Source: Candidatus Levyibacteriota bacterium (GTDB lineage Bacteria; Patescibacteriota; Microgenomatia; Levybacterales; UBA12049). Taken from it: a stretch of 64,000 nt of DNA. Position numbers and translations under genes: made by a program. The notes beneath the pieces are model-generated. The model was not told where the DNA came from. It searched no databases and was given only the letters and a program-made list of their open reading frames with translations. Positions 1-64,000 of this stretch are shown piece by piece. The stretch covers positions 134,782 through 198,781 of the forward strand of contig JBEKQZ010000002.1 of NCBI GenBank assembly GCA_049519175.1, written 5' to 3'. Numbering within the stretch: the first letter of the stretch is position 1; each line of letters starts with the position of its first letter.

Positions 1-199
1 AAAGCTTTATAAACAAGTTCGCTTTTAACATAAGGCCTTAAGGTCTTCAGTAATTTAGGCCTGGTTTCTTTTGATTCTATGCTTGCTCGTAACTGTTGTA
101 TCCCATCTAAGCCTTTCTGAAGGCTTGGCAGCAATTTGTCTTTTGACATTTCGAGTTGGAGTATAACAAATCGTCAAAATAAATCAACCTACGGTTAAA

Positions 200-943
200 T
201 TATTCTCGGGGGGGCATTTGTTTCATCCAGTCGTGGACGTAGATTTCGGCTGCTCCGGTTTCTATTCCCTCCAGAATTTTTTCGGCTACATATTCCGCTG
301 TGTCCGGCGGCTTAAAGTTGGGATCGTCCGAACTCCAATCCTGTTCTTGCTTTTGCGGTTTTGATTTGAGAGTATTCTTTTCAAAATCCGTTAAAGTAAT
401 ATAAGGATAAACCACACCAACGCTAATTTTGTCATCTTTGAGTTCTTCGCGAGCGGTTAAAGAGATTTGCGCCAGCGCGCGTTTTAACGAAGAATACGCC
501 GCCATATTTGGAAGCACCATTAACGCCGTTCCCGAAGAAATATTGATAATGGAACCCCCACCTTGCTTTTGCATAATGGGAATTACTGCCTGCATCGCGG
601 TGAGCGGACCAACGACGTCGAGGTTAAACAGCTCGCGGAAAGTATCTGAATTTGTTTCTTGAACAGAAGCATCATATCCCCTGCCGGCGTTGTTGACCAA
701 AATATCGATTCTGCCAAAATGTTTGAATGCTTTTGCAACCATTGCCTTAATTTGTTTTTCATTGCTCATATCGGTTTGAATTACTAATGAATCCTGAAGT
801 TGTTTGGAGATTTTTTGCAGTTTAGAAAGTGAACGCGCCGCCAATGCCACTTTGGCGCCATTTTTGGAAAGGAGTTGAGCGGTAGCCAAACCGATTCCCG
901 AAGAAGCTCCTGTGACAATCGCCACTTTACCCTGAATATTCAT
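200..943 (-). CDS. short-chain dehydrogenase/reductase (SDR) family oxidoreductase
   Basis: 247 aa. N-terminal Rossmann motif VTGASSGIG and catalytic YSSLK (YxxxK). Confidence 0.85.
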   Translation of the reverse strand: MNIQGKVAIVTGASSGIGLATAQLLSKNGAKVALAARSLSKLQKISKQLQDSLVIQTDMSNEKQIKAMVAKAFKHFGRIDILVNNAGRGYDASVQETNSDTFRELFNLDVVGPLTAMQAVIPIMQKQGGGSIINISSGTALMVLPNMAAYSSLKRALAQISLTAREELKDDKISVGVVYPYITLTDFEKNTLKSKPQKQEQDWSSDDPNFKPPDTAEYVAEKILEGIETGAAEIYVHDWMKQMPPRE

Positions 944-996
944 AGATTGAATTATGTATTTTTAAACTGAATTATTTCTGAATTTAATGCCCAAGA

Positions 997-1917
997 CTAG
1001 AATTTATCTTGGGCTAGAAAGTTTAGCAATTCCTGTCCGGTTAAGTAACCGGGGTGCAGCCGATATAAATAGTATTTGTTATCAACCGTATCTTTAATAC
1101 CGGGAAGTGTCGAGACGGCATTGGTAAATCCGGCTTGTTTAACCAAGTCGATTGTCTGCTGGTCAAATGAACCATAAGGATAAGCAAAACTAGTAATCGG
1201 CAAGTGCAATTCTTTTTGTAAGTCAATCCGGCTTTGCGCGATTTGATACCAGGTTGCATCCTTACTCATCCCTTTAAGCGCCACGTGATCCATGGTGTGA
1301 GCACCAATTTCAATCAGTGGACTTTTGGCTAAGTCCTCAAGCTGGAAAGAAAAAAGAAAATTTGGGCGGTTTAAAAAGTCCACAATAATATAGGTGACCG
1401 CTTTAACCTTTTCCTGTTTTAAAATCGGGAAAACATCGGTGTATAAATCCATATAGCCGTCATCAAAACTTAAAATAATAGGCTTCTTGGGGAAATTTTT
1501 GACTTTACCGTTAAGCGCCGGCACTAAATCTGACGGTGTAATAAAAGTATAACCGGCCGCTTTTAGTGTCTCAATCTGCGCTTCTAAGATGCTGGGGATA
1601 GTTGTTAACGATATTCTGATTGTATCATTCTTATCCTGAGGATATTCCACGTAATGAAACACTAAGATTGGTATTCTAATGGGAGCCGGACTAGTAACTT
1701 TCGGGCCGGTCTTTGCTCCAAGAACAGTAGCGACATCCGCAGGCAAAACGGTCATTTGGTTTTCTTCGTTAAGTTCGGGGATAGCGCGTGACTGATAATA
1801 TAAATATCCTCCGACAGCGACTAACAAAACCGCCAGAAGAGGAAGAAAAAATAAGCCGAATAGCTTCTTGCGGCTTTTAACAATCTTTTTCTTTTTCTTT
1901 CTGGCTGATAATTTCAA
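997..1917 (-). CDS. polysaccharide deacetylase (NodB-homology) family protein, membrane-anchored
   Basis: 306 aa. Lys-rich N-terminus followed by a TM helix. LSFDDGY and HTMDH motifs are typical of the NodB domain. Confidence 0.75.
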   Translation of the reverse strand: MKLSARKKKKKIVKSRKKLFGLFFLPLLAVLLVAVGGYLYYQSRAIPELNEENQMTVLPADVATVLGAKTGPKVTSPAPIRIPILVFHYVEYPQDKNDTIRISLTTIPSILEAQIETLKAAGYTFITPSDLVPALNGKVKNFPKKPIILSFDDGYMDLYTDVFPILKQEKVKAVTYIIVDFLNRPNFLFSFQLEDLAKSPLIEIGAHTMDHVALKGMSKDATWYQIAQSRIDLQKELHLPITSFAYPYGSFDQQTIDLVKQAGFTNAVSTLPGIKDTVDNKYYLYRLHPGYLTGQELLNFLAQDKF

Positions 1918-1962
1918 TTAACTATAGAATAACAAATTAGGGAAGTAGTTTGTCAAGAGAGC

Positions 1963-2418
1963 CTAACTTAGTACGCCACCGGGCAAAACTTGTAGCGTTC
2001 TTTTTCTAACCACCTGCGTCAAAAAATCTTCCGCCGTATCCCATAATCCTGGGATTGTCCTAATTTTATGATTCTGACAATCTTGACGAAGCTGACCAAT
2101 TGTATAGCTTTCGTCGACAATTATTCCTCTGGTTTGAGCTTTAAAAAAGAAATTGCGGAAAATCACACGGATTCTTCCTAATTGAGTATCCGTAGCGCCA
2201 CTTTCTTTCCACACGTCACCAACCAATTCTATTTTCGCACGTTTTTTGTCACCGCTATTTTCATCCGGAACTATCCTTGCTATATCAAATATTGGCCTTT
2301 CATCCGGATACCAACCAAATTCTTCGCTGTAAGCTGACGCCAAATGCATTATTGAATTTGGTTGTTCTACTTCTACCAAATCGCCTATTAATAATTCTCT
2401 GCGTATTTCTGTAACCAT
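1963..2418 (-). CDS. hypothetical protein
   Basis: 151 aa ORF on the same strand as its neighbours; no recognisable motif. Confidence 0.4.
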   Translation of the reverse strand: MVTEIRRELLIGDLVEVEQPNSIMHLASAYSEEFGWYPDERPIFDIARIVPDENSGDKKRAKIELVGDVWKESGATDTQLGRIRVIFRNFFFKAQTRGIIVDESYTIGQLRQDCQNHKIRTIPGLWDTAEDFLTQVVRKRTLQVLPGGVLS

Positions 2419-2572
2419 AGTTAAGACAGTATAGTTAGTTTTATCGAGTTGTCAACCAATAGCGGCCTTTTTCCGTAACCGTCTTGTCTTTGTTCATCGT
2501 CCATTAAAAGTAGCATAGGTTAAATTAGGCAAGGAGTCTGTAATCTTGGTTACAAGTTATCGATGAAGAAAA

Positions 2573-3496
2573 TTACGCAGTTTGATTAGCGAGCCATTTT
2601 TGTAGTTCCAATGCGGCTGAGCAACCGTAACCGGCGGCGGTAATTGCTTGTTTATAATCTTTATCATGCACATCCCCGGCGACAAAAACGCCTTCTTTGT
2701 TGGTTAAAAAATGAGAATGCACTTTGACAAAACCCTCTTCGTCTAAATCAATGCCGGTGAATTTGGAAGTGTTTGGCAGATGTCCGATGGCGACAAAAAT
2801 TCCGTCAATCGGCATTTCCGATTCTTCGCTTGTCTGGGTATTTTTGAGCTTTACTTTTTCGACTTTCATTTCGCCCAGAACTTCTGTGATCTTTGAATTC
2901 AAAAGAATTTTGATTTTTGGATTTTCCATGACTCTTTTTTGCATGATTTCGGAGGCTCTAAAACTGCCTCGGCGGTGAACAATAATTACATTATTTGCAA
3001 ATTTAGAAAGAACCAAGGCTTCTTCCATCGCACTGTCCCCACCTCCGACCACAATTACATTCTTATTTCTAAAAAACGCCGCGTCACAAGACGCGCAGGA
3101 AGAAACTCCGCGTCCGATTTTTTCCTGTTCGCCCTTAACTCCGAGCCATTTGGTATCGGCACCAGTTGCGATAATCACCGCTTTTGTTTCATAAGTTTTG
3201 TCGCCGACCGAGATTTTGAAAGGTTGAGAGGAAAAATCGGCGGATGTGAAATCATCATCAATAAACTCCGCGCCAAATTTTTCGGCTTGCTTTCGCATAT
3301 TGGCCATTAAATCCGGCCCTTGAATTCCCTCCGGAAACCCGGGAAAGTTTTCAACCAAAGTTGTCAGCATTAATTGCCCGCCCCACGTCACGCCGGCAAT
3401 CACCAGCGTTTTTAAATCCGCGCGGGTCGTGTAAATCGCGGCGGTTAAACCGGCGGGACCAGAGCCAATTATTATTACGTCGTACATTTTATCCAT
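2573..3496 (-). CDS. trxB: thioredoxin-disulfide reductase
   Basis: 307 aa. FAD motif IIIGSGPAG, redox-active CASC and a second NAD(P) GGGDSA motif. Sits immediately downstream of a thioredoxin gene. Confidence 0.9.
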   Translation of the reverse strand: MDKMYDVIIIGSGPAGLTAAIYTTRADLKTLVIAGVTWGGQLMLTTLVENFPGFPEGIQGPDLMANMRKQAEKFGAEFIDDDFTSADFSSQPFKISVGDKTYETKAVIIATGADTKWLGVKGEQEKIGRGVSSCASCDAAFFRNKNVIVVGGGDSAMEEALVLSKFANNVIIVHRRGSFRASEIMQKRVMENPKIKILLNSKITEVLGEMKVEKVKLKNTQTSEESEMPIDGIFVAIGHLPNTSKFTGIDLDEEGFVKVHSHFLTNKEGVFVAGDVHDKDYKQAITAAGYGCSAALELQKWLANQTA

Positions 3497-3661
3497 AAAT
3501 AAATTAGCGCGGGAAGCTTACAAAATTTTCGAGCTTTCATTCGAATTTCCTCATTTCAGGTTCTATCAAAACCTTATGAGCTGAAAGCGAGAAAATTTTC
3601 CGTAAGCGACCTCAGCGCTCCGATTGGAAAATTTTACTCTCGAGCTGAATTTTTTGAAACC

Positions 3662-3985
3662 TTAATTTCCTAAAACGCTGTCTATTTCTCTTTTAAAATT
3701 ATTCTTGCTTTGCGCCCCGACCATTGACTTGACTACCTGTCCGTTCTGGAAAATCAAAAGCGTCGGAATACTCATTATTCCATAATTTCCAGGAACCTGG
3801 TTTTGGTCGACATTGACTTTCCCTACTTTTAATTTTCCTGCATATTCCGCCGCTAACTCTTCCACAATTGGCCCGACAATCCGACAGGGCTGGCACCACT
3901 GCGCCCAAAAATCCACCAGCACCGGGACTTTTGACTCTAGTACTTCCGCCTTAAAATTTTGATCCGTTAAAGTTAAATCCGCCAT
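3662..3985 (-). CDS. trxA: thioredoxin
   Basis: 107 aa with WCQPC active site, a variant of WCGPC, in a thioredoxin fold context. Confidence 0.9.
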
Positions 3986-4080
3986 AATTCACGTTAGTTG
4001 CTGTATAACCATAGCAGAGACTTTTTATTCTGTCAATGAATTATTTCACAAAGAATTTTTAAGACTAAAGTAAACAAATT

Positions 4081-5082
4081 TTACTCAACAAGATTAGTTG
4101 GAGCTTTGTTTATAAAGCTTTTGACATTGCCTAAAGTTGTTTCCAAAATCTCCTGCAACGCTTCTATACTATTAAAAGCGTTGTGCGGGGTAATCACTAC
4201 GTCATCTCTATTTAATAATATGTGGTCTAAAAGCTGTGTCTGAATATCACCTTTGGCGATATGCTCCGACGCTAAAAATTCCCTTTCTTCTTTAAGCGCG
4301 TTCTCTTCTTCCAAGACATCCAAACCAGCACCGGCTAAAATTCCTTTTTCCAAGCCGGTAAGAATCGCGTGTGTTTCTACCAGTGCGCCTCGGGCGGTAT
4401 TAATCAGAATTGCGCCTTTTTTAAATTTGCTGATATTTTGCAAGTTAATGATGTGCTCTGTTTCGTTGTTATACGGAAGGTGCAAAGTGACGACATCGGC
4501 ACCGGACAACAATTCGTCTAGGGAAACGTATTGAACGCCCTTGGCGCATAATTCTTGGTCCTCGTGATGACAATACGCTAGCACTTTCATCCCAAACGAA
4601 ACGCCCAAGCTGCAAACATTTTTACCGATATGTCCCGTTCCAATTACTCCCAAAGTTTTGCCAAATAAATCAAAACCGGTTAAGCCAACGCTACTAAAGT
4701 CTCCTTTTTTTGCCCGCTCGACCGAAGGAATAATCTTTCGCGATACCGCCAGCATTAAAGCAAAAGCGTGTTCGGCAACAGTATGCGCGCCGTATGAAGG
4801 GACATACGAAACCACGATTCCCTTTTCTTTGCAGGCGGCAATATCAATGTGGTCAAAACCCATCGAGCGGGTGGCGATAAATTTTAGACTCGGTAGTTTT
4901 GCCAAAATCTCCTTGGTGATAGTGGAATAAATAAAAATGGAGATTATTTCCGCGTCTGTATATTTAGCCACTGTTGATTCTTCCAGTTTTTCTTCATTTA
5001 CAATAGGTTGCTCTTGAGACAACGCAGTTTCGATGTATCTTTTTTCCCAGGCTTCAACTTCAAAAAAAACAATTTTTGCCAT
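4081..5082 (-). CDS. D-isomer-specific 2-hydroxyacid dehydrogenase (D-lactate/phosphoglycerate dehydrogenase-like)
   Basis: 333 aa. NAD-binding GVIGTGHIGKNV and the conserved catalytic region of the D-2-hydroxyacid dehydrogenase family. Confidence 0.8.
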   Translation of the reverse strand: MAKIVFFEVEAWEKRYIETALSQEQPIVNEEKLEESTVAKYTDAEIISIFIYSTITKEILAKLPSLKFIATRSMGFDHIDIAACKEKGIVVSYVPSYGAHTVAEHAFALMLAVSRKIIPSVERAKKGDFSSVGLTGFDLFGKTLGVIGTGHIGKNVCSLGVSFGMKVLAYCHHEDQELCAKGVQYVSLDELLSGADVVTLHLPYNNETEHIINLQNISKFKKGAILINTARGALVETHAILTGLEKGILAGAGLDVLEEENALKEEREFLASEHIAKGDIQTQLLDHILLNRDDVVITPHNAFNSIEALQEILETTLGNVKSFINKAPTNLVE

Positions 5083-5110
5083 CTTAAATTATTATTGCCT
5101 ACTTGAAGAC

Positions 5111-5788
5111 TTATGTAAAGTCGTAGTTATCGGTAATCTGAGTTTTCCTCTTGAATAGATCAATGTCTTTAATGGTTATGCTATTTCTTTTGTATGTAAT
5201 TAGACCCAGCTGTTCCAGTTTTTTCATTTCCAGACTGACAGTTTCCCGGGTTATTCCAACCATTGAGGCAATATCTTTATGTGCCAGGGGCAAATCAATT
5301 GTAATTGCATTTCCAGTCTTAACACCAAACTGTCTTGCGCAAAGATCAATTATGTAAGCTACATTTTGACAAGCACTACCTAATTTTAGAAGCTCCATCC
5401 TATTTAATAGTTCTTGCCAACGGCGGACCACTTCTTGAGCTAGCGAAAACATTAAAAAAGTATTGGTGGAAATTAATTCGGTGAAGGTTTCCCGCGGCGC
5501 CCGTCTTAAAGTTACCGGCGTATGGGCTTCAAAATAATATCTGGTGGTCGTATCCCCCAAAAAAGTGAACAATAAAGGGAAGATATATCCCGGTTTATAA
5601 ATTAAAAAAGTTAGCTCTTTGCCGTCCGGCGAGATGTAATAAAATTTGACGTAGCCTTTTTCAATAAAATAAATATATTCAATCTTATCTTCGGGCCTAA
5701 GAATTACTTGCCCCTTTTTGTAATTAAGAGGCTTATATTGAGCAAAAAATGGATCGAGTTTTTTGAGTAAATCTGTATCCATTATCAC
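5111..5788 (-). CDS. Crp/Fnr family transcriptional regulator
   Basis: 225 aa. N-terminal cNMP-binding beta-barrel and a C-terminal HTH (IASMVGITRETVSLEMKKLEQLGLI). Confidence 0.75.
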   Translation of the reverse strand: MIMDTDLLKKLDPFFAQYKPLNYKKGQVILRPEDKIEYIYFIEKGYVKFYYISPDGKELTFLIYKPGYIFPLLFTFLGDTTTRYYFEAHTPVTLRRAPRETFTELISTNTFLMFSLAQEVVRRWQELLNRMELLKLGSACQNVAYIIDLCARQFGVKTGNAITIDLPLAHKDIASMVGITRETVSLEMKKLEQLGLITYKRNSITIKDIDLFKRKTQITDNYDFT

Positions 5789-5915
5789 GGCAATACTAAC
5801 ATAATTTATCTATTTTCTCAACGACTGTAAGCTGGATTACTTTACCTTTGTTAATCGGGTTACTGCTATCTAAAACCAATTCGAATAATATATTCCTAAC
5901 AAAGGAGGTGAAACA

Positions 5916-6095
5916 TGAATACTTTAAATAGTTTAGGCAAAAATACTTTTGGGATTAAAAATTTCTTTCGGAATTTGGAAGACAGCATTCGACAGGAGCA
6001 AAAAGAAATTCTTTTCCATAAAAAAAGTTGGGAAGATGAATCGGAATACTTTAATTTTATTAAGTTTCTGTTTAGCGATCCACAAAAAGCGTAAT
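5916..6095 (+). CDS. small hypothetical protein (59 aa), below ORF-track cutoff
   Basis: ATG at 5916 preceded by a near-perfect SD (AAAGGAGGTGAAAC). Translates to MNTLNSLGKNTFGIKNFFRNLEDSIRQEQKEILFHKKSWEDESEYFNFIKFLFSDPQKA. Confidence 0.3.
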
Positions 6096-6138
6096 TTTAG
6101 TTCTTGACAAGAGTTTTGAAAATAAATACAATCCTTTT

Positions 6139-6960
6139 ATGCCAAAAAAAGCTACCACCAAAAAAATTTCAATTCCGGCGATAAAAAAGCCACAGCTTGA
6201 ACTACGAATTAAGCTTCCCCAAAATATCAATTGGAAAAGGTTTTTACCAAAATCTTCAAGTCAGATTTTGGTCATTTTATTAGTCGTTGCCGCTTTTCTA
6301 ATTGGGGTTTTGTTTGACAAAGTTCAATATTTGGAAAAGAATCAGGCTTTAAACTTGCAACCGGTGGCGCAAAATGGTCAAAACGCCCAACCGACCACTG
6401 CTCCGGCCGGACAAAAAGTGAATGTTTCCGCGGGCGACTTACCAATTCAGGGCAATGTCAAAGCCAAAGTCACCATTATCGAGTTTGCCGATTTTCGCTG
6501 TCCGTTCTGCGAACAATTTTTTACCAGCACGATGCCCCAAATTCTTAGTGATTATGTGAATACCGGCAAAGTTAAATTTGCTTTTCGCAATTTTGCTTTC
6601 CTAGGATCGGCTTCTACTGTGGCAGCCGATGCGTCCGAATGCGCCAACGACCAAGGCAAATTCTGGGATTTCTACAACTATCTTTACAAAAATCAGCCGG
6701 CGGAAACCGACACCAGTATGTATAACACCGACACACTTACCCAAGCCGCAGTTTCTTTAGGAATGGATAGCAATACCTTTAGCTCCTGTTTGAATAACAA
6801 AACCGACGACGCCAAAGTCAGCAAAGATATGGCTGACGGACAAGCGGCGGGAGTTTCAGGCACACCAACCTTTTTTATTAATGGCATTTCTTTAGTCGGA
6901 GCACAACCCTACTCTGCTTTTAAAACCATCATCGACCAGGAGCTGGCCAAAGCCAAATAA
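6139..6960 (+). CDS. DsbA-like thiol:disulfide oxidoreductase, membrane-anchored
   Basis: 273 aa. TM helix followed by a thioredoxin-fold domain with a CPFC active site. Confidence 0.75.
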   Translation: MPKKATTKKISIPAIKKPQLELRIKLPQNINWKRFLPKSSSQILVILLVVAAFLIGVLFDKVQYLEKNQALNLQPVAQNGQNAQPTTAPAGQKVNVSAGDLPIQGNVKAKVTIIEFADFRCPFCEQFFTSTMPQILSDYVNTGKVKFAFRNFAFLGSASTVAADASECANDQGKFWDFYNYLYKNQPAETDTSMYNTDTLTQAAVSLGMDSNTFSSCLNNKTDDAKVSKDMADGQAAGVSGTPTFFINGISLVGAQPYSAFKTIIDQELAKAK

Positions 6961-6965
6961 GTTAA

Positions 6966-7820
6966 CTATTCTTGTAATTCAATTTCTTCTCGATAATCAA
7001 TGTCCTCAAGCCCATGTGGATGAACAATTAGATGGCTAACGCCAATTGAGATAAAGTAAGTAATTGTTGAAAGAGTAGCAATATAAAAACTAACCGGAAA
7101 ACGTCCTAAAAGTGAAAGAATTAAACCTCCCCAGGTAAAAAGCAGTGCAAAAATAACAGATAGGCTGATTGCCGACGACGGTTTTCTAGTCAAATGCTGC
7201 GCTGAAGCGGCCGGCGCAATAATTAAGGCAAAAACCAAAAGAATTCCTACCACTTGTATCGCTTCGGCCACAGTTACGGCTAAAAGCAGCATGAAGACAA
7301 TGGAAATAAGCTGCACCGGGACCCCCCTTGCTTCTGCTACTTCCGGATCAATCGATGCAAATAGTAAAGGGCGGAAAATAAATGCTAAAGAAATTAAAAC
7401 CGCTATCCCCAAAACTAAAGATAAAATTACATCCGTTGGTGTTACGCTAAGAATTGAACCGAATAAGACACCTACTGTTTCTGTGGCACTACTGGAATAA
7501 ATGCGCAAAAATAAAACGCCCAAGCCCAGCGCAAAAGCTAATATCATTCCGACTTCGATATCTCTACCTTTAATACGTTTTCCTAAAGCTCCCATTCCAA
7601 ACGCCGCCAAAAGCGTAAAAATAAGCATCCCCACTAACGAACTAATGCCGACTAAAACCGCTCCGGTTGCTCCGGCAAAACCAATGTCTGTTAAAGATTC
7701 CGCCGAAAAAGCTTGCGCCCTTAAGACTACAAAATACCCTAAGACACCGGTAATGATAGCAATTAATGTGCCTGCCAAAAAAGCATTTTGCACAAACTGT
7801 TCATGAAAAAGTTCAAGCAT
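6966..7820 (-). CDS. znuB: metal (Zn/Mn) ABC transporter permease, ABC-3 family
   Basis: 284 aa polytopic membrane protein of the ABC-3 (ZnuB/MntB) type. Lies in an operon with an ATPase, a substrate-binding protein and a Fur-family regulator. Confidence 0.75.
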   Translation of the reverse strand: MLELFHEQFVQNAFLAGTLIAIITGVLGYFVVLRAQAFSAESLTDIGFAGATGAVLVGISSLVGMLIFTLLAAFGMGALGKRIKGRDIEVGMILAFALGLGVLFLRIYSSSATETVGVLFGSILSVTPTDVILSLVLGIAVLISLAFIFRPLLFASIDPEVAEARGVPVQLISIVFMLLLAVTVAEAIQVVGILLVFALIIAPAASAQHLTRKPSSAISLSVIFALLFTWGGLILSLLGRFPVSFYIATLSTITYFISIGVSHLIVHPHGLEDIDYREEIELQE

Positions 7821-7824
7821 ATTT

Positions 7825-8628
7825 TTATCCCTTCCCTCTTTCCGTCAGAAGTCTGACCGGAAAATACACTATAAAAGCAATAGCGGCAATATAAAAACTG
7901 ACGGGAATAGTTCCGTTAACGGCAAAAAATATTCCGAGCCACGTATATAAAACTGCTAAAAAGACCGACAGCGCAATTGCTTTCATCGGTTCGTGCGCTA
8001 GTCTTATCGCCGTAGCTGCCGGCCCCACTAATAGAGTAAAGATTAAAATTACTCCTACTACCTGAACCGACATAGACACTGTTATTGCCAATAAAATCAG
8101 GAAAAGAATAGAGATAAATTTTACCGGCAATCCGCGCGCTTCCGCCACTTCTTGATCAAACGAGCTAAACAACAGTGGACGAAAGATACAAACCAGAGCT
8201 ATAAATGTAACTAGTGAAAAACCGATCGTAATTAATACATCAACTCGACTGATTCCCAAAATTGTGCCAAATAAAATACTGTAAGCCCTTTGCGCATAGC
8301 CATTATAAAGGGCGATAAACAGCGAACCAAGTCCTAACATAAACATCATTAATATACCAACCGTCAAATCTCTTTCCCGCAAGCGTTTTCCCAAAAGCCC
8401 AATGCCAATTCCGGAAATAATGGTAAAAAAGAGTAAACCATAGAGTGGATTAACGCCTAAGACTAAAGCGCCGGCGGCGCCGGTAAAACCAATTTCCGAC
8501 AGCGCATGCCCGGCAAAAGTAAGTCCGCGCACCAACAAGAAATATCCGACAATTGCCGCGATTACAGCCACAAAAGTGCCCGCCAAAAAAGCGTTCTGGA
8601 TAAATTGGTATTGAATTAGTGCAAACAT
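7825..8628 (-). CDS. metal ABC transporter permease, ABC-3 family (second copy)
   Basis: 267 aa paralogous permease. N-terminus is similar to the adjacent permease (QNAFLAGT motif). Confidence 0.75.
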   Translation of the reverse strand: MFALIQYQFIQNAFLAGTFVAVIAAIVGYFLLVRGLTFAGHALSEIGFTGAAGALVLGVNPLYGLLFFTIISGIGIGLLGKRLRERDLTVGILMMFMLGLGSLFIALYNGYAQRAYSILFGTILGISRVDVLITIGFSLVTFIALVCIFRPLLFSSFDQEVAEARGLPVKFISILFLILLAITVSMSVQVVGVILIFTLLVGPAATAIRLAHEPMKAIALSVFLAVLYTWLGIFFAVNGTIPVSFYIAAIAFIVYFPVRLLTERGKG

Positions 8629-8633
8629 GAGTG

Positions 8634-9404
8634 TTAAATTTCCGCGCCGGTTACAAAAACACGGTTCTTCGCTCTAATAACTTCAACCTCCGCGTTATAC
8701 AACTCGCTCAAAGTCTCTGACGTAATAACTTCGTCTGGTTTTCCCATTGCGCTATGTCCCCTGGCCATAAACAAAACTTCGTCCACTGCGGGAAGTAAAG
8801 GGTTGATGTCATGAGAAACTAAAACAATCGTTATCTTTTGCTCTTTTTTTAATTTGGTTAGAACATCCACTATCCCCCGGGCATGATTGATATCCAAATT
8901 GGAAAGCGGTTCGTCCAACAATAAAATCTGTGGATTAGTTATAATTGCCTGGGCAATTAAAAGCCGTTGTTGCTCTCCACCGGACAAGCGCCCGACGGGC
9001 GCATTACCAAATCTTAACGCGTCAACTTCTGTTAACGCTTTATCGATTTTTTCCTCTCTTTCGCTACTCGGCAAGCTAATTCCCCATTTATTTCCGTCCA
9101 GTCCGAATCCGACTACATCTCTGGCGCGAAGTGCTAAATCCGTTTCTAATACACGGTGTTGAGGAGCATAACCAATTGCGCTATTGCCTCGCGTTGGGGT
9201 TTTGGAAAGAACAGTAATCGTCCCTGTTGTCGGCTTTATAATACCAAGCAATAGTTTAAGAATCGTAGTTTTGCCTGCGCCGTTGGGTCCTAAAATCGCA
9301 ACAAATTCTCCTTTGGCTACGTTAAAACTAACATTTTCCAGAATTTTTCTGCCGCCAAGACTAATAGTCAAATCTTTTACAGAAATAACAGTTTGTGCGT
9401 CCAT
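8634..9404 (-). CDS. znuC: metal ABC transporter ATP-binding protein
   Basis: 256 aa. Walker A GPNGAGKTT, signature LSGGEQQR and Walker B LLLDEP. Confidence 0.85.
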   Translation of the reverse strand: MDAQTVISVKDLTISLGGRKILENVSFNVAKGEFVAILGPNGAGKTTILKLLLGIIKPTTGTITVLSKTPTRGNSAIGYAPQHRVLETDLALRARDVVGFGLDGNKWGISLPSSEREEKIDKALTEVDALRFGNAPVGRLSGGEQQRLLIAQAIITNPQILLLDEPLSNLDINHARGIVDVLTKLKKEQKITIVLVSHDINPLLPAVDEVLFMARGHSAMGKPDEVITSETLSELYNAEVEVIRAKNRVFVTGAEI

Positions 9405-10345
9405 TATTGAGCCACTTTCTGAAGAGCTACTTCCAAATTATCTAATTGAGACATCATCCAAGACTGATAATGATCTTGTGGCGGCATGGTTTCGGAAACC
9501 GGGACGATTGGAATGCCTAATTGGTCTGCGGCGCTTTGCAAATTAGTAGTAACCGGAGTAATCGTTTGGTTATTATAAATTAGAATCTTGACTTCTTTTT
9601 GATCAATCTGATCATTAGTTGTTTTAACATCGGCAACAGATGGATCATTTCCTTCGGCAATTGCTCTCTCAAATTCAAATGGTGTTAAAACATTTAAACC
9701 TTCCGGTCCTGTTTGATAAAGATAAATTGTTTCGGTTAACCCAACCGGACTCCCGCCATATTTAGTTTTAATTTCAGCCATTTTGGCTGTTAACGGATTA
9801 AGTGAGGCATCAAATTTAACTAAATTTGCGTCAAATTCTTTGGCATCTTTTGGATCAACTTTTTTTAATGAATTGGTAATCGCCTGCGCAATCGTTGGCA
9901 TATTATCAATTCCATACCAAACATGCGGATTATCCGGCAATGGATGACTGGCTAACTTCCCACCAACTAAAAGGATACGGTTATTATTTGGAGACGCAGA
10001 CAATAATTTGTCTATCCAGGTGTCGTAATCCAATCCGTTTTCAATAACGATATTGGCGTTAGTTACCGCCAGCGCATTTTGCACATTTGATTCGTATTCA
10101 TGCGGATCAACATTGGGATTTGAAAGAATGCTCACAACTGAAACGTGTTCCCCGCCGAGCTGCTTAACGATGTCTCCATAAAAATTTTCCGCCGCCACAA
10201 CGCCTACCTTATCGTTATTTTGTATAGATTTTTGCTGATTAGGGAATATTTGTCTTGCAAAAACCAAGACAATGACGATTAAAACTAAAGTTCCTAATAA
10301 TATTGTTAATTTTTTATCCATAATTATTTTTGACAATTGGCACAA
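9404..10345 (-). CDS. znuA: metal ABC transporter substrate-binding protein (ZnuA/TroA-like)
   Basis: 313 aa. Signal/TM then cluster-9 solute-binding fold. Start may be the downstream MDKKL (about 10321), which would avoid overlap with the regulator gene. Confidence 0.75.
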   Translation of the reverse strand: MCQLSKIIMDKKLTILLGTLVLIVIVLVFARQIFPNQQKSIQNNDKVGVVAAENFYGDIVKQLGGEHVSVVSILSNPNVDPHEYESNVQNALAVTNANIVIENGLDYDTWIDKLLSASPNNNRILLVGGKLASHPLPDNPHVWYGIDNMPTIAQAITNSLKKVDPKDAKEFDANLVKFDASLNPLTAKMAEIKTKYGGSPVGLTETIYLYQTGPEGLNVLTPFEFERAIAEGNDPSVADVKTTNDQIDQKEVKILIYNNQTITPVTTNLQSAADQLGIPIVPVSETMPPQDHYQSWMMSQLDNLEVALQKVAQ

Positions 10346-10755
10346 AGGCCGAAAAATTCTAAACTGTGTCTTTTGATTAGAAAATTGTGTTTTTTGGCTA
10401 TTTCTTTTTCCATTTCGGGCACAAAATTATCTTCAACCGGTTCAATCTTGCCGCACTTTTCGCAAATTAAGTGGTGATGGTCGCCTTTACTGGTTAATTC
10501 GTAATGCACTTTTCCCTTCTCTAATTGAACTTCTTTGGTAATTCCCTTTTGCAAAAAATCATTCATCATCCGAAAAATAGTGGCCGGATCGGCATTAATT
10601 TTTTCCTTCTTGAGATAATGAATTATTGTTAGAGCATCGACCGGCCGATCAGTAGCCCCCAAAAATTTAAGCACGGCAAGCCTTATCGGAGTTGCTTTAA
10701 GTGAAACTTCCTGCAATTCGTCTTTATAATTGTGTTGTTTAAAAAATGTGACCAT
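10324..10755 (-). CDS. zur: Fur family transcriptional regulator (probable Zur)
   Basis: 143 aa. Winged-helix N-terminus and a C-terminal metal site HHHLICEKCGK...CANC. Heads the metal-transporter operon. Confidence 0.75.
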   Translation of the reverse strand: MVTFFKQHNYKDELQEVSLKATPIRLAVLKFLGATDRPVDALTIIHYLKKEKINADPATIFRMMNDFLQKGITKEVQLEKGKVHYELTSKGDHHHLICEKCGKIEPVEDNFVPEMEKEIAKKHNFLIKRHSLEFFGLCANCQK

Positions 10756-10780
10756 AATAATTTTCGATGTGTTGTGTTAA

Positions 10781-10797
10781 ATGCAATCTACTTGCAT
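10781..10797. promoter_or_regulatory. candidate Fur/Zur operator (inverted repeat ATGCAA-N5-TTGCAT)
   Basis: Perfect 6-bp inverted repeat about 25 bp upstream of the zur start codon, in the divergent promoter region. Confidence 0.25.
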
Positions 10798-10854
10798 AGT
10801 ATATGCGACCAACTCGCATTTGTCAAGAAGCAAAATTGATTATCTGATATAATA

Positions 10855-11979
10855 ATGCTCGTGAGAAAAATATTATTATTCACTATTCCCCTGCTCTTGC
10901 TCCTGCTCCTTCTTGCTCCGGCAAAAAGCTTTGCGCAAAGTATGCCTTCTACTCCCAAGGAAGAATATTTTAAAGCCCGCGTTATTAGCATTACAGAGCA
11001 AGGCGAAAAAGATGAGCAGGGATTTAAAAGCTATTTCCAAACTTTAAAAGTGCAAGCCGAAGATGGTCAGCAAAAAGGCGCGCTTCTTACTGTCGAAAAT
11101 GGCGATGAGTCGCAAATTACCAAAGACCAATTTGTCACAAGTGGCCAAGAAATCATCGTTGATAAAGTGACAAGCTTAGGCAACAGAGTCTCTTATTCTG
11201 TTTATGACGCTTACCGGCTGACTAATATTTTTATCTTTTTAATTATTTTTTGCCTGGCGGTTATTTTAATTGCCGGTTTAAAAGGCTTTGGCTCACTTTT
11301 GGGAATGAGCGTCAGTTTTGGGATAATTCTGCTTTATATTATCCCCAATATCCTCAAAGGCAACGACCCTTTAACCGTCACTCTTATCGGTTCCACCGTC
11401 ATCATTTTAATCACCACTTACCTTGCTCACGGCATTTCACAAAAAACGACCATTGCCTTAGCTTCGACGCTTATTTCTATTTTCCTGACAGCCGGTCTGG
11501 CAATACTCGCGGTTAACCTTACTAATATTAGTGGGGTTGGGAATGAAGATGCCTTTGCTTTGCAAGTCGGCACAACCAGTCTTATTAATTTAAAAGGGTT
11601 GTTCTTAAGCGGCATCATTATTGCCACCTTAGGCGCTTTAAATGATATTACTACTACTCAAGCAATTACTATTTTAGAATTGAAAAAAACCGATCCCAAA
11701 CTTAAATTTGTGGCGCTTTTTAGCAAAGGTTTTTCCGTGGGCAAAGAGCATCTTGCTTCTTTGGTCAATACTTTAATCCTGGCTTATGTCGGCTCCGCTT
11801 TTGCGGTATTTATCTTTTTCGTCTTAAATCCCGCCAAAGTGCCTTACTGGATAGTACTAAACAGCGAATTGGTTTCGGATGAAGTTGTCAAGATAATTGC
11901 CGGAAGCATCGGACTTTTACTGTCGGTGCCGATTGTTACTTTTCTGGCCAGCCTGGTTTTTTCGCAAAGAAAAGCTTAA
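10855..11979 (+). CDS. YibE/F-like polytopic membrane protein
   Basis: 374 aa. Signal peptide, an extracytoplasmic domain of about 110 aa, then many TM helices. This architecture is typical of the YibE/F family. Confidence 0.5.
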   Translation: MLVRKILLFTIPLLLLLLLLAPAKSFAQSMPSTPKEEYFKARVISITEQGEKDEQGFKSYFQTLKVQAEDGQQKGALLTVENGDESQITKDQFVTSGQEIIVDKVTSLGNRVSYSVYDAYRLTNIFIFLIIFCLAVILIAGLKGFGSLLGMSVSFGIILLYIIPNILKGNDPLTVTLIGSTVIILITTYLAHGISQKTTIALASTLISIFLTAGLAILAVNLTNISGVGNEDAFALQVGTTSLINLKGLFLSGIIIATLGALNDITTTQAITILELKKTDPKLKFVALFSKGFSVGKEHLASLVNTLILAYVGSAFAVFIFFVLNPAKVPYWIVLNSELVSDEVVKIIAGSIGLLLSVPIVTFLASLVFSQRKA

Positions 11980-12245
11980 TGAACGGTCTTAAAGTCTAGG
12001 AATTGTTCTTTTTCTTTTTCCCATTTAACTTGAACCGATTTTACTTCGGCCAAAAACGGGCCTTTTTCGCACAGCTTAGCTAATTTTCCTATCGCTTCTT
12101 TTGCGCCTTGAGCTAAAACTTCGACTTTCCCGTCAGTAGTATTTTTGACCCAGCCGTTGATTTTTAACCAGCGGGCGTTGGACTTGACAAAATACCGAAA
12201 GCCAATTCCCTGCACTGTTCCAGAAATATAAATTTTCGCTTGCAT
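11976..12245 (-). CDS. acyP: acylphosphatase
   Basis: 89 aa. ISGTVQGIGFRYFV and GWVKNTTDGKVE motifs of acylphosphatase. Confidence 0.85.
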   Translation of the reverse strand: MQAKIYISGTVQGIGFRYFVKSNARWLKINGWVKNTTDGKVEVLAQGAKEAIGKLAKLCEKGPFLAEVKSVQVKWEKEKEQFLDFKTVH

Positions 12246-12246
12246 A

Positions 12247-12525
12247 TTATTTTTTATTCGCCTTGGCGGCGATTTCTCCTTTTAGTTGCTTCAATTTCCA
12301 AAGAAATAGAGCAATTTTATTGTCGGCGTTACTATCGATGACAAATGAATAAGCTTTTTCCAAAACGCTGCGATGATTGGTTTTAGCTAACTTAATCCAC
12401 ATTCCCCTGTTTTTATAATCATTCATTTCTTCCGCCAGCCAAATTCCATACGACTGAAAATCCCGGGAAATATATTTATCTTGAACCGGATTAAAGTTTT
12501 TTAAAATTTGCTGGACCGATTTCAT
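12247..12525 (-). CDS. hypothetical protein
   Basis: 92 aa ORF tightly packed between acyP and the repeat element. Confidence 0.4.
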   Translation of the reverse strand: MKSVQQILKNFNPVQDKYISRDFQSYGIWLAEEMNDYKNRGMWIKLAKTNHRSVLEKAYSFVIDSNADNKIALFLWKLKQLKGEIAAKANKK

Positions 12526-12544
12526 ATCTTTGACTTACGTGTGT

Positions 12545-12662
12545 GCGCGGGGAGCATTTTGTCAAGATGATGTCTTCGCTAGAGTCGCTTGCGACCGTAT
12601 CCCGAGTTTCGCAGGGACGCTTGCGTTCGAAGACTCATAGAGATCAGAATGCGACCTAAGCG
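12545..12662. repeat. structured repeat family 1, intergenic copy A
   Basis: About 118 bp. Nearly identical (2 mismatches) to 17175-17291 and homologous to 22698-22830. Contains a nested inverted repeat GTCTTCG...CGAAGAC and an internal GTCGCTTGCGAC hairpin. Confidence 0.8.
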
Positions 12663-12672
12663 CTTATTATTT

Positions 12673-13290
12673 CTATTTCGTATTAAATCTGTTCATGGCT
12701 TTTTCTAAGCCCTCTTCCAAGGCATCCTGCACCGCTTTAACCGATTTCTTGACAATTTCCCGCGCCTTTCCCTTTTCACCTTCCGAAAATTCTCCCAAAA
12801 CATAGTTGTCGATCGGTTTTAACCTCGGTTTTAAAATTTTGAATTTTGCATTGTCGTTGCCGATGCCGATTCTAAAACGCCAAAATTTGTCTGTTCCTAA
12901 AAGTTCGATAATTGACTCAACGCCTTTGTGTCCTGCCGACGCGCCGGCAAAACGTATTTTCATACTACCCAGCGGCAAATCAATTTCGTCATGAATTACC
13001 CAAATATCTGCCGGGGAAATTTTATAAAATTGAGCGATTGAATTGACTGCTAAACCTGAACCATTCATATAAGTTAGCGGTTTTGCTAAAAGCACTTTTT
13101 CCGCCTGACTTTTTTTGGGCTGCCAGTTTATTTCGGCGATTTCTGCTTGAAACTTTTTTTCTTCTTTCCATAAAGCTTGCGAGGAAGATTCAAAATCTTT
13201 GAGGAAAGCGTCAACCACCGTAAATCCCAGATTATGTCTGGTTTTGGCGTGTTTGTCTCCGGGGTTACCAAGTCCAACTATCAATTTCAT
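12673..13290 (-). CDS. pth: peptidyl-tRNA hydrolase
   Basis: 205 aa. MKLIVGLGNPG start and HNLGF motif. Confidence 0.9.
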   Translation of the reverse strand: MKLIVGLGNPGDKHAKTRHNLGFTVVDAFLKDFESSSQALWKEEKKFQAEIAEINWQPKKSQAEKVLLAKPLTYMNGSGLAVNSIAQFYKISPADIWVIHDEIDLPLGSMKIRFAGASAGHKGVESIIELLGTDKFWRFRIGIGNDNAKFKILKPRLKPIDNYVLGEFSEGEKGKAREIVKKSVKAVQDALEEGLEKAMNRFNTK

Positions 13291-13426
13291 ACAGGTATTT
13301 TAACACGTTTTGAACAAATTAATCCAAGTGGTTTTTCTATATCAAAATATGTATTAATACACATCAATTGGTCAAAATAATGCTGTTTTGACCAACAAAA
13401 AATAAGCCCTCAAGGTTTGAGTTCGA

Positions 13427-13876
13427 CTATTTATAAGCAGGCTCTATCTGGAACAAGATATAGAAAGCAATTGCTGCCGCTATAACCGCTCCGATAACGC
13501 TTCCAACATTTAAGGAAACGAGAGAACTTACTATTGCTAAAGCTTCGCTCCAAACCAATAAATTCCAGCCTCTTATTCTTCTTTTCTTAAGCGGCATAAA
13601 TGCCAGCACCATTAAGATGCCTTCGACAATTCCAATGACGGAAGCCACCAATAAGAAAGCTGTGTAGCCAACACCGGCATACATATAAGCAAGCGGTGAA
13701 AAGGCGGTGAAAACACCCAGCCCTCCGACTCCCGCTAAAATTGCCAAGACTCCGAAGATTAATGCTAACCAAGGAGCGACCGAAACTAAGAAATCGGTGG
13801 CACTTTTTGGTAGAGCAGGCGCTTTTGCGTAAACATCTTTCAGAGGTTTTAAGAGTTGTTTTGTTTTTTCATCCAT
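13427..13876 (-). CDS. small integral membrane protein, hypothetical
   Basis: 149 aa with three or four predicted TM helices. Confidence 0.45.
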   Translation of the reverse strand: MDEKTKQLLKPLKDVYAKAPALPKSATDFLVSVAPWLALIFGVLAILAGVGGLGVFTAFSPLAYMYAGVGYTAFLLVASVIGIVEGILMVLAFMPLKKRRIRGWNLLVWSEALAIVSSLVSLNVGSVIGAVIAAAIAFYILFQIEPAYK

Positions 13877-13997
13877 TATTATTTCACCTCCTTTTTACCC
13901 GCCGCTAAATCGCTCCGTGAGCCGTGAACGAATAGTTCCCAAAAGGCGAACGGCAAGATTAGGCGGGCCTTCCACTATTAGAGTATCTTGCCGGAAA

Positions 13998-15344
13998 TTA
14001 AAAGTCAATTCCCAATTGACTCTCGGCTGTTTTTTCGACGGTTGCTGTCGGTTTTTCTTCTCCCCAAATCTTCACAATCCCATACGTTCCGTCGTAACCG
14101 GGCATTATGGCGATATCGCCTCTCCGCACCTTATCAATTCCTTCAGCTATTCTTGGCCCTGCTTCTCTGGTGATATCTTCTTTGGAAATTTTGAGCAAAA
14201 CATTTATTTCCGAACCAAATTTTTCGCACAGCTGGTCAAATAAAGTTTTGACTTTTTGGCTGGAAACGGTTGAATGCAAACTTTCGGCAATGATTTCGTT
14301 TAAAGGCACCAATTTGACAAATGGCGGATGCTTTTTACTGGGATCAATTATCCATTTGACGCCATTCGGATTTAATTTAGCCACTTCGTCCGGCCACGTT
14401 TGCGTTTTTGCTAACTCCTCTACTCGGTGCATGACGCCAACCGTTAATGGACGGTGGCAAACCGGACAAATGTTGCCGTTATCCCTGGTTTCTTTGGGAT
14501 TTTGCACAAAATTGCAGTTGCGGTGGCCGGTGAAATGGTATTTTCCCTCCTCCGGATAAAACTCGATTGTATAGCCGATTTTTAGTTTACTGTCCGGCTC
14601 TTGTTTAATCGCATCAGTAATATCCCCATAAGTTATTTTGAACTTTGGGTCGTCTTTTTTGGTGACAAAAACCGTTGCTTCCCTGCCCATTTTCGCCATC
14701 GAATGCGCGTCGGAAGTAGAAATCAGTGAACGGTTCTCCAGTTCCTTAATCTGCCAATTCATATACGGGTCGCTGGATAAACCGGTTTCAACTCCATAAA
14801 TTTTATCTGCATAATCGCCAAAACACTCACTGATTGAATCAAAACCGGAGTTTGAACCATATAAGGCAAACCATGGTGTCCAGGCGTGACAAGGTACTAG
14901 AAGCACATTTTTATCAACCGAGTAAATTAACTCCATTAGCTGAATCGAAGACAGTCCGATAATCGGCCGGCCGTCGGAAGATAAATTACAACCGCGCTTG
15001 GTTAGCTCCGCGGCAATCTTTTCGCAAACTTCAAGGCTTGGTGAAAAAACCAAATTGTGGATGCGGTGGACTTTACCGTTTTGCGAATAAATACTGGAGA
15101 TTTCGACCGTTAAAATAAAATGGGTCTTGAAATTTTTATCATCTTTAAACTTAAAAATGCCCTCAGTATCTTCAACCAGCTCCTGTTTTATTTCCCTCCT
15201 CCACAAAGGATGCGTCCAGTCGCCGGTGGCAAGTATATCCAAACCCTTCTTCGTTCCCCACAAAGCCATATTGTAAAGATTCATGTCCCGGCTTACCGCC
15301 CGGGAATATTTGGAGTGGAGATGTAAATCGGTCACAAATTCCAT
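13998..15344 (-). CDS. PHP-domain nuclease, endonuclease Q-like (TIGR00375-type)
   Basis: 448 aa. N-terminal PHP signature DLHLHSKYS and a central CPVCHR zinc finger. Architecture resembles EndoQ. Confidence 0.5.
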   Translation of the reverse strand: MEFVTDLHLHSKYSRAVSRDMNLYNMALWGTKKGLDILATGDWTHPLWRREIKQELVEDTEGIFKFKDDKNFKTHFILTVEISSIYSQNGKVHRIHNLVFSPSLEVCEKIAAELTKRGCNLSSDGRPIIGLSSIQLMELIYSVDKNVLLVPCHAWTPWFALYGSNSGFDSISECFGDYADKIYGVETGLSSDPYMNWQIKELENRSLISTSDAHSMAKMGREATVFVTKKDDPKFKITYGDITDAIKQEPDSKLKIGYTIEFYPEEGKYHFTGHRNCNFVQNPKETRDNGNICPVCHRPLTVGVMHRVEELAKTQTWPDEVAKLNPNGVKWIIDPSKKHPPFVKLVPLNEIIAESLHSTVSSQKVKTLFDQLCEKFGSEINVLLKISKEDITREAGPRIAEGIDKVRRGDIAIMPGYDGTYGIVKIWGEEKPTATVEKTAESQLGIDF

Positions 15345-15410
15345 GAGGTTATTCTAACACAAATAAATTGGGGGTTGGCAAGAAAATTTTTAGTTGTTAC
15401 AATTTAATTA

Positions 15411-15797
15411 ATGGGAGTACAGTTGGAAAAATTCCCCATCGTTACGATTACGAATCATGCAGGAGAAGTAACTATAACCGACTTTACTCCAACAGCAGAA
15501 GATCAACTTATTGGCAGATTTTTTGACGGGAAAACCAACATCCCTCCAACGATTGGAACAATATCTCGATCCGGCATCAGATTAACCATTGGAGGAGATC
15601 CTGAAGACACTCAACCAGAAAGTCGACCTGAACCAAAAGCCATAGTCTTTACCAGGAATATAAATGACATTGTTAATGACGAAATTGAAAAAGAACTTCA
15701 AGCGGAAAGAGATACAAAAAGACCAAGAACTAAACCCGACGGGGATTCTACCAAGTTAAGACCTATTGTTTTCCTTGCTGCTGATACATCTCGATAA
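15411..15797 (+). CDS. hypothetical protein (uncertain, overlaps 3' end of ligase gene)
   Basis: 128 aa ORF. Divergent from the upstream gene; 35 nt convergent overlap with the ligase ORF. Confidence 0.25.
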   Translation: MGVQLEKFPIVTITNHAGEVTITDFTPTAEDQLIGRFFDGKTNIPPTIGTISRSGIRLTIGGDPEDTQPESRPEPKAIVFTRNINDIVNDEIEKELQAERDTKRPRTKPDGDSTKLRPIVFLAADTSR

Positions 15798-17577
15798 GCT
15801 CGGTGACTGAAGTGGCGTCTTCGGGTTTTTTGTCTGCATCCCGGAATGAAACTAAGCGCGGGAAACGAAGCGCATAGCCAGGTTCTGTCTCGGTTTTACC
15901 AGCGGTATGAATCGGCGAACGGGTAATTTCATCCGCCAAAACTTCGATGACAATTTTGGGCTCAATCCAAACTGAAGGGATGATATTTGAACTGACTCTG
16001 GCCGGTTTTTGCTCCAAACTGATTTTATCGGCTCTTTTGTGCACTTCCCTCCACTCTTCATCGGTTAAGCCGGTCCCGATTTTACTGACTGACACAAACT
16101 CGTCCTTTTCTTTATCATAAACCCCCACCAATAACGCTCCCGCGCCAAAAGCGGTCCTCTTCCCTTTGCCGCTGATGTATCCCAAAATGACACAATCAAT
16201 TGTGTCGCTTAATTCACCCGATGAGTGCCTTTTGAGCTTAACCCAATTAAAATTTCTGGCTCCCGCTTCATAGGGACTTTCCAATTTTTTGATGACTAAC
16301 CCTTCCAAACCCTTGGAAATTGCGTCTTCCAAAAGTAGCGACAAAGTTTTGGCGTCTCTGACGGTCTGGTTTTTAGTTCTAATTAAGACGTCATCTTCGG
16401 GCAAAACTTCTTTGAGAATTTCCATTCTCTTGGTCAGCGGCAAATCAATTAGAGACTGCCCGTCTTTGTAGAGAATATCGAACACAAAAGCTTTCAGCGG
16501 CAAACTTTTGGCCATTTCCGCAATGCCGTATTTTCTCCTTCTTTTGGTGGTTTCCTGGAAGGGCAAAAACTCTTCCGACTCCGGGTTGTAAGCTAACGCT
16601 TCGGAATCCAAAATTATAGTTTTTGCTTTAATTTGTTTTCTGACCGCTTCCGTTAACTCCGGAAACATCTGTGTCATCTCCTCTAAGTTTCTGGAGAACA
16701 TTCTGACGATATCGCCATTTTTGTGCAACTGAACTCTGAACCCGTCATATTTATACTGTGCGTCAACCACTTTCATTTTTTCGATCACTTTTTCGGGATT
16801 TGGCAAGCGTTCGCAAAGTTCCGAACGTACCGGATAGCCAACTCTTAACTCTAATTTCTGAACCGCAGCTAAACCACCGTCCCACAAAGTTTTGGCAATT
16901 AAACCTAAATCCGAAGTCCGGTTATATGCTCCCTCCAATAATTTCCGCTGAAATTTATCGCCAAGTTTTGCCGTTGCTAAGGCGTCTAAAATCGTCGGGT
17001 CACCAATTCCCAAACGCGTGTTACCTAAAGGAATTCGCACGAGGTGTTTGGCCGAAATCGGGTCGAGTTGTTTGAGAAGGTCTGATAATAAAATTTGTCT
17101 TTTCTCCACGGTCCCGTTCCCCTTCGTGTTGGCAATTTCCAAAAGAATATTAACCACTTCGCCAACCGTTACGTCGCGGGGAGCATTTTGTCGAGATGAT
17201 GTCTTCGCTAGAGTCGCTTGCGACCGTATCCCGAGTTTCGCAGGGACGCTTGCGTTCGAAGACTCATCGAGATCAGAATGCGACCTAAGCGACTCAGCAA
17301 CTAATCCCATGTCGCCTAATTTATTGAAATCCTTGATTACTGCTTCTTTATTCGAACCGTAAGCCAGCGCTAACGCTTCCGCCACGGTTTTCTCTGCCAT
17401 ACCGATTTCGATTGGCGCAAAAAACGGCGCTAATCTTCCCTGGATTAAATAAACAATCTTTTCAATTTCACTCGCCGGAGTTTTTTTGAATAGCTCCGCC
17501 AGAATCTCAATTAAAGCCAATCTTGAAGAAGTCCCTTCCAGTTTCTCAAAATACTCTGTCAACTCACTAAATTTCAT
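15763..17577 (-). CDS. ATP-dependent DNA ligase (archaeal/eukaryotic Lig1-like)
   Basis: 604 aa. Adenylation motif I KYDGFR and an OB-fold C-terminus. Carries an in-frame copy of repeat family 1 in the N-terminal DNA-binding domain. Confidence 0.85.
   Translation of the reverse strand: MKFSELTEYFEKLEGTSSRLALIEILAELFKKTPASEIEKIVYLIQGRLAPFFAPIEIGMAEKTVAEALALAYGSNKEAVIKDFNKLGDMGLVAESLRSHSDLDESSNASVPAKLGIRSQATLAKTSSRQNAPRDVTVGEVVNILLEIANTKGNGTVEKRQILLSDLLKQLDPISAKHLVRIPLGNTRLGIGDPTILDALATAKLGDKFQRKLLEGAYNRTSDLGLIAKTLWDGGLAAVQKLELRVGYPVRSELCERLPNPEKVIEKMKVVDAQYKYDGFRVQLHKNGDIVRMFSRNLEEMTQMFPELTEAVRKQIKAKTIILDSEALAYNPESEEFLPFQETTKRRRKYGIAEMAKSLPLKAFVFDILYKDGQSLIDLPLTKRMEILKEVLPEDDVLIRTKNQTVRDAKTLSLLLEDAISKGLEGLVIKKLESPYEAGARNFNWVKLKRHSSGELSDTIDCVILGYISGKGKRTAFGAGALLVGVYDKEKDEFVSVSKIGTGLTDEEWREVHKRADKISLEQKPARVSSNIIPSVWIEPKIVIEVLADEITRSPIHTAGKTETEPGYALRFPRLVSFRDADKKPEDATSVTELIEMYQQQGKQ
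17175..17291. repeat. structured repeat family 1, copy B, in-frame inside DNA ligase ORF
   Basis: Near-identical to 12545-12662. The ligase ORF reads through it as ...LVAESLRSHSDLDESSNASVPAKLGIRSQATLAKTSSRQNAPRDVT... Confidence 0.8.
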
Positions 17578-17578
17578 A

Positions 17579-18625
17579 CTATGCCATTATATATTTTGCG
17601 CCTTTAGTTACACCGTGTTTTTTAATAATTCCATGTCCCACCAAAGCTTTAATCTCATTAAGAACCGTGTCTTCGGAAACCATTGGGAACAGCTGTTCAA
17701 AGGCCTGGTTTTGCAAATAACCGATTTTTTGGATGTATTCAATAATCTTCAACTGTCTAGGAGATAAAAGTATTGGCGAACCGCCGAGCTTTTCTTTAAT
17801 TCTGGCGTCCACCGAAATACTTTCGACTCTTTCCCTAATTTTAGCCAGCTCAATTGATAATCCTAAGGTAAAATATTCCAGCCACTGCGTTAAATCACCC
17901 TCGTTTTTCTCCACACTTTGCAAGGCTTCGTAATAAGAGGTGGCATCTTTATCAAAATATTCTTCCAAAGAGAAAAACTTGCGGATATCATAATTATCTT
18001 GGTACAAAATTAAAGTCGCAATCGCCCTTGCCACCCGGCCGTTACCATCCAAAAACGGATGGATACGCACCAGCTCGTAATGTGCAATCCCCGATTTTAG
18101 CACCGGATGCACTTCTAAATCCGGCGCGTTTTCAATAAATTCCAGCAAATTCTTGACCTGAAACGGAACAGCTACGGCCAGCGGGGGCCGGAAAGAAATT
18201 TCTCCGGTTTGACTATTTTTAACAACCACTTGAGTTTTTCTAAAAACGCCACATTGCTCGGGCGCTAAAATTTTATCAACCGTTAATTTGTGCAGATGTT
18301 TAACCAATTCTTCGTCAATTTTAATCTGCGCTTTCGGATTTTGGTCGATAAATTCCATCACTTTACGGTAATTGATAACTTCCTGAATATCGCGGTCACG
18401 GGCGGCCACCTGCTGTCCCAAAAGCACCTTCTCCGCTTCGGAAAGATTCAATTCGTTACCTTCAATGTGTGTTCCGTAATGAATCGTTCTCACCATTGCG
18501 TCTTCCCGGAATTCCCGTTCGAAATACGGCAAAAGCGGCGCGTTGTCAATCACTTCTTTACTGGCTTCAATGCTGCCGATGTTTTTGAGGATTTTATTGG
18601 TGATAGTAAACTTGGGCGAATACAT
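17579..18625 (-). CDS. Fic family protein
   Basis: 348 aa. Canonical Fic motif HPFLDGNGRVARA and a C-terminal winged-helix-like region. Confidence 0.85.
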   Translation of the reverse strand: MYSPKFTITNKILKNIGSIEASKEVIDNAPLLPYFEREFREDAMVRTIHYGTHIEGNELNLSEAEKVLLGQQVAARDRDIQEVINYRKVMEFIDQNPKAQIKIDEELVKHLHKLTVDKILAPEQCGVFRKTQVVVKNSQTGEISFRPPLAVAVPFQVKNLLEFIENAPDLEVHPVLKSGIAHYELVRIHPFLDGNGRVARAIATLILYQDNYDIRKFFSLEEYFDKDATSYYEALQSVEKNEGDLTQWLEYFTLGLSIELAKIRERVESISVDARIKEKLGGSPILLSPRQLKIIEYIQKIGYLQNQAFEQLFPMVSEDTVLNEIKALVGHGIIKKHGVTKGAKYIMA

Positions 18626-18897
18626 ACCAATATTATAGCAAATTCCCGAACTATTCCCTAGCTATCTTCCAGTAATATTAAATGTGGTCATGAGCAGTTT
18701 TTGTGCCCTTACGTAACCCAGGATCGCCAATTCCCCTACGTTTTACCCTAGTGGTTTCAGGAATTATGGTAATTCTACGACCTTTTTCGTCATACACAAC
18801 TTCTCTACCCTTAGCGTTAACTTCCCTAGTTTCCTTACTTTCTCCAGCCATTTTAAAACTAAAATAGATTTTGAATAAATTCGGCGAGTTTAGAAAC

Positions 18898-19089
18898 TTA
18901 GAACTGCTGAGCTTCTTTTGCTTTAGTTGCTCCGCTGCTGTGCATCCTGGAAGGTCTTATTCCTTCTGCTCCAAGAGCTTCTCCCCATAATCCAAAAGAA
19001 ACCTCGGCTTTACGAGCTGCTTTCTCTGCTGCTCTTCCTTCCCTTAGGGCTGCTGTTACTTCTGGGCTTATTATTAATCTTTCTGCCAT
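18898..19089 (-). CDS. small hypothetical protein (63 aa)
   Basis: Same strand as Fic and upstream of it. A second 58-aa ORF (18679-18852, minus strand) lies between them. No motif recognised. Confidence 0.25.
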   Translation of the reverse strand: MAERLIISPEVTAALREGRAAEKAARKAEVSFGLWGEALGAEGIRPSRMHSSGATKAKEAQQF

Positions 19090-19145
19090 AGATTATTCCT
19101 CCTTTCTCCCACCAAAACAATGGTATGATATATATCACACTATTT

Positions 19146-19988
19146 TCAAGTGGTCAATAGTGCTTTCATGACTACCGGTATTTCGGTGGCCAAATCCGAG
19201 GCGTTAAAATAGATTCCCATTTTTTCTGCCAAAGCTTCTCCGGCTTTTTTGTTGATGAATGACCCTGCTTCGGCGGATAAGAACGCTTCGTTTTTGCAGT
19301 AGAGCGCGGCCACCAAACCGGCCAGCACATCGCCGGTGCCGCCTTTAGTCATCCCTGGATTGCCACCGCTGATTTGCACCGCTTCTGTTCCATTTGAGAC
19401 CACATCCACCTCGCCTTTTAAAAGAATCGTTAATTTAAATTCTTTAGCTAATTCCTGAACCAAATCCGGTTCTATTCTTGATTCTTGATTCTTGATTCTT
19501 GATTCAAAGAGTTTGGAAAACTCGCCGTGGTGCGGCGTGACGATTGCAGTTGGTGGCAAAACTTCAGGCTTGACAACTTGTAAAGAACCGCCGTCCACTA
19601 CCCATTTTTTGTTTGGATAGGCTTTGAATAGCTTTTCCGTTAGTTCTTTTGTGTCATCATCCCCTAGCTCTACTCCGTTTTCTCTTGGCAAACCTGGACC
19701 AATAAGAATGCAATCCGCTTCTTCAATGTAATGCTCAATTTTATTGCGCGGAACAATAATCCCGTTCCGAAATTCCTCTTTTTCTTTTTCAACTAAAGTG
19801 TTATTTTGCGGAACCGAGGAATAAAAAACCATGTCTACAATCCGGGAAGCGACTTGCAAAGCCCACAACGAGGCGGCATGAAATAAAACCGACCCGCCGA
19901 TAATCAACAGCTTCCCATTTTCGCCTTTATGCGAATCGTGAGCCGGCACATACAACTTTTTTAAATCATTAATATCAAACTCGTTCAT
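19146..19988 (-). CDS. nnr: NAD(P)H-hydrate dehydratase (YjeF C-terminal/carbohydrate-kinase-like domain)
   Basis: 280 aa. GPGLPRE and GTGDVLAGLVAAL motifs. Contains a heptanucleotide tandem repeat. Confidence 0.75.
   Translation of the reverse strand: MNEFDINDLKKLYVPAHDSHKGENGKLLIIGGSVLFHAASLWALQVASRIVDMVFYSSVPQNNTLVEKEKEEFRNGIIVPRNKIEHYIEEADCILIGPGLPRENGVELGDDDTKELTEKLFKAYPNKKWVVDGGSLQVVKPEVLPPTAIVTPHHGEFSKLFESRIKNQESRIEPDLVQELAKEFKLTILLKGEVDVVSNGTEAVQISGGNPGMTKGGTGDVLAGLVAALYCKNEAFLSAEAGSFINKKAGEALAEKMGIYFNASDLATEIPVVMKALLTT
19474..19505. repeat. heptanucleotide tandem repeat (ATTCTTG) about 4.5 copies, inside nnr coding sequence
   Basis: attcttgattcttgattcttgattcttgattc. On the coding strand it encodes ESRIKNQESRIE. 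Confidence 0.85.
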
Positions 19989-21034
19989 TTTTGCAAATTC
20001 ACTACCTTCATTAATTTTAGCAGTTTTCTAGGAATGAATTCTTCATGCGTGGTAGTAATAATTGTTTGCTGTTTACCGATTTCTTCCAAAATTAGCTGGA
20101 TATGTCCTTCGTCCAACTCCGAAAAGATATCGTCCAACAAAAACAGCGGCCGCTCACCCAATAATTTTTCGATAAACATCAGCTGCAACATTTTTAGCTG
20201 CAAAATCGCCAGGCGCTGTTGTCCTCTTGAGCCGTAAAACTTAACGTTGTGGGTGGTTTTGTCACCGCCGTTGAACATCGAAACCGAAAAATCATCGCGG
20301 TGCGGCCCCACCAGAGTCACTCCGGCTGCTACTTCTTCCCTTTCGTATTGCACCAACCTTTCTTTGGAAACCAGGCTTTTATCATACTCTACTACGCAGT
20401 CAAAAATGTCTTTGGGCGATGAGTTGATAAAATTAGTGAATTCTTCTCTTTTTTGAGTGATGATGTTGCCGTTTTCAATTACTAAATTATCCCAGTATTC
20501 AAATTGTTTTTCGTTTCTCTGTCCGGTTTCCCGAGCCACCTCCAACAGCGCGTTTCTTTGCCTTAAAGCTTTAGTGTAGGCAATTGAGGCGATACGGTAA
20601 TTTCTGTCAACTTGTTCTAAAACTTCATCCAAAAAATTCCTTCGCAATGCCGGCGACTCGATAATAATCTCTAAATCTTGAGGCGAAAAAAGCACCGCTA
20701 ACAGTTTCCCGGCAAAATCGACCCGTCTTTTGGCAACACCGTTGACTAAAAATTTTTTATACTGCGAGCCGCCGTTAACTTCTCCGTTGGTAAGCAAAAC
20801 TTCCAACTCGTCAGCATTGACAACGCCTTTGACTCTCCCCACTTCCTCGGTAAATTTAAGCATCTGGGTGTCTTTATCTGTGCGGAAACTTTTGCCGGTG
20901 GATAAAAGATAAATTGCTTCGACCAAATTGCTTTTGCCCGAAGTATTTGGCCCGACAATTAAAGTCGTTTCTTCAAAATTAAATTTTTTCTTGTCGTAGC
21001 TTCTAAAGTTTTGTAAAGAAATGGATTTTAGCAC
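19985..21034 (-). CDS. recF: DNA replication and repair protein RecF
   Basis: 349 aa. Walker A GPNTSGKSN and SMC-like signature; 4-nt overlap with the downstream gene. Confidence 0.85.
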   Translation of the reverse strand: MLKSISLQNFRSYDKKKFNFEETTLIVGPNTSGKSNLVEAIYLLSTGKSFRTDKDTQMLKFTEEVGRVKGVVNADELEVLLTNGEVNGGSQYKKFLVNGVAKRRVDFAGKLLAVLFSPQDLEIIIESPALRRNFLDEVLEQVDRNYRIASIAYTKALRQRNALLEVARETGQRNEKQFEYWDNLVIENGNIITQKREEFTNFINSSPKDIFDCVVEYDKSLVSKERLVQYEREEVAAGVTLVGPHRDDFSVSMFNGGDKTTHNVKFYGSRGQQRLAILQLKMLQLMFIEKLLGERPLFLLDDIFSELDEGHIQLILEEIGKQQTIITTTHEEFIPRKLLKLMKVVNLQK

Positions 21035-21038
21035 GAAG

Positions 21039-21737
21039 CTATTCTATCACAGTTCCGAGGAATTTTTCGCCATCGAAGTATTTTCTAATATTGTCGACAT
21101 TTGCTCCGTTTAGAATTATTACTCTAAGTCCCAATTCCTGTGCTTTCTTAGAAGCAATTGGATCAAATGGAGTATTCATACCCGGAATCCAAACATCGCC
21201 AACCAACTTCCTGAAGTTTCCCCAAGAAATTCTATCTATGGGTTTGGCATCGCTAAATTTCTTCGGATCTTTGTCACAAGCTCTATCTATATTACTCATG
21301 TTTATAACACTCTTTACTCCGTAGTCTTCGCAAATCAAAACGGCATCGAAGTCTGTTGACCAACCCGGCTTCCAGCCTGAAGCGATTACAACTGGTTCAG
21401 AAACTTTTCTAATTATTTCGTAGTCGTCTATTATTGTCGGGTGAGCGAGGTCTCTGAAGATGGTTCTAAGAAGGTGCGCGTTGAGACGAGTGGCGTGGAT
21501 CGCAAGCCAATCGATATCTTCAGGAGCAATCTCGCCTATTATCTCTTTGGCTGCGGTTTGATAGTGCCTTGCAGTTGATCCTCCTCCTGCGACTAAAAAA
21601 AACTGGCGGTTTGGATTCTTCGCTAGTTGCTCTCTTATGAACTTATTAAGTTCGGATAAAAACTTCGTGTCAATCCCTCCGTTGGGGACGATGAGGGATC
21701 CTCCGATGGACATGACGATTCTGTCCTTATACGCCAT
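21039..21737 (-). CDS. pyrH: UMP kinase, archaeal-type (amino-acid kinase family)
   Basis: 232 aa. MSIGGSLIVP N-terminus and LVAGGGSTAR motif. Length and architecture match archaeal PyrH. Confidence 0.65.
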   Translation of the reverse strand: MAYKDRIVMSIGGSLIVPNGGIDTKFLSELNKFIREQLAKNPNRQFFLVAGGGSTARHYQTAAKEIIGEIAPEDIDWLAIHATRLNAHLLRTIFRDLAHPTIIDDYEIIRKVSEPVVIASGWKPGWSTDFDAVLICEDYGVKSVINMSNIDRACDKDPKKFSDAKPIDRISWGNFRKLVGDVWIPGMNTPFDPIASKKAQELGLRVIILNGANVDNIRKYFDGEKFLGTVIE

Positions 21738-21808
21738 AAAAAACTAGCATTCTCCTCTGCGGATAGTGCTAGATTTAGATACTATCATTAAATTCTAAAA
21801 AAAGCAAA

Positions 21809-22675
21809 CTATTTCTGATGCTTGGGACAAAAGTAGGTACCGCGTCCCCCGAGTTGGATTTTTTCGATTGTCGCTCCGCAAACCGAGCATTTCTCGCCAT
21901 TTTTGCCATAAGCTAAAGTGTGGTTTTGATAATTTCCTTCTTGTCCTAAAACATTGACAAAATTTTCGTCGGACGAACCACCGTAATCTAAACTTTTTTC
22001 GATGACTTCATGGATGGTTTTGAACAGTCTTTCAACTTCTGTGTCAGTAAGGGTTTTGCCTTTCCGCCTGGGATCAATTCCGGCCAAAAACAAGGCGTCA
22101 TTGGCATAAATGTTGCCGATTCCGCCGATTCTTTTCTGGTCCATTAAAATGAGCTTGACCGGCAAATTGCCTTTTTGAACTGTATCTTTGAAATATGGAA
22201 GTGTTAATTCTTTGCCGGCTAAATCTTCCCCCACTTTTGGCTCCGGCCCCATCTCTTTAAAGAAAGCAACGTCTTTTAGTTCGTCTTTTCTAATCACCTT
22301 AATCCAACCAAAACGGCGCAAATCATTATAAAAAAGCTTCGCCCCTTTATCTAAAGTGAAGATGACGTGGGAATATTTGGAAGGAAGCGTTCCTCCGCCG
22401 ACTTTTGCAGATAGTTTTGAATTTTGAGTAGTCGCATCTTGAAAAACCAACTGTCCGGTCATTTTTAAATGTACCGTCAGCACATAATTGCTATCAAGTT
22501 CAATGATTAAACCTTTGCCAATTCGCTTGATGTCGGTAACGGTAGCGCCGATGACATCTTTAGGATTTCCCTGGAAGATTTTTGGCACGCGGACTTGAAC
22601 ATCCTCAATTTTGTGCCCAATCAGACGTTTTTGCAATCCCAATTTGATGGTTTCTACCTCCGGCAGCTCAGGCAT
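21809..22675 (-). CDS. mutM: formamidopyrimidine-DNA glycosylase
   Basis: 288 aa. MPELPEVET N-terminus with catalytic Pro2 and a C-terminal zinc finger CSVCG...CPKHQ. Confidence 0.9.
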   Translation of the reverse strand: MPELPEVETIKLGLQKRLIGHKIEDVQVRVPKIFQGNPKDVIGATVTDIKRIGKGLIIELDSNYVLTVHLKMTGQLVFQDATTQNSKLSAKVGGGTLPSKYSHVIFTLDKGAKLFYNDLRRFGWIKVIRKDELKDVAFFKEMGPEPKVGEDLAGKELTLPYFKDTVQKGNLPVKLILMDQKRIGGIGNIYANDALFLAGIDPRRKGKTLTDTEVERLFKTIHEVIEKSLDYGGSSDENFVNVLGQEGNYQNHTLAYGKNGEKCSVCGATIEKIQLGGRGTYFCPKHQK

Positions 22676-22697
22676 AATTTATAAAATTTCTAATGGA

Positions 22698-22830
22698 GCG
22701 CGGCGAGCTTTCTTGTGAGAAATGTTTTCACTAGAGTCGTAAGACCGTATCCCGAGGACGGATAGAATCCGGCCGCAGGGACGCTTGCGTTTGAAAACTT
22801 TCGAGCCAAGAATGCGAGCAACAACGCTTA
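22698..22830. repeat. structured repeat family 1, divergent copy C
   Basis: Shares blocks GCGCGG.GAGC, CTAGAGTCG, GACCGTATCCCGAG, GCAGGGACGCTTGCGTT and AAGAATGCGA with copies A and B. Has an about 18-bp insertion. Abuts the stop codon of the glycosyltransferase gene. Confidence 0.65.
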
Positions 22831-22832
22831 GC

Positions 22833-24008
22833 TTACTTATTTTTTACTTTTGAACTTACAAAGTCTTGAATTTCTTTTTTAAAACGCTCTTTGGAAAACT
22901 TTTTCGCTTGCTCAATGCAATCTTTCGAGTTGAATTTTGTGTTTTCGAACTTTTTGACTGCTTCGATTAAACCGTTTACCGAATAGTCGTTGAACAAAAC
23001 TCCGGTTTTGCCGTTCACGACTGTTTCTTTATATCCGCCGCCGTTAAAAGCAATCACTGGCGTCCCACAAAACATCGCTTCAACCGGCGTAATCCCAAAA
23101 TCTTCGTCCTGCGATAAAGCCAAAAAGCCCCTTGCTCCTTCGTAGAGCTTTGCTAATTCTTCATCACTGACTTGTCCCAAAAATTCCACTTTGCCCTGAG
23201 ATTTATTCACTAATTTGTCGTGCTCAAAATAATATCCGGCCGGCGACCCAGCGATTTTTAATTTGAATCCAGACTTTAAGGCTGCGTCAACCGCTAACTC
23301 CAAGCCTTTGGCGCCGACAATTCTAGAAACAATAAAATAATAAGGGGTGGCACCGGAGGAAGGGCTCCCGACAGCGCGCGGATCAGTGAGTCGTGAATGA
23401 GCACTGGCGGGAGGGAAACCGGTGACAGGACCCCGATTGAATCCAACCGGCGGATAAATTACCGTTGCATCACGTCGATAAAACTTTTTGATTCTGGCGG
23501 CGACCTCTTTGGAATTGGCAATAAAATAGTCAACTTTTTGCGCCTGTTTAAAATCATAAAGCCGTATGCAATGCCCGACTATTAAAGCGTAAACCTTAAC
23601 CGGCCAGTACTTTTGGAAATTGACCGAAGTTGTATAACCATACAACCACCTTGGCGGCGTATGGCAATAACAAATTTCTGTGAATTTATCATTTTCCTTT
23701 TTAAAACCTTTGGCAATATACCAGCTGGACGAGGAAATGACTAAATCGTATTTTGCCAAATTAAAGCTACCCCAAATCAGCGGGGTTAAAAAGCGTAAAG
23801 GGCTATAAAGTTTGTTTTTAAAAAAGGGTATATATTGTACCCAAGACGTAATGATTTTCCTATCTTTAAAGTGCTTATAAGCTTGGGATTTCTTGGCACA
23901 AAAGGCAGTGTAAATCGGCGCGTCTGGAAAAATCTCGGTTAGAGTTTCCAACACCCGTTCTGCCCCGCCGTACTCTTTAATATAATCATGGACTAATGCT
24001 ACTTTCAT
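22833..24008 (-). CDS. glycosyltransferase family 4 (GT-B fold)
   Basis: 391 aa. C-terminal EDFGITPVEAMFCGTPVIA motif of GT4. Carries an in-frame copy of repeat family 2. Confidence 0.8.
   Translation of the reverse strand: MKVALVHDYIKEYGGAERVLETLTEIFPDAPIYTAFCAKKSQAYKHFKDRKIITSWVQYIPFFKNKLYSPLRFLTPLIWGSFNLAKYDLVISSSSWYIAKGFKKENDKFTEICYCHTPPRWLYGYTTSVNFQKYWPVKVYALIVGHCIRLYDFKQAQKVDYFIANSKEVAARIKKFYRRDATVIYPPVGFNRGPVTGFPPASAHSRLTDPRAVGSPSSGATPYYFIVSRIVGAKGLELAVDAALKSGFKLKIAGSPAGYYFEHDKLVNKSQGKVEFLGQVSDEELAKLYEGARGFLALSQDEDFGITPVEAMFCGTPVIAFNGGGYKETVVNGKTGVLFNDYSVNGLIEAVKKFENTKFNSKDCIEQAKKFSKERFKKEIQDFVSSKVKNK
23344..23434. repeat. structured repeat family 2, copy in-frame inside glycosyltransferase ORF
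   Basis: About 90 bp, GGGGTGGCACCGG...GACAGGACCCC. Homologous to 39967-40056 and to the shortened 29764-29816. Translated in the ORF as ...GFPPASAHSRLTDPRAVGSPSSGATP... Confidence 0.8.
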
Positions 24009-24928
24009 AATAAATTCATTTGCCTTTCGTCCGCTTTCCTTTCTTGAGTTTTTGTTTGAACTTTAACTTCTTCTTTTGAAATACGGTTTAACAAACTCTT
24101 AAAGTTTAATTTTTCAAACACTTTTTTTAAAGCCGCTTTATCTATTTTATTAATTTCCGCCTCTTTCTCGTCAAGTTTAACCGGCGCATCCAAAACAATG
24201 GTCGCCAGTTTCTTCGCCAAGGCCGCCTGCTCGGCGTCGTTGGCTAACTTTTCCTGAATTTGTGGCGAAAGTTCTCCGAGGTGTTCGTAAATTCCTTCCA
24301 ACGTTTGGTATTGATTGAGTAAATTGCTGGCGGTTTTTGGTCCAATGCCATTAACCCCAGGATAATTGTCTGACGCATCCCCCACCAACGCTTTGTAATC
24401 CACAATTTGCCACGGTTCCAAACCATATTTCTCCTTTACTTTTGGCTCGTCAAACAACGTCATCTTGGTCATACCGATAATCGGTGCCAACATCAATACT
24501 TGTGAATTGACTAGCTGCAACAAATCCCGGTCGCCGGAAACAATAATCGTTTGCAAATTTTTGGCCTTTGCTTCTTTAGAAATTGTCCCGATTAAATCAT
24601 CCGCCTCATAGCCGTCGACTTCAAAATGCTTAATTTTAGCGCTATCGAGAGCCTTATGAATCACGTCAAACTGCGGAGTCAAATCGTCAGAAATCTTTGG
24701 CCTGGTCGCCTGATAGCCGACATAGAGTTGTTTTCTAAAAGTCGGCGCCGCTTTATCAAAACAAACCACCAGGTATTCCGGTTGCAAATCCTCGACGATT
24801 TTTAAAAGCATCATGAAAAATCCGTAGACCGCATTGGTCGGCATTCCGTCTTTGTTATTTAACGGCGGTAGCGCGTGAAACGCGCGGTGGATTATGGCAT
24901 TGCCGTCAATTAGAATAAGCTTCTTCAT
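24005..24928 (-). CDS. 5'-3' exonuclease (Pol I N-terminal/FEN-like domain, stand-alone)
   Basis: 307 aa. LILIDGNAIIHRAFHAL start and acidic metal-binding clusters of 5'-3' exonucleases. No polymerase domain. Confidence 0.85.
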   Translation of the reverse strand: MKKLILIDGNAIIHRAFHALPPLNNKDGMPTNAVYGFFMMLLKIVEDLQPEYLVVCFDKAAPTFRKQLYVGYQATRPKISDDLTPQFDVIHKALDSAKIKHFEVDGYEADDLIGTISKEAKAKNLQTIIVSGDRDLLQLVNSQVLMLAPIIGMTKMTLFDEPKVKEKYGLEPWQIVDYKALVGDASDNYPGVNGIGPKTASNLLNQYQTLEGIYEHLGELSPQIQEKLANDAEQAALAKKLATIVLDAPVKLDEKEAEINKIDKAALKKVFEKLNFKSLLNRISKEEVKVQTKTQERKADERQMNLL

Positions 24929-24946
24929 TACTGAATTGATTATAAC

Positions 24947-25588
24947 CTAGGCAGCTTTTGATTGTAAGAGGAGCTTACGGTAAACAAAGGTCGTGGCGAG
25001 CATACTTAGAGGGATAGTGATGAATAATCCGACGATTAAACAAATGAAACCTAAGATATTAATTAGGCCAAGTAATATTCCAAAAAAGAAAAGGTTCCAA
25101 ACGTTACCTTTAGTTATTTTCCAACTCTTCTTAATTGCTTCAACCGGACCGAGGTTTTTATCAATTACCAGATAAACTGCAAATTTTAATCTGAGCGCAA
25201 AAAATATTCCCGGAATTATTAACAGAATAAAGCCGCCTAAAACAATCAAACCGGTTAAAAGTGCGACTAAAAAGTAATTTACGATTGGTTGGTAGTAAAA
25301 AAGGTCTTTATATTTTGGTTTTTTGTTATCGATGAATTTAAGGGAAATCTGAATTAGTCCGATACCGATAATCAAATCAATTACCGTTTGCAAAAGCCAC
25401 AAAACAAAAGCGAGCAAAGGAATATGCGCATGCGCCGTCGCAATTCTTAATCCACTAACCACCGCTGTAATTAGAATAATAATTACAAACAAAATGATGA
25501 AGAAAAAGAGATTTTCTTTGGCCAGCTTAAATCCGTAGCTGATGGCTTCCTTTTTGGAGAAATGCGGTTTGGTTGAACTTTTTGCCAT
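24947..25588 (-). CDS. integral membrane protein, hypothetical
   Basis: 213 aa with four to five TM helices. Confidence 0.45.
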   Translation of the reverse strand: MAKSSTKPHFSKKEAISYGFKLAKENLFFFIILFVIIILITAVVSGLRIATAHAHIPLLAFVLWLLQTVIDLIIGIGLIQISLKFIDNKKPKYKDLFYYQPIVNYFLVALLTGLIVLGGFILLIIPGIFFALRLKFAVYLVIDKNLGPVEAIKKSWKITKGNVWNLFFFGILLGLINILGFICLIVGLFITIPLSMLATTFVYRKLLLQSKAA

Positions 25589-25622
25589 AACTTATTATTG
25601 ATTGCCGGTTTTAATTTGTCAA

Positions 25623-27509
25623 TTAGACTTTAGCTACGGCAGTTGCCGGTTTCCGGCCGATTAATTTTTCAAACTCTTCCGACTCCAGCGTTTCTTTTTG
25701 CAATAATTCTTCAGCTAGCGCATCTAATTTCTTTCTTAATTTGCTCAAAATTCCCAGCGCTTCTTTATAACCTTCGTCGGTGATTTTTTTAACCTGCACA
25801 TCGATTTTGGCGGCCATGTCTTCCGAAACCGACGACTGTTCGTAAGGCATTCTCGGGTCGGAAGCCAAATTTAAAGGCCCTAACTCGCTCATGCCATATT
25901 CGGTTACCATCATTCTGGCCACTTCTGTCGCTTTAGTAATATCATCGGATGCTCCGGTAGTGATTTCGTTAAAAACCAAACTCTCCGCTGCCCGACCGCC
26001 CAGCATCACCGCAATTTGCTCAATTAAATGCGTCTTTGTTTCGTGAATTCGGTCCATCGGCTCCATCATAGTATGACCGAGGGACATTCCGCGCGAAACA
26101 ATGGAAATGCGATGAACCGGATCCATGTGTGGCATAAACCAGGAAACCAAGGCGTGTCCGGCCTCATGATAAGCCGTCATTTTGCGGTCTTCTTCGGTTT
26201 GTAGTCTTTTTTTCTCCGGACCTAATTTGACTTTAGTAGCTGCTTCTTCTAAATCACTCATATCAATCGCTTTTTTACCCAGGCGCGCGGCCAAAATTGC
26301 CGCTTCGTTTAGCATATTCTCCAAATCGGCACCCGAAAAGCCGACTGTACGTTTAGCAATTTTTTCCCAATTGACATTTTTTTCAAACGGCTTATTTCTG
26401 GCATGAATCGCCAAAATCGCTTCCCTGCCTTTAACATCCGGCAACTCCAAAACCACTCTTCGGTCAAATCTACCCGGCCTAACTAACGCCGGATCCAAAA
26501 CGTCGGGTCGGTTGGTCGCGGCGATGACAACTAGTTGTTCTGTCGGCGCAAAACCGTCCATCTCGACTAAAATTTGATTTAAAGTCTGCTCTCTTTCATC
26601 GTGTCCGCCCATTAAACCATAACCTCTTTGTCTACCGATAGCGTCAACTTCGTCAATAAAAATTATCGCCGGCTGGGCTTTTTTAGCGGTGTTGAATAAA
26701 TCTCTCACTCTTGATGCGCCAACACCGACCAGCATTTCCATAAATTCACTGCCTGCCATCGAGAAAAACTGGACATCCGCCTCTCCGGCGGTGGCCCTGG
26801 CCAACAGCGTTTTACCCGTTCCCGACGGCCCCACCATTAATACACCTTTGGGAGTTCTGGCGCCCATCGCTTTGTATTTGCCCGGATTTTTCAAAAAGTC
26901 GACCACTTCTTTTAATTCCTGCTTGGCTTCGTCTACTCCGGCGACATCCTTAAAAGTAATTTTTGGTTTATCTTTGTTAAAAACCTTAGCTTTGGACTGG
27001 CCAAACGAAAACACGCTTTCCTGCGCACCCCGCGCTTGCCGGAAGATAAAATAAAAGAAAGCGACCATTAAAATTACCGGCAAAACTCCCGAGAGGATAT
27101 TAATCCAGTTATTTAAAGTGGTATCGTCTTTAACGTTAACTTTGGTTTTATCCAGTTTGACGCCGGCATTCTGGAAAAGTTGGTAAACATCGGCGGTTGA
27201 TTCTTTTGAAGCTTCGACAATCCCGCTTTTTTCGGTGGCATCGATTTTATCCGAATAAACATCCATTGAGGAAACTTTTCCCGCTTTAACATCGGCAATC
27301 AGCTGTGATAGCGGCACTGTTTTGGTCGTTGGCGTTGAAGAACTACTGTTTGGTTGGGCAATGCCGATGAACAAAAAGCCGGTAAAAAGAATTAAACAAG
27401 CGTAAATAATCAAATTTTTCCAGGAAAGATTTAGTTTGAATTTTAACTGTCTGACTTTTTTGGGCTTTTTAATTTTGTTCGGGAACATAACCCTGGAATT
27501 ATAGCACAA
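25623..27509 (-). CDS. ftsH: ATP-dependent zinc metalloprotease FtsH
   Basis: 628 aa. Two N-terminal TMs, AAA Walker A GPSGTGKTLLARA, second region of homology, and the HEAGHAL zinc-protease motif. Confidence 0.9.
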   Translation of the reverse strand: MCYNSRVMFPNKIKKPKKVRQLKFKLNLSWKNLIIYACLILFTGFLFIGIAQPNSSSSTPTTKTVPLSQLIADVKAGKVSSMDVYSDKIDATEKSGIVEASKESTADVYQLFQNAGVKLDKTKVNVKDDTTLNNWINILSGVLPVILMVAFFYFIFRQARGAQESVFSFGQSKAKVFNKDKPKITFKDVAGVDEAKQELKEVVDFLKNPGKYKAMGARTPKGVLMVGPSGTGKTLLARATAGEADVQFFSMAGSEFMEMLVGVGASRVRDLFNTAKKAQPAIIFIDEVDAIGRQRGYGLMGGHDEREQTLNQILVEMDGFAPTEQLVVIAATNRPDVLDPALVRPGRFDRRVVLELPDVKGREAILAIHARNKPFEKNVNWEKIAKRTVGFSGADLENMLNEAAILAARLGKKAIDMSDLEEAATKVKLGPEKKRLQTEEDRKMTAYHEAGHALVSWFMPHMDPVHRISIVSRGMSLGHTMMEPMDRIHETKTHLIEQIAVMLGGRAAESLVFNEITTGASDDITKATEVARMMVTEYGMSELGPLNLASDPRMPYEQSSVSEDMAAKIDVQVKKITDEGYKEALGILSKLRKKLDALAEELLQKETLESEEFEKLIGRKPATAVAKV

Positions 27510-27552
27510 TTCAAGCGTAATGATAAATGATTAAGGATTAGAAGTGGTAGTT

Positions 27553-28551
27553 TTAGAAAGAGAATCCCAACTTTTGTTTTACTTCGTCAAGAGTCTTAGC
27601 TGCTTCTTCCCTTACTTTCTGATTGCCCTCTTTAAGAATTGATTTTAAGAGTTCAGGCTGTCTCTCAAATTCCGCTCTTCTTTGTCTAATTGGTTCCAGA
27701 AATTCATTCAACACTCTTGTAAGAAACTTTTTCACTTCCACATCCCCAACTTGCCCTTTTTCGTACTGTAATTTGTAATTTTCTGTCTGTTCTTTATCTT
27801 TTTCGGTTGCAAAAGCGTCGAGATAAATAAAGACAGGATTACCCTTTACTGTCCCCGGGTCCGTAGGGTGAATTCTTTTTGGGTCTGTATACATTCTCAT
27901 TACTTTCTCTTCAACGCTTTCCGGGCTATCGGAAAGAAATATCGCGTTATTTAGACTCTTCCCCATTTTCGGATTCCCATCAATGCCGACTAGTTTCCCG
28001 ACTCTGCCAATCAGCGCTTCGGGCTGAGGAAAAATTTCCGCGCCGGTAAGCTTATTTAACGCTCTGGCTATTTCTCTTGTCTGCTCAAGATGCGCCTCTT
28101 GGTCTTTGCCGACAGGAACAACTTGCCCTTTAACGCAGAGAATATCCGCAGCTTGGTAGATAGGATAATTGATAAAACCAAGGCTAAATTGGTCGCCCAA
28201 TGCTTTAGAAACAATTTCATCCTTGATAGTCGGATTACGAAGCGCCCTGTTGTGGGAAACATACATACTGAATATTGCAGCCAGCTCGTAAATCTCGGGG
28301 ATGGCAGACTCTTCAAAGAAAGTGACGTTTTTAGGGTCAAGTCCAACCGCCAGATTGTCTAAAAGGACCTCTTTTGTGCTTTCGGCCACGACCTTAGGAG
28401 TCCCGCTTAAAGTTGTCAAAGCGTGTGTGTCTGCAAATAAAATGAACATTTCGTATTCATTTTGTAGTTTTACTCTATTTTCCAGCGTTCCAACATAATG
28501 CCCTAAATGCAGTTTTCCTGTCGGCGTATCGCCGGTTAATACTCTTTTCAT
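27553..28551 (-). CDS. trpS: tryptophan--tRNA ligase
   Basis: 332 aa class I aaRS. HIGH-type GKLHLGHY and KMGKS motifs; size typical of TrpRS. Confidence 0.85.
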   Translation of the reverse strand: MKRVLTGDTPTGKLHLGHYVGTLENRVKLQNEYEMFILFADTHALTTLSGTPKVVAESTKEVLLDNLAVGLDPKNVTFFEESAIPEIYELAAIFSMYVSHNRALRNPTIKDEIVSKALGDQFSLGFINYPIYQAADILCVKGQVVPVGKDQEAHLEQTREIARALNKLTGAEIFPQPEALIGRVGKLVGIDGNPKMGKSLNNAIFLSDSPESVEEKVMRMYTDPKRIHPTDPGTVKGNPVFIYLDAFATEKDKEQTENYKLQYEKGQVGDVEVKKFLTRVLNEFLEPIRQRRAEFERQPELLKSILKEGNQKVREEAAKTLDEVKQKLGFSF

Positions 28552-28563
28552 AAACTTATCTTA

Positions 28564-31121
<2,558 letters not shown>

Positions 31122-31128
31122 GTGCTAA

Positions 31129-31917
31129 TTATATTATGATTGAGTCAATATTTCTTGGGGATTTTTTCAGTAGACTTTTAACTGCTTTTGCAAAATTCTT
31201 TTTATCCCCTGTTGTGTAATAAAAATCCTCTGTCCTTTTATTTCCTAGAATCCGGTTGTTAGTCAAAATTGCTTTTGTTCTTCGCGCCACCGCTCCGCCG
31301 GAATCAACCACTTGCACTTTTTTACCCACGATTTTCTCAATCTTATCTCTTAAAAACGGGTAGTGCGTGCACCCCAAAGCAATTGCATCAACGTTTTTTT
31401 TGAGCAACGGTTCCAATGATTCATGCAGAATTTTCTCAATCTTCTTATGCCTTAAATCGCCGGTTTCGATTAATTCTTCTAGTCCCGTGCCGCCAACTTT
31501 ATAGACGGTGACGTTTGGTGCAAATTTATTAATGAGTTTTTGCAGATATGGGCTTTTGGTTGTTGCAGGCGTTGAAAAAACCGCTGTCTTTTTGGTTTTG
31601 GTGAGATTAGCAATTGTTTTAACGACCGGCACAGTGCCGATAATCGGCATTTGATATTTCTCCCGCAAAAAATCAATGGCATAGACTGTAGCGGTATTAC
31701 AGGCAACAATTACCGCTTTAACGTTATTTTTAACCAGGAATGCCATGATTTTATCGGTGTAGGATTGTAGTTGTTTCCTGGTTTTCCCACCATAAGGCAT
31801 GTTTCCTTGATCACCGACAAAAATAAAGTTTTCCAGAGGCAGAAGTTTCTGAACTCCCTGAAGAATGCTTAATCCCCCAACTCCTGAATCAAAAATCCCA
31901 ATTGGCCTATTATCCAT
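31129..31917 (-). CDS. murI: glutamate racemase
   Basis: 262 aa. IGIFDSGVGGLS and ACNTAT / GCTHYP catalytic Cys motifs. Confidence 0.9.
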   Translation of the reverse strand: MDNRPIGIFDSGVGGLSILQGVQKLLPLENFIFVGDQGNMPYGGKTRKQLQSYTDKIMAFLVKNNVKAVIVACNTATVYAIDFLREKYQMPIIGTVPVVKTIANLTKTKKTAVFSTPATTKSPYLQKLINKFAPNVTVYKVGGTGLEELIETGDLRHKKIEKILHESLEPLLKKNVDAIALGCTHYPFLRDKIEKIVGKKVQVVDSGGAVARRTKAILTNNRILGNKRTEDFYYTTGDKKNFAKAVKSLLKKSPRNIDSIII

Positions 31918-31920
31918 AAG

Positions 31921-31994
31921 TACCAGGGGTGGGGGTCGAACCCACGACCTCAGCGTTATGAATGCTGTGCTCTAACCAACTGAGCTACCCTGGC
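31921..31994 (-). tRNA. tRNA-Met(CAU) (elongator Met or lysidine-type Ile2)
   Basis: Manual cloverleaf of 74 nt: acceptor GCCAGGG/CCCTGGT with G1-U72, D-arm GCTC-AGTTGGTTA-GAGC, anticodon loop TTCATAA, T-arm GTGGG-TTCGACC-CCCAC. No CCA encoded. Confidence 0.8.
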
Positions 31995-32000
31995 TCAAAG

Positions 32001-32717
32001 CTATTTTACCACATTTAACTTCATCCCCTCAATAAAGCCTCTTGTTGAAATCAGCAAATCCAAACTATCTTTTACATGAATTCTCAAAACTCCATGATAA
32101 TTATCATCGCTATATTGCTTTTTCCATTTCGTTTGCTGATAGAAAGTTTTTGTAAATTGGTTTTTCTTTAATCCTGCGATGCTTAACCAGTAGTTTCCTA
32201 TTTCTTCTGTTCTATCTTTATAAGAGTCATTTAAAGTTAATCGAGCAATTATACTATCTTTTTTAATCCCAAAAGATTTCTCAAGCCACTTTATATAAAA
32301 CTTGATCATTCCTGGATCAGAATTACAAAAACCCAAGCGATGTTCATGTCTATTTTTAAAACCTTCTCCCCAATATAAAGCAATTCCAGCTATAAATAAA
32401 TCCCGGCCGCTTAAGTTCCCTACTTTTGAAAGTGCCTTTTGTAAAAGTTTTTTCTCATTATTAAGTTTTAAAACTTCATCTTGTTTTTGCTTTTTAATTC
32501 TTCCTGCTTGCAATGCTTTTTGAGTTCTGGATTTTAATTTTTCAAGTTGTTTCTCGGAAAGCTTAATATCTTTAATCCAACTTCGGATAGTCGTTTTGGG
32601 AACATTCGTTTCGTCGTATATTTGTCCCAAACTTAAGCCTTTTGCGCGCAATTGACGCACTTTATCCTTAAAGACCTGACTATGTTGCATATTTATATTA
32701 TGAAATGACAACTGCAC
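32001..32717 (-). CDS. HTH-domain protein, hypothetical
   Basis: 238 aa. N-terminal HTH (GLSLGQIYDETNVPKTTIRSWIK) and a Lys-rich coiled region. Stop lies 6 nt from the tRNA-Met 5' end. Confidence 0.4.
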   Translation of the reverse strand: MQLSFHNINMQHSQVFKDKVRQLRAKGLSLGQIYDETNVPKTTIRSWIKDIKLSEKQLEKLKSRTQKALQAGRIKKQKQDEVLKLNNEKKLLQKALSKVGNLSGRDLFIAGIALYWGEGFKNRHEHRLGFCNSDPGMIKFYIKWLEKSFGIKKDSIIARLTLNDSYKDRTEEIGNYWLSIAGLKKNQFTKTFYQQTKWKKQYSDDNYHGVLRIHVKDSLDLLISTRGFIEGMKLNVVK

Positions 32718-33112
32718 TATGTCAACAAGAATCTAATAATGACTATCTTTAAGCAATTTTATTGACTATTAGCTTTGATTTTGCTATTATGTTTTTACGC
32801 GCGGGGTAGTGTACAGTGCACATGAGGCTCAAATGGGCCATTTTGATAGTAATATTAAGATAGTACTCAGCTATATCGGTGAAACCCCATCTATTTATTA
32901 TTTAGGGCAATACCGAGGGAAGATCCAATAATTTATTGGGGACCCGTAGAGACTACACGCTGAGGTCGCCACTGGCGACAAGATATAGTCCGACACTCTG
33001 GGTAACCGGAGAAACAGAAAGCATAATCTCATAGGCTAGGCGCAACTCCTAGCCCCGCAACAAATCCCTACAACTTGACTTATAGTTCTTCTAGAGCTAC
33101 AATTTCCCTGCT

Positions 33113-33802
33113 ATGGAAGAACTAGAACATTCACCAAATCCTGAATTAGCGCTCCCACACGTAGATGCTTTAATCGTGTTAGGGAGAAATTTTCAACCGG
33201 GTTTTAATCGAAAAACACTTGCCGAACAACGGTTTCATTTAAGCCCCGGTTCGCGCATCAACACATTAGCAGCTGGATTAATATGCAAAGCAGGACTTGC
33301 TGATACGCTAATTATTTCTACAGGGCATACTGCCGGAAGCAATGTCCCCTCGGAAGCAAAAGCGATGAAAGACGATTTACAAAGGATTTTTAAAGATATT
33401 CCGGATGAAGCCATAATTTTAGAAGAAACATCAGTCGACACCGAAGGCAACGCCAATGAAGTTAAAAAAATAATTGATAGACACCCGGAATTTAAAACCT
33501 TTGGACTGCTAGCAGACACCAGCCACCTTGAAAGAACCCCATTATTTGAGCGGGTTGGAATTCAAGTTGTCCCTTTTGATGCGCTGGCAATATTAGGAGA
33601 AAAACGACCAAAATTAATAGAAAATTATATAAAGTCGGAAATCTATCAAAAAACAGAAAAGCAAGATAAAAGAGCACGACAAATTCAGTCCTTGCCGATT
33701 ATTTCTCCGCTTACTTCTTGGTTATTGCATAAAGTCGCTTTGCGCATGAGAAACCCCAACAAACCTAATCCATATATAAGTAAAACATCTGGACAGAAAT
33801 AG
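33113..33802 (+). CDS. DUF218 (YdcF/ElyC-like) domain protein
   Basis: 229 aa. ALIVLG ... ISTGHTAG ... ETSVDTEGNANE pattern typical of DUF218/YdcF. Confidence 0.55.
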   Translation: MEELEHSPNPELALPHVDALIVLGRNFQPGFNRKTLAEQRFHLSPGSRINTLAAGLICKAGLADTLIISTGHTAGSNVPSEAKAMKDDLQRIFKDIPDEAIILEETSVDTEGNANEVKKIIDRHPEFKTFGLLADTSHLERTPLFERVGIQVVPFDALAILGEKRPKLIENYIKSEIYQKTEKQDKRARQIQSLPIISPLTSWLLHKVALRMRNPNKPNPYISKTSGQK

Positions 33803-33818
33803 GTTCTAATAGTTTCTT

Positions 33819-34163
33819 CTAGAAGAATAGATTAAACCATTGTTGCCAGTTAGGAAGGTTTTGCTGAACTGGTTTTGCGGGTTGATTTTGGTTTTTAATC
33901 AGACCCGGAGAAATTAGCACCTCTTGTTCCCCCGGCTTGACCAAAAATAACTTATCGTGTGCTTGCTCTTCCAAAAATTGCGGCGTCTGTGCATAAGATA
34001 GTTCGCCTTTTAGTTTTTGGTTTTCCAGTTTTTCCCGCTGCAACTGCTTTTGGGCCGAAGTTAGTAAATCCTGCTTCTGCCAAATATCATAGATTGAGTG
34101 CAACAACCCGTTAATCATTAGAAGCAGCGCTATAACAATAACTATATAAATTGCTTTTTTCAT
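33819..34163 (-). CDS. septum formation initiator (FtsB/DivIC-like)
   Basis: 114 aa. N-terminal TM, coiled coil, and the C-terminal motif EEQAHDKLFLVKPGEQEV typical of FtsB/DivIC. Confidence 0.55.
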   Translation of the reverse strand: MKKAIYIVIVIALLLMINGLLHSIYDIWQKQDLLTSAQKQLQREKLENQKLKGELSYAQTPQFLEEQAHDKLFLVKPGEQEVLISPGLIKNQNQPAKPVQQNLPNWQQWFNLFF

Positions 34164-34252
34164 CTCTTCTGATTTATAATATCACAATTGAGCTATAACG
34201 ATGTATTTTTTGCTATTGACTAGCTGTGAAAATGGTGATATTATAGGCCATC

Positions 34253-35113
34253 ATGAAGACAATCCAACTTCGAACCGCCCACGAAGAATTTAAAAATTAC
34301 TTAAAAGAGGGTAAAAAATCTAATTCAACTGTGGTTGCCTACGGTAAAGACATCGACCAGTTGATTTCTTTTTTGGAAGACTTACAAAAACACGAAGCGC
34401 ATGAAGCCACCAAGGAAGACATTGAAGCGTTTTTGGCCAAATTAACCAAAGAAGGCTACACGCCAAAATCGGTTTCAAGGAAGATTAATTCCACCCGCAC
34501 TTTTTATCGATTTTTAAGAGTTAACGAATATACCACCGACGACCCTTCCCTTTTGGTTTCACACCCTAAATATCAGTTGGCCGCGCCCAGGATGCTGACT
34601 CCGACCGAATACAGAGCTTTAAGAGATGCCGCCAGAAACGACCCAAGAATGTCTGCGGTTATTGAATTACTGCTGCAAACGGGTATTCGCATCGGCGAAT
34701 TGGCAGACTTAAGAATTTCCGATATTAACAAAGATTCTTTGCACATTGCGCCGTTTGAAAAACACGAAGAAAGAAACGTGCCTTTGAATAAAAGAGCACA
34801 GGAAGCTTTAGATAAATATCTAGCAGCCAGACCAAAAGTGCCGGAAGCCCACGTTTTTGTCACTAAATCGGGCAAACCGTTCTTAATTAGGAATATCAGA
34901 ACCGCCGTTGAAAGATATTTCCGCTTAGCCGAAATTAAAGGCGCTAAAGTTAACGATTTAAGACACACTTTTGTCGCCCACCACCTAAAACACGGCGTTT
35001 CATTGGTGGTTTTGTCTAAAGTGCTGGGACATAAAAGAATTTCTACCACCGAAAGATATTTGCAATACGTGCCGGAGCGCGGCAAAGAAACTTCCGTTTT
35101 AACCGAACTGTAA
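34253..35113 (+). CDS. tyrosine site-specific recombinase (XerC/XerD-like)
   Basis: 286 aa. N-terminal SAM-like domain and C-terminal catalytic R...HxxR...Y (RHTFVAHHLKHG...RISTTERYLQ). Confidence 0.8.
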   Translation: MKTIQLRTAHEEFKNYLKEGKKSNSTVVAYGKDIDQLISFLEDLQKHEAHEATKEDIEAFLAKLTKEGYTPKSVSRKINSTRTFYRFLRVNEYTTDDPSLLVSHPKYQLAAPRMLTPTEYRALRDAARNDPRMSAVIELLLQTGIRIGELADLRISDINKDSLHIAPFEKHEERNVPLNKRAQEALDKYLAARPKVPEAHVFVTKSGKPFLIRNIRTAVERYFRLAEIKGAKVNDLRHTFVAHHLKHGVSLVVLSKVLGHKRISTTERYLQYVPERGKETSVLTEL

Positions 35114-35170
35114 CTTCAATAATTTCCTCATTGCTTTGAAAGAGAAAGGATTATTGCTATAATTGTGGCA

Positions 35171-35243
35171 CGCGTCTGTAGCTCAGTGGTAGAGCGGTTG
35201 TCTTATAAACAACAGGTTCCTTGGTTCGATCCCAAGCAGACGC
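35171..35243 (+). tRNA. tRNA-Ile(UAU) (AUA-decoding), by manual fold
   Basis: Acceptor GCGTCTG/CAGACGC perfect. D-arm GCTC-AGTGGTA-GAGC with G18G19 and A21. Anticodon stem GTTGT/ACAAC with loop CTTATAA (U33, anticodon TAT, A37). T-arm CTTGG-TTCGATC-CCAAG. Variable loop apparently 6 nt. Confidence 0.7.
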
Positions 35244-35244
35244 A

Positions 35245-37617
35245 CTAAAGTCTGGCGCGTTCGGCGATTTCCACTTCGAGGCTTTTCACTTCTTTCCCGT
35301 ATTTTAATCTGGATAATTCTCTGATTAATTCCGCCACCCGCGGGTTTTCCGCCGCCTGCTCTTTGGTCATATCACGGGTCAAATCCATCGAAAAAGGCGT
35401 CATCGGCTCGTTGTTCACGATTGTTTTAACATACGCGTTATAAACATCGACATTGATTAAATCTGCTTCCGTAAAAGTTGGTTGGAATTCATGTTGTAAA
35501 TAGTTGGCATCGGTGACGCCGACTCGAAACGAAACCAAGCTTCCGACGTTACCAAAAATCGCGTTTTTGACTTCCTCATCCATCTGACCGATAAACTGGT
35601 TAGCAACAATCAGATTAAGCCTGTATTTTCTCGCTTCCGACAAAATCTGGGCAAAATCGGGTGTCGCGAAATTTTGAAACTCGTCAACATAGAGATAGAA
35701 ATCGCGTCTCTTTTCTTCGGGAACATCCTGCCGACTCATCGCCGCCACTAAAATTTTCGGTACTAAAATTAAACCCAAGAAACTGGCATTTTCCTCGCCG
35801 ATTTTTCCTTTGGATAGAGACACCAAGAGAATTTTTCCCTCGTCCATGACTTTTCTAAAATCAAAGGCGGATTGCGACTGACCGATAATATTGCGCATCA
35901 TTTTATCGGTCACAAAACGGCCAAATTTGGAAACAATGTAGTCGAGAACTTCGGATTTATGGAAATCGTTGGTTTGCGCAATCTGATCGGTCCAATAGCG
36001 GCGGACAATCGGATCTTGGACTTTCGGCAAGAGCTCTTGGACAAAATTAGCATCAGTCAAAACGCGGACCACCTCGACAAAAGTGCTACCCTTCTCGCTC
36101 ATGACGGTTAACATGGCGTTTCTGATAGCATGCTCAAATCTTGGTCCGATAATACCGGTTTTATTCGGATCATAAAGTTTATACATCAACCCGACAATTG
36201 AGGAAACAATGTAGTGTTTTTCCTCTTCGGTTTGCGCCTCCAGCATATTTAAACCCATCGGCCGGTCTGTATCGCTTGGATCAAACAGAATGACGTCTTC
36301 GGCCCTTTCGGGTGGGATGAGGGGTAACAATTTATCGATGGTGTCATGCGGATCAATAAAGCAAACTCCCTCGCCATTTTTGATGTCCTGCAAAATCATG
36401 TCTTTTAAGAATTCCGACTTTCCGACACCGGTTTTTCCGACTACATACATGTGGCGTCTTCGATCATCTTTTTGGATATAAACCGGTTTGGCAATGCCTC
36501 TAAAAGTGCTCATGCCTAAATAAAGACCTGCGGTGGGAATTTGGGCCGGAGCCGGCGCTCTTTTGGCATTTAGCCAATGGATATGCGGTGTCGTCACGTT
36601 TTTGTTGGGAAAATGGAAAACGCTACCCAATTCTTCGCTGGTCAAAACCGCCATGCCACGGTTTGGCAAATAACGGTAGATAAAATCGCTGATAAAGTTT
36701 CCTTTAAGCCAAACTTTAGCTTTGGCAAAAGAGTTAATGCCGTTAAACTGGCCGAAAGCGCTAACCATATTTTCCAAATGCGCCTGCGCAGCTTCCTGCG
36801 AGCTGGAAGAAACGACTAGTCTAATAGTGGTATAGAAACCGGGCTTGGAAATTTTATTTTCAACTCCCTCCAATTCTTTCGGGTCGGCCGCATATTTTGC
36901 GGTTTCGGGATTTGCCTCCCGCTTTTTGGTAGAAGCGATGTATTTGCGGCCTAACTTGCTCCATTTTGACGGCGCGCCGGTAATTAAAACCTGAATCGCC
37001 GCCCCCTCGCCATGCCCCATTTTGGCCAACACCGAAGTAAGGGAGGATAAAGGGTCAACCGCAAAGTCTTTGTAAACTTTGAGTGGTTTGTAGTTTGAAT
37101 CTTTGAGTTTAAGTGACGCAAACGCTACTTTCCCCTCTTTGGAAAAAATATTATATTCATTGCCGATAATATAACCCTCTTTGGCGTTTCCTCTTGCCTC
37201 TTCGTCGACAATTTTTATTTCCGCATCCGGATACGAAGCGTTAATTTGTTTTTCGACGATGTCACGGTATTTGTTGGGGGCATAAACATAAAAACGGATA
37301 TCTTCCGACATCCCGACAATTTCAAACGAAAGATGCGGTTTGTATTTTAAAAAGGCAAATATTCCCGTCGCTTTAATGCCGGTGAAACTGGCAAAGAATT
37401 GTTCGGCGGCGTCAATTTTAATCTCGTTATCGCGCGGCAGCGTGACTTGAATTAAGGTCGAATCAAGCGATTTTTTCTCTCTGTCTTTATTGCCATACCA
37501 AATAATAAATAAGTAGCCAAAACCCAAAACTGCAGCGGCGATAACCAACAAAACAACTAAAGCTACGCATAAAACCGTGACTAGATTAAGAATATTTGGC
37601 AATGCAAAATTATACAT
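35245..37617 (-). CDS. membrane-anchored FtsK/HerA-superfamily ATPase, TraD/TraG/VirD4 (type IV coupling protein)-like
   Basis: 790 aa. N-terminal TM, Walker A VVGKTGVGKSEF, Walker B LYVDEFQNF, and a C-terminal SEARKYRLNLIVANQFIGQ block resembling T4CPs. Stop codon is 2 nt from the tRNA 3' end. Confidence 0.5.
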   Translation of the reverse strand: MYNFALPNILNLVTVLCVALVVLLVIAAAVLGFGYLFIIWYGNKDREKKSLDSTLIQVTLPRDNEIKIDAAEQFFASFTGIKATGIFAFLKYKPHLSFEIVGMSEDIRFYVYAPNKYRDIVEKQINASYPDAEIKIVDEEARGNAKEGYIIGNEYNIFSKEGKVAFASLKLKDSNYKPLKVYKDFAVDPLSSLTSVLAKMGHGEGAAIQVLITGAPSKWSKLGRKYIASTKKREANPETAKYAADPKELEGVENKISKPGFYTTIRLVVSSSSQEAAQAHLENMVSAFGQFNGINSFAKAKVWLKGNFISDFIYRYLPNRGMAVLTSEELGSVFHFPNKNVTTPHIHWLNAKRAPAPAQIPTAGLYLGMSTFRGIAKPVYIQKDDRRRHMYVVGKTGVGKSEFLKDMILQDIKNGEGVCFIDPHDTIDKLLPLIPPERAEDVILFDPSDTDRPMGLNMLEAQTEEEKHYIVSSIVGLMYKLYDPNKTGIIGPRFEHAIRNAMLTVMSEKGSTFVEVVRVLTDANFVQELLPKVQDPIVRRYWTDQIAQTNDFHKSEVLDYIVSKFGRFVTDKMMRNIIGQSQSAFDFRKVMDEGKILLVSLSKGKIGEENASFLGLILVPKILVAAMSRQDVPEEKRRDFYLYVDEFQNFATPDFAQILSEARKYRLNLIVANQFIGQMDEEVKNAIFGNVGSLVSFRVGVTDANYLQHEFQPTFTEADLINVDVYNAYVKTIVNNEPMTPFSMDLTRDMTKEQAAENPRVAELIRELSRLKYGKEVKSLEVEIAERARL

Positions 37618-37620
37618 ATT

Positions 37621-38109
37621 TTAGGCCGGCCGGCCAGTTAATTTCCCGTGAATTCTCTTTAAATGCTTTAACATTAATAGCGCAAAACCATAAATTGAAT
37701 CTGCAAAAAAGATGCCTTCGAAAAACTTTTCCAAATTAAAATTGTGGCCGGGACCTTTTTTCGCCAGTTTCTCAGCTTCTTTTTCATCCATCGGCAGTTG
37801 CACCGCCCCCGTTGGCTCGGTTTTAACCGGCGCCGGCACGGCTTTGACGCCAATCTTCTCCTGTTCTTCTTCAATTTTTATCTCTCTTTCCGCTTCGACA
37901 ATGCCCGCATCGGCAACTTCTTTATCTTTGATAGCAGCTGTTTCTGAAGGCTTTACAAAATCACTAACCGGCGCAGTTTCTACTTCTTTATTAGTTGATC
38001 CAACCGGCGCGACTTGCGGTTGTAGTTGTGGCTGAACAGGAACTGGCGGTTGCGATTGAGATAAGACATTGTTGTTTGTCTGATTTGGTTTTTGAGCAGT
38101 GTCATCCAT
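37621..38109 (-). CDS. low-complexity Pro/Gln/Glu-rich protein, hypothetical
   Basis: 162 aa. PQLQPQVAP repeats and acidic KEE stretches. 4-nt gap to the upstream ATPase gene. Confidence 0.4.
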   Translation of the reverse strand: MDDTAQKPNQTNNNVLSQSQPPVPVQPQLQPQVAPVGSTNKEVETAPVSDFVKPSETAAIKDKEVADAGIVEAEREIKIEEEQEKIGVKAVPAPVKTEPTGAVQLPMDEKEAEKLAKKGPGHNFNLEKFFEGIFFADSIYGFALLMLKHLKRIHGKLTGRPA

Positions 38110-38150
38110 ACGTTAATAATAACATTTATACGTTTAAAGGACAATTGAAT

Positions 38151-39302
38151 TTAAGCGCAGGCATCGACACCGGATTCTTCGACATACTCCTCTTTTGTTA
38201 ATCCGCATCCGGGACAGGTATCTCCAACCGGACCGTCAGCTTTATAATGACACTTTGGGCACGTAAACCATTCTTGATCTGAAAATTCAGAAACGCTAAA
38301 AGGCGAGCTTATTGATTTATTAAATGAAGTTAAAGAAAATCCCCCAGATGCACCACAGCCTGTCATAACCTGCCTTACCGGCCTCGAACCAAGATCTAGA
38401 ATTTCTTCGGTTCTAGCTGTAAATGCATAACTATCAAGGTAAGGATATTTACTTCCATTTCTTATATATACCAATGCCATATCCGCTTTGTTTAATATCG
38501 CATTAAGCGTTAAAAGCTGCATTCTCGTATCAATTGGCATTTCAGAAAGTGTATTTATATAGCTTGTAATAAGCGGTGTGCAGATTCTTATGATTTCAGC
38601 GAATTCTACTTCTGATAGATATTCATGCTCCCGATGAAGATATTTATGAATATTGTCAGCCGTTATAAAAGAATCATTTCTAGATTCTATTTTTATTGGA
38701 TTTGAAAGTAGGCATTCCGGCGTTGGTTGATAATCAATTCCAACAACATCTACGTTTTTAAGCAAAGCCACTGTTTCTTGCGCAGAAAGCGAAGAGCTAT
38801 ACCGTCTTGCTTCGATAAATCTACCTTCACCATTATCTTTCAATGTAAAAATATCATAGAAATTATGCTGGTAAGAAGAACTTTCTCTTCCAGGCGGAGA
38901 AATCGAGAGTATCATTGTCCCAATTGGAACATCTCCTGTAGTTAATGTTTTCTGAATAATTGTAAATCCTGCCAATTCCGCCTGCTCTCTGTCTCTATCT
39001 GTCTCATTCCCATGTCTTTTTCTATACTCAACGCCCCTACTTATCATATTTATGAACGGTTCATCCGTATTTTCGCCAAAAATTTGTCCTTCTTTTATTT
39101 CATAGCGGGTACTAGACAATAAAACACCAAATCTTTCTCCTAAATGAGTTTCAAGCTGACGCTTAGTGTAAAGGTCCAGCTCTCTTTTCCTTTCGGAAGA
39201 AACACTAGACAAAGCTAGATAAGAAACCCTATCAAAAGTTGGCTCGTATGCAATTGCTTGTTCAATCATAAAAAAACTCCTCGTCTTACCGAGGAGTTGC
39301 AT
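38151..39302 (-). CDS. hypothetical protein with C-terminal zinc ribbon
   Basis: 383 aa. C-terminal CPKCHY...CPGCG ribbon. No other recognisable motif. Confidence 0.45.
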   Translation of the reverse strand: MQLLGKTRSFFMIEQAIAYEPTFDRVSYLALSSVSSERKRELDLYTKRQLETHLGERFGVLLSSTRYEIKEGQIFGENTDEPFINMISRGVEYRKRHGNETDRDREQAELAGFTIIQKTLTTGDVPIGTMILSISPPGRESSSYQHNFYDIFTLKDNGEGRFIEARRYSSSLSAQETVALLKNVDVVGIDYQPTPECLLSNPIKIESRNDSFITADNIHKYLHREHEYLSEVEFAEIIRICTPLITSYINTLSEMPIDTRMQLLTLNAILNKADMALVYIRNGSKYPYLDSYAFTARTEEILDLGSRPVRQVMTGCGASGGFSLTSFNKSISSPFSVSEFSDQEWFTCPKCHYKADGPVGDTCPGCGLTKEEYVEESGVDACA

Positions 39303-39414
39303 AAAAAATATGCTTCTGCTCGGAAGTCTTATTTCGGGGCTCTGGCTTTATCGCGTCAAACGCGATTTCACAGTTGCGGCACAGCTCGGAATTTCACCGA
39401 TTTCACCCGTGAAA

Positions 39415-39957
39415 CTATTTCTTTAACCAAACAGTTTCTTTTTGTTTTTCCTTGTAATTTATATATCTTGCAAGAGTAAAAAGCAAGTCGGAAAGCCGGT
39501 TTAAGTAAACGAGAATTTCCGACAATACGGCTTCTTTTTCGGCCAGCATGACCGTTCTTCTTTCGGCCCGTCTGGCGACGGTTCTGGCGTAGTGTAAAAG
39601 CGAACCGGTTTTTCCACCGGGCAAAATGAAGTTTTTCAGTTTTGGCAGTTTTTGGGTTAAGACATCGATTTCTTTTTCAAACTCCACGACCCGTTTCTTA
39701 AGTTTTTCTCCCAAAACCTTATATTCTTTCTCCCCCGGTCCGGCTAGGCTTGCTCCAATTTCAAATAAGTCACTTTGGATTGCCAAAATTTCTTGCTTGA
39801 TTTTCTTATCTTTAATTCGTGAAACCACCACACCCAAAAAACTATTTAATTCGTCCAAATTCCCATAGGCCTCCACCCGGGAGCTTCCTTTTGAAACAGT
39901 TTTCCCGGTATGAAGAGCCGTTTTCCCTTTATCCCCAAATCTTGTATAAATTGGCAT
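39415..39957 (-). CDS. ATP:cob(I)alamin adenosyltransferase, PduO-type
   Basis: About 180 aa from MPIYTRFGDKGKT, the canonical PduO/MMAB N-terminus. The track ORF start at 40041 is probably an artefactual extension into the repeat. Confidence 0.8.
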   Translation of the reverse strand: MPIYTRFGDKGKTALHTGKTVSKGSSRVEAYGNLDELNSFLGVVVSRIKDKKIKQEILAIQSDLFEIGASLAGPGEKEYKVLGEKLKKRVVEFEKEIDVLTQKLPKLKNFILPGGKTGSLLHYARTVARRAERRTVMLAEKEAVLSEILVYLNRLSDLLFTLARYINYKEKQKETVWLKK

Positions 39958-39966
39958 AATCTTAAA

Positions 39967-40056
39967 GGGGTGGCACGGGTAGAAGGGCCCCCGACAGCGC
40001 GCAGTCAGTGAATCGTGAACGAGCACTGGCGGGAGGGACACCCGGGACAGGACCCC
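39967..40056. repeat. structured repeat family 2, intergenic copy
   Basis: GGGGTGGCACGGGTAGAAGGGCCCCCGACAGCGCGCAGTCAGTGAATCGTGAACGAGCACTGGCGGGAGGGACACCCGGGACAGGACCCC. About 88% identical to 23344-23434. Contains the palindromic GACAGCGCGCAGTC core. Confidence 0.8.
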
Positions 40057-40065
40057 TGAATAAAT

Positions 40066-42477
40066 TTAACACTCGGAATAACCGCAGGCGTAACATTTTT
40101 TGCAGCCTTCTTCGTAAGCAAAGCTGGCCGCTCCGCATTCGGGGCAGAGATCATAAAGACTAGTAGCGGTTTCATCGGTTGACAGTGCGCCCCCCGGCGT
40201 TTGCAAAGATAGTTGTTCGATTTTGACAATTTCTTCTTTAGGAGCCGCATCCGCGGCAATCGGCAAGGAATGTCCATTGAGATGCGCGTTGGCAGCGTTG
40301 CCATTATGCACACTTGGATTTTTATCCTCCACCACTCCGTTTACTTTAAATTCAAAATGTTTTGACAACACTTTTGCAATCGCGTCCGGCAGCGAACGGA
40401 CTTTGTTTTCGCCAAACCCGACACTTCTGGCTCCGCCAATGCCGATTAGTTGCGCCACCACTTGTCTGATTCTCTCCCGCGGCGCCAACACGCCATTGAT
40501 TCTTAAGTTAAGCGAGATCATCCTGCCTAATGCGTCGGCCATTGCCGCCACATCCGAACCTGATTTTCCGACGGTAATGAAGACTTCAAACGGCTGCCTA
40601 TTTTCGTCATGATTAATAGTGATGTAGGTTTTGCCAACCGGAGTATCGGTCCCGTAAGTTACTCCTTCCACCATACTTGGTCTTGGCAACACCGGAAGTG
40701 ATGTCTGCACCTGCGGAATAGCGACTTTTTCCTCTTTTTTCTCTTCAATTCTTTCCAAAACGCCTACCCGGCTGCCATCCCGCATGTAAGTAATCCCTTT
40801 TAATCCCATGTCATAAGCTAACATATATAGTCTTTCGACATCTTGGACGGTGTGGCTTTTGGGCGCATTGACCGTTTTGGAAATCGAAGCGTCAATATAT
40901 TCTTGGGCCACCGCTTGCACTTTAACGTGCTCTTCCGGCGTTAAATCATTAGCCGAAGCAAAATAATCCGGTTTTTTGGCGTCGGGATTCTCTTTTTTCC
41001 ACTGCTCAAACAGCGGATGATACATTTTATGCTCACCCAATCGGTCGCGGCGGATAAACTCAAACTCATAAACCGGTTCTACTCCTGATGACACTCCGGT
41101 TAAAAGCGACGTTGAACCCGTTGGCGCAATGGTCAGAAGCACTGCGTTTCTAATCCCCTGTTTAGCGATTTTAGCCCTGATTTCTTTGGGCAAACGTTTG
41201 ATATGAAAACCTTTGAGATATTTTTCCCGGTTGTATTTGGGGAAAGAACCTTTTTCTTTAGCAATGTCGGAAGAGGAGATGTAAGCGTTATCGCGCAAGG
41301 TTTTAAAAATTTTATCAATTACTTTTAGCGATTCCTCACTGCCGTATCTAACTTCCATTTTAATTAAGGCGTCCGCCAGCCCCAAAATCCCCAAACCTTG
41401 TCTGCGAATATCTTTAGCCACTTTTTCGTTTTCTTTATAAAAATAGTAAGTGTCGTCAATAACGTCGTCTAAAAATCGCACTGCCACCTGGACGTCTTTG
41501 GCAAAGTTATCATAGTCAAACTGTTTGTTTTTAACGTAAGCCGCCAGATTGATGGCGCCCAAATTACACACGGCCCAGGCGGATAACGGTTGTTCGCCGC
41601 AAGGATTGGTCGCGATTAGTCTTTCAAAATAATAAGTGTTACTCCTTTTATTACTTCTGTCCAAAAAGTGCAGTCCCGGCTCGGCCGAGCGCCAGGCGGC
41701 GGTGCAAATTAAATCCCACAGATATTTAGCCTTAATGGTTTTTAAAACTTTAACTTTGCCGCCGGTTTTTTTCCAGGCTTCTAAATCGCCTGTCCATTTT
41801 TTGTCGTATTTCGGATCGTCCAAATCAGGATAAACTAAATCCCAATCGTCATTTTTTTTGACCGCTTCCATAAAAGCATCGGATAAACAGACCGACAGAT
41901 TGGCCCCGTTTATTTTATTTAAGTCCTGTTTAACGGTGATAAATTCCTCAATGTCGGGGTGCCAATCCCAAAGCATTAACATCAAAGCGCCCCGTCTTGA
42001 ACCGCCCTGCTGCACAATGTCTTTAGTCGCCAAGGAATAGAGCTCTGCCCAGTTGATTGGACCAGAAGAAAAACCGTTGACTTTTTTCACTCTGGAGCCG
42101 CGCGGCCGAAGTGATGAAAGATTGAGTCCGACTCCGCCGCCGTGCGCCATAATCTCAATCATTTGCGTCAGATTGGCCATGATGCCACCTCTGGAATCCG
42201 GCGGATTTGGAATCACAAAACAATTGTAGTAGGTCACGTCAAAACCGGTTCCGGCGCCGGCCAAAATTCTTCCGCCTGGCAAAAACTTAAAGTCCGCCAT
42301 TAGCTCGTTGAATTTTTTCTCCCATTTCTGGCGGTTTTTCGGCTTTTCGACACTGGCAATTCCTTTAGCCACCCTCTTCCACATTTCGTCCGGAGTTTTC
42401 TCGATGGGCTTTCCCACCTTATCTTTTAAGGAGTATCTATCTAAAAATACTTTTTCTCTGATTCCATCCAGTTTCAT
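40066..42477 (-). CDS. nrdJ: ribonucleoside-diphosphate/triphosphate reductase, class II (adenosylcobalamin-dependent)
   Basis: 803 aa. Active-site NPCGEQPL and a C-terminal Cys-rich zinc ribbon. No NrdB partner. Flanked by nrdR and the PduO-type adenosyltransferase. Confidence 0.75.
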   Translation of the reverse strand: MKLDGIREKVFLDRYSLKDKVGKPIEKTPDEMWKRVAKGIASVEKPKNRQKWEKKFNELMADFKFLPGGRILAGAGTGFDVTYYNCFVIPNPPDSRGGIMANLTQMIEIMAHGGGVGLNLSSLRPRGSRVKKVNGFSSGPINWAELYSLATKDIVQQGGSRRGALMLMLWDWHPDIEEFITVKQDLNKINGANLSVCLSDAFMEAVKKNDDWDLVYPDLDDPKYDKKWTGDLEAWKKTGGKVKVLKTIKAKYLWDLICTAAWRSAEPGLHFLDRSNKRSNTYYFERLIATNPCGEQPLSAWAVCNLGAINLAAYVKNKQFDYDNFAKDVQVAVRFLDDVIDDTYYFYKENEKVAKDIRRQGLGILGLADALIKMEVRYGSEESLKVIDKIFKTLRDNAYISSSDIAKEKGSFPKYNREKYLKGFHIKRLPKEIRAKIAKQGIRNAVLLTIAPTGSTSLLTGVSSGVEPVYEFEFIRRDRLGEHKMYHPLFEQWKKENPDAKKPDYFASANDLTPEEHVKVQAVAQEYIDASISKTVNAPKSHTVQDVERLYMLAYDMGLKGITYMRDGSRVGVLERIEEKKEEKVAIPQVQTSLPVLPRPSMVEGVTYGTDTPVGKTYITINHDENRQPFEVFITVGKSGSDVAAMADALGRMISLNLRINGVLAPRERIRQVVAQLIGIGGARSVGFGENKVRSLPDAIAKVLSKHFEFKVNGVVEDKNPSVHNGNAANAHLNGHSLPIAADAAPKEEIVKIEQLSLQTPGGALSTDETATSLYDLCPECGAASFAYEEGCKKCYACGYSEC

Positions 42478-42478
42478 A

Positions 42479-42928
42479 TTATTTTATTAATTTTTTAACT
42501 TCTTTTTCAAAATCTTCAACATCGACGAATCTTCTAAAAACACTCGAGAAGCGGATGTATGCCACCTTATCTATAGTTTTAAGCCGGGTGGCCACCATCT
42601 GCCCAATCTTCTTGCTTTCTATTTCTACTCCGGACTCGCCTCTTAGCTCCCGCTCAATTTCCGTGACTATCTTTTCAATGTCTTCAAGAGATACTTTGGT
42701 TTTTTCGCAAGACCGAATGATTCCCCGTTTTAATTTATCCCGGTCAAATTGCTCCCGCTTCCCGTCTTTTTTAATAACAATTAAATTAATGTTTTCGATT
42801 CGCTCGTAAGTCGTGAATCTTTTACCGCAAGAGACACATTCCCTTCTTCTTCTGATTGTTTCTAAATCTTCGCTGTCTCTAGTTTCAACGACTTCTGTAT
42901 CTTTACTTCCGCAATATGGACACTTCAT
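42479..42928 (-). CDS. nrdR: transcriptional repressor NrdR
   Basis: 149 aa. N-terminal zinc ribbon MKCPYCGS...CVSCGKRF followed by an ATP-cone. Confidence 0.9.
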   Translation of the reverse strand: MKCPYCGSKDTEVVETRDSEDLETIRRRRECVSCGKRFTTYERIENINLIVIKKDGKREQFDRDKLKRGIIRSCEKTKVSLEDIEKIVTEIERELRGESGVEIESKKIGQMVATRLKTIDKVAYIRFSSVFRRFVDVEDFEKEVKKLIK

Positions 42929-42968
42929 ATCTTGCTTCTGGCACCTTTTAGCTTTATTTTATGCTGAT

Positions 42969-43013
42969 GCCGTAAAACGCTAGATATAGTGCCACAAAAA
43001 TAATATGGCACTA
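42969..43013. promoter_or_regulatory. inverted repeat resembling a pair of NrdR boxes upstream of nrdR-nrdJ
   Basis: Arms TAGATATAGTGCC (42971-42983) and GGCACTACATCTA (42997-43009), 12/13 complementary with a 13-bp spacer. Each arm matches the NrdR-box consensus core CACwAtATaTwG at 9-11 of 12 positions. Confidence 0.45.
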
Positions 43014-43192
43014 CATCTACCCTGTCAACTATTAACATATATATCAAAATATGTCAAGTTATATTTTAGCTTCAGTTTCTTGATAAATAATCTGTTAGCG
43101 AAAAAACGAACAAAAAAAAGTTTTATTTTAAGAGTTTCGGTTTAAGAAGCAGCATACAAAAATTATTCTATTTATAAGGATTGCGTAGTGAT

Positions 43193-43729
43193 TTAAGGCT
43201 TTAACTGCTCAACCGATTGCTGAAAATCTTCGGCTCTTTTTTGCGAAACTTGCAATACCAGTCTAGCTGCCCCTTTTGTTTTTTCCTCCATTTTAAAAAT
43301 TACTTGTTGGTGTTTTAGAGACGCCGTTAATAGTTTTGCTAAAATTTCACTAGTATTCTCTCCCTGTTTTTTGGCCGCTGCCGCTTGCTGAATTGCCAGG
43401 TCAAAATAATTGCCAGATTTTGACAGAGTGGTAATGGCTAAATCCACTTTTCCTTTATCCAAAAGCGCGCTGGCAGCACCAAGCCTTTTATCCGCCATTA
43501 GTAAATCATAGTTTGATTTTTGTAACGGATCCGTAATCAAAAAATTATAGACATTATCTCTTAAGGCTTTTAGAAAATATAAAGGGTTATCGGGTAAAAT
43601 CCCCGTGTAGGGAAGATTGTATTGCACATTTAAGGCGGCCGGAGAAGTGGAAATCGCCTGGGCAAAAACTTTCTGCCCGCTACTGACAAAAAGCAACAGT
43701 AAAAGAAGAACTAGCAAGAGTCTTTTCAT
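43193..43729 (-). CDS. secreted hypothetical protein
   Basis: 178 aa. Leu-rich signal peptide ending AQA, then a helical soluble domain. Confidence 0.45.
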   Translation of the reverse strand: MKRLLLVLLLLLLFVSSGQKVFAQAISTSPAALNVQYNLPYTGILPDNPLYFLKALRDNVYNFLITDPLQKSNYDLLMADKRLGAASALLDKGKVDLAITTLSKSGNYFDLAIQQAAAAKKQGENTSEILAKLLTASLKHQQVIFKMEEKTKGAARLVLQVSQKRAEDFQQSVEQLKP

Positions 43730-43763
43730 AAAGTTATTATACTACAACTCCGCAAGCGGTATT

Positions 43764-44360
43764 CTATGCTTTCGCAAACCCGATTTTTTCTAAAACAAAC
43801 CGTAATGCCTCTTCCCTATTCAAAGAATAGGTATTCACAATTAAATCGTAATATTTAGGGTCCCAATAAATCCAGTCGGGATCATTATGGACGTACAATT
43901 TTCTGAATTTTTCTAAATTTTCTTTCTCCCGAGTTAAAGCCTCATGTTTTGCTTCTTGCAAAGAAATGCCGTCTCGGTTCATTAACCTATCGATCCGAAT
44001 ATCCGCCTTGTCTTCGCCGTTTGGGTCTTGACAAATCACCAAAATTTTATAAACTCCGGCTAGTCCCTGAATATCAAAGCCGGCCAGATGACTTTGAATA
44101 ATTTGTTGTTTCTCCTCGGTTAAATTTTTTTTAATTTGCGCCTCAAATTGTAGATCGAAACTGTCTGGTCTTTGCAAAACATCGACCTGACTGATGCTTA
44201 GCTGCTTGTGAATTTTTTCAAACAAATCTCCGCCTTCAAGCAAAGGCCAGTTTAAAACCCCGGATAGTTTCTTTGCCAAAGTGGTGGCGCCGGCGCCGAT
44301 TCTGCCGGAAATGGTGATATTGTTAATTCCCACCAGTTCTATTGGTTTTTGATTACTCAT
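43764..44360 (-). CDS. P-loop NTPase, cytidylate-kinase-like family
   Basis: 198 aa. P-loop ISGRIGAGATTLAK near the N-terminus. Size and layout of small nucleotide kinases. Confidence 0.45.
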   Translation of the reverse strand: MSNQKPIELVGINNITISGRIGAGATTLAKKLSGVLNWPLLEGGDLFEKIHKQLSISQVDVLQRPDSFDLQFEAQIKKNLTEEKQQIIQSHLAGFDIQGLAGVYKILVICQDPNGEDKADIRIDRLMNRDGISLQEAKHEALTREKENLEKFRKLYVHNDPDWIYWDPKYYDLIVNTYSLNREEALRFVLEKIGFAKA

Positions 44361-45436
44361 AATGCAGGTTTCTCAAGAGGCAATTGAGTTTCCATTCTTT
44401 TTCCAACCATAATTACTTCTTCGACTAAACGGTTGGCGTAACCGTATTCATTATCATACCAGGCAATGACTTTGACCATATTACCGATGACTTGCGTCAG
44501 CGACAAATCTACAATCGCCGAGTAGGGACTACCAATAATATCACTGGAAACCAACGGGTCGTCGGTCACCGCCAAAACTCCCGTGTAGGCTGTCGACTGC
44601 GAAGCCTTGCGGAAAGCGTCATTAACTTCCTGCTTGGTTACTTCGCGTTTTAAGATGAAAGTGAAATCGGACAATGAGCCAACTGCCACGGGAACTCTTA
44701 AGGATAATCCGCTGAAAACATTTGCTAGCTCGGGTAAAGCTTGGGTGGCGGCAATAGTGGCGCCGGTTGAAGTCGGGACAATATTTTGCGCTGCTGCCCG
44801 AGCTCTTCGATAATCTTTATGTCCGCCGTCTTGCAATCTTTGGTCGGAAGTATAACCATGAATGGTGGTCATCATTACTTTTTCCACCCCGAAACTCTGA
44901 AGCATTATTTTGGCAACAGGCGCAATGCAATTGGTCGTGCACGAAGCGTTGTTAATCATCGTTTGTCCTTGAAACTGTTCCGGATTAACTGCCAATACAA
45001 TGGTTGGAACCTGCCCTTCTTTAACCGGAGCGGAAAGAATAACCGCTTTGGCTCCGGCGGTTAAATGAGTTTTAAGTTGCTCTTCGGTGGTGAATTTTCC
45101 GGTCGACTCAATCACCACATCGACATTTAAATCTTTCCAAGGAAGAAGTGTTGGATCTTTTTGCGAGATCACCGGAATTTTTTTGTTATCAATTAAAAGG
45201 TAGCCGATTAAATTTTTAATGACGGGGTTTTCTTCGACCACCTGATAGGAAACGTTTAAACTATAAATCGGTCCGTAGGAAGTATCGTATTTTAGAAGAT
45301 ACATCCAGCCCTTGATGTCGGTAGATGAGCCCGCGTTGATAGCGACTACTTCAATATCGTTAAAATATTTTTCGAGGATTACCCTATGCGCTACCCTGCC
45401 TATTCTACCATAACCATTAATCGCAACCTTTATCAT
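44357..45436 (-). CDS. gap: glyceraldehyde-3-phosphate dehydrogenase
   Basis: Start likely at MIKVAINGYGRIGR (track ORF extends 12 codons further). Catalytic ASCTTNC motif. Confidence 0.85.
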   Translation of the reverse strand: MIKVAINGYGRIGRVAHRVILEKYFNDIEVVAINAGSSTDIKGWMYLLKYDTSYGPIYSLNVSYQVVEENPVIKNLIGYLLIDNKKIPVISQKDPTLLPWKDLNVDVVIESTGKFTTEEQLKTHLTAGAKAVILSAPVKEGQVPTIVLAVNPEQFQGQTMINNASCTTNCIAPVAKIMLQSFGVEKVMMTTIHGYTSDQRLQDGGHKDYRRARAAAQNIVPTSTGATIAATQALPELANVFSGLSLRVPVAVGSLSDFTFILKREVTKQEVNDAFRKASQSTAYTGVLAVTDDPLVSSDIIGSPYSAIVDLSLTQVIGNMVKVIAWYDNEYGYANRLVEEVIMVGKRMETQLPLEKPAL

Positions 45437-45517
45437 AGAACCAGTATAACAAAGTTCTTGGGAAATGAACAAGAAGAAATTACAAATTATTACTTATGCT
45501 CTATGGGATGGACGACG

Positions 45518-45949
45518 TTAGAACCTGGTATTTAATGCTTTAATGTCTTTAATAATACTATTCATATAATCTGAGAGCTCTATCTCATCTAACTTTTCGA
45601 AAGGCAAAAACTTAAAAGCGGAATGTTCAAAACTCAATGTTATCTTTTGCGTTGAATCAATCATCCTGCAGTTAAATATTATTTCTACACGCTGAATTTT
45701 TTCTCCAGGATTTTCCATGTAATAAGTTTTAACTGCTATTGGATTTAAAACTTCTATATCAATCCCACATTCTTCCTTAATCTCTCTTTTTAATGCTTCT
45801 TCGGGCGTTTCTCCAAAATCGGAACCGCCGCCTGGTAACTCCCAGCTTCCTGGTTCAAAATCTTCATCGTCTGCCCTTTTAACAAAAAGCGCTTCCTTAT
45901 TGTTGTTGAAAATCAAAGCTCCAGTAGAAACTTGTTGATATTGTTTCAT
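45518..45949 (-). CDS. NUDIX hydrolase
   Basis: 143 aa. Nudix box GGGSDFGETPEEALKREIKEECGI. Confidence 0.85.
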   Translation of the reverse strand: MKQYQQVSTGALIFNNNKEALFVKRADDEDFEPGSWELPGGGSDFGETPEEALKREIKEECGIDIEVLNPIAVKTYYMENPGEKIQRVEIIFNCRMIDSTQKITLSFEHSAFKFLPFEKLDEIELSDYMNSIIKDIKALNTRF

Positions 45950-46012
45950 AAAGATATTGTATCAGATGCAATTTTGAGGCTACGCAGCTCCGCGGCAAGA
46001 ACTCGAATCTTT

Positions 46013-47083
46013 CTATTCTTGTTCAAGCGCGACCAATCCCGGCAGGTGCTCGCCAGCGAGAAATTCTAGCATGGCACCGCCGCCGGTGGAAGCAAAGGAA
46101 AATTGTTTTAATAAATTTTTCTGTTTGAGAAAGCCCAATGTGTCTCCCCCCCCAACGATCGTAAAGGCCGGGATCTTGACGATTCCCTCCGCCAGGATTT
46201 CCGTCCCTTTTTGAAACTTCTCTTCTTCGATCTTCCCCAACGGCCCGTTCCAGACAATCGTTTTGGCATTTTTGAGAACCTGCAGAAAATTCTCGACACT
46301 TCTTAAAGTAATATCTTGCTTGTTTTCCAAAGTATCTGCCATTAAAAGCATTGAGCGACCGGGAACTTTTTCGTGCGCCACCTTTAAAATTACTCTATCA
46401 TTCTCGACAATTTCACCGCCGACCAAAATATAATCGGCGAAACCGTGCATTTCTTCCACCAGCGGCAGTTTGGTTTCAATTTTTGCTCCGCCGATCACCA
46501 CTCCCAACGGCCGCTTCGGGTTTTCCAAGACTTGAGATAAAACTTTAACTTCTTCTAATAATCTTAAACCGGCAAATGATGGCAAGAACTTGGTGACACC
46601 AACAATTGAAGCATGCGCGCGGTGCGAAGAAGCAAAAGCATCGTTGACAAAAACTTCGGCGAGCAAAGCTAGTTTTTTGGCAAACTGTGGATCATTTTTT
46701 TCTTCTTCGGGATAGAACCGGATGTTTTCCAAAAGAATTATTTTGTCAGTAATTTCCCAACCAGCAAATTCTCCCAAACCTGTCACTTTCAACTTTGAGT
46801 TTTGAACTTTGAACTTTTGTTGCAACCACTTAGCAATTGGTAAAAGACTAAATTTTGCTTCCTTTCCGTCCGGCCGACCTAGATGTCCAACTATTATAAT
46901 AGTGGCCCCTTCTTCCAGAAGATAGTTTAGAGTTGGAAACCAAGCCTTCAATCTCGTGTCGTCCCCAACTAGTTGCTGATGGCTAGTTGCTAGTTGCTGA
47001 AGCGGCACGTCCAAATCCGCTCGCAGCATTACCGTTTTATTTTGAACTTGAGCACTTTTAACACTTCTCAAATCTTTCATCAT
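46013..47083 (-). CDS. pgk: phosphoglycerate kinase
   Basis: About 356 aa from MKDLRS. N-terminal RADLDVP-type substrate site and C-terminal GGGAMLEFLAG. Confidence 0.75.
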   Translation of the reverse strand: MMKDLRSVKSAQVQNKTVMLRADLDVPLQQLATSHQQLVGDDTRLKAWFPTLNYLLEEGATIIIVGHLGRPDGKEAKFSLLPIAKWLQQKFKVQNSKLKVTGLGEFAGWEITDKIILLENIRFYPEEEKNDPQFAKKLALLAEVFVNDAFASSHRAHASIVGVTKFLPSFAGLRLLEEVKVLSQVLENPKRPLGVVIGGAKIETKLPLVEEMHGFADYILVGGEIVENDRVILKVAHEKVPGRSMLLMADTLENKQDITLRSVENFLQVLKNAKTIVWNGPLGKIEEEKFQKGTEILAEGIVKIPAFTIVGGGDTLGFLKQKNLLKQFSFASTGGGAMLEFLAGEHLPGLVALEQE

Positions 47084-48117
47084 TAGTCCGTGAATTCCTG
47101 GCAAAACATTTCGCCGTAAATCCCCCCGTTGACCACACCAATTCCCACTTTATGAAAATCCGTTGACAAAATATTGGCTTTGTGCCCCGGACTTTGCATC
47201 AGACCTTTCATCGCCAAGTCGACACTTGGCGCTAGCGCCAAATTTTCGCCAGCAAAGTTAAAAGCGATGTTGGCCTGTGCCATCCGGTCAAAAGGCGAAA
47301 GCCCGTTTTGCGAATTATGCGAAAAATAGCCGTTTTTAAACATATCTTCACAATGCGCCGTGCCAACGTCGGTTAAACTTTGTGAAAAAGACAGCGCCGC
47401 GATCTTTCGCGCAGTTCTTTCACTATTCACCATTTGCAGCATTTGCTGTTCGGCGCTTTTGTCAATACTGATGGCGGTAGTTTTAAAATTGAGGTTTATT
47501 ATTTCGTTACTTTGCGGCTCAATGGTTAAAAAAGACAACGTGTCATTAACCGCCCCGCCGAAAATATCATTCCAGTCTTTATTAAATCCTTGGGTATTGG
47601 CAACCAGAACGCTGCCGATTTTGGCGTTTAGAATTGACTGTTTGAGAAAAAGTGAAAACGGCAGAGCAATAATTAAACTTAAAATAAACGCTGACAGTAG
47701 AAGGCCCGAACAAAACCCCGGAATAATCCCCAACAGTTTGCTGACTATTTTTACCGGGCCAACGCTCGGAATTAAGAATCGGAAAAGCGAAACGTTGGCA
47801 ATCAGAATTTTGAGAATAAGGTTAACAATGATTTCTACCAAAACCGCGACGACAAAGAAACCGATGGCGTTGGCAAACCCGTGCGAAATCGGCAAGAATT
47901 TAATCAGAAGCGTTGCGATACGGCCATAAAAAGTGATGCCGACCAGAAACGACAGCGCAAAACTTAAAAAATCAATTGCCGCCACCAAAACGCCCAGAGC
48001 AAATCCTTCGACGCAGTAGAAAAATAAAATCACGAGCACAAAAATATCTATCCAGTTAAGCCCTAAACCCGGAACAGATAAAGAAGTAATCGTTGCCAGA
48101 AACGAAGAGACGTTCAT
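47083..48117 (-). CDS. CvpA-family membrane protein fused to a C-terminal CAP/SCP (YkwD-like) domain
   Basis: 344 aa. N-terminal multi-TM region like colicin V production protein. C-terminus GHKANILSTDFHKVGIGVV matches the SCP/PR-1-like motif. Confidence 0.55.
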   Translation of the reverse strand: MNVSSFLATITSLSVPGLGLNWIDIFVLVILFFYCVEGFALGVLVAAIDFLSFALSFLVGITFYGRIATLLIKFLPISHGFANAIGFFVVAVLVEIIVNLILKILIANVSLFRFLIPSVGPVKIVSKLLGIIPGFCSGLLLSAFILSLIIALPFSLFLKQSILNAKIGSVLVANTQGFNKDWNDIFGGAVNDTLSFLTIEPQSNEIINLNFKTTAISIDKSAEQQMLQMVNSERTARKIAALSFSQSLTDVGTAHCEDMFKNGYFSHNSQNGLSPFDRMAQANIAFNFAGENLALAPSVDLAMKGLMQSPGHKANILSTDFHKVGIGVVNGGIYGEMFCQEFTD

Positions 48118-48198
48118 AAAACAATTATAGCAACTCCCAAAAACATTGTCAGCCTATTTGAATCGTGCTATGATTATTGGATACTAACCGCCACAAAA

Positions 48199-50385
48199 AT
48201 GAAGCTAAATTTACCGAAAACTTTGCAAAAAAGGTTGAACTTAAAAGAATTGACGCATAAGAAAGTTATCGCAATTTGTGTTCTTTTGCTGTTTGCTTTT
48301 TCTTTTTATTATTTTATTTTGCGTGACTTACCTTTGCCGACAAAGCTCAGTAGTTCCTCCAATCCCCAATCGACGCTAATTTATGACCGTAACGGCAAAC
48401 TGTTATACAACATCTATGACAAGAAGAATCAAACTTTTGTCCCGTTATCCAGCATCCCTAAATACATGCAGGAAGCCACCATTGCGATTGAAGATAAAAG
48501 CTTTTATCAACACGGGGCAATTGACCTGCGCGGCATTGCCCGTGCCGCTGTTTCGATTGCTTTGCATCAGCAAATTCAGGGCGGTTCAACGCTAACCCAA
48601 CAATTGGTAAAAAATAGCCTTTTAACCCAACAGCAAACCATTTTGCGAAAAATTAAGGAAGTAATTCTGGCTTTTGCCACCGAAGTTGTTTATTCCAAAG
48701 GTCAAATCTTAGAAATGTATTTAAATCAAACTCCCTATGGCGGAACTTCCTACGGCGTTGAGGCGGCCAGCGAAACTTATTTTGGCAAACATGCTAAAGA
48801 TTTGGATTTAGCCCAGTCCGCACTTTTAGCCGGACTGCCGCAGGCGCCGACAGAATATTCTCCCTTTGGCGCTCACCCGGAAGAAGGCAAAGACCGCCAA
48901 GTTGAGGTTTTACAAGCAATGGAAGACCAAGGCTATATTACTAAAGACCAGGAGCAAAAAGCCGAAAAAGAGGACTTGCAATATAAAAAGTTTACCAACG
49001 ATATCCAAGCCCCGCATTTTGTTTTATACATTAAAGATTTATTAATTGCCCAGTATGGGCAGAATTTGGTTGAAGAAGGCGGCTTAAAAGTTACTACCAG
49101 CCTGGATTTGGATATTCAAAACTATGCCCAACAAGCTGTCGCCGACGAAGTTAACAAATTGCCGGTCTATTATCACGTCACCAACGGCGCCGCTTTGGTC
49201 ACCGATCCCGCTACCGGCGAAATTTTGGCGATGGTCGGCAGTAAAGATTATTTCGATAACACTATTGACGGCAATGTCAACATTACTACCGCTTTACGGC
49301 AACCCGGCTCATCCATTAAACCAATCAATTACGCCGTCGGACTTTTGAACGGTTACAACGCCGCCACCACTTTTATCGACCAACCGATTTGCTTCCCCAA
49401 CCAAGGCGGACAAAACTATTGCCCGGTCGATTACGACGGAAAATGGCATGGCTTGGTGGAAATGCGTTACGCTTTGGGCAATTCGTTTAATATCCCGGCG
49501 GTCAAAATGCTGGAGCTAAATGGTGTTAACGCAATGGTCGCAACCGCTTCGGCAATGGGCATTACCAGTTTTACCGATCCGCAGAAATACGGTTTGTCTT
49601 TAACGCTTGGGGGAGCCGAAGTCAAAATGGTCGATATGGCCACCGCTTTCGGCGTTTTTGCAAATTCGGGCTACAGGATTGATTTACATCCGATTTTAAA
49701 AGTAACCGACAAAACTGGCAAAGTGCTGGAACAATACACGCCGCCCTTAAGCCCTATTTTTGGCCAGAAAGTGCTACCGGACGGAGTCGCCTTTATCATT
49801 TCCGATATTTTGGCCGATAATAACGCCAGGCTTGCGGAATTTGGCGACAACTCGGAGCTAAAAATCCCCGGCCAAACCGTTTCGGTTAAAACCGGCACGA
49901 CCAACGACTTCCGCGACAACTGGACCATCGGTTATACTCCCTCTGTTTTGGTCGCCGCCTGGGTCGGCAACGACGACAACTCACAAATGAGCGGACTGGT
50001 TTCCGGTATTACCGGCGCGGCGCCGATTTGGAACGACATTATGTCGCACTTACTAAAAGACCGCACGCCGGAACCGATGTCTAGACCACCCGACATTATC
50101 CAAAAGTCATTCTGTTCGGACACGGGACTACTCCCGGGAGGAGCTAATCCCTGCCCAACCCGCTTTGAATATATTCTTAAAGGCACCGAGAGCTCAAGAG
50201 GGCAAGTTACGACTGGTGATACTCAAGTGGACAAAACGACTCAAGATTTACCCGCCAAAGGGCAAACCGATAACCTGGAAACCAAAACGGAAACCGTCTA
50301 TACCGATCCGACCGGCGATAAGTTTTGCATGACTTGCCCGCATCCAGAACTAATGCCTAGTCCAACGCCGACTCCTGCTCCTTAA
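48199..50385 (+). CDS. class A penicillin-binding protein (PBP1A; transglycosylase + transpeptidase)
   Basis: 728 aa. N-terminal TM, GT51 motifs (EDKSFYQHGAID, RKIKE), and transpeptidase SSIKP (SxxK) and KTGT. Confidence 0.85.
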   Translation: MKLNLPKTLQKRLNLKELTHKKVIAICVLLLFAFSFYYFILRDLPLPTKLSSSSNPQSTLIYDRNGKLLYNIYDKKNQTFVPLSSIPKYMQEATIAIEDKSFYQHGAIDLRGIARAAVSIALHQQIQGGSTLTQQLVKNSLLTQQQTILRKIKEVILAFATEVVYSKGQILEMYLNQTPYGGTSYGVEAASETYFGKHAKDLDLAQSALLAGLPQAPTEYSPFGAHPEEGKDRQVEVLQAMEDQGYITKDQEQKAEKEDLQYKKFTNDIQAPHFVLYIKDLLIAQYGQNLVEEGGLKVTTSLDLDIQNYAQQAVADEVNKLPVYYHVTNGAALVTDPATGEILAMVGSKDYFDNTIDGNVNITTALRQPGSSIKPINYAVGLLNGYNAATTFIDQPICFPNQGGQNYCPVDYDGKWHGLVEMRYALGNSFNIPAVKMLELNGVNAMVATASAMGITSFTDPQKYGLSLTLGGAEVKMVDMATAFGVFANSGYRIDLHPILKVTDKTGKVLEQYTPPLSPIFGQKVLPDGVAFIISDILADNNARLAEFGDNSELKIPGQTVSVKTGTTNDFRDNWTIGYTPSVLVAAWVGNDDNSQMSGLVSGITGAAPIWNDIMSHLLKDRTPEPMSRPPDIIQKSFCSDTGLLPGGANPCPTRFEYILKGTESSRGQVTTGDTQVDKTTQDLPAKGQTDNLETKTETVYTDPTGDKFCMTCPHPELMPSPTPTPAP

Positions 50386-50445
50386 AAGTCTGGGGCTTTG
50401 CAAAAAGCTATACCTATAGTATAATCAACACGTTTACTTGCCATT

Positions 50446-52761
50446 ATGAAAATCTTGATTTCTTTGATTAACGCTATTATTTTGCTTTTAACCGCTATCG
50501 GCGATGCTGTGTTTTTCTGTCTAAAACTTGTCTTAAGAATAATTTTCACCCTACTCAAATTTATTCTTCGTTTGGTTGCCGCCATTTTCAGATTTGTCTT
50601 TAAAATAATCGGCATAAGCTTATCACGTAGCCAGGCGGCCAAAAGAAATATCAGTAATCAAATTAAATTGGCGCGCTTTAAGCTTCTACTGTCTGTCAAA
50701 AGACTAAAGCGCCAGTTTCGACCAAAGAAAAAAGCCAAACCGAGCAAGAAAAAAGTGGTCAAAGAAGCGGTCATTACCTTCTTCCCTGCGCCAAAACATT
50801 ATCGCCTGAAACTAAAATATTTTCTGGTTGGCTTTTTGTTCTGCGTTATTTTTGTGCTGATTCCCTTTGCGATGTATTCATTCTTAATGAGCCTACCCAA
50901 CCCTAAGCTTTTAACCGAAAGAGCCTTTCCGCAAACTACCAAAATTTTTGACCGCAATGGCACGCTGTTATACCAAATTTACGCCAATGAAAACCGCACT
51001 CTGGTGCCGTTAAACTCTATTCCGAAAAATTTGATTAACGCCACCATTGCGATTGAAGATAAAGATTTTTATACCAATCCGGGCTTTGACATTACCGGCA
51101 TTTTGCGGGCGGCTGTCGCCGATTTTTCCGGCCAGCCAATTCAGGGCGGCTCCAGCATTACCCAACAATTGATAAAATCAACGCTTTTGACTCCCGAAGT
51201 AAGTATTACCCGCAAGATTAAAGAGATTGTGCTGGCTTTTTGGGCGGAAAGAATTTACAGCAAAAACCAGATTTTGGAAATGTATTTTAATCAAGTTCCT
51301 TACGGCGGCACCGCTTGGGGGATTGAAGCGGCCTGTGAAACTTATTTTGGCAAAAATGTTAAAGATTTGGATTTGGCGCAAAGTGCTTTTTTGGCCGGCA
51401 TGCCCCAAGCTCCCACCACTTATTCTCCCTACGGTAACAACCCAACTCTTTGGAAACAACGTCAAAAAGAAGTGCTCGACAAAATGTTCCAGCTTGGTTA
51501 TATTTCGCAAAAACAGGATAATCAAGCTCTAAAAGAAACTCTGACTTTTCAGCCGCCGCAAATTCCCATTTACGCCCCGCATTTTGTAATGTATGTTAAA
51601 GATTTGCTGGTGCAAAGATATGGACTGGCCATGGTCGAAAAAGGCGGTTTGAATGTTACCACCAGTCTGGATTTAAACCTGCAGCAGGACGTTCAGCAAA
51701 TTGTCAGCGACGAAGTTAACAATGACGCTTATTTAAACCTGACTAATGGCGCTGCTTTGGTCACCAACCCTAGTAACGGTGACATTTTGGCGATGGTTGG
51801 CAGCGCAAACTACGATAACGCCAACGGCGGTAATGTTAATTTGACGACCGCCTTAAGACAGCCGGGCTCTTCAATCAAAGTGGTTACTTATGCCGCCGCT
51901 TTATCGGACGGTTTTACCGCCGCCAGCATTTTGGATGATTCCCCAATCACCTACAATATTCCCGGCTCAGCCCCTTATTCACCGGTCAATTATGATGGCA
52001 AATTTCACGGCAAAGTCCCTTTAAGGTTTGCTTTTGCTAATTCGTTTAATGTCCCGGCGGTTAAAACCCTGCAAAAAATCGGCATTCCGGCGATGGTTAG
52101 TATGGCCAAGCAAATGGGTATCACCACTTGGGGAGATCCAAGCCAATACGGACTGTCTTTAACTCTTGGTGCCGCCGAAGTCAAAATGACCGATATGGCC
52201 ACTGCTTATGGCACCGTTGCCAACCTTGGCAAAAAAGTGGATTTGGATCCGATTTTAAAAGTTTCCAATTATGACGGCAGTGTTTCTTACCAAAAACAAG
52301 CAGAGTTACCAAATCTAGTGCTTGACCCAGGCGTCGCCTATATTATTTCCAATATCTTGGCCGATAATAACGCGCGCTCTTTGGAATTTGGCTTAAATTC
52401 TCCCCTAAATATTCCTAATCACACTGTTTCGGTTAAAACCGGCACTTCGGATAATAAACGGGATAACTGGACGATCGGCTTTACGCCGCAGGATTTAGTG
52501 GCTGTTTGGGTTGGCAATAACGATAACTCACCGATGAGTCAAACGCTGGCTTCCGGCATTACCGGCGCGGCGCCAATCTGGAATAAAATTATGACTTTGC
52601 TTTTGGGCAATGCTTCCAACGCTCCGGAGCCGATACCCGACGATGTTGTGATGAAAAAATGTCAGGGAAGAAATGAATATTTTATTACAGGAACCGAAAA
52701 TACGTCCGATTGTAATTTTATCGCCACCCCCAGCGCAACGATGATACCACAAGCTAACTAA
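50446..52761 (+). CDS. class A penicillin-binding protein (second PBP1A paralog)
   Basis: 771 aa. Long basic N-terminal extension plus TM. GT51 motifs (EDKDFYTNPGFD), SSIKV and KTGTS. Confidence 0.85.
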   Translation: MKILISLINAIILLLTAIGDAVFFCLKLVLRIIFTLLKFILRLVAAIFRFVFKIIGISLSRSQAAKRNISNQIKLARFKLLLSVKRLKRQFRPKKKAKPSKKKVVKEAVITFFPAPKHYRLKLKYFLVGFLFCVIFVLIPFAMYSFLMSLPNPKLLTERAFPQTTKIFDRNGTLLYQIYANENRTLVPLNSIPKNLINATIAIEDKDFYTNPGFDITGILRAAVADFSGQPIQGGSSITQQLIKSTLLTPEVSITRKIKEIVLAFWAERIYSKNQILEMYFNQVPYGGTAWGIEAACETYFGKNVKDLDLAQSAFLAGMPQAPTTYSPYGNNPTLWKQRQKEVLDKMFQLGYISQKQDNQALKETLTFQPPQIPIYAPHFVMYVKDLLVQRYGLAMVEKGGLNVTTSLDLNLQQDVQQIVSDEVNNDAYLNLTNGAALVTNPSNGDILAMVGSANYDNANGGNVNLTTALRQPGSSIKVVTYAAALSDGFTAASILDDSPITYNIPGSAPYSPVNYDGKFHGKVPLRFAFANSFNVPAVKTLQKIGIPAMVSMAKQMGITTWGDPSQYGLSLTLGAAEVKMTDMATAYGTVANLGKKVDLDPILKVSNYDGSVSYQKQAELPNLVLDPGVAYIISNILADNNARSLEFGLNSPLNIPNHTVSVKTGTSDNKRDNWTIGFTPQDLVAVWVGNNDNSPMSQTLASGITGAAPIWNKIMTLLLGNASNAPEPIPDDVVMKKCQGRNEYFITGTENTSDCNFIATPSATMIPQAN

Positions 52762-53389
52762 CCAGATTGGTCAGTTTTTCGAAGGAGTTGAGAGGATCTT
52801 CGCTTTGAAAAATAAAACTGTCTGCCACAAATCTATTGGTGCCCGACACTCTTGCGGCAATGATCGACTCGTCGGTTATTCCCCCATCTATTTCTAGCGG
52901 AACAATTGTCTTTTCTCTCAACTCTTTTACTTTCAATAGTGAACTTTGTGAAAAAGCTTGACCGGATTTACCTGCTTTAACAGCCATTATGAGGATTGCG
53001 TCGATATCATCGAACGGAATTGATAAAGAACTTACCGGCGTATCGATGTCCAATGCCAACCCGACTTCGCCGCAGATTTCTCCTTCAGCAATAAATTCAT
53101 TGATGTCTTCCATTTTTTCGATGTGTCCCAAAAATCGTCTAAAACCAACCGCTGCCAACTGTCGGATATATTGTGTCGGATTTTCCGTCATTAAATGCGC
53201 TTCCAAATAAAAATCATCTTTGTATTTTGCAAAGGCATTAAAATCCACAAAGGAAGTTTCTTCACAAAATTTTCCGTCCAAAAAATCAATGTGCACTACT
53301 TTGGAAAAAGGGCGGATGATTGCCAACTTTCTTTCAATCTCTTGCCAGTCTTTTTCCAAAATTCCAGGTATGACATTATGCATAATCAA
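52754..53389 (-). CDS. rpe: ribulose-phosphate 3-epimerase-like
   Basis: 211 aa TIM-barrel-like. HIDFLDGKF and EIDGGI motifs resemble Rpe. Adjacent to rpiB. Confidence 0.6.
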   Translation of the reverse strand: MIMHNVIPGILEKDWQEIERKLAIIRPFSKVVHIDFLDGKFCEETSFVDFNAFAKYKDDFYLEAHLMTENPTQYIRQLAAVGFRRFLGHIEKMEDINEFIAEGEICGEVGLALDIDTPVSSLSIPFDDIDAILIMAVKAGKSGQAFSQSSLLKVKELREKTIVPLEIDGGITDESIIAARVSGTNRFVADSFIFQSEDPLNSFEKLTNLVS

Positions 53390-53460
53390 ATAATTTTTAA
53401 TTGCTCTAATTGACCTAATTGCTAAACTTTTTAGGTTAATTAGAAATTAGAATAATTAGG

Positions 53461-53910
53461 TTAATTTTCTTGTTCAATTTTACTTATTTCGCTTATCCTC
53501 CTAATGTGTCTTGGATCGTTGGAAAACGGCGTTTTTAAGAAAATCTTGACTAATTCTTTCGCCTTTGCAAAGTCTTCAAACGCTGCTCCCAAAGATAAAA
53601 CATTAGCGTTATTATGCTGTCTTGAGAGCCCTACATTCTCTGTAGAAAAACCTAACACTGCCCGGACATTTTTAAATTTATTAGCAACTATTTCCTCCCC
53701 CGCTCCGGACTTACCAAAAATAATTCCAAAAGCAGTTGGATCACTTTCAATCGCTTCCCCAACTTTTTTTATGAAATTTGGATAATCGTCAGTTGGATTT
53801 ATAGAGAAAGCGCCACAATCTACCACTGTATAATTTTGTTGTTGCAGATATTTTTTAATTTCTTCTTTTAAGTTAAATCCAGCGTGATCCGTTGCTAAAT
53901 ATACTTTCAT
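53461..53910 (-). CDS. rpiB: ribose-5-phosphate isomerase B
   Basis: 149 aa. MKVYLATDHAGFNLKEEIK N-terminus typical of RpiB/LacAB. Confidence 0.85.
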   Translation of the reverse strand: MKVYLATDHAGFNLKEEIKKYLQQQNYTVVDCGAFSINPTDDYPNFIKKVGEAIESDPTAFGIIFGKSGAGEEIVANKFKNVRAVLGFSTENVGLSRQHNNANVLSLGAAFEDFAKAKELVKIFLKTPFSNDPRHIRRISEISKIEQEN

Positions 53911-53951
53911 AATCTTTCCAGTTTAGAAATTAGAAATTAGAAATTTCTAGC

Positions 53952-54509
53952 CTACTGTCCTATTATAACCAAAGCGTCAGAGGAAAAACTATCCGGCAGG
54001 TCGGAAGTTGCGTTTCCGATTGTATAACTAAAACCTAAATCTTTTTTCAACAGGTTTAAGAAATCGCTTTTGCCCGCCTTTACCTGAATGGTCACATTCG
54101 TATAATTAAAATTATCGGCATTACCGGTTGCTACCACATTGTAACCAACGCCTTTTAGAACGTCCGCCGCTTTTACCGCCACGCCGGCTGTGCCGCTACC
54201 ATTTTGTACGGTGACGGAAATCTGACTTCTATCCAGTCCCGAATCTTTATCAACCGGATTGACGGTTGGAGTTAGCGTCACTCCTGGAGTAGTGGACAAA
54301 GCAACTGTTGGTGTAGGAGTATCGGTCGGAGAGACCACAATTGGAGTTGGTGTTGGCGTTGGGGAACTTTTATACGAACTCACGGCCCTAAATCCCAAGA
54401 ACAAAAGAATTACTACGACAATTGTCAGAATTAAATAAACGGGCCACTTTTTCGTGTTCCTTCTTTGCGGAGTAAAGGTGGGAATTGCTTCCAATGGCGT
54501 TTCTTCCAT
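53952..54509 (-). CDS. LytR_C domain-containing membrane protein
   Basis: 185 aa. TM helix, Pro/Thr-rich linker and a C-terminal LytR_C-like domain (VTVQNGSGTAGVAVKAADVLKGVGYNV). Confidence 0.55.
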   Translation of the reverse strand: MEETPLEAIPTFTPQRRNTKKWPVYLILTIVVVILLFLGFRAVSSYKSSPTPTPTPIVVSPTDTPTPTVALSTTPGVTLTPTVNPVDKDSGLDRSQISVTVQNGSGTAGVAVKAADVLKGVGYNVVATGNADNFNYTNVTIQVKAGKSDFLNLLKKDLGFSYTIGNATSDLPDSFSSDALVIIGQ

Positions 54510-54594
54510 ACACTACCTTTCGACGCAAGGATAGCACACTTTTTTTGGTTTTGCAATCCGAAAAAGCAGTCTGTCTGTTATAATAAATTGTGCG

Positions 54595-56355
54595 ATGAAA
54601 AAACTGCTTTTTTTACTGTTTCTGATAATTTTTACTAGCGTTGGAATCGCGCTTCTCCCTTCCTCAATTGCCCAAAGCGTTAATTGTAACAATCTTACCG
54701 ATGCTCAATGCACGGCGGAAGGCAACACTCTCTGCTTAGCCGATACGAATACCTGCATGGACCAACTGGCCGCTGCCAGACAACAATCGGTTAATGCCAC
54801 CATTCCACTGGAAACCGAAATTAACAGCATGCAAGCAAGAATTGCTTTTATTCAAGCCAGTCTTATCACCAAGAAAAATGACATTGACAACGGATATGCC
54901 AACTTGGCCAAACAACAGCAAATTTTAAATGCCACCATCCGCGATTATTACATAAAATCTTATTATGATTCCCCGCTTTTACTTTTATTGTCAGCCAATT
55001 CAGCTAGTGAATTTACGCAAATTTTGGGCTATCAAAAATCCAATGCCGACCGCGACAAAGCCATTATTACTAACATTGCCATTACCATTAATGATTTAAA
55101 AAATGAAAAAGCCGCGCTGGAAAGTGAAGAAACCAGTATTGCTGCTACTAAAGCCAAGCTTGACGTCATCGTGGCCGGAGCAATTGCGTATCAACAAACT
55201 CTCACCAATCAAATTGCGGCGCTTAACTCAATCCAACAAAGTATTTTAAGTGCTAGGTTAGCCGGACTAAACATTCCTTTATATGCCAGCACCGCCGGCG
55301 GTTGCTCCAGCGATATCGGCAAAAGCCCGGGCTTTAGCGGCGGGTTTGGATTTTTCACTTACGGAGTTCCTAACAGGGTTGGCTTAAACCAATATGGAGC
55401 TTACGGCCGGGCCAATGCCGGACAAAACTCCGATACTATCCTTCACGCCTATTACAATTTTGATGGTTATCAAAATATCAGCGGCGTTAATATCAACGTT
55501 AATGATGGGAATGGAGTTGGTACGGGAAACGTTATTTGGAGCGGAAGCTTGGAAGATTATGTCAAAAGAATTTATGAGGTCCCGGACAACTGGCCGAGTG
55601 AAGCTTTAAAAGCCCAGGCGATTGCGGTGCGTTCTTATGTTTTGGCGGCAACCAATAATGGCGCCAACTCAATTTGCGCTAATCAAAATTGTCAGGTTTT
55701 TCAAACTAACGATAAAGGCGGCAACTGGGATCAGGCGGTTAATACCACCTCTGGACAAGTAATGATTCAGGGCGGACAACCGATTAAAGCCTGGTTCTCT
55801 TCGACACACGGCGGCTATGTGCATTCCTCCGGTGACATCGGCTGGTCCGATACTGCCTGGACAAAAAATGCGCAGGACACATCTTCCAGTGTCGGTAGTT
55901 TTTCCGACTTAAAAAGTAATGCTTACGATAAAGATTCGCCCTGGTTTTATTGCGATTGGGGTTCAAGAAGCAGCAATAATAATACCGCCTGGCTTAACTC
56001 AAGTGAGGTTGCTGATATCGTTAATGTCTTGATGCTGGCACAAAAGGATTCCAGCACCGTCAACCATCTTTACCAAACAGATAAAAACACCAATCCAAAT
56101 CCCGCCGGAACCGACACTTGGAGCGCAGACCAAGTTAAGCAGGAATTGCAAAATCGAGGCGTCACACCCTACAACAACGTCAGCAACGTTTCTATTTCGG
56201 CAGATTTTGGTTCTGGGAAAGTAACCAATGTTTCTGTATCCGGAGACGGCGGCAATAATAGCTTTTCCGGCAATGATTTTAAAAACTATTTTAACTTAAG
56301 AGCTCCTGCTAATATCCAGATTGTCGGACCGTTGTATAATGTAGAGACAGAATAG
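54595..56355 (+). CDS. secreted SpoIID/LytB-domain protein with N-terminal coiled coil
   Basis: 586 aa. Signal peptide, coiled-coil region of about 230 aa, then SpoIID/LytB signatures (EALKAQAIAVRSYVL, CANQNCQVF, WFSSTHGGYV). Confidence 0.65.
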   Translation: MKKLLFLLFLIIFTSVGIALLPSSIAQSVNCNNLTDAQCTAEGNTLCLADTNTCMDQLAAARQQSVNATIPLETEINSMQARIAFIQASLITKKNDIDNGYANLAKQQQILNATIRDYYIKSYYDSPLLLLLSANSASEFTQILGYQKSNADRDKAIITNIAITINDLKNEKAALESEETSIAATKAKLDVIVAGAIAYQQTLTNQIAALNSIQQSILSARLAGLNIPLYASTAGGCSSDIGKSPGFSGGFGFFTYGVPNRVGLNQYGAYGRANAGQNSDTILHAYYNFDGYQNISGVNINVNDGNGVGTGNVIWSGSLEDYVKRIYEVPDNWPSEALKAQAIAVRSYVLAATNNGANSICANQNCQVFQTNDKGGNWDQAVNTTSGQVMIQGGQPIKAWFSSTHGGYVHSSGDIGWSDTAWTKNAQDTSSSVGSFSDLKSNAYDKDSPWFYCDWGSRSSNNNTAWLNSSEVADIVNVLMLAQKDSSTVNHLYQTDKNTNPNPAGTDTWSADQVKQELQNRGVTPYNNVSNVSISADFGSGKVTNVSVSGDGGNNSFSGNDFKNYFNLRAPANIQIVGPLYNVETE

Positions 56356-56356
56356 T

Positions 56357-57037
56357 ATGCCGGACATTTTTATCGCCGAGCCAAAAGCGGAAAGCATTAT
56401 TCCCGACCAACCTTACTCTCTGCAAAAACAAGAAGGGTCAGCCACCCCCCTGCCGATTAACCAACCACTTACCCTCCCTAAAAATACCGTTGGTTTATTT
56501 TCTTCTTTTTGCAAGGCTCCGGATGGAGTATCTTTTCAAACGCAAGAAGAAGGAGAAAAAATACTGCTTTTTTTAAGGCGTGATTTTGCAACCAACATCA
56601 AATGGATATTGATAAGTATAATTTTATTAGTGATTCCTGTCCTCTTGCCTTTTGTTGGAAAATTTTTCGGCAATCCTTTTCCATTTCTTTCGCTTAAATT
56701 TTATCTTGCATCAATAGTTTTTTATTATCTGGTTGTTGCCACCTATCTTTATATAAATTTTATGACCTGGTATTACAATGTTGCCTTAATCACCGACCGC
56801 CGGGTCATTGATGTCGATTTTTCAAATTTGGTCTACAAAGATGTTGCCACCACCAAATTAAGCCTTGTGCAAGATTTAAGTTATGCCAAAGTAGGGGTCA
56901 TCAGAGCCTTTTTTGATTACGGCGACATCCTCATCCAAACTGCCGGGTCTTTGGATAATTTTAATTTCGAATCTGCGCCGGATCCGGAAGAAGTAGTCCA
57001 TATAATCGAAGAATTGATTGGAAAACAAAATGTATAA
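56357..57037 (+). CDS. membrane protein with bacterial PH (YdbT-like) domain
   Basis: 226 aa. Two TM helices followed by a bPH_2-like segment. Confidence 0.4.
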   Translation: MPDIFIAEPKAESIIPDQPYSLQKQEGSATPLPINQPLTLPKNTVGLFSSFCKAPDGVSFQTQEEGEKILLFLRRDFATNIKWILISIILLVIPVLLPFVGKFFGNPFPFLSLKFYLASIVFYYLVVATYLYINFMTWYYNVALITDRRVIDVDFSNLVYKDVATTKLSLVQDLSYAKVGVIRAFFDYGDILIQTAGSLDNFNFESAPDPEEVVHIIEELIGKQNV

Positions 57038-57263
57038 TTTTTCAAATCTTTTACAAACACCGCAAATAAACATTCTCTTCAAGATTGGTTTTCTGATTGC
57101 AAACTTTATCTTTATAATCTTTTTGATCGTTGTTATTAGAGAAGTACGCACTATGAGCACAATTGTCAGTAATAACAACAACACCTCAACAATAAAATCG
57201 GCAATTCTATTACTTTTTATTGTTGCAGTTTCGCTTTTCTTGACAGCTCTTGTTATACTATAG
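57018..57263 (+). CDS. small membrane protein, hypothetical
   Basis: 81 aa with two TM helices. Confidence 0.35.
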   Translation: MENKMYNFSNLLQTPQINILFKIGFLIANFIFIIFLIVVIREVRTMSTIVSNNNNTSTIKSAILLLFIVAVSLFLTALVIL

Positions 57264-57266
57264 CTG

Positions 57267-59057
57267 ATGGCTGAAGCAACTTTGACCTTTGCAAAAATTG
57301 TCGCTAACCCCAGTGCTTTCTCCTGGTCGCAAGTCTATAGCGCCGGAAAACTTTTCGCCGTTATTTCCCTGGAAGCACAGGAAGAAAACCTGGAAAAAGA
57401 TTTTCTGAATGTTTTAGGCAAAGAGATTTTAAACACCCTTGAACAGGAATTTTTTACGCTGGAAACCAAAGATTTGGCATCAATTAAAACGGCTGTTTTG
57501 ACTACTTCGAAAAAGATTCCAACCGAAATAAACTGCTCGTTTGTCATTGCGGCTTTAACCAATAATATTCTGTATTTATATATTTTGGGTAACGGACGTG
57601 CTTCTTTAAAACGGGAGGGTAAACTTGGCAATTTAATTGAAGCGGCTGACCAAAAATCCGACGCGATCAAGGAAGCTTCCGGTTATTTACAGGATAACGA
57701 CATTATTGTTTTGCAAACCAAGCAGTTTACCGACGTTATTTCGGTCGGCACTTTGTCGGAATTTATGGATAACTTACCGCCCAGTGAAATCGCCGAAAAT
57801 TTAGCGCCCTTGGTGCATGAAAAAGAAGAAGCCGGGGCCGCCGCAATTATCGCCCACTACAAAGCACCAAGCGCTGAAGAAGCTGCCGAAGCTGTCCCCG
57901 AACAAGAACCGGAAATTGAAGCCAAAACCGTGGAAGACGAACAAAATTCCAGCGAATCACCGTTTTATTCCCCAACCGTTACCCGCAGAACTAGTTTGTT
58001 GGACAAAATTAGCCCCTTAACTTCTTCTTTATTTTCCAAGTTCAAACGCCCGCAAGATTTAGGCTTAAATCACTCCCGCAAAGTAATTTTAACCATTGTG
58101 GTAATTATTTTGGTGGTGTTTGTTGGTAGCGTCTTTTTCGCCCTGAATAAACAGGCCGCCGAAAAAACGCAAACTGCTTTTCAAGCCGTTTACCCGCAAG
58201 CTTTAAAACAATATAATGAGGGAGAGAGCTTACTGGAGTTAAATCAGAATTTAGCCCGTGATAGTTTCCAACAAGCCCAGCAGCTTTTAAATAGCGGTAA
58301 AGATAAATTACCCAAAAATTCCCCGCAGGAAAAACAAGTTCTGGATTTATTAAATAAAGTCAATACGGCTCTTAATACCTCTTCTGGAGTCACTAATGCG
58401 GCCGCTACGGCGGTCTCAAGCAATACCAGCCAATACCTCTTGGCCGAAAGCAAAAACGACGGTTTATATTTTGCCGAGGACGATAATCACATTTACGAGT
58501 TAACGCAAACCCAAGTTTATACTTTTAATCCTGACGGCAGCAACCAAAAGTCAATTATTACCAACAGCGGTGACTGGAAACAGCCGGGCGGACTTTCCAC
58601 TTACAACGGCAACATTTATATTTTAGACAAAAGCCAAAACCAGATCTTAAAGTATGTCAGTTCCGATTCGGGTTTTGTCAAAGCCAATTATTTTTCAACC
58701 ATTAACCCCGATTTATCCAAAGCCGTTTCCATCGCCATTGACAGCTCGATTTATGTTTTGACTTCAGATGGCAACATCAGTAAATTTACCAAAGGCGCTG
58801 CCGACACTTTTACCATTGCCGGCTTGGATACCGCACTTAATAACCCTACGCGGATTTATACCAATTTAAACGACAATAATGTCTATGTTTTGGACAACGG
58901 CAACTCAAGAATTGTCGTTTTTGACAAAAGCGGCAACTATAAAAACCAATATCAGGCGGGAGTTCTGAAAACAGCCAAAGATTTTGAAGTGCTGGAACAG
59001 GACAAAAAAATCTACGTTCTCTCCGGCGGTAAGACTTACGAAATTGATTTGAAATAA
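57267..59057 (+). CDS. hypothetical membrane protein with C-terminal beta-propeller-like repeats
   Basis: 596 aa. Cytoplasmic N-terminal domain, acidic linker, single TM. C-terminal region has repeated hhYVLD motifs (IYILDKSQN, IYVLTSDGN, VYVLDNGNS, IYVLSGGKT). Confidence 0.45.
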   Translation: MAEATLTFAKIVANPSAFSWSQVYSAGKLFAVISLEAQEENLEKDFLNVLGKEILNTLEQEFFTLETKDLASIKTAVLTTSKKIPTEINCSFVIAALTNNILYLYILGNGRASLKREGKLGNLIEAADQKSDAIKEASGYLQDNDIIVLQTKQFTDVISVGTLSEFMDNLPPSEIAENLAPLVHEKEEAGAAAIIAHYKAPSAEEAAEAVPEQEPEIEAKTVEDEQNSSESPFYSPTVTRRTSLLDKISPLTSSLFSKFKRPQDLGLNHSRKVILTIVVIILVVFVGSVFFALNKQAAEKTQTAFQAVYPQALKQYNEGESLLELNQNLARDSFQQAQQLLNSGKDKLPKNSPQEKQVLDLLNKVNTALNTSSGVTNAAATAVSSNTSQYLLAESKNDGLYFAEDDNHIYELTQTQVYTFNPDGSNQKSIITNSGDWKQPGGLSTYNGNIYILDKSQNQILKYVSSDSGFVKANYFSTINPDLSKAVSIAIDSSIYVLTSDGNISKFTKGAADTFTIAGLDTALNNPTRIYTNLNDNNVYVLDNGNSRIVVFDKSGNYKNQYQAGVLKTAKDFEVLEQDKKIYVLSGGKTYEIDLK

Positions 59058-59102
59058 CTCTTTTCAAATTTACTTTCTCCTTTTTTTGAAGTATCATACT
59101 GA

Positions 59103-59543
59103 GTGAAACGAACTATGAAAATTACCAATAAAAAAGCCTATTTTGATTATCGGATTTTGGAGACCTTTGAAGCGGGAATAAATTTGTATGGCTCGGAAGT
59201 TAAAGCGGTAAGACTAGGCAGAGCCGATTTAACCGGCAGTTTTGTCAAAATTATCGGTAGCGAGGCCTATTTGGTTAACGCCAACATTTTCCCCTACCAA
59301 AGCGGGCAAGTTGAAAATTATGACGCGCAAAGAACCAGAAAACTGTTATTGCATAAACAAGAAATAATTGCTTTAAAATCCAAAACCGACGGCGCCAACT
59401 TAGCTCTCGTTCCAATCGCTTTATACTTTAAGCATGGGTTTCTAAAATTGGAGATTGGTCTTGGTAAAGGTAAAAAACAATACGAGAAGCGCGCAGCGAT
59501 TAAAAAACGGGATATTAAAAGAAGCCTCGAACAAGAGCTCTAA
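59103..59543 (+). CDS. smpB: SsrA-binding protein
   Basis: 146 aa. KKAYFDYRILETFEAGINLYGSEVKAVR signature of SmpB. Confidence 0.9.
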   Translation: MKRTMKITNKKAYFDYRILETFEAGINLYGSEVKAVRLGRADLTGSFVKIIGSEAYLVNANIFPYQSGQVENYDAQRTRKLLLHKQEIIALKSKTDGANLALVPIALYFKHGFLKLEIGLGKGKKQYEKRAAIKKRDIKRSLEQEL

Positions 59544-59545
59544 AG

Positions 59546-59574
59546 TTGACTTTTTAGGCCGAAAAGTATATAAT
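59546..59574 (+). promoter_or_regulatory. sigma70-type promoter for ssrA (TTGACT-17-TATAAT)
   Basis: -35 TTGACT at 59546-59551, 17-bp spacer, -10 TATAAT at 59569-59574. tmRNA 5' GGGG begins at 59585. Confidence 0.55.
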
Positions 59575-59584
59575 TCTTGTCACT

Positions 59585-59940
59585 GGGGATGCAATTGCAT
59601 CGACAGGATTCGCACTTTAAAAACTGCAAGCCGGCCATGACTAAAGCCGTAAAACTAGTCAAAAATTAAATGCTAGAAGCAATTCTGCATTTCAACCAAA
59701 TTACGCATTCGCTTAATTTGAATTGATGTTCACTAAGTCTTTTCTCAATGGGACTTTTTGAGCAAAAACACAGTTGAGAAATTAATAAGGAAGTTGATTA
59801 GTTCCTTATCGAATTTATAATCTCGGTGATATTTATTCCCTTCTATTGGAAAAGAATATCGCGACTTTTAAAAGTAGAATAAGCTTGTAGAAGTTATTAA
59901 AATGTTTTCTTGGACTCGAGTTCATTGCTCGACATCTCCA
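59585..59940 (+). ncRNA. ssrA: tmRNA (transfer-messenger RNA)
   Basis: Immediately downstream of smpB. The 5' GGGGATG pairs with the 3' CATCTCC acceptor, then discriminator A. T-arm TCGAG-TTCATTG-CTCGA. Internal reading frame (59672-59716) ...ARSNSAFQPNYAFA-TAA resembles degradation tags (..YALAA). Confidence 0.75.
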
Positions 59941-61441
59941 CACTACCTTTTTTTGAGGCTGAAACCTCATTGATTAGCTTGATAGGATAAGCTAATCCAG
60001 CGGTTCCAAACCCATTTTTATAGTCGTACCTCAATTGATCCTCAAAATACATAAAAAGTATCGTCCTTTTGTCATTGTATTCATCGCTTTTCCACATGGA
60101 CATAGGGTCTTTTAACGTGTTTAAAACTTTATCTGATGCGGTTCCAAATTCTTCATTAGTATATTTTCGTTTGTTTAAATTCTCATCGCCTAGTTTCTTT
60201 TTCGATCTTAAATCTTTTATCTTCTCTTCGTAGGTCGCTATTAAATCTTCGTCCTTTGTTTTACTTATTCTCACAAGATAAGACTGAATGGCTATGTCTG
60301 CCTCCTCAGCCTCTGCTGCAATTCTGTCTCGCCATGCGGTATAGTTATCAAGCCTAATTCCCCATTGCTCTTTTAATACATCCTTTGTTAAATCAACCGT
60401 GTCGGCTGCTGGCTTAACTCTGATTAACAGTTCTTCAAATTTTGCCTCAAACTCTTTTTTGCCCGTCGTCTTCCAGTTATAGATACAACCTTTTGTCCTA
60501 CAGAAATAGTGAGGGTATCGTGTGCCTTTTCTTCCCGTACACCAACTTGCTGTCATAGGCTTGGTGCAAGCATCGCAAAGTACGTGCGGACGAAGCGGAA
60601 AAGTATCGGCATAATCTCTTCGTTTCCATGGCTTTGTACGCTCTTGTACACGCTTCTGAACTAGGTTATACGTCTCAAGCGACAGGAAACCCTCATGCCT
60701 TGCTTTCATGAAAGGAATATCCCATTTTTTGTATTCGATATAGCCTGCGTATAACGGCTCCTGCAGTATTCTTTGCGTTGTGCTCATAGATGGTCTGTTA
60801 GGAAGTCCTTTTGCTTTGTATTCTGCGTGTAAAAAACGCATTACCTCTTCTTGCGTAATGAGCAACCCGTCTCTATATTTCTCGATTGCTATCTTATAAA
60901 TAGAAGCATACGGCTCCCTCGGAGTAAGAATTTTGCCGTGGATAGGATCTTTTTTATTTATCATGCCAAGTGGTGGCATAAAAGGCCAGTAACCTTTCTC
61001 AAGTCTTGCTTTCATTTTTTGAATTACCTGCCTTCGATTACTTTTCCTCTGATATTGATTGCTAACAGCGATCATCAACTCTGCCATTTCGCTTTCATCA
61101 CTATCATCGAAGTTAAAATTGAGACATTCCCGTTTTACTCCTCTTGATTGAAACTCTGCTGTTAACTGAATATGTACTTTTACGTCCCTTGCAAAACGAG
61201 ACAAATCATCAAAGATAACTACGTAGTTTTCATGAGAGTGATCATCTATGTAACTAAGTAAGGCGTGCATGGCCGGCCTTTCAAAAAGACTTCCGGATAC
61301 AGCTTCATCAGGGAATACCTTTACAACTTCATAATCTTTGTTTTTGGCATACATTCGACATCGTTGTTCTTGTGATCCCAAACCGTTTCCCTCGTCAACT
61401 TGACGCTGTGATGAAACCCGACAATAAATTAGTGCTTTCAT
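59897..61441 (-). CDS. large serine recombinase (site-specific integrase)
   Basis: 514 aa. Resolvase catalytic domain YCRVSSQRQ...GLGSQE, recombinase domain and Cys-rich zinc ribbon. C-terminal 44 nt overlap the 3' end of ssrA. Confidence 0.85.
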   Translation of the reverse strand: MKALIYCRVSSQRQVDEGNGLGSQEQRCRMYAKNKDYEVVKVFPDEAVSGSLFERPAMHALLSYIDDHSHENYVVIFDDLSRFARDVKVHIQLTAEFQSRGVKRECLNFNFDDSDESEMAELMIAVSNQYQRKSNRRQVIQKMKARLEKGYWPFMPPLGMINKKDPIHGKILTPREPYASIYKIAIEKYRDGLLITQEEVMRFLHAEYKAKGLPNRPSMSTTQRILQEPLYAGYIEYKKWDIPFMKARHEGFLSLETYNLVQKRVQERTKPWKRRDYADTFPLRPHVLCDACTKPMTASWCTGRKGTRYPHYFCRTKGCIYNWKTTGKKEFEAKFEELLIRVKPAADTVDLTKDVLKEQWGIRLDNYTAWRDRIAAEAEEADIAIQSYLVRISKTKDEDLIATYEEKIKDLRSKKKLGDENLNKRKYTNEEFGTASDKVLNTLKDPMSMWKSDEYNDKRTILFMYFEDQLRYDYKNGFGTAGLAYPIKLINEVSASKKGSVEMSSNELESKKTF

Positions 61442-61444
61442 AAT

Positions 61445-61660
61445 TTAATTTAAATCGCTTTTTTCAACAACTGCATCTATAGTCTTATTGCAAATAAGGC
61501 GTAGCATATTTAAGAGATCTAAGACTTGTTGATCTGTCATACTGTCTCCTCTTCTGCCTAACTTTTCTCTTGCCATCTCAATTGTAATCGTTTTAGCTTC
61601 CATCTTCAAATAAAAACTCCCGTCTCGGGTGGAGTCCCTAACAGGAGCTTTTATCTCCAC
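61445..61660 (-). CDS. small hypothetical protein (71 aa), translationally coupled to recombinase
   Basis: Ends 4 nt before the recombinase start codon. No motif recognised. Confidence 0.35.
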   Translation of the reverse strand: MEIKAPVRDSTRDGSFYLKMEAKTITIEMAREKLGRRGDSMTDQQVLDLLNMLRLICNKTIDAVVEKSDLN

Positions 61661-61678
61661 CCGAATCGTTAAAATTCC

Positions 61679-62122
61679 TTACGTATTTGCCACGTTCATC
61701 ATGCCTATCCCTATTCGTTGATCAATCGTGCCGATGTTGAGGTTTGCTTTGGAGTTTTCGGCTGAGTAGAGGTCCAGCCTTAGCTTGAATAAGTCCTTTT
61801 CGATTTCCCATGAGAGCTGAATCATCCGGAGAATGGCAGATACAGGACGGTCGTAGTAGAATCGTTGTTTTGTTTCCGCATCAAGCTCTTCAAGCCTAAT
61901 TAAATATTCCCTTGCTCGTTCTTGCATTCGCCAAATTTCCGTTCGTAGTGATTGCTGATCAATCTTTGCAAGCTGTTCTTCTCGAACTTCATCTAACCAT
62001 TTTCTTATTGTTGGTCTTGAAACTCCGAAAAGTTCACACATTCTCGTCTGAGTAACTTTAGGCTGGGTAGTGACAAGGGCCCTCATCTGCAATTTCAATA
62101 TTTTTTTACCTGTTTTTTCCAT
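61679..62122 (-). CDS. HTH-domain protein (possible regulator or terminase-small-subunit-like)
   Basis: 147 aa. N-terminal HTH RMCELFGVSRPTIRKWLDE and a coiled-coil C-terminus. Confidence 0.45.
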   Translation of the reverse strand: MEKTGKKILKLQMRALVTTQPKVTQTRMCELFGVSRPTIRKWLDEVREEQLAKIDQQSLRTEIWRMQERAREYLIRLEELDAETKQRFYYDRPVSAILRMIQLSWEIEKDLFKLRLDLYSAENSKANLNIGTIDQRIGIGMMNVANT

Positions 62123-62172
62123 TTGTTATTTTGTAAAGTTTTGTAAAGTATTTCACCTTAAAACCACAAAAA

Positions 62173-62212
62173 AAGCGCAGACCCTTTGCAGGTTGCGCTT
62201 GTCTTTTTTAGA
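62173..62212. terminator. bidirectional rho-independent terminator
   Basis: Stem AGCGCAGACC / GGTTGCGCT with loop CTTTGCA. Flanked by an A-run upstream and TGTCTTTTTT downstream, so it works on both strands. Lies between convergent or adjacent island genes. Confidence 0.6.
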
Positions 62213-62406
62213 CTTCGGCTTTTTCTATATTACCAAGCCTATTTTAATTGTCAAGTTTTGAAGATATTGGAAGCTAGTTAAAGAAAGTGTGTAAATAAAA
62301 GGTACATCAACCTAAATGCACCAATAGTAACCCATAAGGTAGGTGCAATTAAGAAAACATAAAGAATAATTGTAATAAATAGTTTTTTCACAAACACATT
62401 TATAAA

Positions 62407-62895
62407 TTATTGGCACCCCATTAAAACTGGAGGGGTAAACAAACAATACATTACCCTTTGAGAACTACCCGGTATACCGCAAATATAGGGCTGGGGGGAT
62501 AGATTCCCTATGTTTGGAAGAGGATTACATAAATATGGCGTTTGTCCTGGTGGTCCACAAAATAGAGTGTGTTCTCCGTTTATTAGTGGACCGGGAGCAT
62601 TTAAGCAACCCATTACTTTATTAGAAGTCTGTGGAGCTGGAGGAACAGGAGTGGCTGTTGGGAGAATGGTAGGCGTTGGTGTATCTGTTGGAGCTTCTGT
62701 CGGAATGGAAAATGTCGGCACGGGCGATACGGATGCGTTATATTGTATCCCCAGAAAAGCATTACTAGGTTTCCATAGTAAAACAACGATAGCTACAGAA
62801 AATATTCCTAAAACAATAATCGCATTACGTACTAATTTGTCGTTTCCCTCTACTGTCTTTTCTTCCGTCTTTATACCTTTTTTCTTTTTCATCAA
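62407..62895 (-). CDS. membrane-anchored Pro/Thr-rich protein with C-terminal Cys-rich domain
   Basis: 162 aa. Basic N-terminus, TM, PTDTPTPT linker and a C-terminal domain with 8 Cys. Confidence 0.4.
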   Translation of the reverse strand: MMKKKKGIKTEEKTVEGNDKLVRNAIIVLGIFSVAIVVLLWKPSNAFLGIQYNASVSPVPTFSIPTEAPTDTPTPTILPTATPVPPAPQTSNKVMGCLNAPGPLINGEHTLFCGPPGQTPYLCNPLPNIGNLSPQPYICGIPGSSQRVMYCLFTPPVLMGCQ

Positions 62896-63155
62896 AAAGC
62901 CCTCCGCCAGCGAAGCCTTTCGACTCCTACCGCCCTTTCGGACGATAACTTTAGAGGTGCTCTGACGAAGAGCTTAATACCTCTAAAGTTTTTTAGCCAT
63001 GCTCACATTGCTGCAAGTTTAGGCAATTAACGCTAGTATAGCACACCAAAATTTATAGTAAATTCACCTCTCATAACATATAATTAGACCGTGGTGCTAA
63101 TGAAAAACATTCTTATCCTAGAAGACAATCTTATTGTTTTGTCTAAATATTTGGT

Positions 63156-63665
63156 ATGGCAATATTAGTTGACAAAAGTTTATTAAAGACAGCTTGTTTA
63201 AAAAATGCAAAAAAGCTACTAAGAGAGTCTAAAAGATTGCTTAACCAAAAAAAGTATGCGTGGTCAACTTTCTTGGCAATAACTTCTTTTGAAGAAAGTC
63301 AAAAATTAGGACTTCTAAGCATGTATGAAGGTAATTTTATATCTGAATCTGAGTTTAGAAAATATTGGCATAGTCATGAATATAAAATAAGGTCGAAGGG
63401 TGCTCGTCTACGATTCACGTTTAATATAAATAAGAAAAAACCTGAGATAGTTTTAGGATCAAAAGAGGAGGCTCAGGAAGTAATAAGGATTAGGGGAGAT
63501 TGTCTTTATGTGGATTTTAATGATATATCAATCTCAGAACCTCTAAGCATTAATATTGCAGTTGCCGTACAATATATAAACGAGGCTAATATGGAATTAA
63601 ATTCAGCTATTTCTTTAGAGCTGTTAGAAAAGAAATTAAAAAGAGCTTTTAAAGTCAAACAATAA
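63156..63665 (+). CDS. hypothetical protein with HEPN-like R-x5-H motif (AbiV-like abortive-infection candidate)
   Basis: 169 aa, AT-rich codon usage. Helical N-terminus with RKYWHSH (Rx4-6H spacing). First gene of a tightly spaced pair. Confidence 0.3.
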   Translation: MAILVDKSLLKTACLKNAKKLLRESKRLLNQKKYAWSTFLAITSFEESQKLGLLSMYEGNFISESEFRKYWHSHEYKIRSKGARLRFTFNINKKKPEIVLGSKEEAQEVIRIRGDCLYVDFNDISISEPLSINIAVAVQYINEANMELNSAISLELLEKKLKRAFKVKQ

Positions 63666-63670
63666 TAACT

Positions 63671-64000
63671 ATGAATAAAGACCAGTTAAGCTTAACAAAA
63701 GCAAAATTTCCCACTCTCTTTTCTTTTTCCCAGGACTATGAAGGAAAGGACAAGAATGATATTAGACAATATTTTAGAGATAAGCCCACTTTAATTCTAG
63801 GTGAGGGTTATTGGTTAAAATATGAACGTGCATTACAACTTTTACCAGTAGAAGACAAAAACCATCTACTCAATAAGCTTAAAACCCTAACAAAAAAACT
63901 TAGTGAACAAGAGGGATGGCCTCATTTTGAAGAGAAATTAAATGAAGCATTAGTTTACGAGTATCTTCAAAAAGAGGGATATAGGAAAATTAAATTTATT
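63671..64000 (+). CDS. hypothetical protein, partial (runs off window end)
   Basis: ATG at 63671, 5 nt after the previous stop. Open for at least 110 codons (MNKDQLSLTKAKFPTLFSFSQDYEGKDKNDIRQYF...). AT-rich. Confidence 0.35.
   Translation, partial: MNKDQLSLTKAKFPTLFSFSQDYEGKDKNDIRQYFRDKPTLILGEGYWLKYERALQLLPVEDKNHLLNKLKTLTKKLSEQEGWPHFEEKLNEALVYEYLQKEGYRKIKFI

Follow-up and report, generated by a model that had tools for sequence, protein, structure and literature searches.

A large serine recombinase gene that ends inside the tmRNA gene of its host raises two questions, namely whether the DNA behind it arrived as a mobile element and why the coding sequence should run into ssrA at all. Both questions concern the right-hand end of the 64,000-nt stretch of DNA analysed here (the window), and the sequence beyond it was followed on an extended contig, L001, which is 100% identical to window positions 52573-64000.

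An insertion at the ssrA 3' end

The tmRNA gene is recognised at full length at 59585-59943 on the forward strand (Rfam RF00023, 97.8 bits, E 6e-37), with ARSNSAFQPNYAFA followed by a stop as a plausible tag peptide; ARAGORN did not call a tmRNA at this position. Upstream, in the host flank and outside the element, lies smpB (59103-59543, forward strand; Pfam SmpB 1.3e-50), which served as the bait for finding related genomes. The recombinase gene occupies 59897-61441 on the reverse strand, and its stop codon (59897-59899) falls well within ssrA, such that the two genes share 47 nt by the Rfam coordinates, or 45 nt up to the discriminator base, and codons 501-514 of the recombinase (VEMSSNELESKKTF) are the antisense of the tmRNA T-arm and acceptor stem. 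The tmRNA model and the open reading frame thus agree with the initial annotation, which had the recombinase ending in the T-arm and acceptor region.

Comparison with genomes lacking the insertion, a check which that annotation had proposed, bears out its claim of an element integrated at the 3' end of ssrA. Three related loci (L004, L006 and L007) have empty sites in which a gene for a ComF-like phosphoribosyltransferase directly follows ssrA, whereas in the source genome about 6.1 kb separates the two. The terminator that follows ssrA in L004 is homologous to the one that adjoins ComF in the source genome, roughly 6.1 kb away from ssrA. Occupied sites are found at the source locus, in L005, L086 and L088 and at other loci in which the recombinase gene overlaps tmRNA, and the same anatomy recurs independently in L005, L086, L088/L089 and metagenome loci with far-end tails; the recombinase of L005 is 42% identical. 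The 3' end of ssrA is therefore polymorphic for the presence of an element among related genomes, and these comparisons show an insertion at this position.

The far boundary, correctly expected outside the window, lies on L001 at the equivalent of window positions 66057-66061, about 2.06 kb outside it. Islands placed by tyrosine integrases typically carry a displaced-fragment repeat of the Islander type, and a downstream repeat of 20-45 nt of ssrA had been anticipated here. A repeat search of the 11 kb downstream revealed none; the likeness of the far end to the ssrA 3' end amounts to a 5-bp core, or to 8 of 9 positions (ATCTCCAC vs ATGTCCAC). As serine recombinases need just a short common core, the missing repeat does not refute insertion.

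In an alignment of 16 attachment sites GTGGA is the sole block common to attB, attP, attL and attR, while the sixth base is G in attB and attL and C in attP and attR. The arm that encodes the recombinase is common to attP and attL, and the tail arm to attP and attR, which confines the crossover to the 5-bp core; the resolution is that of the core itself and is compatible with a 2-bp staggered cut. In attL the core reads TCCAC on the forward strand (59937-59941) and takes in the discriminator together with the last part of the acceptor stem. Up to the core, the mature tmRNA derives wholly from the host, and a crossover inside TCCAC leaves it unharmed; integration would displace only the ssrA trailer and terminator, by about 6 kb.

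The expectation about base composition holds only in part. The G+C content of the island is 0.367, about 4 standard deviations below the 0.416 +/- 0.012 of 6-kb windows across the rest of the window. The drop reported in the initial annotation is thus real, but it was placed too early: the recombinase module, at 0.40, is host-like, and the sustained fall to 0.30-0.32 begins near 63000 rather than at 62200.

The recombinase and its exchangeable C-terminus

The 514-aa product is a large serine recombinase by sequence and fold. Its Resolvase domain (PF00239, 1.5e-23, residues 3-151) includes the motif YCRVSS, in which the serine nucleophile, S10, is invariant across 51 homologs, and it is followed by a Recombinase domain (PF07508, 5.5e-5). 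The zinc ribbon, the third domain of the initial annotation, is weak in the sequence itself (PF13408, E=0.2) and gains its standing from a homolog, P0073 (1.9e-7), from four cysteines (C289, C292, C314 and C319) that are invariant in the 51 homologs, and from the fold: an AlphaFold2 model of P0002 places a beta-ribbon at 287-327 and helices at 346-394 and 398-422. The domain set is accordingly that of a resolvase catalytic domain, a recombinase domain and a zinc ribbon with an embedded coiled coil. A model of a 76%-identical homolog matches solved large serine integrases from end to end (Foldseek full-length matches 9dxh, 9iu2 and 4kis, E 1e-17 to 5e-11), the match at 1e-17 being to recombinase-DNA complexes. 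Antisense overlap with the 3' end of a tmRNA or tRNA gene characterises 59 of 65 complete open reading frames of the family, and the overlap at ssrA is therefore no accident. What the initial annotation missed is the reason for it: the recombinase gene contains attP.

Reconstruction of the excised form yields a protein of 530 aa that ends in SV-DIDEISWKRIEEYIFKWYPILQGMNIASL, a conserved C-terminal tail, and integration replaces the last ~30 aa by about 14 (13-14) read antisense off the tmRNA gene. When open reading frames are joined at the core to their far-end segments, the result is in frame and open in all 17 joins from 15 loci, with 7-31 aa added and element sizes of 3.7-9.0 kb. Pairwise comparison of 22 distinct tails gives identities of 0.69/0.71/0.49 at the first, second and third codon positions (p=0.0012 by permutation), and a tryptophan and a tyrosine are invariant; by this sequence measure the tail evolves as coding sequence. 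Conservation of the tail reaches about 66 nt from the core, and close to the core some of it could reflect recognition of the attP half-site rather than protein function. In an AlphaFold2 model (pLDDT 86.6) the residues encoded by the core fall in a low-confidence linker (496-506) that leads into a terminal helix.

We consider it very probable that the locus is a small site-specific integrative element, inserted at ssrA by its large serine recombinase, with attP inside the recombinase gene and a consequent exchange of the C-terminus. On this reading the recombinase placed the element at the very 3' terminus of ssrA by a crossover within TCCAC. With attP placed in the codons for a flexible linker, the circle would encode the 530-aa protein with its conserved helix; integration would move the tail-coding segment to the far end, at attR, and fuse the open reading frame to antisense tmRNA codons, and excision would bring back the long form. 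We infer that this swap affects recombinase function. The full-length protein made from the circle would be the integration-proficient form, and the truncated chromosomal form, facing convergent transcription of ssrA, may have altered or reduced activity that stabilises the integrated state.

A more far-reaching proposal, which we put forward tentatively and judge to be distinctly less probable, is that the swap acts as a built-in sensor of the integration state and thereby sets the directionality or stability of the recombinase, throughout a very large and undescribed clade of CPR serine integrases directed at tRNA and tmRNA genes, and that segments of core and tail accrue integrase-less single-gene cassettes at ssrA in the manner of an integron. 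The circle enzyme would then integrate, and the chromosomal form, deprived of the tail helix and opposed by read-through transcription from ssrA, would be locked or dependent on the partner open reading frame upstream of the recombinase gene. About as possible, and likewise doubtful, is that an open reading frame across attP is a by-product of compact packing, the tail being dispensable and its exchange devoid of regulatory consequence. Integrated-form tails extend 11-52 aa from the core valine with a length set by the tmRNA sequence alone, the tail helix on its disordered linker is modelled with low to modest confidence (pLDDT 38-70), and a comparable reading was weighed for Dehalococcoides (PMC3146451). 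Such a by-product would not be expected, however, to leave a tail that is open and in frame at every join and ends shortly past a conserved motif; the excess of third-position variation and the invariant aromatic residues indicate selection on the peptide, and the conserved stretch exceeds a typical attP half-site by far.

Gene content, cassettes and circular forms

The genes listed behind the recombinase in the initial annotation are all present. A small open reading frame (61445-61660, reverse strand; 71 aa as listed, with residues ~18-69 conserved) ends 3 nt from the recombinase start. It has tblastn matches in 28 family loci, always directly upstream of the recombinase gene, and has no match in Pfam, PHROGs or PADLOC; it is a conserved partner of the recombinase and a candidate directionality or accessory factor, one that excision probably uses. 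The operon of three begins with a helix-turn-helix protein of 147 aa (61679-62122, reverse strand), which matches HTH_28/HTH_23 of Pfam and a terminase-small-subunit-like HTH of PHROGs weakly and has relatives in L094, L107 and L110. Ahead of it a putative intergenic control region (62170-62254) combines a G+C-rich hairpin between A and T runs at about 62170-62212 with a predicted reverse-strand promoter, TTGACA-16-TAATAT with a TG element, at 62254-62227.

The cargo includes a Cys-rich protein of 162 aa that carries a membrane or signal segment at its N-terminus (62407-62895, reverse strand), for which Pfam, PADLOC and PHROGs returned no family match. Directly 5' of it is a LOOT RNA (62912-63025, reverse strand; Rfam RF03000, 81 bits), which also occurs inside four other family elements. 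The AT-rich pair that follows consists of an abortive-infection defence gene encoding an AbiV-type HEPN protein (63156-63665, forward strand; HEPN_AbiV 1.6e-15, PADLOC AbiV 2.8e-8) and a 257-aa open reading frame whose 5' part (63671-64000, forward strand) runs past the window end. On L001 there follow, in order, a 219-aa open reading frame, an inner core and tail (L001 position 5772), a single-gene cassette encoding 178 aa, an outer core and tail (L001 position 4994) and then the host flank with its terminator and ComF. The element proper thus measures about 5.3 kb, and an integrase-less single-gene cassette of 0.78 kb brings the total to about 6.1 kb. Genes for replication, for transfer or for a known directionality factor were not identified within the element, nor was a second gene with a Resolvase domain.

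The state of this particular copy bears on whether it is still mobile. It could be a fixed and immobile remnant, with a decaying or domesticated recombinase and with the 0.78-kb unit and second tail as old debris, although we regard this as rather improbable. A scan of the metagenome collection gave no attP junction for the source element, and for this reason its present-day mobility stays a candidate only; element and ssrA are identical in at least two samples (L001 and L002), and the two far-end tails, 778 bp apart, have diverged to 88% identity. Against decay, the recombinase gene is intact with all catalytic and cysteine residues kept, and both copies of the tail are intact and in frame. 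In L085 and L108, too, an intact open reading frame has the same tail-gene-tail layout beside it, a pattern that points to cassettes having accreted and not to decay, and close relatives occur as attP-type junctions or circles.

Among the 120 closest database homologs, 8 carry an intact tail, all on short contigs, and about 100 are in the integrated form. Two of the eight contigs close on themselves through terminal overlaps of 55 and 127 nt and contain no tmRNA; L083 and L084 are closed in this way with the recombinase gene intact. Such contigs could in principle derive from tandem identical copies, and tandem arrays do occur (L153). The closed circles from metagenomes, of 4.2 kb and 10.8 kb, imply a reasonable copy number and, with the attP forms, lend something to the notion that the family consists mainly of small replicating plasmids that park in ssrA now and then. 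The predominance of the integrated form, both among these homologs and in the 59 of 65 metagenome open reading frames, argues against it, as does the lack of a replication initiator by Pfam in the gene lists of the circles, and we hold it to be no likelier than a fixed remnant.

A prophage or phage satellite is very improbable: ssrA is a classic prophage site, the recombinase matches a PHROG integrase (7e-64), and the HTH protein has its faint terminase likeness, but an element of about 6 kb in which Pfam, PHROGs and PADLOC found no capsid, tail, portal, large terminase or lysis gene, which has no match among viral contigs and which bears an anti-phage AbiV gene, is hardly viral. Prophage and SCCmec-like island, the latter also raised for comparison, were both rejected in favour of a 5-6 kb element of integrase plus cargo without structural or conjugation genes.

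Known parallels and significance of the family

Islands at ssrA are textbook knowledge. The closest parallel is found in Dehalococcoides, where the 3' end of ssrA receives islands through a CcrB-like large serine recombinase, DsiB, whose gene dsiB overlaps attL (McMurdie et al., 2011, PMC3146451). As here, the gene crosses attL into ssrA, and tandem arrays include integrase-less islands, suggestive of accretion. The authors speculated that DsiB is fully functional only on the circle, and called a packing by-product the 'trivial explanation' (PMC3146451). The Dehalococcoides islands, however, enter the T-loop with a 20-bp ssrA repeat, in contrast to a 5-bp core at the acceptor terminus and discriminator and no repeat. 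Their module has a second, small serine recombinase, DsiA, with ParB and Mom-like proteins, in place of a non-recombinase partner of ~50-70 aa and an HTH protein; they are larger, belong to Chloroflexi rather than CPR hosts and carry rdhA cargo. The likeness to DsiB is one of layout as described, and no far-end conserved tail has been reported there.

More distant systems share single features. In myxophage Mx8 (IntP/IntX) and the archaeal virus SSV1, attP lies inside the integrase gene, and integration at a tRNA gene alters the C-terminus of the enzyme in Mx8 and splits it off in SSV1 (Tojo et al., 1996, via PMC4383910); those enzymes are tyrosine recombinases, with other chemistry and longer identity blocks. 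The integrases of A118/LI, TP901-1, Bxb1 and PhiC31 share domain order, fold, a short core and simple attachment sites with the recombinase described here, at only about 15% identity. Phage large serine integrases generally have an intergenic attP, mostly target protein-coding genes and take their directionality from a separate factor. Integrase-less single-gene units are known to pile up beside integrase-bearing elements, as in cis-mobilizable elements and integron cassettes, and such units occur beside the element in the source genome, L085 and L108; unlike integron cassettes, each carries a core and a recombinase tail-coding segment, and their mobilisation is putative. Tycheposons of Prochlorococcus are also small cargo elements at tRNA and tmRNA genes, but in the portion of the preprint drawn on here they mostly use tyrosine recombinases (large serine recombinases in 27 of 937), many have replication genes, and an open reading frame across attP is not described (bioRxiv 10.1101/2020.12.28.424599).

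Given the textbook status of ssrA islands and the 2011 precedent, the basic finding is not new in kind. What is new is a large family of 4-9 kb elements, mainly in CPR/Patescibacteria genomes of the Microgenomates type and apparently undescribed, together with direct sequence evidence that the circle encodes a longer recombinase whose terminal helix is lost on integration. About half of the sampled members reside at tmRNA and half at tRNA genes, the latter forming sister clades; as late as 2014 serine integrases were said never to target tRNA genes. Serine integrases are heavily used tools of genome engineering and are normally thought to rely on a separate directionality factor. Should the swap control activity, this class of enzyme would possess a simple directionality control encoded in the enzyme itself. 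Genetic manipulation of CPR bacteria is very hard, and the family, whose defined target has a 5-bp core and lies in a universal gene, could supply natural integration tools for them.

The inserted element at the 3' end of ssrA

The tmRNA gene (ssrA) occupies positions 59585-59943 of the forward strand, downstream of smpB (59103-59543), where Rfam detects it as complete with 97.8 bits, and its tag reading, ARSNSAFQPNYAFA, is plausible. It was missed by ARAGORN; standard pipelines may under-annotate the tmRNAs of CPR bacteria, and this would hide such insertions from island finders based on tRNA and tmRNA genes. On the opposite strand a 514-aa recombinase ORF (59897-61441) carries Resolvase and Recombinase domains and a weak zinc-ribbon match, with four Cys residues invariant among 51 homologs. 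Its stop codon lies within the tmRNA T-arm and its last 14 codons (VEMSSNELESKKTF) are the antisense of the T-arm and acceptor stem, bearing out the overlap of a serine recombinase ORF with the tmRNA gene reported in the initial annotation. The features described there behind the recombinase were all found as well, namely a small ORF lying 3 nt upstream of it, a gene for an HTH protein and a hairpin, plus a Cys-rich ORF and a pair of AT-rich genes. A PDB sequence search with the recombinase returned catalytic-domain relatives only; the whole architecture was seen by fold search, in which the AlphaFold model of a 76%-identical homolog, P0002 (pLDDT 86.6), aligned over its full length with solved att-DNA-bound large serine integrases (9dxh, E 1e-17; Bxb1, 9iu2; PhiC31; 4kis).

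An exact look-up of the recombinase sequence yielded an 18.5-kb contig (L001) that is 100% identical to window positions 52573-64000 and extends 7 kb beyond them. The far boundary of the element falls at L001 4994, equivalent to a window position of about 66060, and thus outside the window as had been predicted. Related genomes were fetched with SmpB, the nearest being Microgenomates/Gottesmanbacteria-type CPR MAGs. In three of these (L004, L006 and L007) a ComF-like phosphoribosyltransferase gene follows ssrA directly. The distance between ComF and ssrA in the studied genome is about 6.2 kb, and the hairpin of the terminator downstream of ssrA in L004 (AAAAAACCCTGACTTATTGTTCAGGGTTTTTT) occurs there beside ComF. 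A further relative, L005, carries a separate insertion of ~6.9 kb in the same place, with other cargo and a 42%-identical recombinase that overlaps ssrA. The GC content of the island is 0.367, against 0.416 +/- 0.012 in 6-kb windows of the remainder of the window, with the low values clustering in the region of the AbiV gene. Given the empty sites, the displaced terminator, the independent insertion in L005 and the lower GC content, it is clear that the region between ssrA and ComF is an inserted foreign element, and the proposal of an integrated element at the ssrA 3' end stands. The 20-45-nt direct repeat of ssrA that had been expected downstream was not found, only a 5-bp core being common to the att sites; the lack of a long repeat does not refute insertion, because the enzyme is a serine recombinase. 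The reading of the element as a prophage was rejected, and a scan of viral contigs with the recombinase gave zero matches.

A second contig from another sample (L002; ENA ERZ27249792) is identical across the element and ssrA and diverges at window position 59541. What stands there before ssrA, in place of smpB, is the C-terminal part of an rve-type (IS-like) transposase (...YNTKRFHRSLGYKTPGEYV...; L002 3155-3274), an identity that excludes an attP or alternative junction; the divergence is due either to an IS inserted between smpB and ssrA or to an assembly join there. The window holds no copy of this transposase sequence. Elsewhere the window contains a tRNA-Ile gene with anticodon TAT (35172-35245, +) and a group I intron (RF00028, 56.2 bits; 32820-33012, +) about 0.8 kb from a tRNA-Met gene (31920-31994, -); introns are reportedly frequent in Patescibacteria.

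Attachment sites and exchange of the recombinase C-terminus

Both islands, that under study and that of L005, have at their far end a short motif (ATGTCCAC) similar to the tmRNA terminus (ATCTCCAC). Fusing the recombinase ORF to the far-end sequence at this core keeps it in frame, giving a protein of 530 aa that ends ...KKGSVDIDEISWKRIEEYIFKWYPILQGMNIASL in the studied element and, in L005, one of 549 aa with a similar peptide, VDMSGSIWKQLTEYIWRWSAIL. An alignment of attB (four empty sites), attP (three), attL (four) and attR (five) shows GTGGA in the recombinase sense (TCCAC, window 59937-59941) as the exact block common to all. The recombinase-coding arm is shared by attP and attL and the arm coding for the C-terminal tail by attP and attR, and base 6 is G towards the tmRNA and C towards the tail. 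Since only GTGGA is common to these sites, the crossover lies inside this 5-bp block, which covers the last part of the acceptor stem plus the discriminator; insertion leaves the mature tmRNA unaltered. In the tmRNA sense the predicted attP junction of the studied element reads GATATTTCGTCAATG-TCCAC-ACTACCTTTTTTTGAGG, with an inner variant ...CTATG-TCCAC, and the predicted attB junction ...TTGCTCGACATC-TCCAC-TTGCGGTTCAAAAC; an exact search of metagenome contigs for the element's own attP junction gave zero matches. The cause of the overlap between ORF and ssrA is the location of attP inside the recombinase ORF, and the C-terminus is exchanged reciprocally: the circle encodes a conserved helix of ~30 aa, the chromosome ~14 aa read antisense from the tmRNA. 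In the P0002 model the core-encoded residues lie in a low-confidence linker (496-506) and the part that is exchanged forms one terminal helix (506-530), modelled with modest confidence.

Within the wider family the far-end tail segment was located in 15 integrated loci, and the ORF was restored, in frame and open, in 17/17 joins, with element sizes of 3.7-9.0 kb. Among 22 distinct tails the pairwise identities at the three codon positions are 0.69/0.71/0.49, the third being the most variable (permutation p=0.0012), and the Trp and Tyr codons are invariant; the tail has thus been kept as coding sequence. In a database search with the rebuilt protein, 1944 of the candidates scored matched at E<=1e-20. 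About 100 of the best 120 of these 1944 have VEM(S/P)G.EP.SE-type tails (97 by regular expression plus 4 VEM variants), which are the antisense translation of the tmRNA 3' end; five have antisense-tRNA-like tails, and eight, all on short contigs, have an intact VD..SWN.IE.YI.KWYP.L tail. Two of these short contigs, L083 (4.2 kb) and L084 (10.8 kb), have no tmRNA and bear terminal direct overlaps of 55 and 127 nt, which are assembler k-mer lengths; each thus assembles as a circle whose ORF contains an undivided attP. Tandem arrays do occur, and tandem identical copies could in principle give rise to such 'circular' contigs instead, a caveat for the circles.

Target range, tandem units and cargo

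A metagenome scan with the family alignment found 79 loci, 65 of them with a complete recombinase ORF. These ORFs are antisense to a tmRNA 3' end in 30/65 cases and to a tRNA 3' end in 29/65 (Ala 17, Leu 6, Tyr 2, Thr 2, Ile 1, Arg 1), and the tmRNA calls were confirmed by Rfam in the subset tested. Recombinases at least about 44% identical to that studied mostly target tmRNA and more distant ones mostly tRNA. The distant members L118-L167 (36-43% identity) are antisense to tRNA (Ala, Leu, Tyr, Thr, Ile, Arg) and not to tmRNA; the acceptor end ...CTCCACCA is common to tRNA-Ala and tmRNA. Joining at every candidate core located no far-end tails in this tRNA-targeting sister clade, and the recurrent 'tails' seen there were discarded as junctions, since they were conserved genes whose similarity continued across the core.

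The studied island contains its far-end core and tail twice, as 128-nt copies that are 88% identical (L001 4994-5121 and 5772-5899), 778 bp apart and about 2.06 and 1.28 kb past the window end. Their similarity begins exactly at the core, and between them lie one 178-aa gene and then a hairpin with a T-run. The same layout of tail, gene and tail occurs in two other family loci, L085 (105-aa gene) and L108 (amidase-like gene), the genes being unrelated. In L153 (355-7182) two complete elements stand in tandem at ssrA, and the distal recombinase crosses a core into the tail of the proximal element, which gives it back an intact-type C-terminus while chromosomal. The tandem units match sequential insertion beside the tmRNA arm, and from this pattern of accretion the single genes look like integrase-less cassettes bounded by core and tail sites, accreted at ssrA.

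Conservation of the small ORF next to the recombinase start, at a constant position, was seen in 28 family loci; it has no family match and is a candidate accessory or directionality factor, which would assist excision. Proteins of 71, 162, 178, 219 and 257 aa gave zero family matches in PADLOC, Pfam and PHROGs. A G+C-rich hairpin with A-run and T-run flanks, read by eye at 62170-62212, is placed between a promoter-like site (62254-62227) and the HTH gene start, and a pattern scan of the forward strand downstream of ssrA found no terminator-like site before 62493. With its own terminator displaced, transcription of ssrA may run antisense into the recombinase gene, and the hairpin could terminate in both directions, including such read-through antisense to the recombinase operon.

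Cargo varies among elements. Of the AT-rich pair in the studied element, the first gene encodes an AbiV/HEPN defence protein, L084 carries a restriction-modification-type set including two C5 methyltransferases, Vsr and an HNH protein, and L088 has a Gp49/HTH (toxin-antitoxin-like) pair. A LOOT RNA (Rfam RF03000, 81 bits; 62912-63025, -) lies directly 5' of the Cys-rich ORF, and copies occur in five independent family elements: that studied, L005 (12851-12965), L088 (9285-9400), L106 (2977-3100) and L108 (5202-5312). The host flanks that were examined had no copy. The three elements inspected (studied, L005, L088) have it immediately 5' of a small ORF, whose product looks secreted or membrane-associated in two (studied, L005). 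The LOOT RNA may act in cis as a regulatory leader, or it may be an sRNA carried by the element; the main text of the associated paper does not discuss it.

Relation to known integration systems

The closest precedent, compared by description, is the ssrA islands of Dehalococcoides, whose CcrB-like serine recombinase DsiB has a gene 3' end that always overlaps attL (McMurdie et al. 2011, PMC3146451). The same authors noted tandem islands without integrases and speculated that DsiB is fully functional perhaps only on the circle (PMC3146451). The Dehalococcoides islands insert in the T-loop with a 20-bp repeat, whereas the element studied here uses a 5-bp core at the acceptor terminus and discriminator; their host phylum differs, as does the composition of their module, which has a second recombinase, DsiA. 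An embedded tRNA-like gene is reported in those modules, and one is also found on L083 (3916-4005, +; 90 nt; Rfam tRNA, 57.7 bits). An integrase ORF that spans attP has precedents among tyrosine recombinases, in Mx8 and SSV1; the same paper stated that serine recombinases targeting tRNA genes were not known (PMC4383910). A minority of tycheposons have large serine recombinases and lie at tRNA and tmRNA genes. A partial literature search found no description of this recombinase family in CPR bacteria.

The observation made in the initial annotation is confirmed, and its interpretation is supported with corrections, namely that there is no long repeat and no prophage and that the overlap has a specific cause. 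The C-terminal swap would alter the activity or stability of the recombinase and so contribute to directionality, and the finding gains weight if this swap proves functional.

Follow-up and report, generated by a model that had tools for sequence, protein, structure and literature searches.

We observed that, at the end of the window (the whole stretch of DNA analysed, 64,000 nucleotides from Candidatus Levyibacteriota), a gene of the AbiV abortive-infection family is followed after five nucleotides by the gene of a predicted PD-(D/E)xK nuclease, and that these two genes have stayed together in three divergent variants of the locus. We consider the chances about even that the locus is a coupled two-nuclease abortive-infection operon, in which the partner would be both a second effector and the restrainer or licenser of AbiV. 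The genes and the sequences that adjoin them are the following.

63026..63155, + strand: intergenic region upstream of the abiV-like gene, 130 nt.
63156..63665, + strand: abiV-like gene, 169 aa, HEPN_AbiV family, NCBI MGA2911750.1 (Pfam, NCBIfam, PADLOC, PDB profile, Foldseek).
63666..63670, + strand: spacer of 5 nt (taact) between the abiV-like gene and the partner (sequence).
63671..64000, + strand: partner gene, first 110 codons of 257 aa (predicted PD-(D/E)xK fold; family without a Pfam model).

The abiV-like gene stops with TAA at 63663-63665, and after taact the partner starts with the ATG at 63671, so that the second ORF does begin 5 nt after the stop, as a preliminary description of the sequence had read it. 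The partner ORF is cut by the window end. The complete 257-aa frame lies at 10516..11289 of the source contig (L001, where a coordinate is the window coordinate minus 53155) and ends at the window-equivalent of 64444. The promoter is presumably in the 130-nt intergenic region.

The first gene is a clear AbiV-family HEPN protein, and the earlier suggestion of an AbiV-type HEPN was borne out. The protein matched the Pfam model PF18728 (HEPN_AbiV) at 1.6e-15 (58 bits, cut-off 27.1; positions 7-146 of the 155 in the model) and the NCBIfam model TIGR04498 (AbiV_defense) at 1.7e-16 (60.9 bits, cut-off 27). PADLOC AbiV was matched at 2.8e-8, and a profile of 11 homologues reached the PDB entries for AbiV, 9bj7/9bj5, at 3.6e-6. 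The AF2 model (pLDDT 78.5) has N-terminal helices at 7-30 and 34-58, in agreement with the helical N-terminus noticed earlier. Foldseek with this model gave AbiV 9bj7, 9bj6 and 9bj5 as the best PDB matches, followed by the HEPN structures 1wol, 2hsb, 1ufb and 4nqf, with a probability of 0.9-1.0 and a TM of about 0.5, which is a moderate, not a high, structural similarity. An identical protein from a Candidatus Levyibacteriota MAG is named 'AbiV family abortive infection protein' in NCBI. The gene is a new member of a known and already annotated family. The statement that neither protein matches a recognised family holds for the partner, which has no Pfam model, but not for gene 1, which lies above the PF18728 and TIGR04498 cut-offs.

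We further examined the residues that could form the active site. The preliminary description had taken the RKYWHSH segment, with its Rx5H spacing, as the catalytic signature of a HEPN RNase. The segment is indeed present in the 169-aa ORF at 63156..63665, but we rejected it as a conserved catalytic signature, since R68 occurs in only 2 of the 11 relatives, the pattern also matches shuffled sequences, and the profile alignment points elsewhere. The codons concerned are these.

63357..63377, + strand: codons of RKYWHSH, R68 to H74 (R68-x5-H74).
63375..63386, + strand: codons of H74-E-Y-K77, the invariant His and Lys of the subfamily, which align to Lactococcus AbiV H93 and K96.
63492..63494, + strand: codon of R113, the invariant Arg in R-x-x-C-L-Y-V (homologue alignment).

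The expression R.{4,6}H was found in 27% of shuffles of the gene 1 protein and is therefore not beyond chance. Position 68 is N in the two closest homologues and N, D or L in most relatives. The residues invariant in the 11 subfamily members are E46, E47, K50, H74, K77, R113 and C116-L-Y-V119. A single-sequence alignment placed R68/H74 on Lactococcus AbiV R91/H97 with low posterior probability. The profile alignment, with high posterior probability, placed H74 on H93 and K77 on K96, not on the R91...H97 pair, and it placed R113 on the R of 'IRESSLYAD' in the same protein. The conserved Rx4-6H that defines canonical HEPN proteins is absent from the gene 1 subfamily, while the family-specific residues of AbiV are present (H74 and R113, invariant in the 11 homologues). 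It has been described that the AbiV family lacks the canonical Rx4-6H and keeps a basic residue at the R position, the alternative conserved His coming from the helix 2-3 insert (Anantharaman et al. 2013, PMC3710099), and that neither R nor H is strictly conserved across the family (Zhu et al. 2024, bioRxiv 10.1101/2024.05.05.592566). Because the profile alignment and the conservation fit both of these descriptions, H74, K77 and R113 are the likely active-site residues of gene 1 as far as alignment can tell. R113 is probably the equivalent of the canonical HEPN Arg, a role that follows the reading in PMC3710099. The structure prediction and fold search that had been proposed as a check thus returned a HEPN fold for gene 1, whereas of the R/H pair only H74 is invariant and R68 is not conserved.

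The second gene had been placed, as a protein of no recognised family, in a candidate abortive-infection or toxin module. The model and the conserved residues point to a PD-(D/E)xK nuclease rather than to a second toxin of unfamiliar fold. The partner had no above-threshold match in Pfam, NCBIfam, PADLOC or PHROGs, and a word-indexed search returned only three relatives. An exhaustive HMMER search over 1.84 billion representatives gave 290 relatives at E<=1e-3, of which 30 were at E<=1e-10 and 4 at E<=1e-30. These relatives (about 290 clusters) are all without a Pfam domain and are all named 'hypothetical', and many of them are from Pseudomonas, Iodobacter, Tolumonas and Janthinobacterium. In an alignment of 60 sequences, E136, K138, S143 and D204 were invariant and E92, P120, D121 and V137 were at least 90% conserved, giving the pattern E92...P120-D121...E136-x-K138 (E136-V-K138 in the partner itself), that is, E...PD...ExK. 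Only the first of these positions is coded within the window.

63944..63946, + strand: codon of E92 of the partner (P120-D121, E136 and K138 are past the window end).

The AF2 model of the partner (pLDDT 91.8, pTM 0.91) has a core made of helix 84-101, strands 106-109, 122-125 and 131-140, helix 144-156 and strand 194-201, which is the alpha-beta-beta-beta-alpha-beta order of the fold. E92 is on the helix, P120-D121 at the start of strand 2 and E136-V-K138 on strand 3, and residues 1-83 form a helical domain N-terminal to the nuclease core. The best structural neighbours of the core were the CdiA-CT EC869-type toxin nuclease domains (PDB 4g6u, 4zqu), the others being AF1548, SfsA, YaeQ, Can2 and McrC. 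Lower-placed matches of the partner were Can2, McrC, AgeI, PspGI, NgoMIV, SfsA, YaeQ, the Avs4 nuclease and HamA, and Foldseek returned SfsA, BstEII and YaeQ at weak E-values. The only recurrent Pfam match of the family was a sub-threshold one to PF13020 NOV_C, in 5 of the 60 members (best E 9.5e-4). NOV_C (DUF3883) is assigned to the PD-(D/E)xK clan. The partner is, on the strength of this confidently modelled fold, a predicted PD-(D/E)xK nuclease of a family undescribed in the sources searched, and its substrate would most likely be DNA.

When the genomic neighbourhoods were compared, the three close partner homologues that were found first all had an AbiV gene directly upstream. A tblastn search over all fetched loci gave three distinct paired variants: the present locus, a second type represented by L002 (which also covers L003-5, L012, L013 and L016), and L006. 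The AbiV and the partner are 67% and 66% identical to the query in the L002 type, and 54% each in L006. Wherever the source of a paired variant is named, it belongs to the Patescibacteria, and gene order and the junction TAA-(t)aact-ATG (4-5 nt) are the same in all three. A scan of the genome collection returned only the already-known locus. In the NJ trees the paired AbiVs form one clade and the paired partners form one clade, with an identical branching order. AbiV relatives at 55% identity or less are without the partner (L007-L011 and L022). On the other side, the sister clade of the partner is without AbiV, being fused to another domain in L014 and solo in L015, beside a serine recombinase and a tRNA, and the distant members of the partner family are solo. 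Since both gene trees agree, and since the AbiV relatives and the sister clade of the partner are unpaired, the pairing has a single origin. The association arose once and was then kept through substantial divergence, which supports an operon but not a mutual need. The co-occurrence check suggested earlier therefore has two sides, as the pair recurs in three variants (in a defence island for one of them) and yet each gene is also found without the other.

Two of the unpaired loci carry further ORFs. In L022 a 301-aa ORF (285..1190) overlaps the start of the AbiV relative (P0007, 55% identity) by 13 nt. Its CIFCG...HIEP...CLLCGTHH residues look HNH-like by eye, but an HNH assignment was dropped, as Pfam and PADLOC give no support. 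The L014 protein (P0015, 487 aa, 5332..6795) has the partner-type nuclease domain at residues 224-486 and an unrelated 223-aa N-terminal domain, which shows a D...E-H-K pattern by eye and matches no family. This N-terminal region is not AbiV, so P0015 was rejected as an AbiV-partner fusion.

The coupled two-nuclease operon that we propose would work as follows. The two genes would be co-transcribed, as AT-rich cargo of a serine-recombinase element at ssrA in a Candidatus Levyibacteriota (Patescibacteria) host. The AbiV-family protein, by analogy with Lactococcus AbiV, would be a metal-independent endoribonuclease that stops translation through cleavage of rRNA or other RNA. The partner, with its intact catalytic residues and its extra N-terminal helical domain, would act as a PD-(D/E)xK nuclease on nucleic acid, most likely DNA. 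It would also hold or regulate AbiV, which is the role of the upstream abiV2 RNA in Lactococcus, and infection would release both activities.

It is also conceivable, though we regard it as unlikely, that the two are independent single-gene defence or toxin genes, which have become neighbours through the clustering of defence genes and joint inheritance in a small clade. AbiV would then have its own unrecognised RNA antitoxin, and the partner would be a stand-alone nuclease, for example a type IV-like modification-dependent restriction enzyme without a methylase. The solo AbiVs, the solo or fused partners and the single origin of the pairing agree with this, as do the treatment of AbiV as a single-protein system in PADLOC and an island without a methyltransferase (no island gene searched has a methylase domain). 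However, a separate promoter would not fit into the 4-5-nt junction, which has been kept even between variants of 54% protein identity, and the trees are congruent. A conserved or structured upstream RNA antitoxin was looked for, and no candidate was found: the upstream regions of the three paired variants showed no conservation when aligned, and their folding z-scores (-0.41, -0.17 and +0.33) showed no excess stability.

The base composition sets the pair apart from its surroundings. The GC content of 63156-64000 is 30.8%, while the mean of the whole window is 41.4% with an sd of 3.3% (800-nt windows). The minimum of the window falls in this stretch, windows at 32% GC or less being 0.55% of all. 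The AT-richness reported earlier is thus real, but the low-GC block consists of three genes and not two, and it ends near 12000 of the source contig, outside the window. GC is 30.4% in the AbiV gene, 32.4% in the partner and 30.0% in the third ORF, and 37-42% in the recombinase and the other island genes. This third gene (219 aa, L001 11326..11985, window-equivalent 64481..65140) follows the partner after 36 nt. Searches against Pfam, NCBIfam, PADLOC and the PDB sequences gave no match for it, and the other loci with the AbiV-partner pair do not have it. An N-terminal-Thr hydrolase, an idea formed by eye, was not supported by the same searches and was given up. Just past the AT-rich block are two 128-nt direct repeats, 88% identical (L001 12001-12128 and 12779-12906), which enclose a 178-aa ORF of host-like GC (45%). 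The repeats had no Rfam match and no convincing or consistent excess RNA fold; they may mark a boundary or a duplication.

The pair lies in an island beside the tmRNA gene, where we observed the following features.

59585..59943, + strand: tmRNA (ssrA), Rfam RF00023, 97.8 bits, full length.
59897..61441, - strand: large serine recombinase, 514 aa, Resolvase (1.5e-23) and Recombinase domains.
61445..62122, - strand: two small island genes of 71 aa and 147 aa (HTH, weak matches), directly upstream of the recombinase.

The tmRNA is the probable integration target of the element. The 3' end of the recombinase gene overlaps the last 47 nt of the tmRNA, and the 3' end that ssrA has today may come from the element. 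The right boundary of the element was sought by repeats and short BLAST, which revealed neither an attR nor a displaced tmRNA 3' end. ARAGORN did not report this tmRNA, which Rfam finds at full length.

The neighbours of the L002 variant are a type III restriction enzyme, a SIR2-HerA system (HerA 2.4e-172), a Cas4-like nuclease, a serine recombinase and a PLD nuclease, and the MTase in this locus belongs to the separate type III unit. L014 carries a PDC-S06-type ATPase, L018 carries an LmuB-like ATPase and ParDE, and L006 and L015 abut tRNA genes. Neither AbiV nor the partner was found on the plasmids, phages or viral contigs searched. The defence and mobile context that had been suspected from the window was supported, with a conserved operon, the tmRNA and the large serine recombinase adjoining, and the L002 copy in a defence island. 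A few genes downstream of the partner, L002 (10908..11405, -), L003 (1924..2421, -) and L014 (7103..7615, -) carry a gene for a small nuclease of PLD type (PLDc_2, 165-170 aa; 47% identity between variants). It occurs in a paired locus as well as in the fusion locus that lacks AbiV.

Two other observations were made. A LOOT RNA (Rfam RF03000, 81 bits, full length) at 62912..63025 (-) ends 17 nt before the start codon of a 162-aa ORF (62407..62895, -) for a membrane-anchored, Pro/Thr-rich protein, a position that suggests a 5' leader and not an independent sRNA. The LOOT RNA was rejected as a component of the AbiV system, being absent from all related loci, on the opposite strand and the apparent leader of another gene. 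Secondly, two paralogous low-GC genes (about 30-32% GC; 25% identity, E 2e-14) adjoin tRNAs. One is at 32001..32717 (-) of the window, by tRNA-Met 31920..31994, and the other is at L001 14404..15033 (+), between two tRNAs. Both have an HTH-like region at the N-terminus and the motif 'YW(G/C)EG.K...NSDP', and they may be mobile or homing-type genes.

The location of the pair, on elements that carry a serine recombinase and lie at tmRNA or tRNA genes, would also suit a toxin-antitoxin addiction module that stabilises the integrative element rather than stopping phages, with AbiV as toxin and the partner as protein antitoxin. HEPN proteins are common as toxins of such modules (PMC3710099) and Lactococcus AbiV acts as a toxin of this kind. 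We nevertheless find this quite improbable. The 257-aa partner is larger than the toxin and has no DNA-binding domain, and its catalytic nuclease motif is complete throughout about 290 clusters, unlike the known protein antitoxins of HEPN toxins, e.g. MNT. In addition, the toxin gene is first in the order and the neighbours are defence systems. Housekeeping RNA or DNA processing genes without a conflict role, as might be imagined from a distant partner homologue among ABC-transporter genes (L017) and an AbiV homologue between rarA-like and serS genes (L008), are very improbable given the patchy distribution, the lowest GC of the window, the position inside a recombinase island and among defence-island neighbours, and the standing of AbiV as an experimentally established anti-phage family.

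Returning to the coupled operon, a stronger version of it can be put forward, which we hold only tentatively. The locus would be an undescribed two-protein abortive-infection system, in which the partner takes the place of the RNA antitoxin and the two nucleases keep each other in check until a phage infects. The partner would represent a new, Pfam-less family of defence nucleases (about 290 clusters) that also occurs alone or fused in Proteobacteria and Patescibacteria. The sources searched contain no description of the pairing of AbiV with a PD-(D/E)xK protein or of the partner family, and a literature search for AbiV in Patescibacteria found nothing. The word 'undescribed' in the preliminary description can therefore be kept for the pairing and for the partner family, but not for gene 1. 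AbiV was long held to be a single-gene system, and the need for a second component, an RNA, was shown only in 2024. If the proposal is true, one AbiV lineage is tied to a protein nuclease, the second component would be exchangeable, and the pairing would offer a handle on how AbiV stays silent and is then triggered. A fold and a catalytic motif can also now be assigned, at the level of prediction, to a widespread unannotated protein family, and a candidate testable defence module is added for the Patescibacteria, whose phage defences are poorly known.

The closest known system is that of Lactococcus cremoris MG1363, which consists of the abiV1 protein and the abiV2 RNA (PDB 9bj5, 9bj6, 9bj7; Zhu et al. 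2024, bioRxiv 10.1101/2024.05.05.592566). Lactococcus AbiV degrades rRNA as a metal-independent RNase. Cloned alone it is toxic, and it needs the upstream abiV2 RNA, its inhibitor; the phage protein SaV has a part in sensitivity to this system. Within the AbiV family, the metal-independent RNase activity and the abortive-infection phenotype are known for the Lactococcus protein only. The two loci have in common the Pfam/NCBIfam family, a HEPN fold in which an insert separates helices 2 and 3, aligned H-x-x-K and R-x-x-x-L-Y motifs and a two-component layout. They differ in that the proteins are only about 20% identical (169 aa here, 201 aa there), the experimentally tested R91 has no conserved counterpart in gene 1, and the host here is one of the Patescibacteria. 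The second component here is a downstream 257-aa protein of predicted PD-(D/E)xK fold, whereas there it is an upstream non-coding RNA.

The principle is not new, since links between HEPN RNases and restriction-type nucleases are already known. PrrC with the EcoprrI R-M system, and HEPN-REase fusions, for example DUF4145-REase and EC042_2821, are such couplings (Anantharaman et al. 2013, PMC3710099). The linkage has been read as a multi-pronged defence, with the DNA nuclease also keeping the RNase in check (PMC3710099), and the logic of PrrC-EcoprrI resembles that of the coupling we propose. The AbiV row of that 2013 survey gives no associated partner (PMC3710099). The present pair is similar in that a HEPN RNase is genetically tied to a nuclease of the restriction-endonuclease fold, but it has no ABC ATPase, methylase or specificity subunit, and it forms an operon instead of a fusion. 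Unlike a restriction-modification system, the AbiV-partner unit lacks a cognate methyltransferase. The partner shares the E...PD...ExK catalytic pattern with the CdiA-CT EC869-type domains (4g6u, 4zqu) and other PD-(D/E)xK nucleases. The HEPN-MNT type II/VII toxin-antitoxin pairs also combine a small HEPN toxin with an adjacent protein gene in one operon; the partner, however, is not a nucleotidyltransferase, and the DUF86 HEPN toxins are not of the AbiV family.
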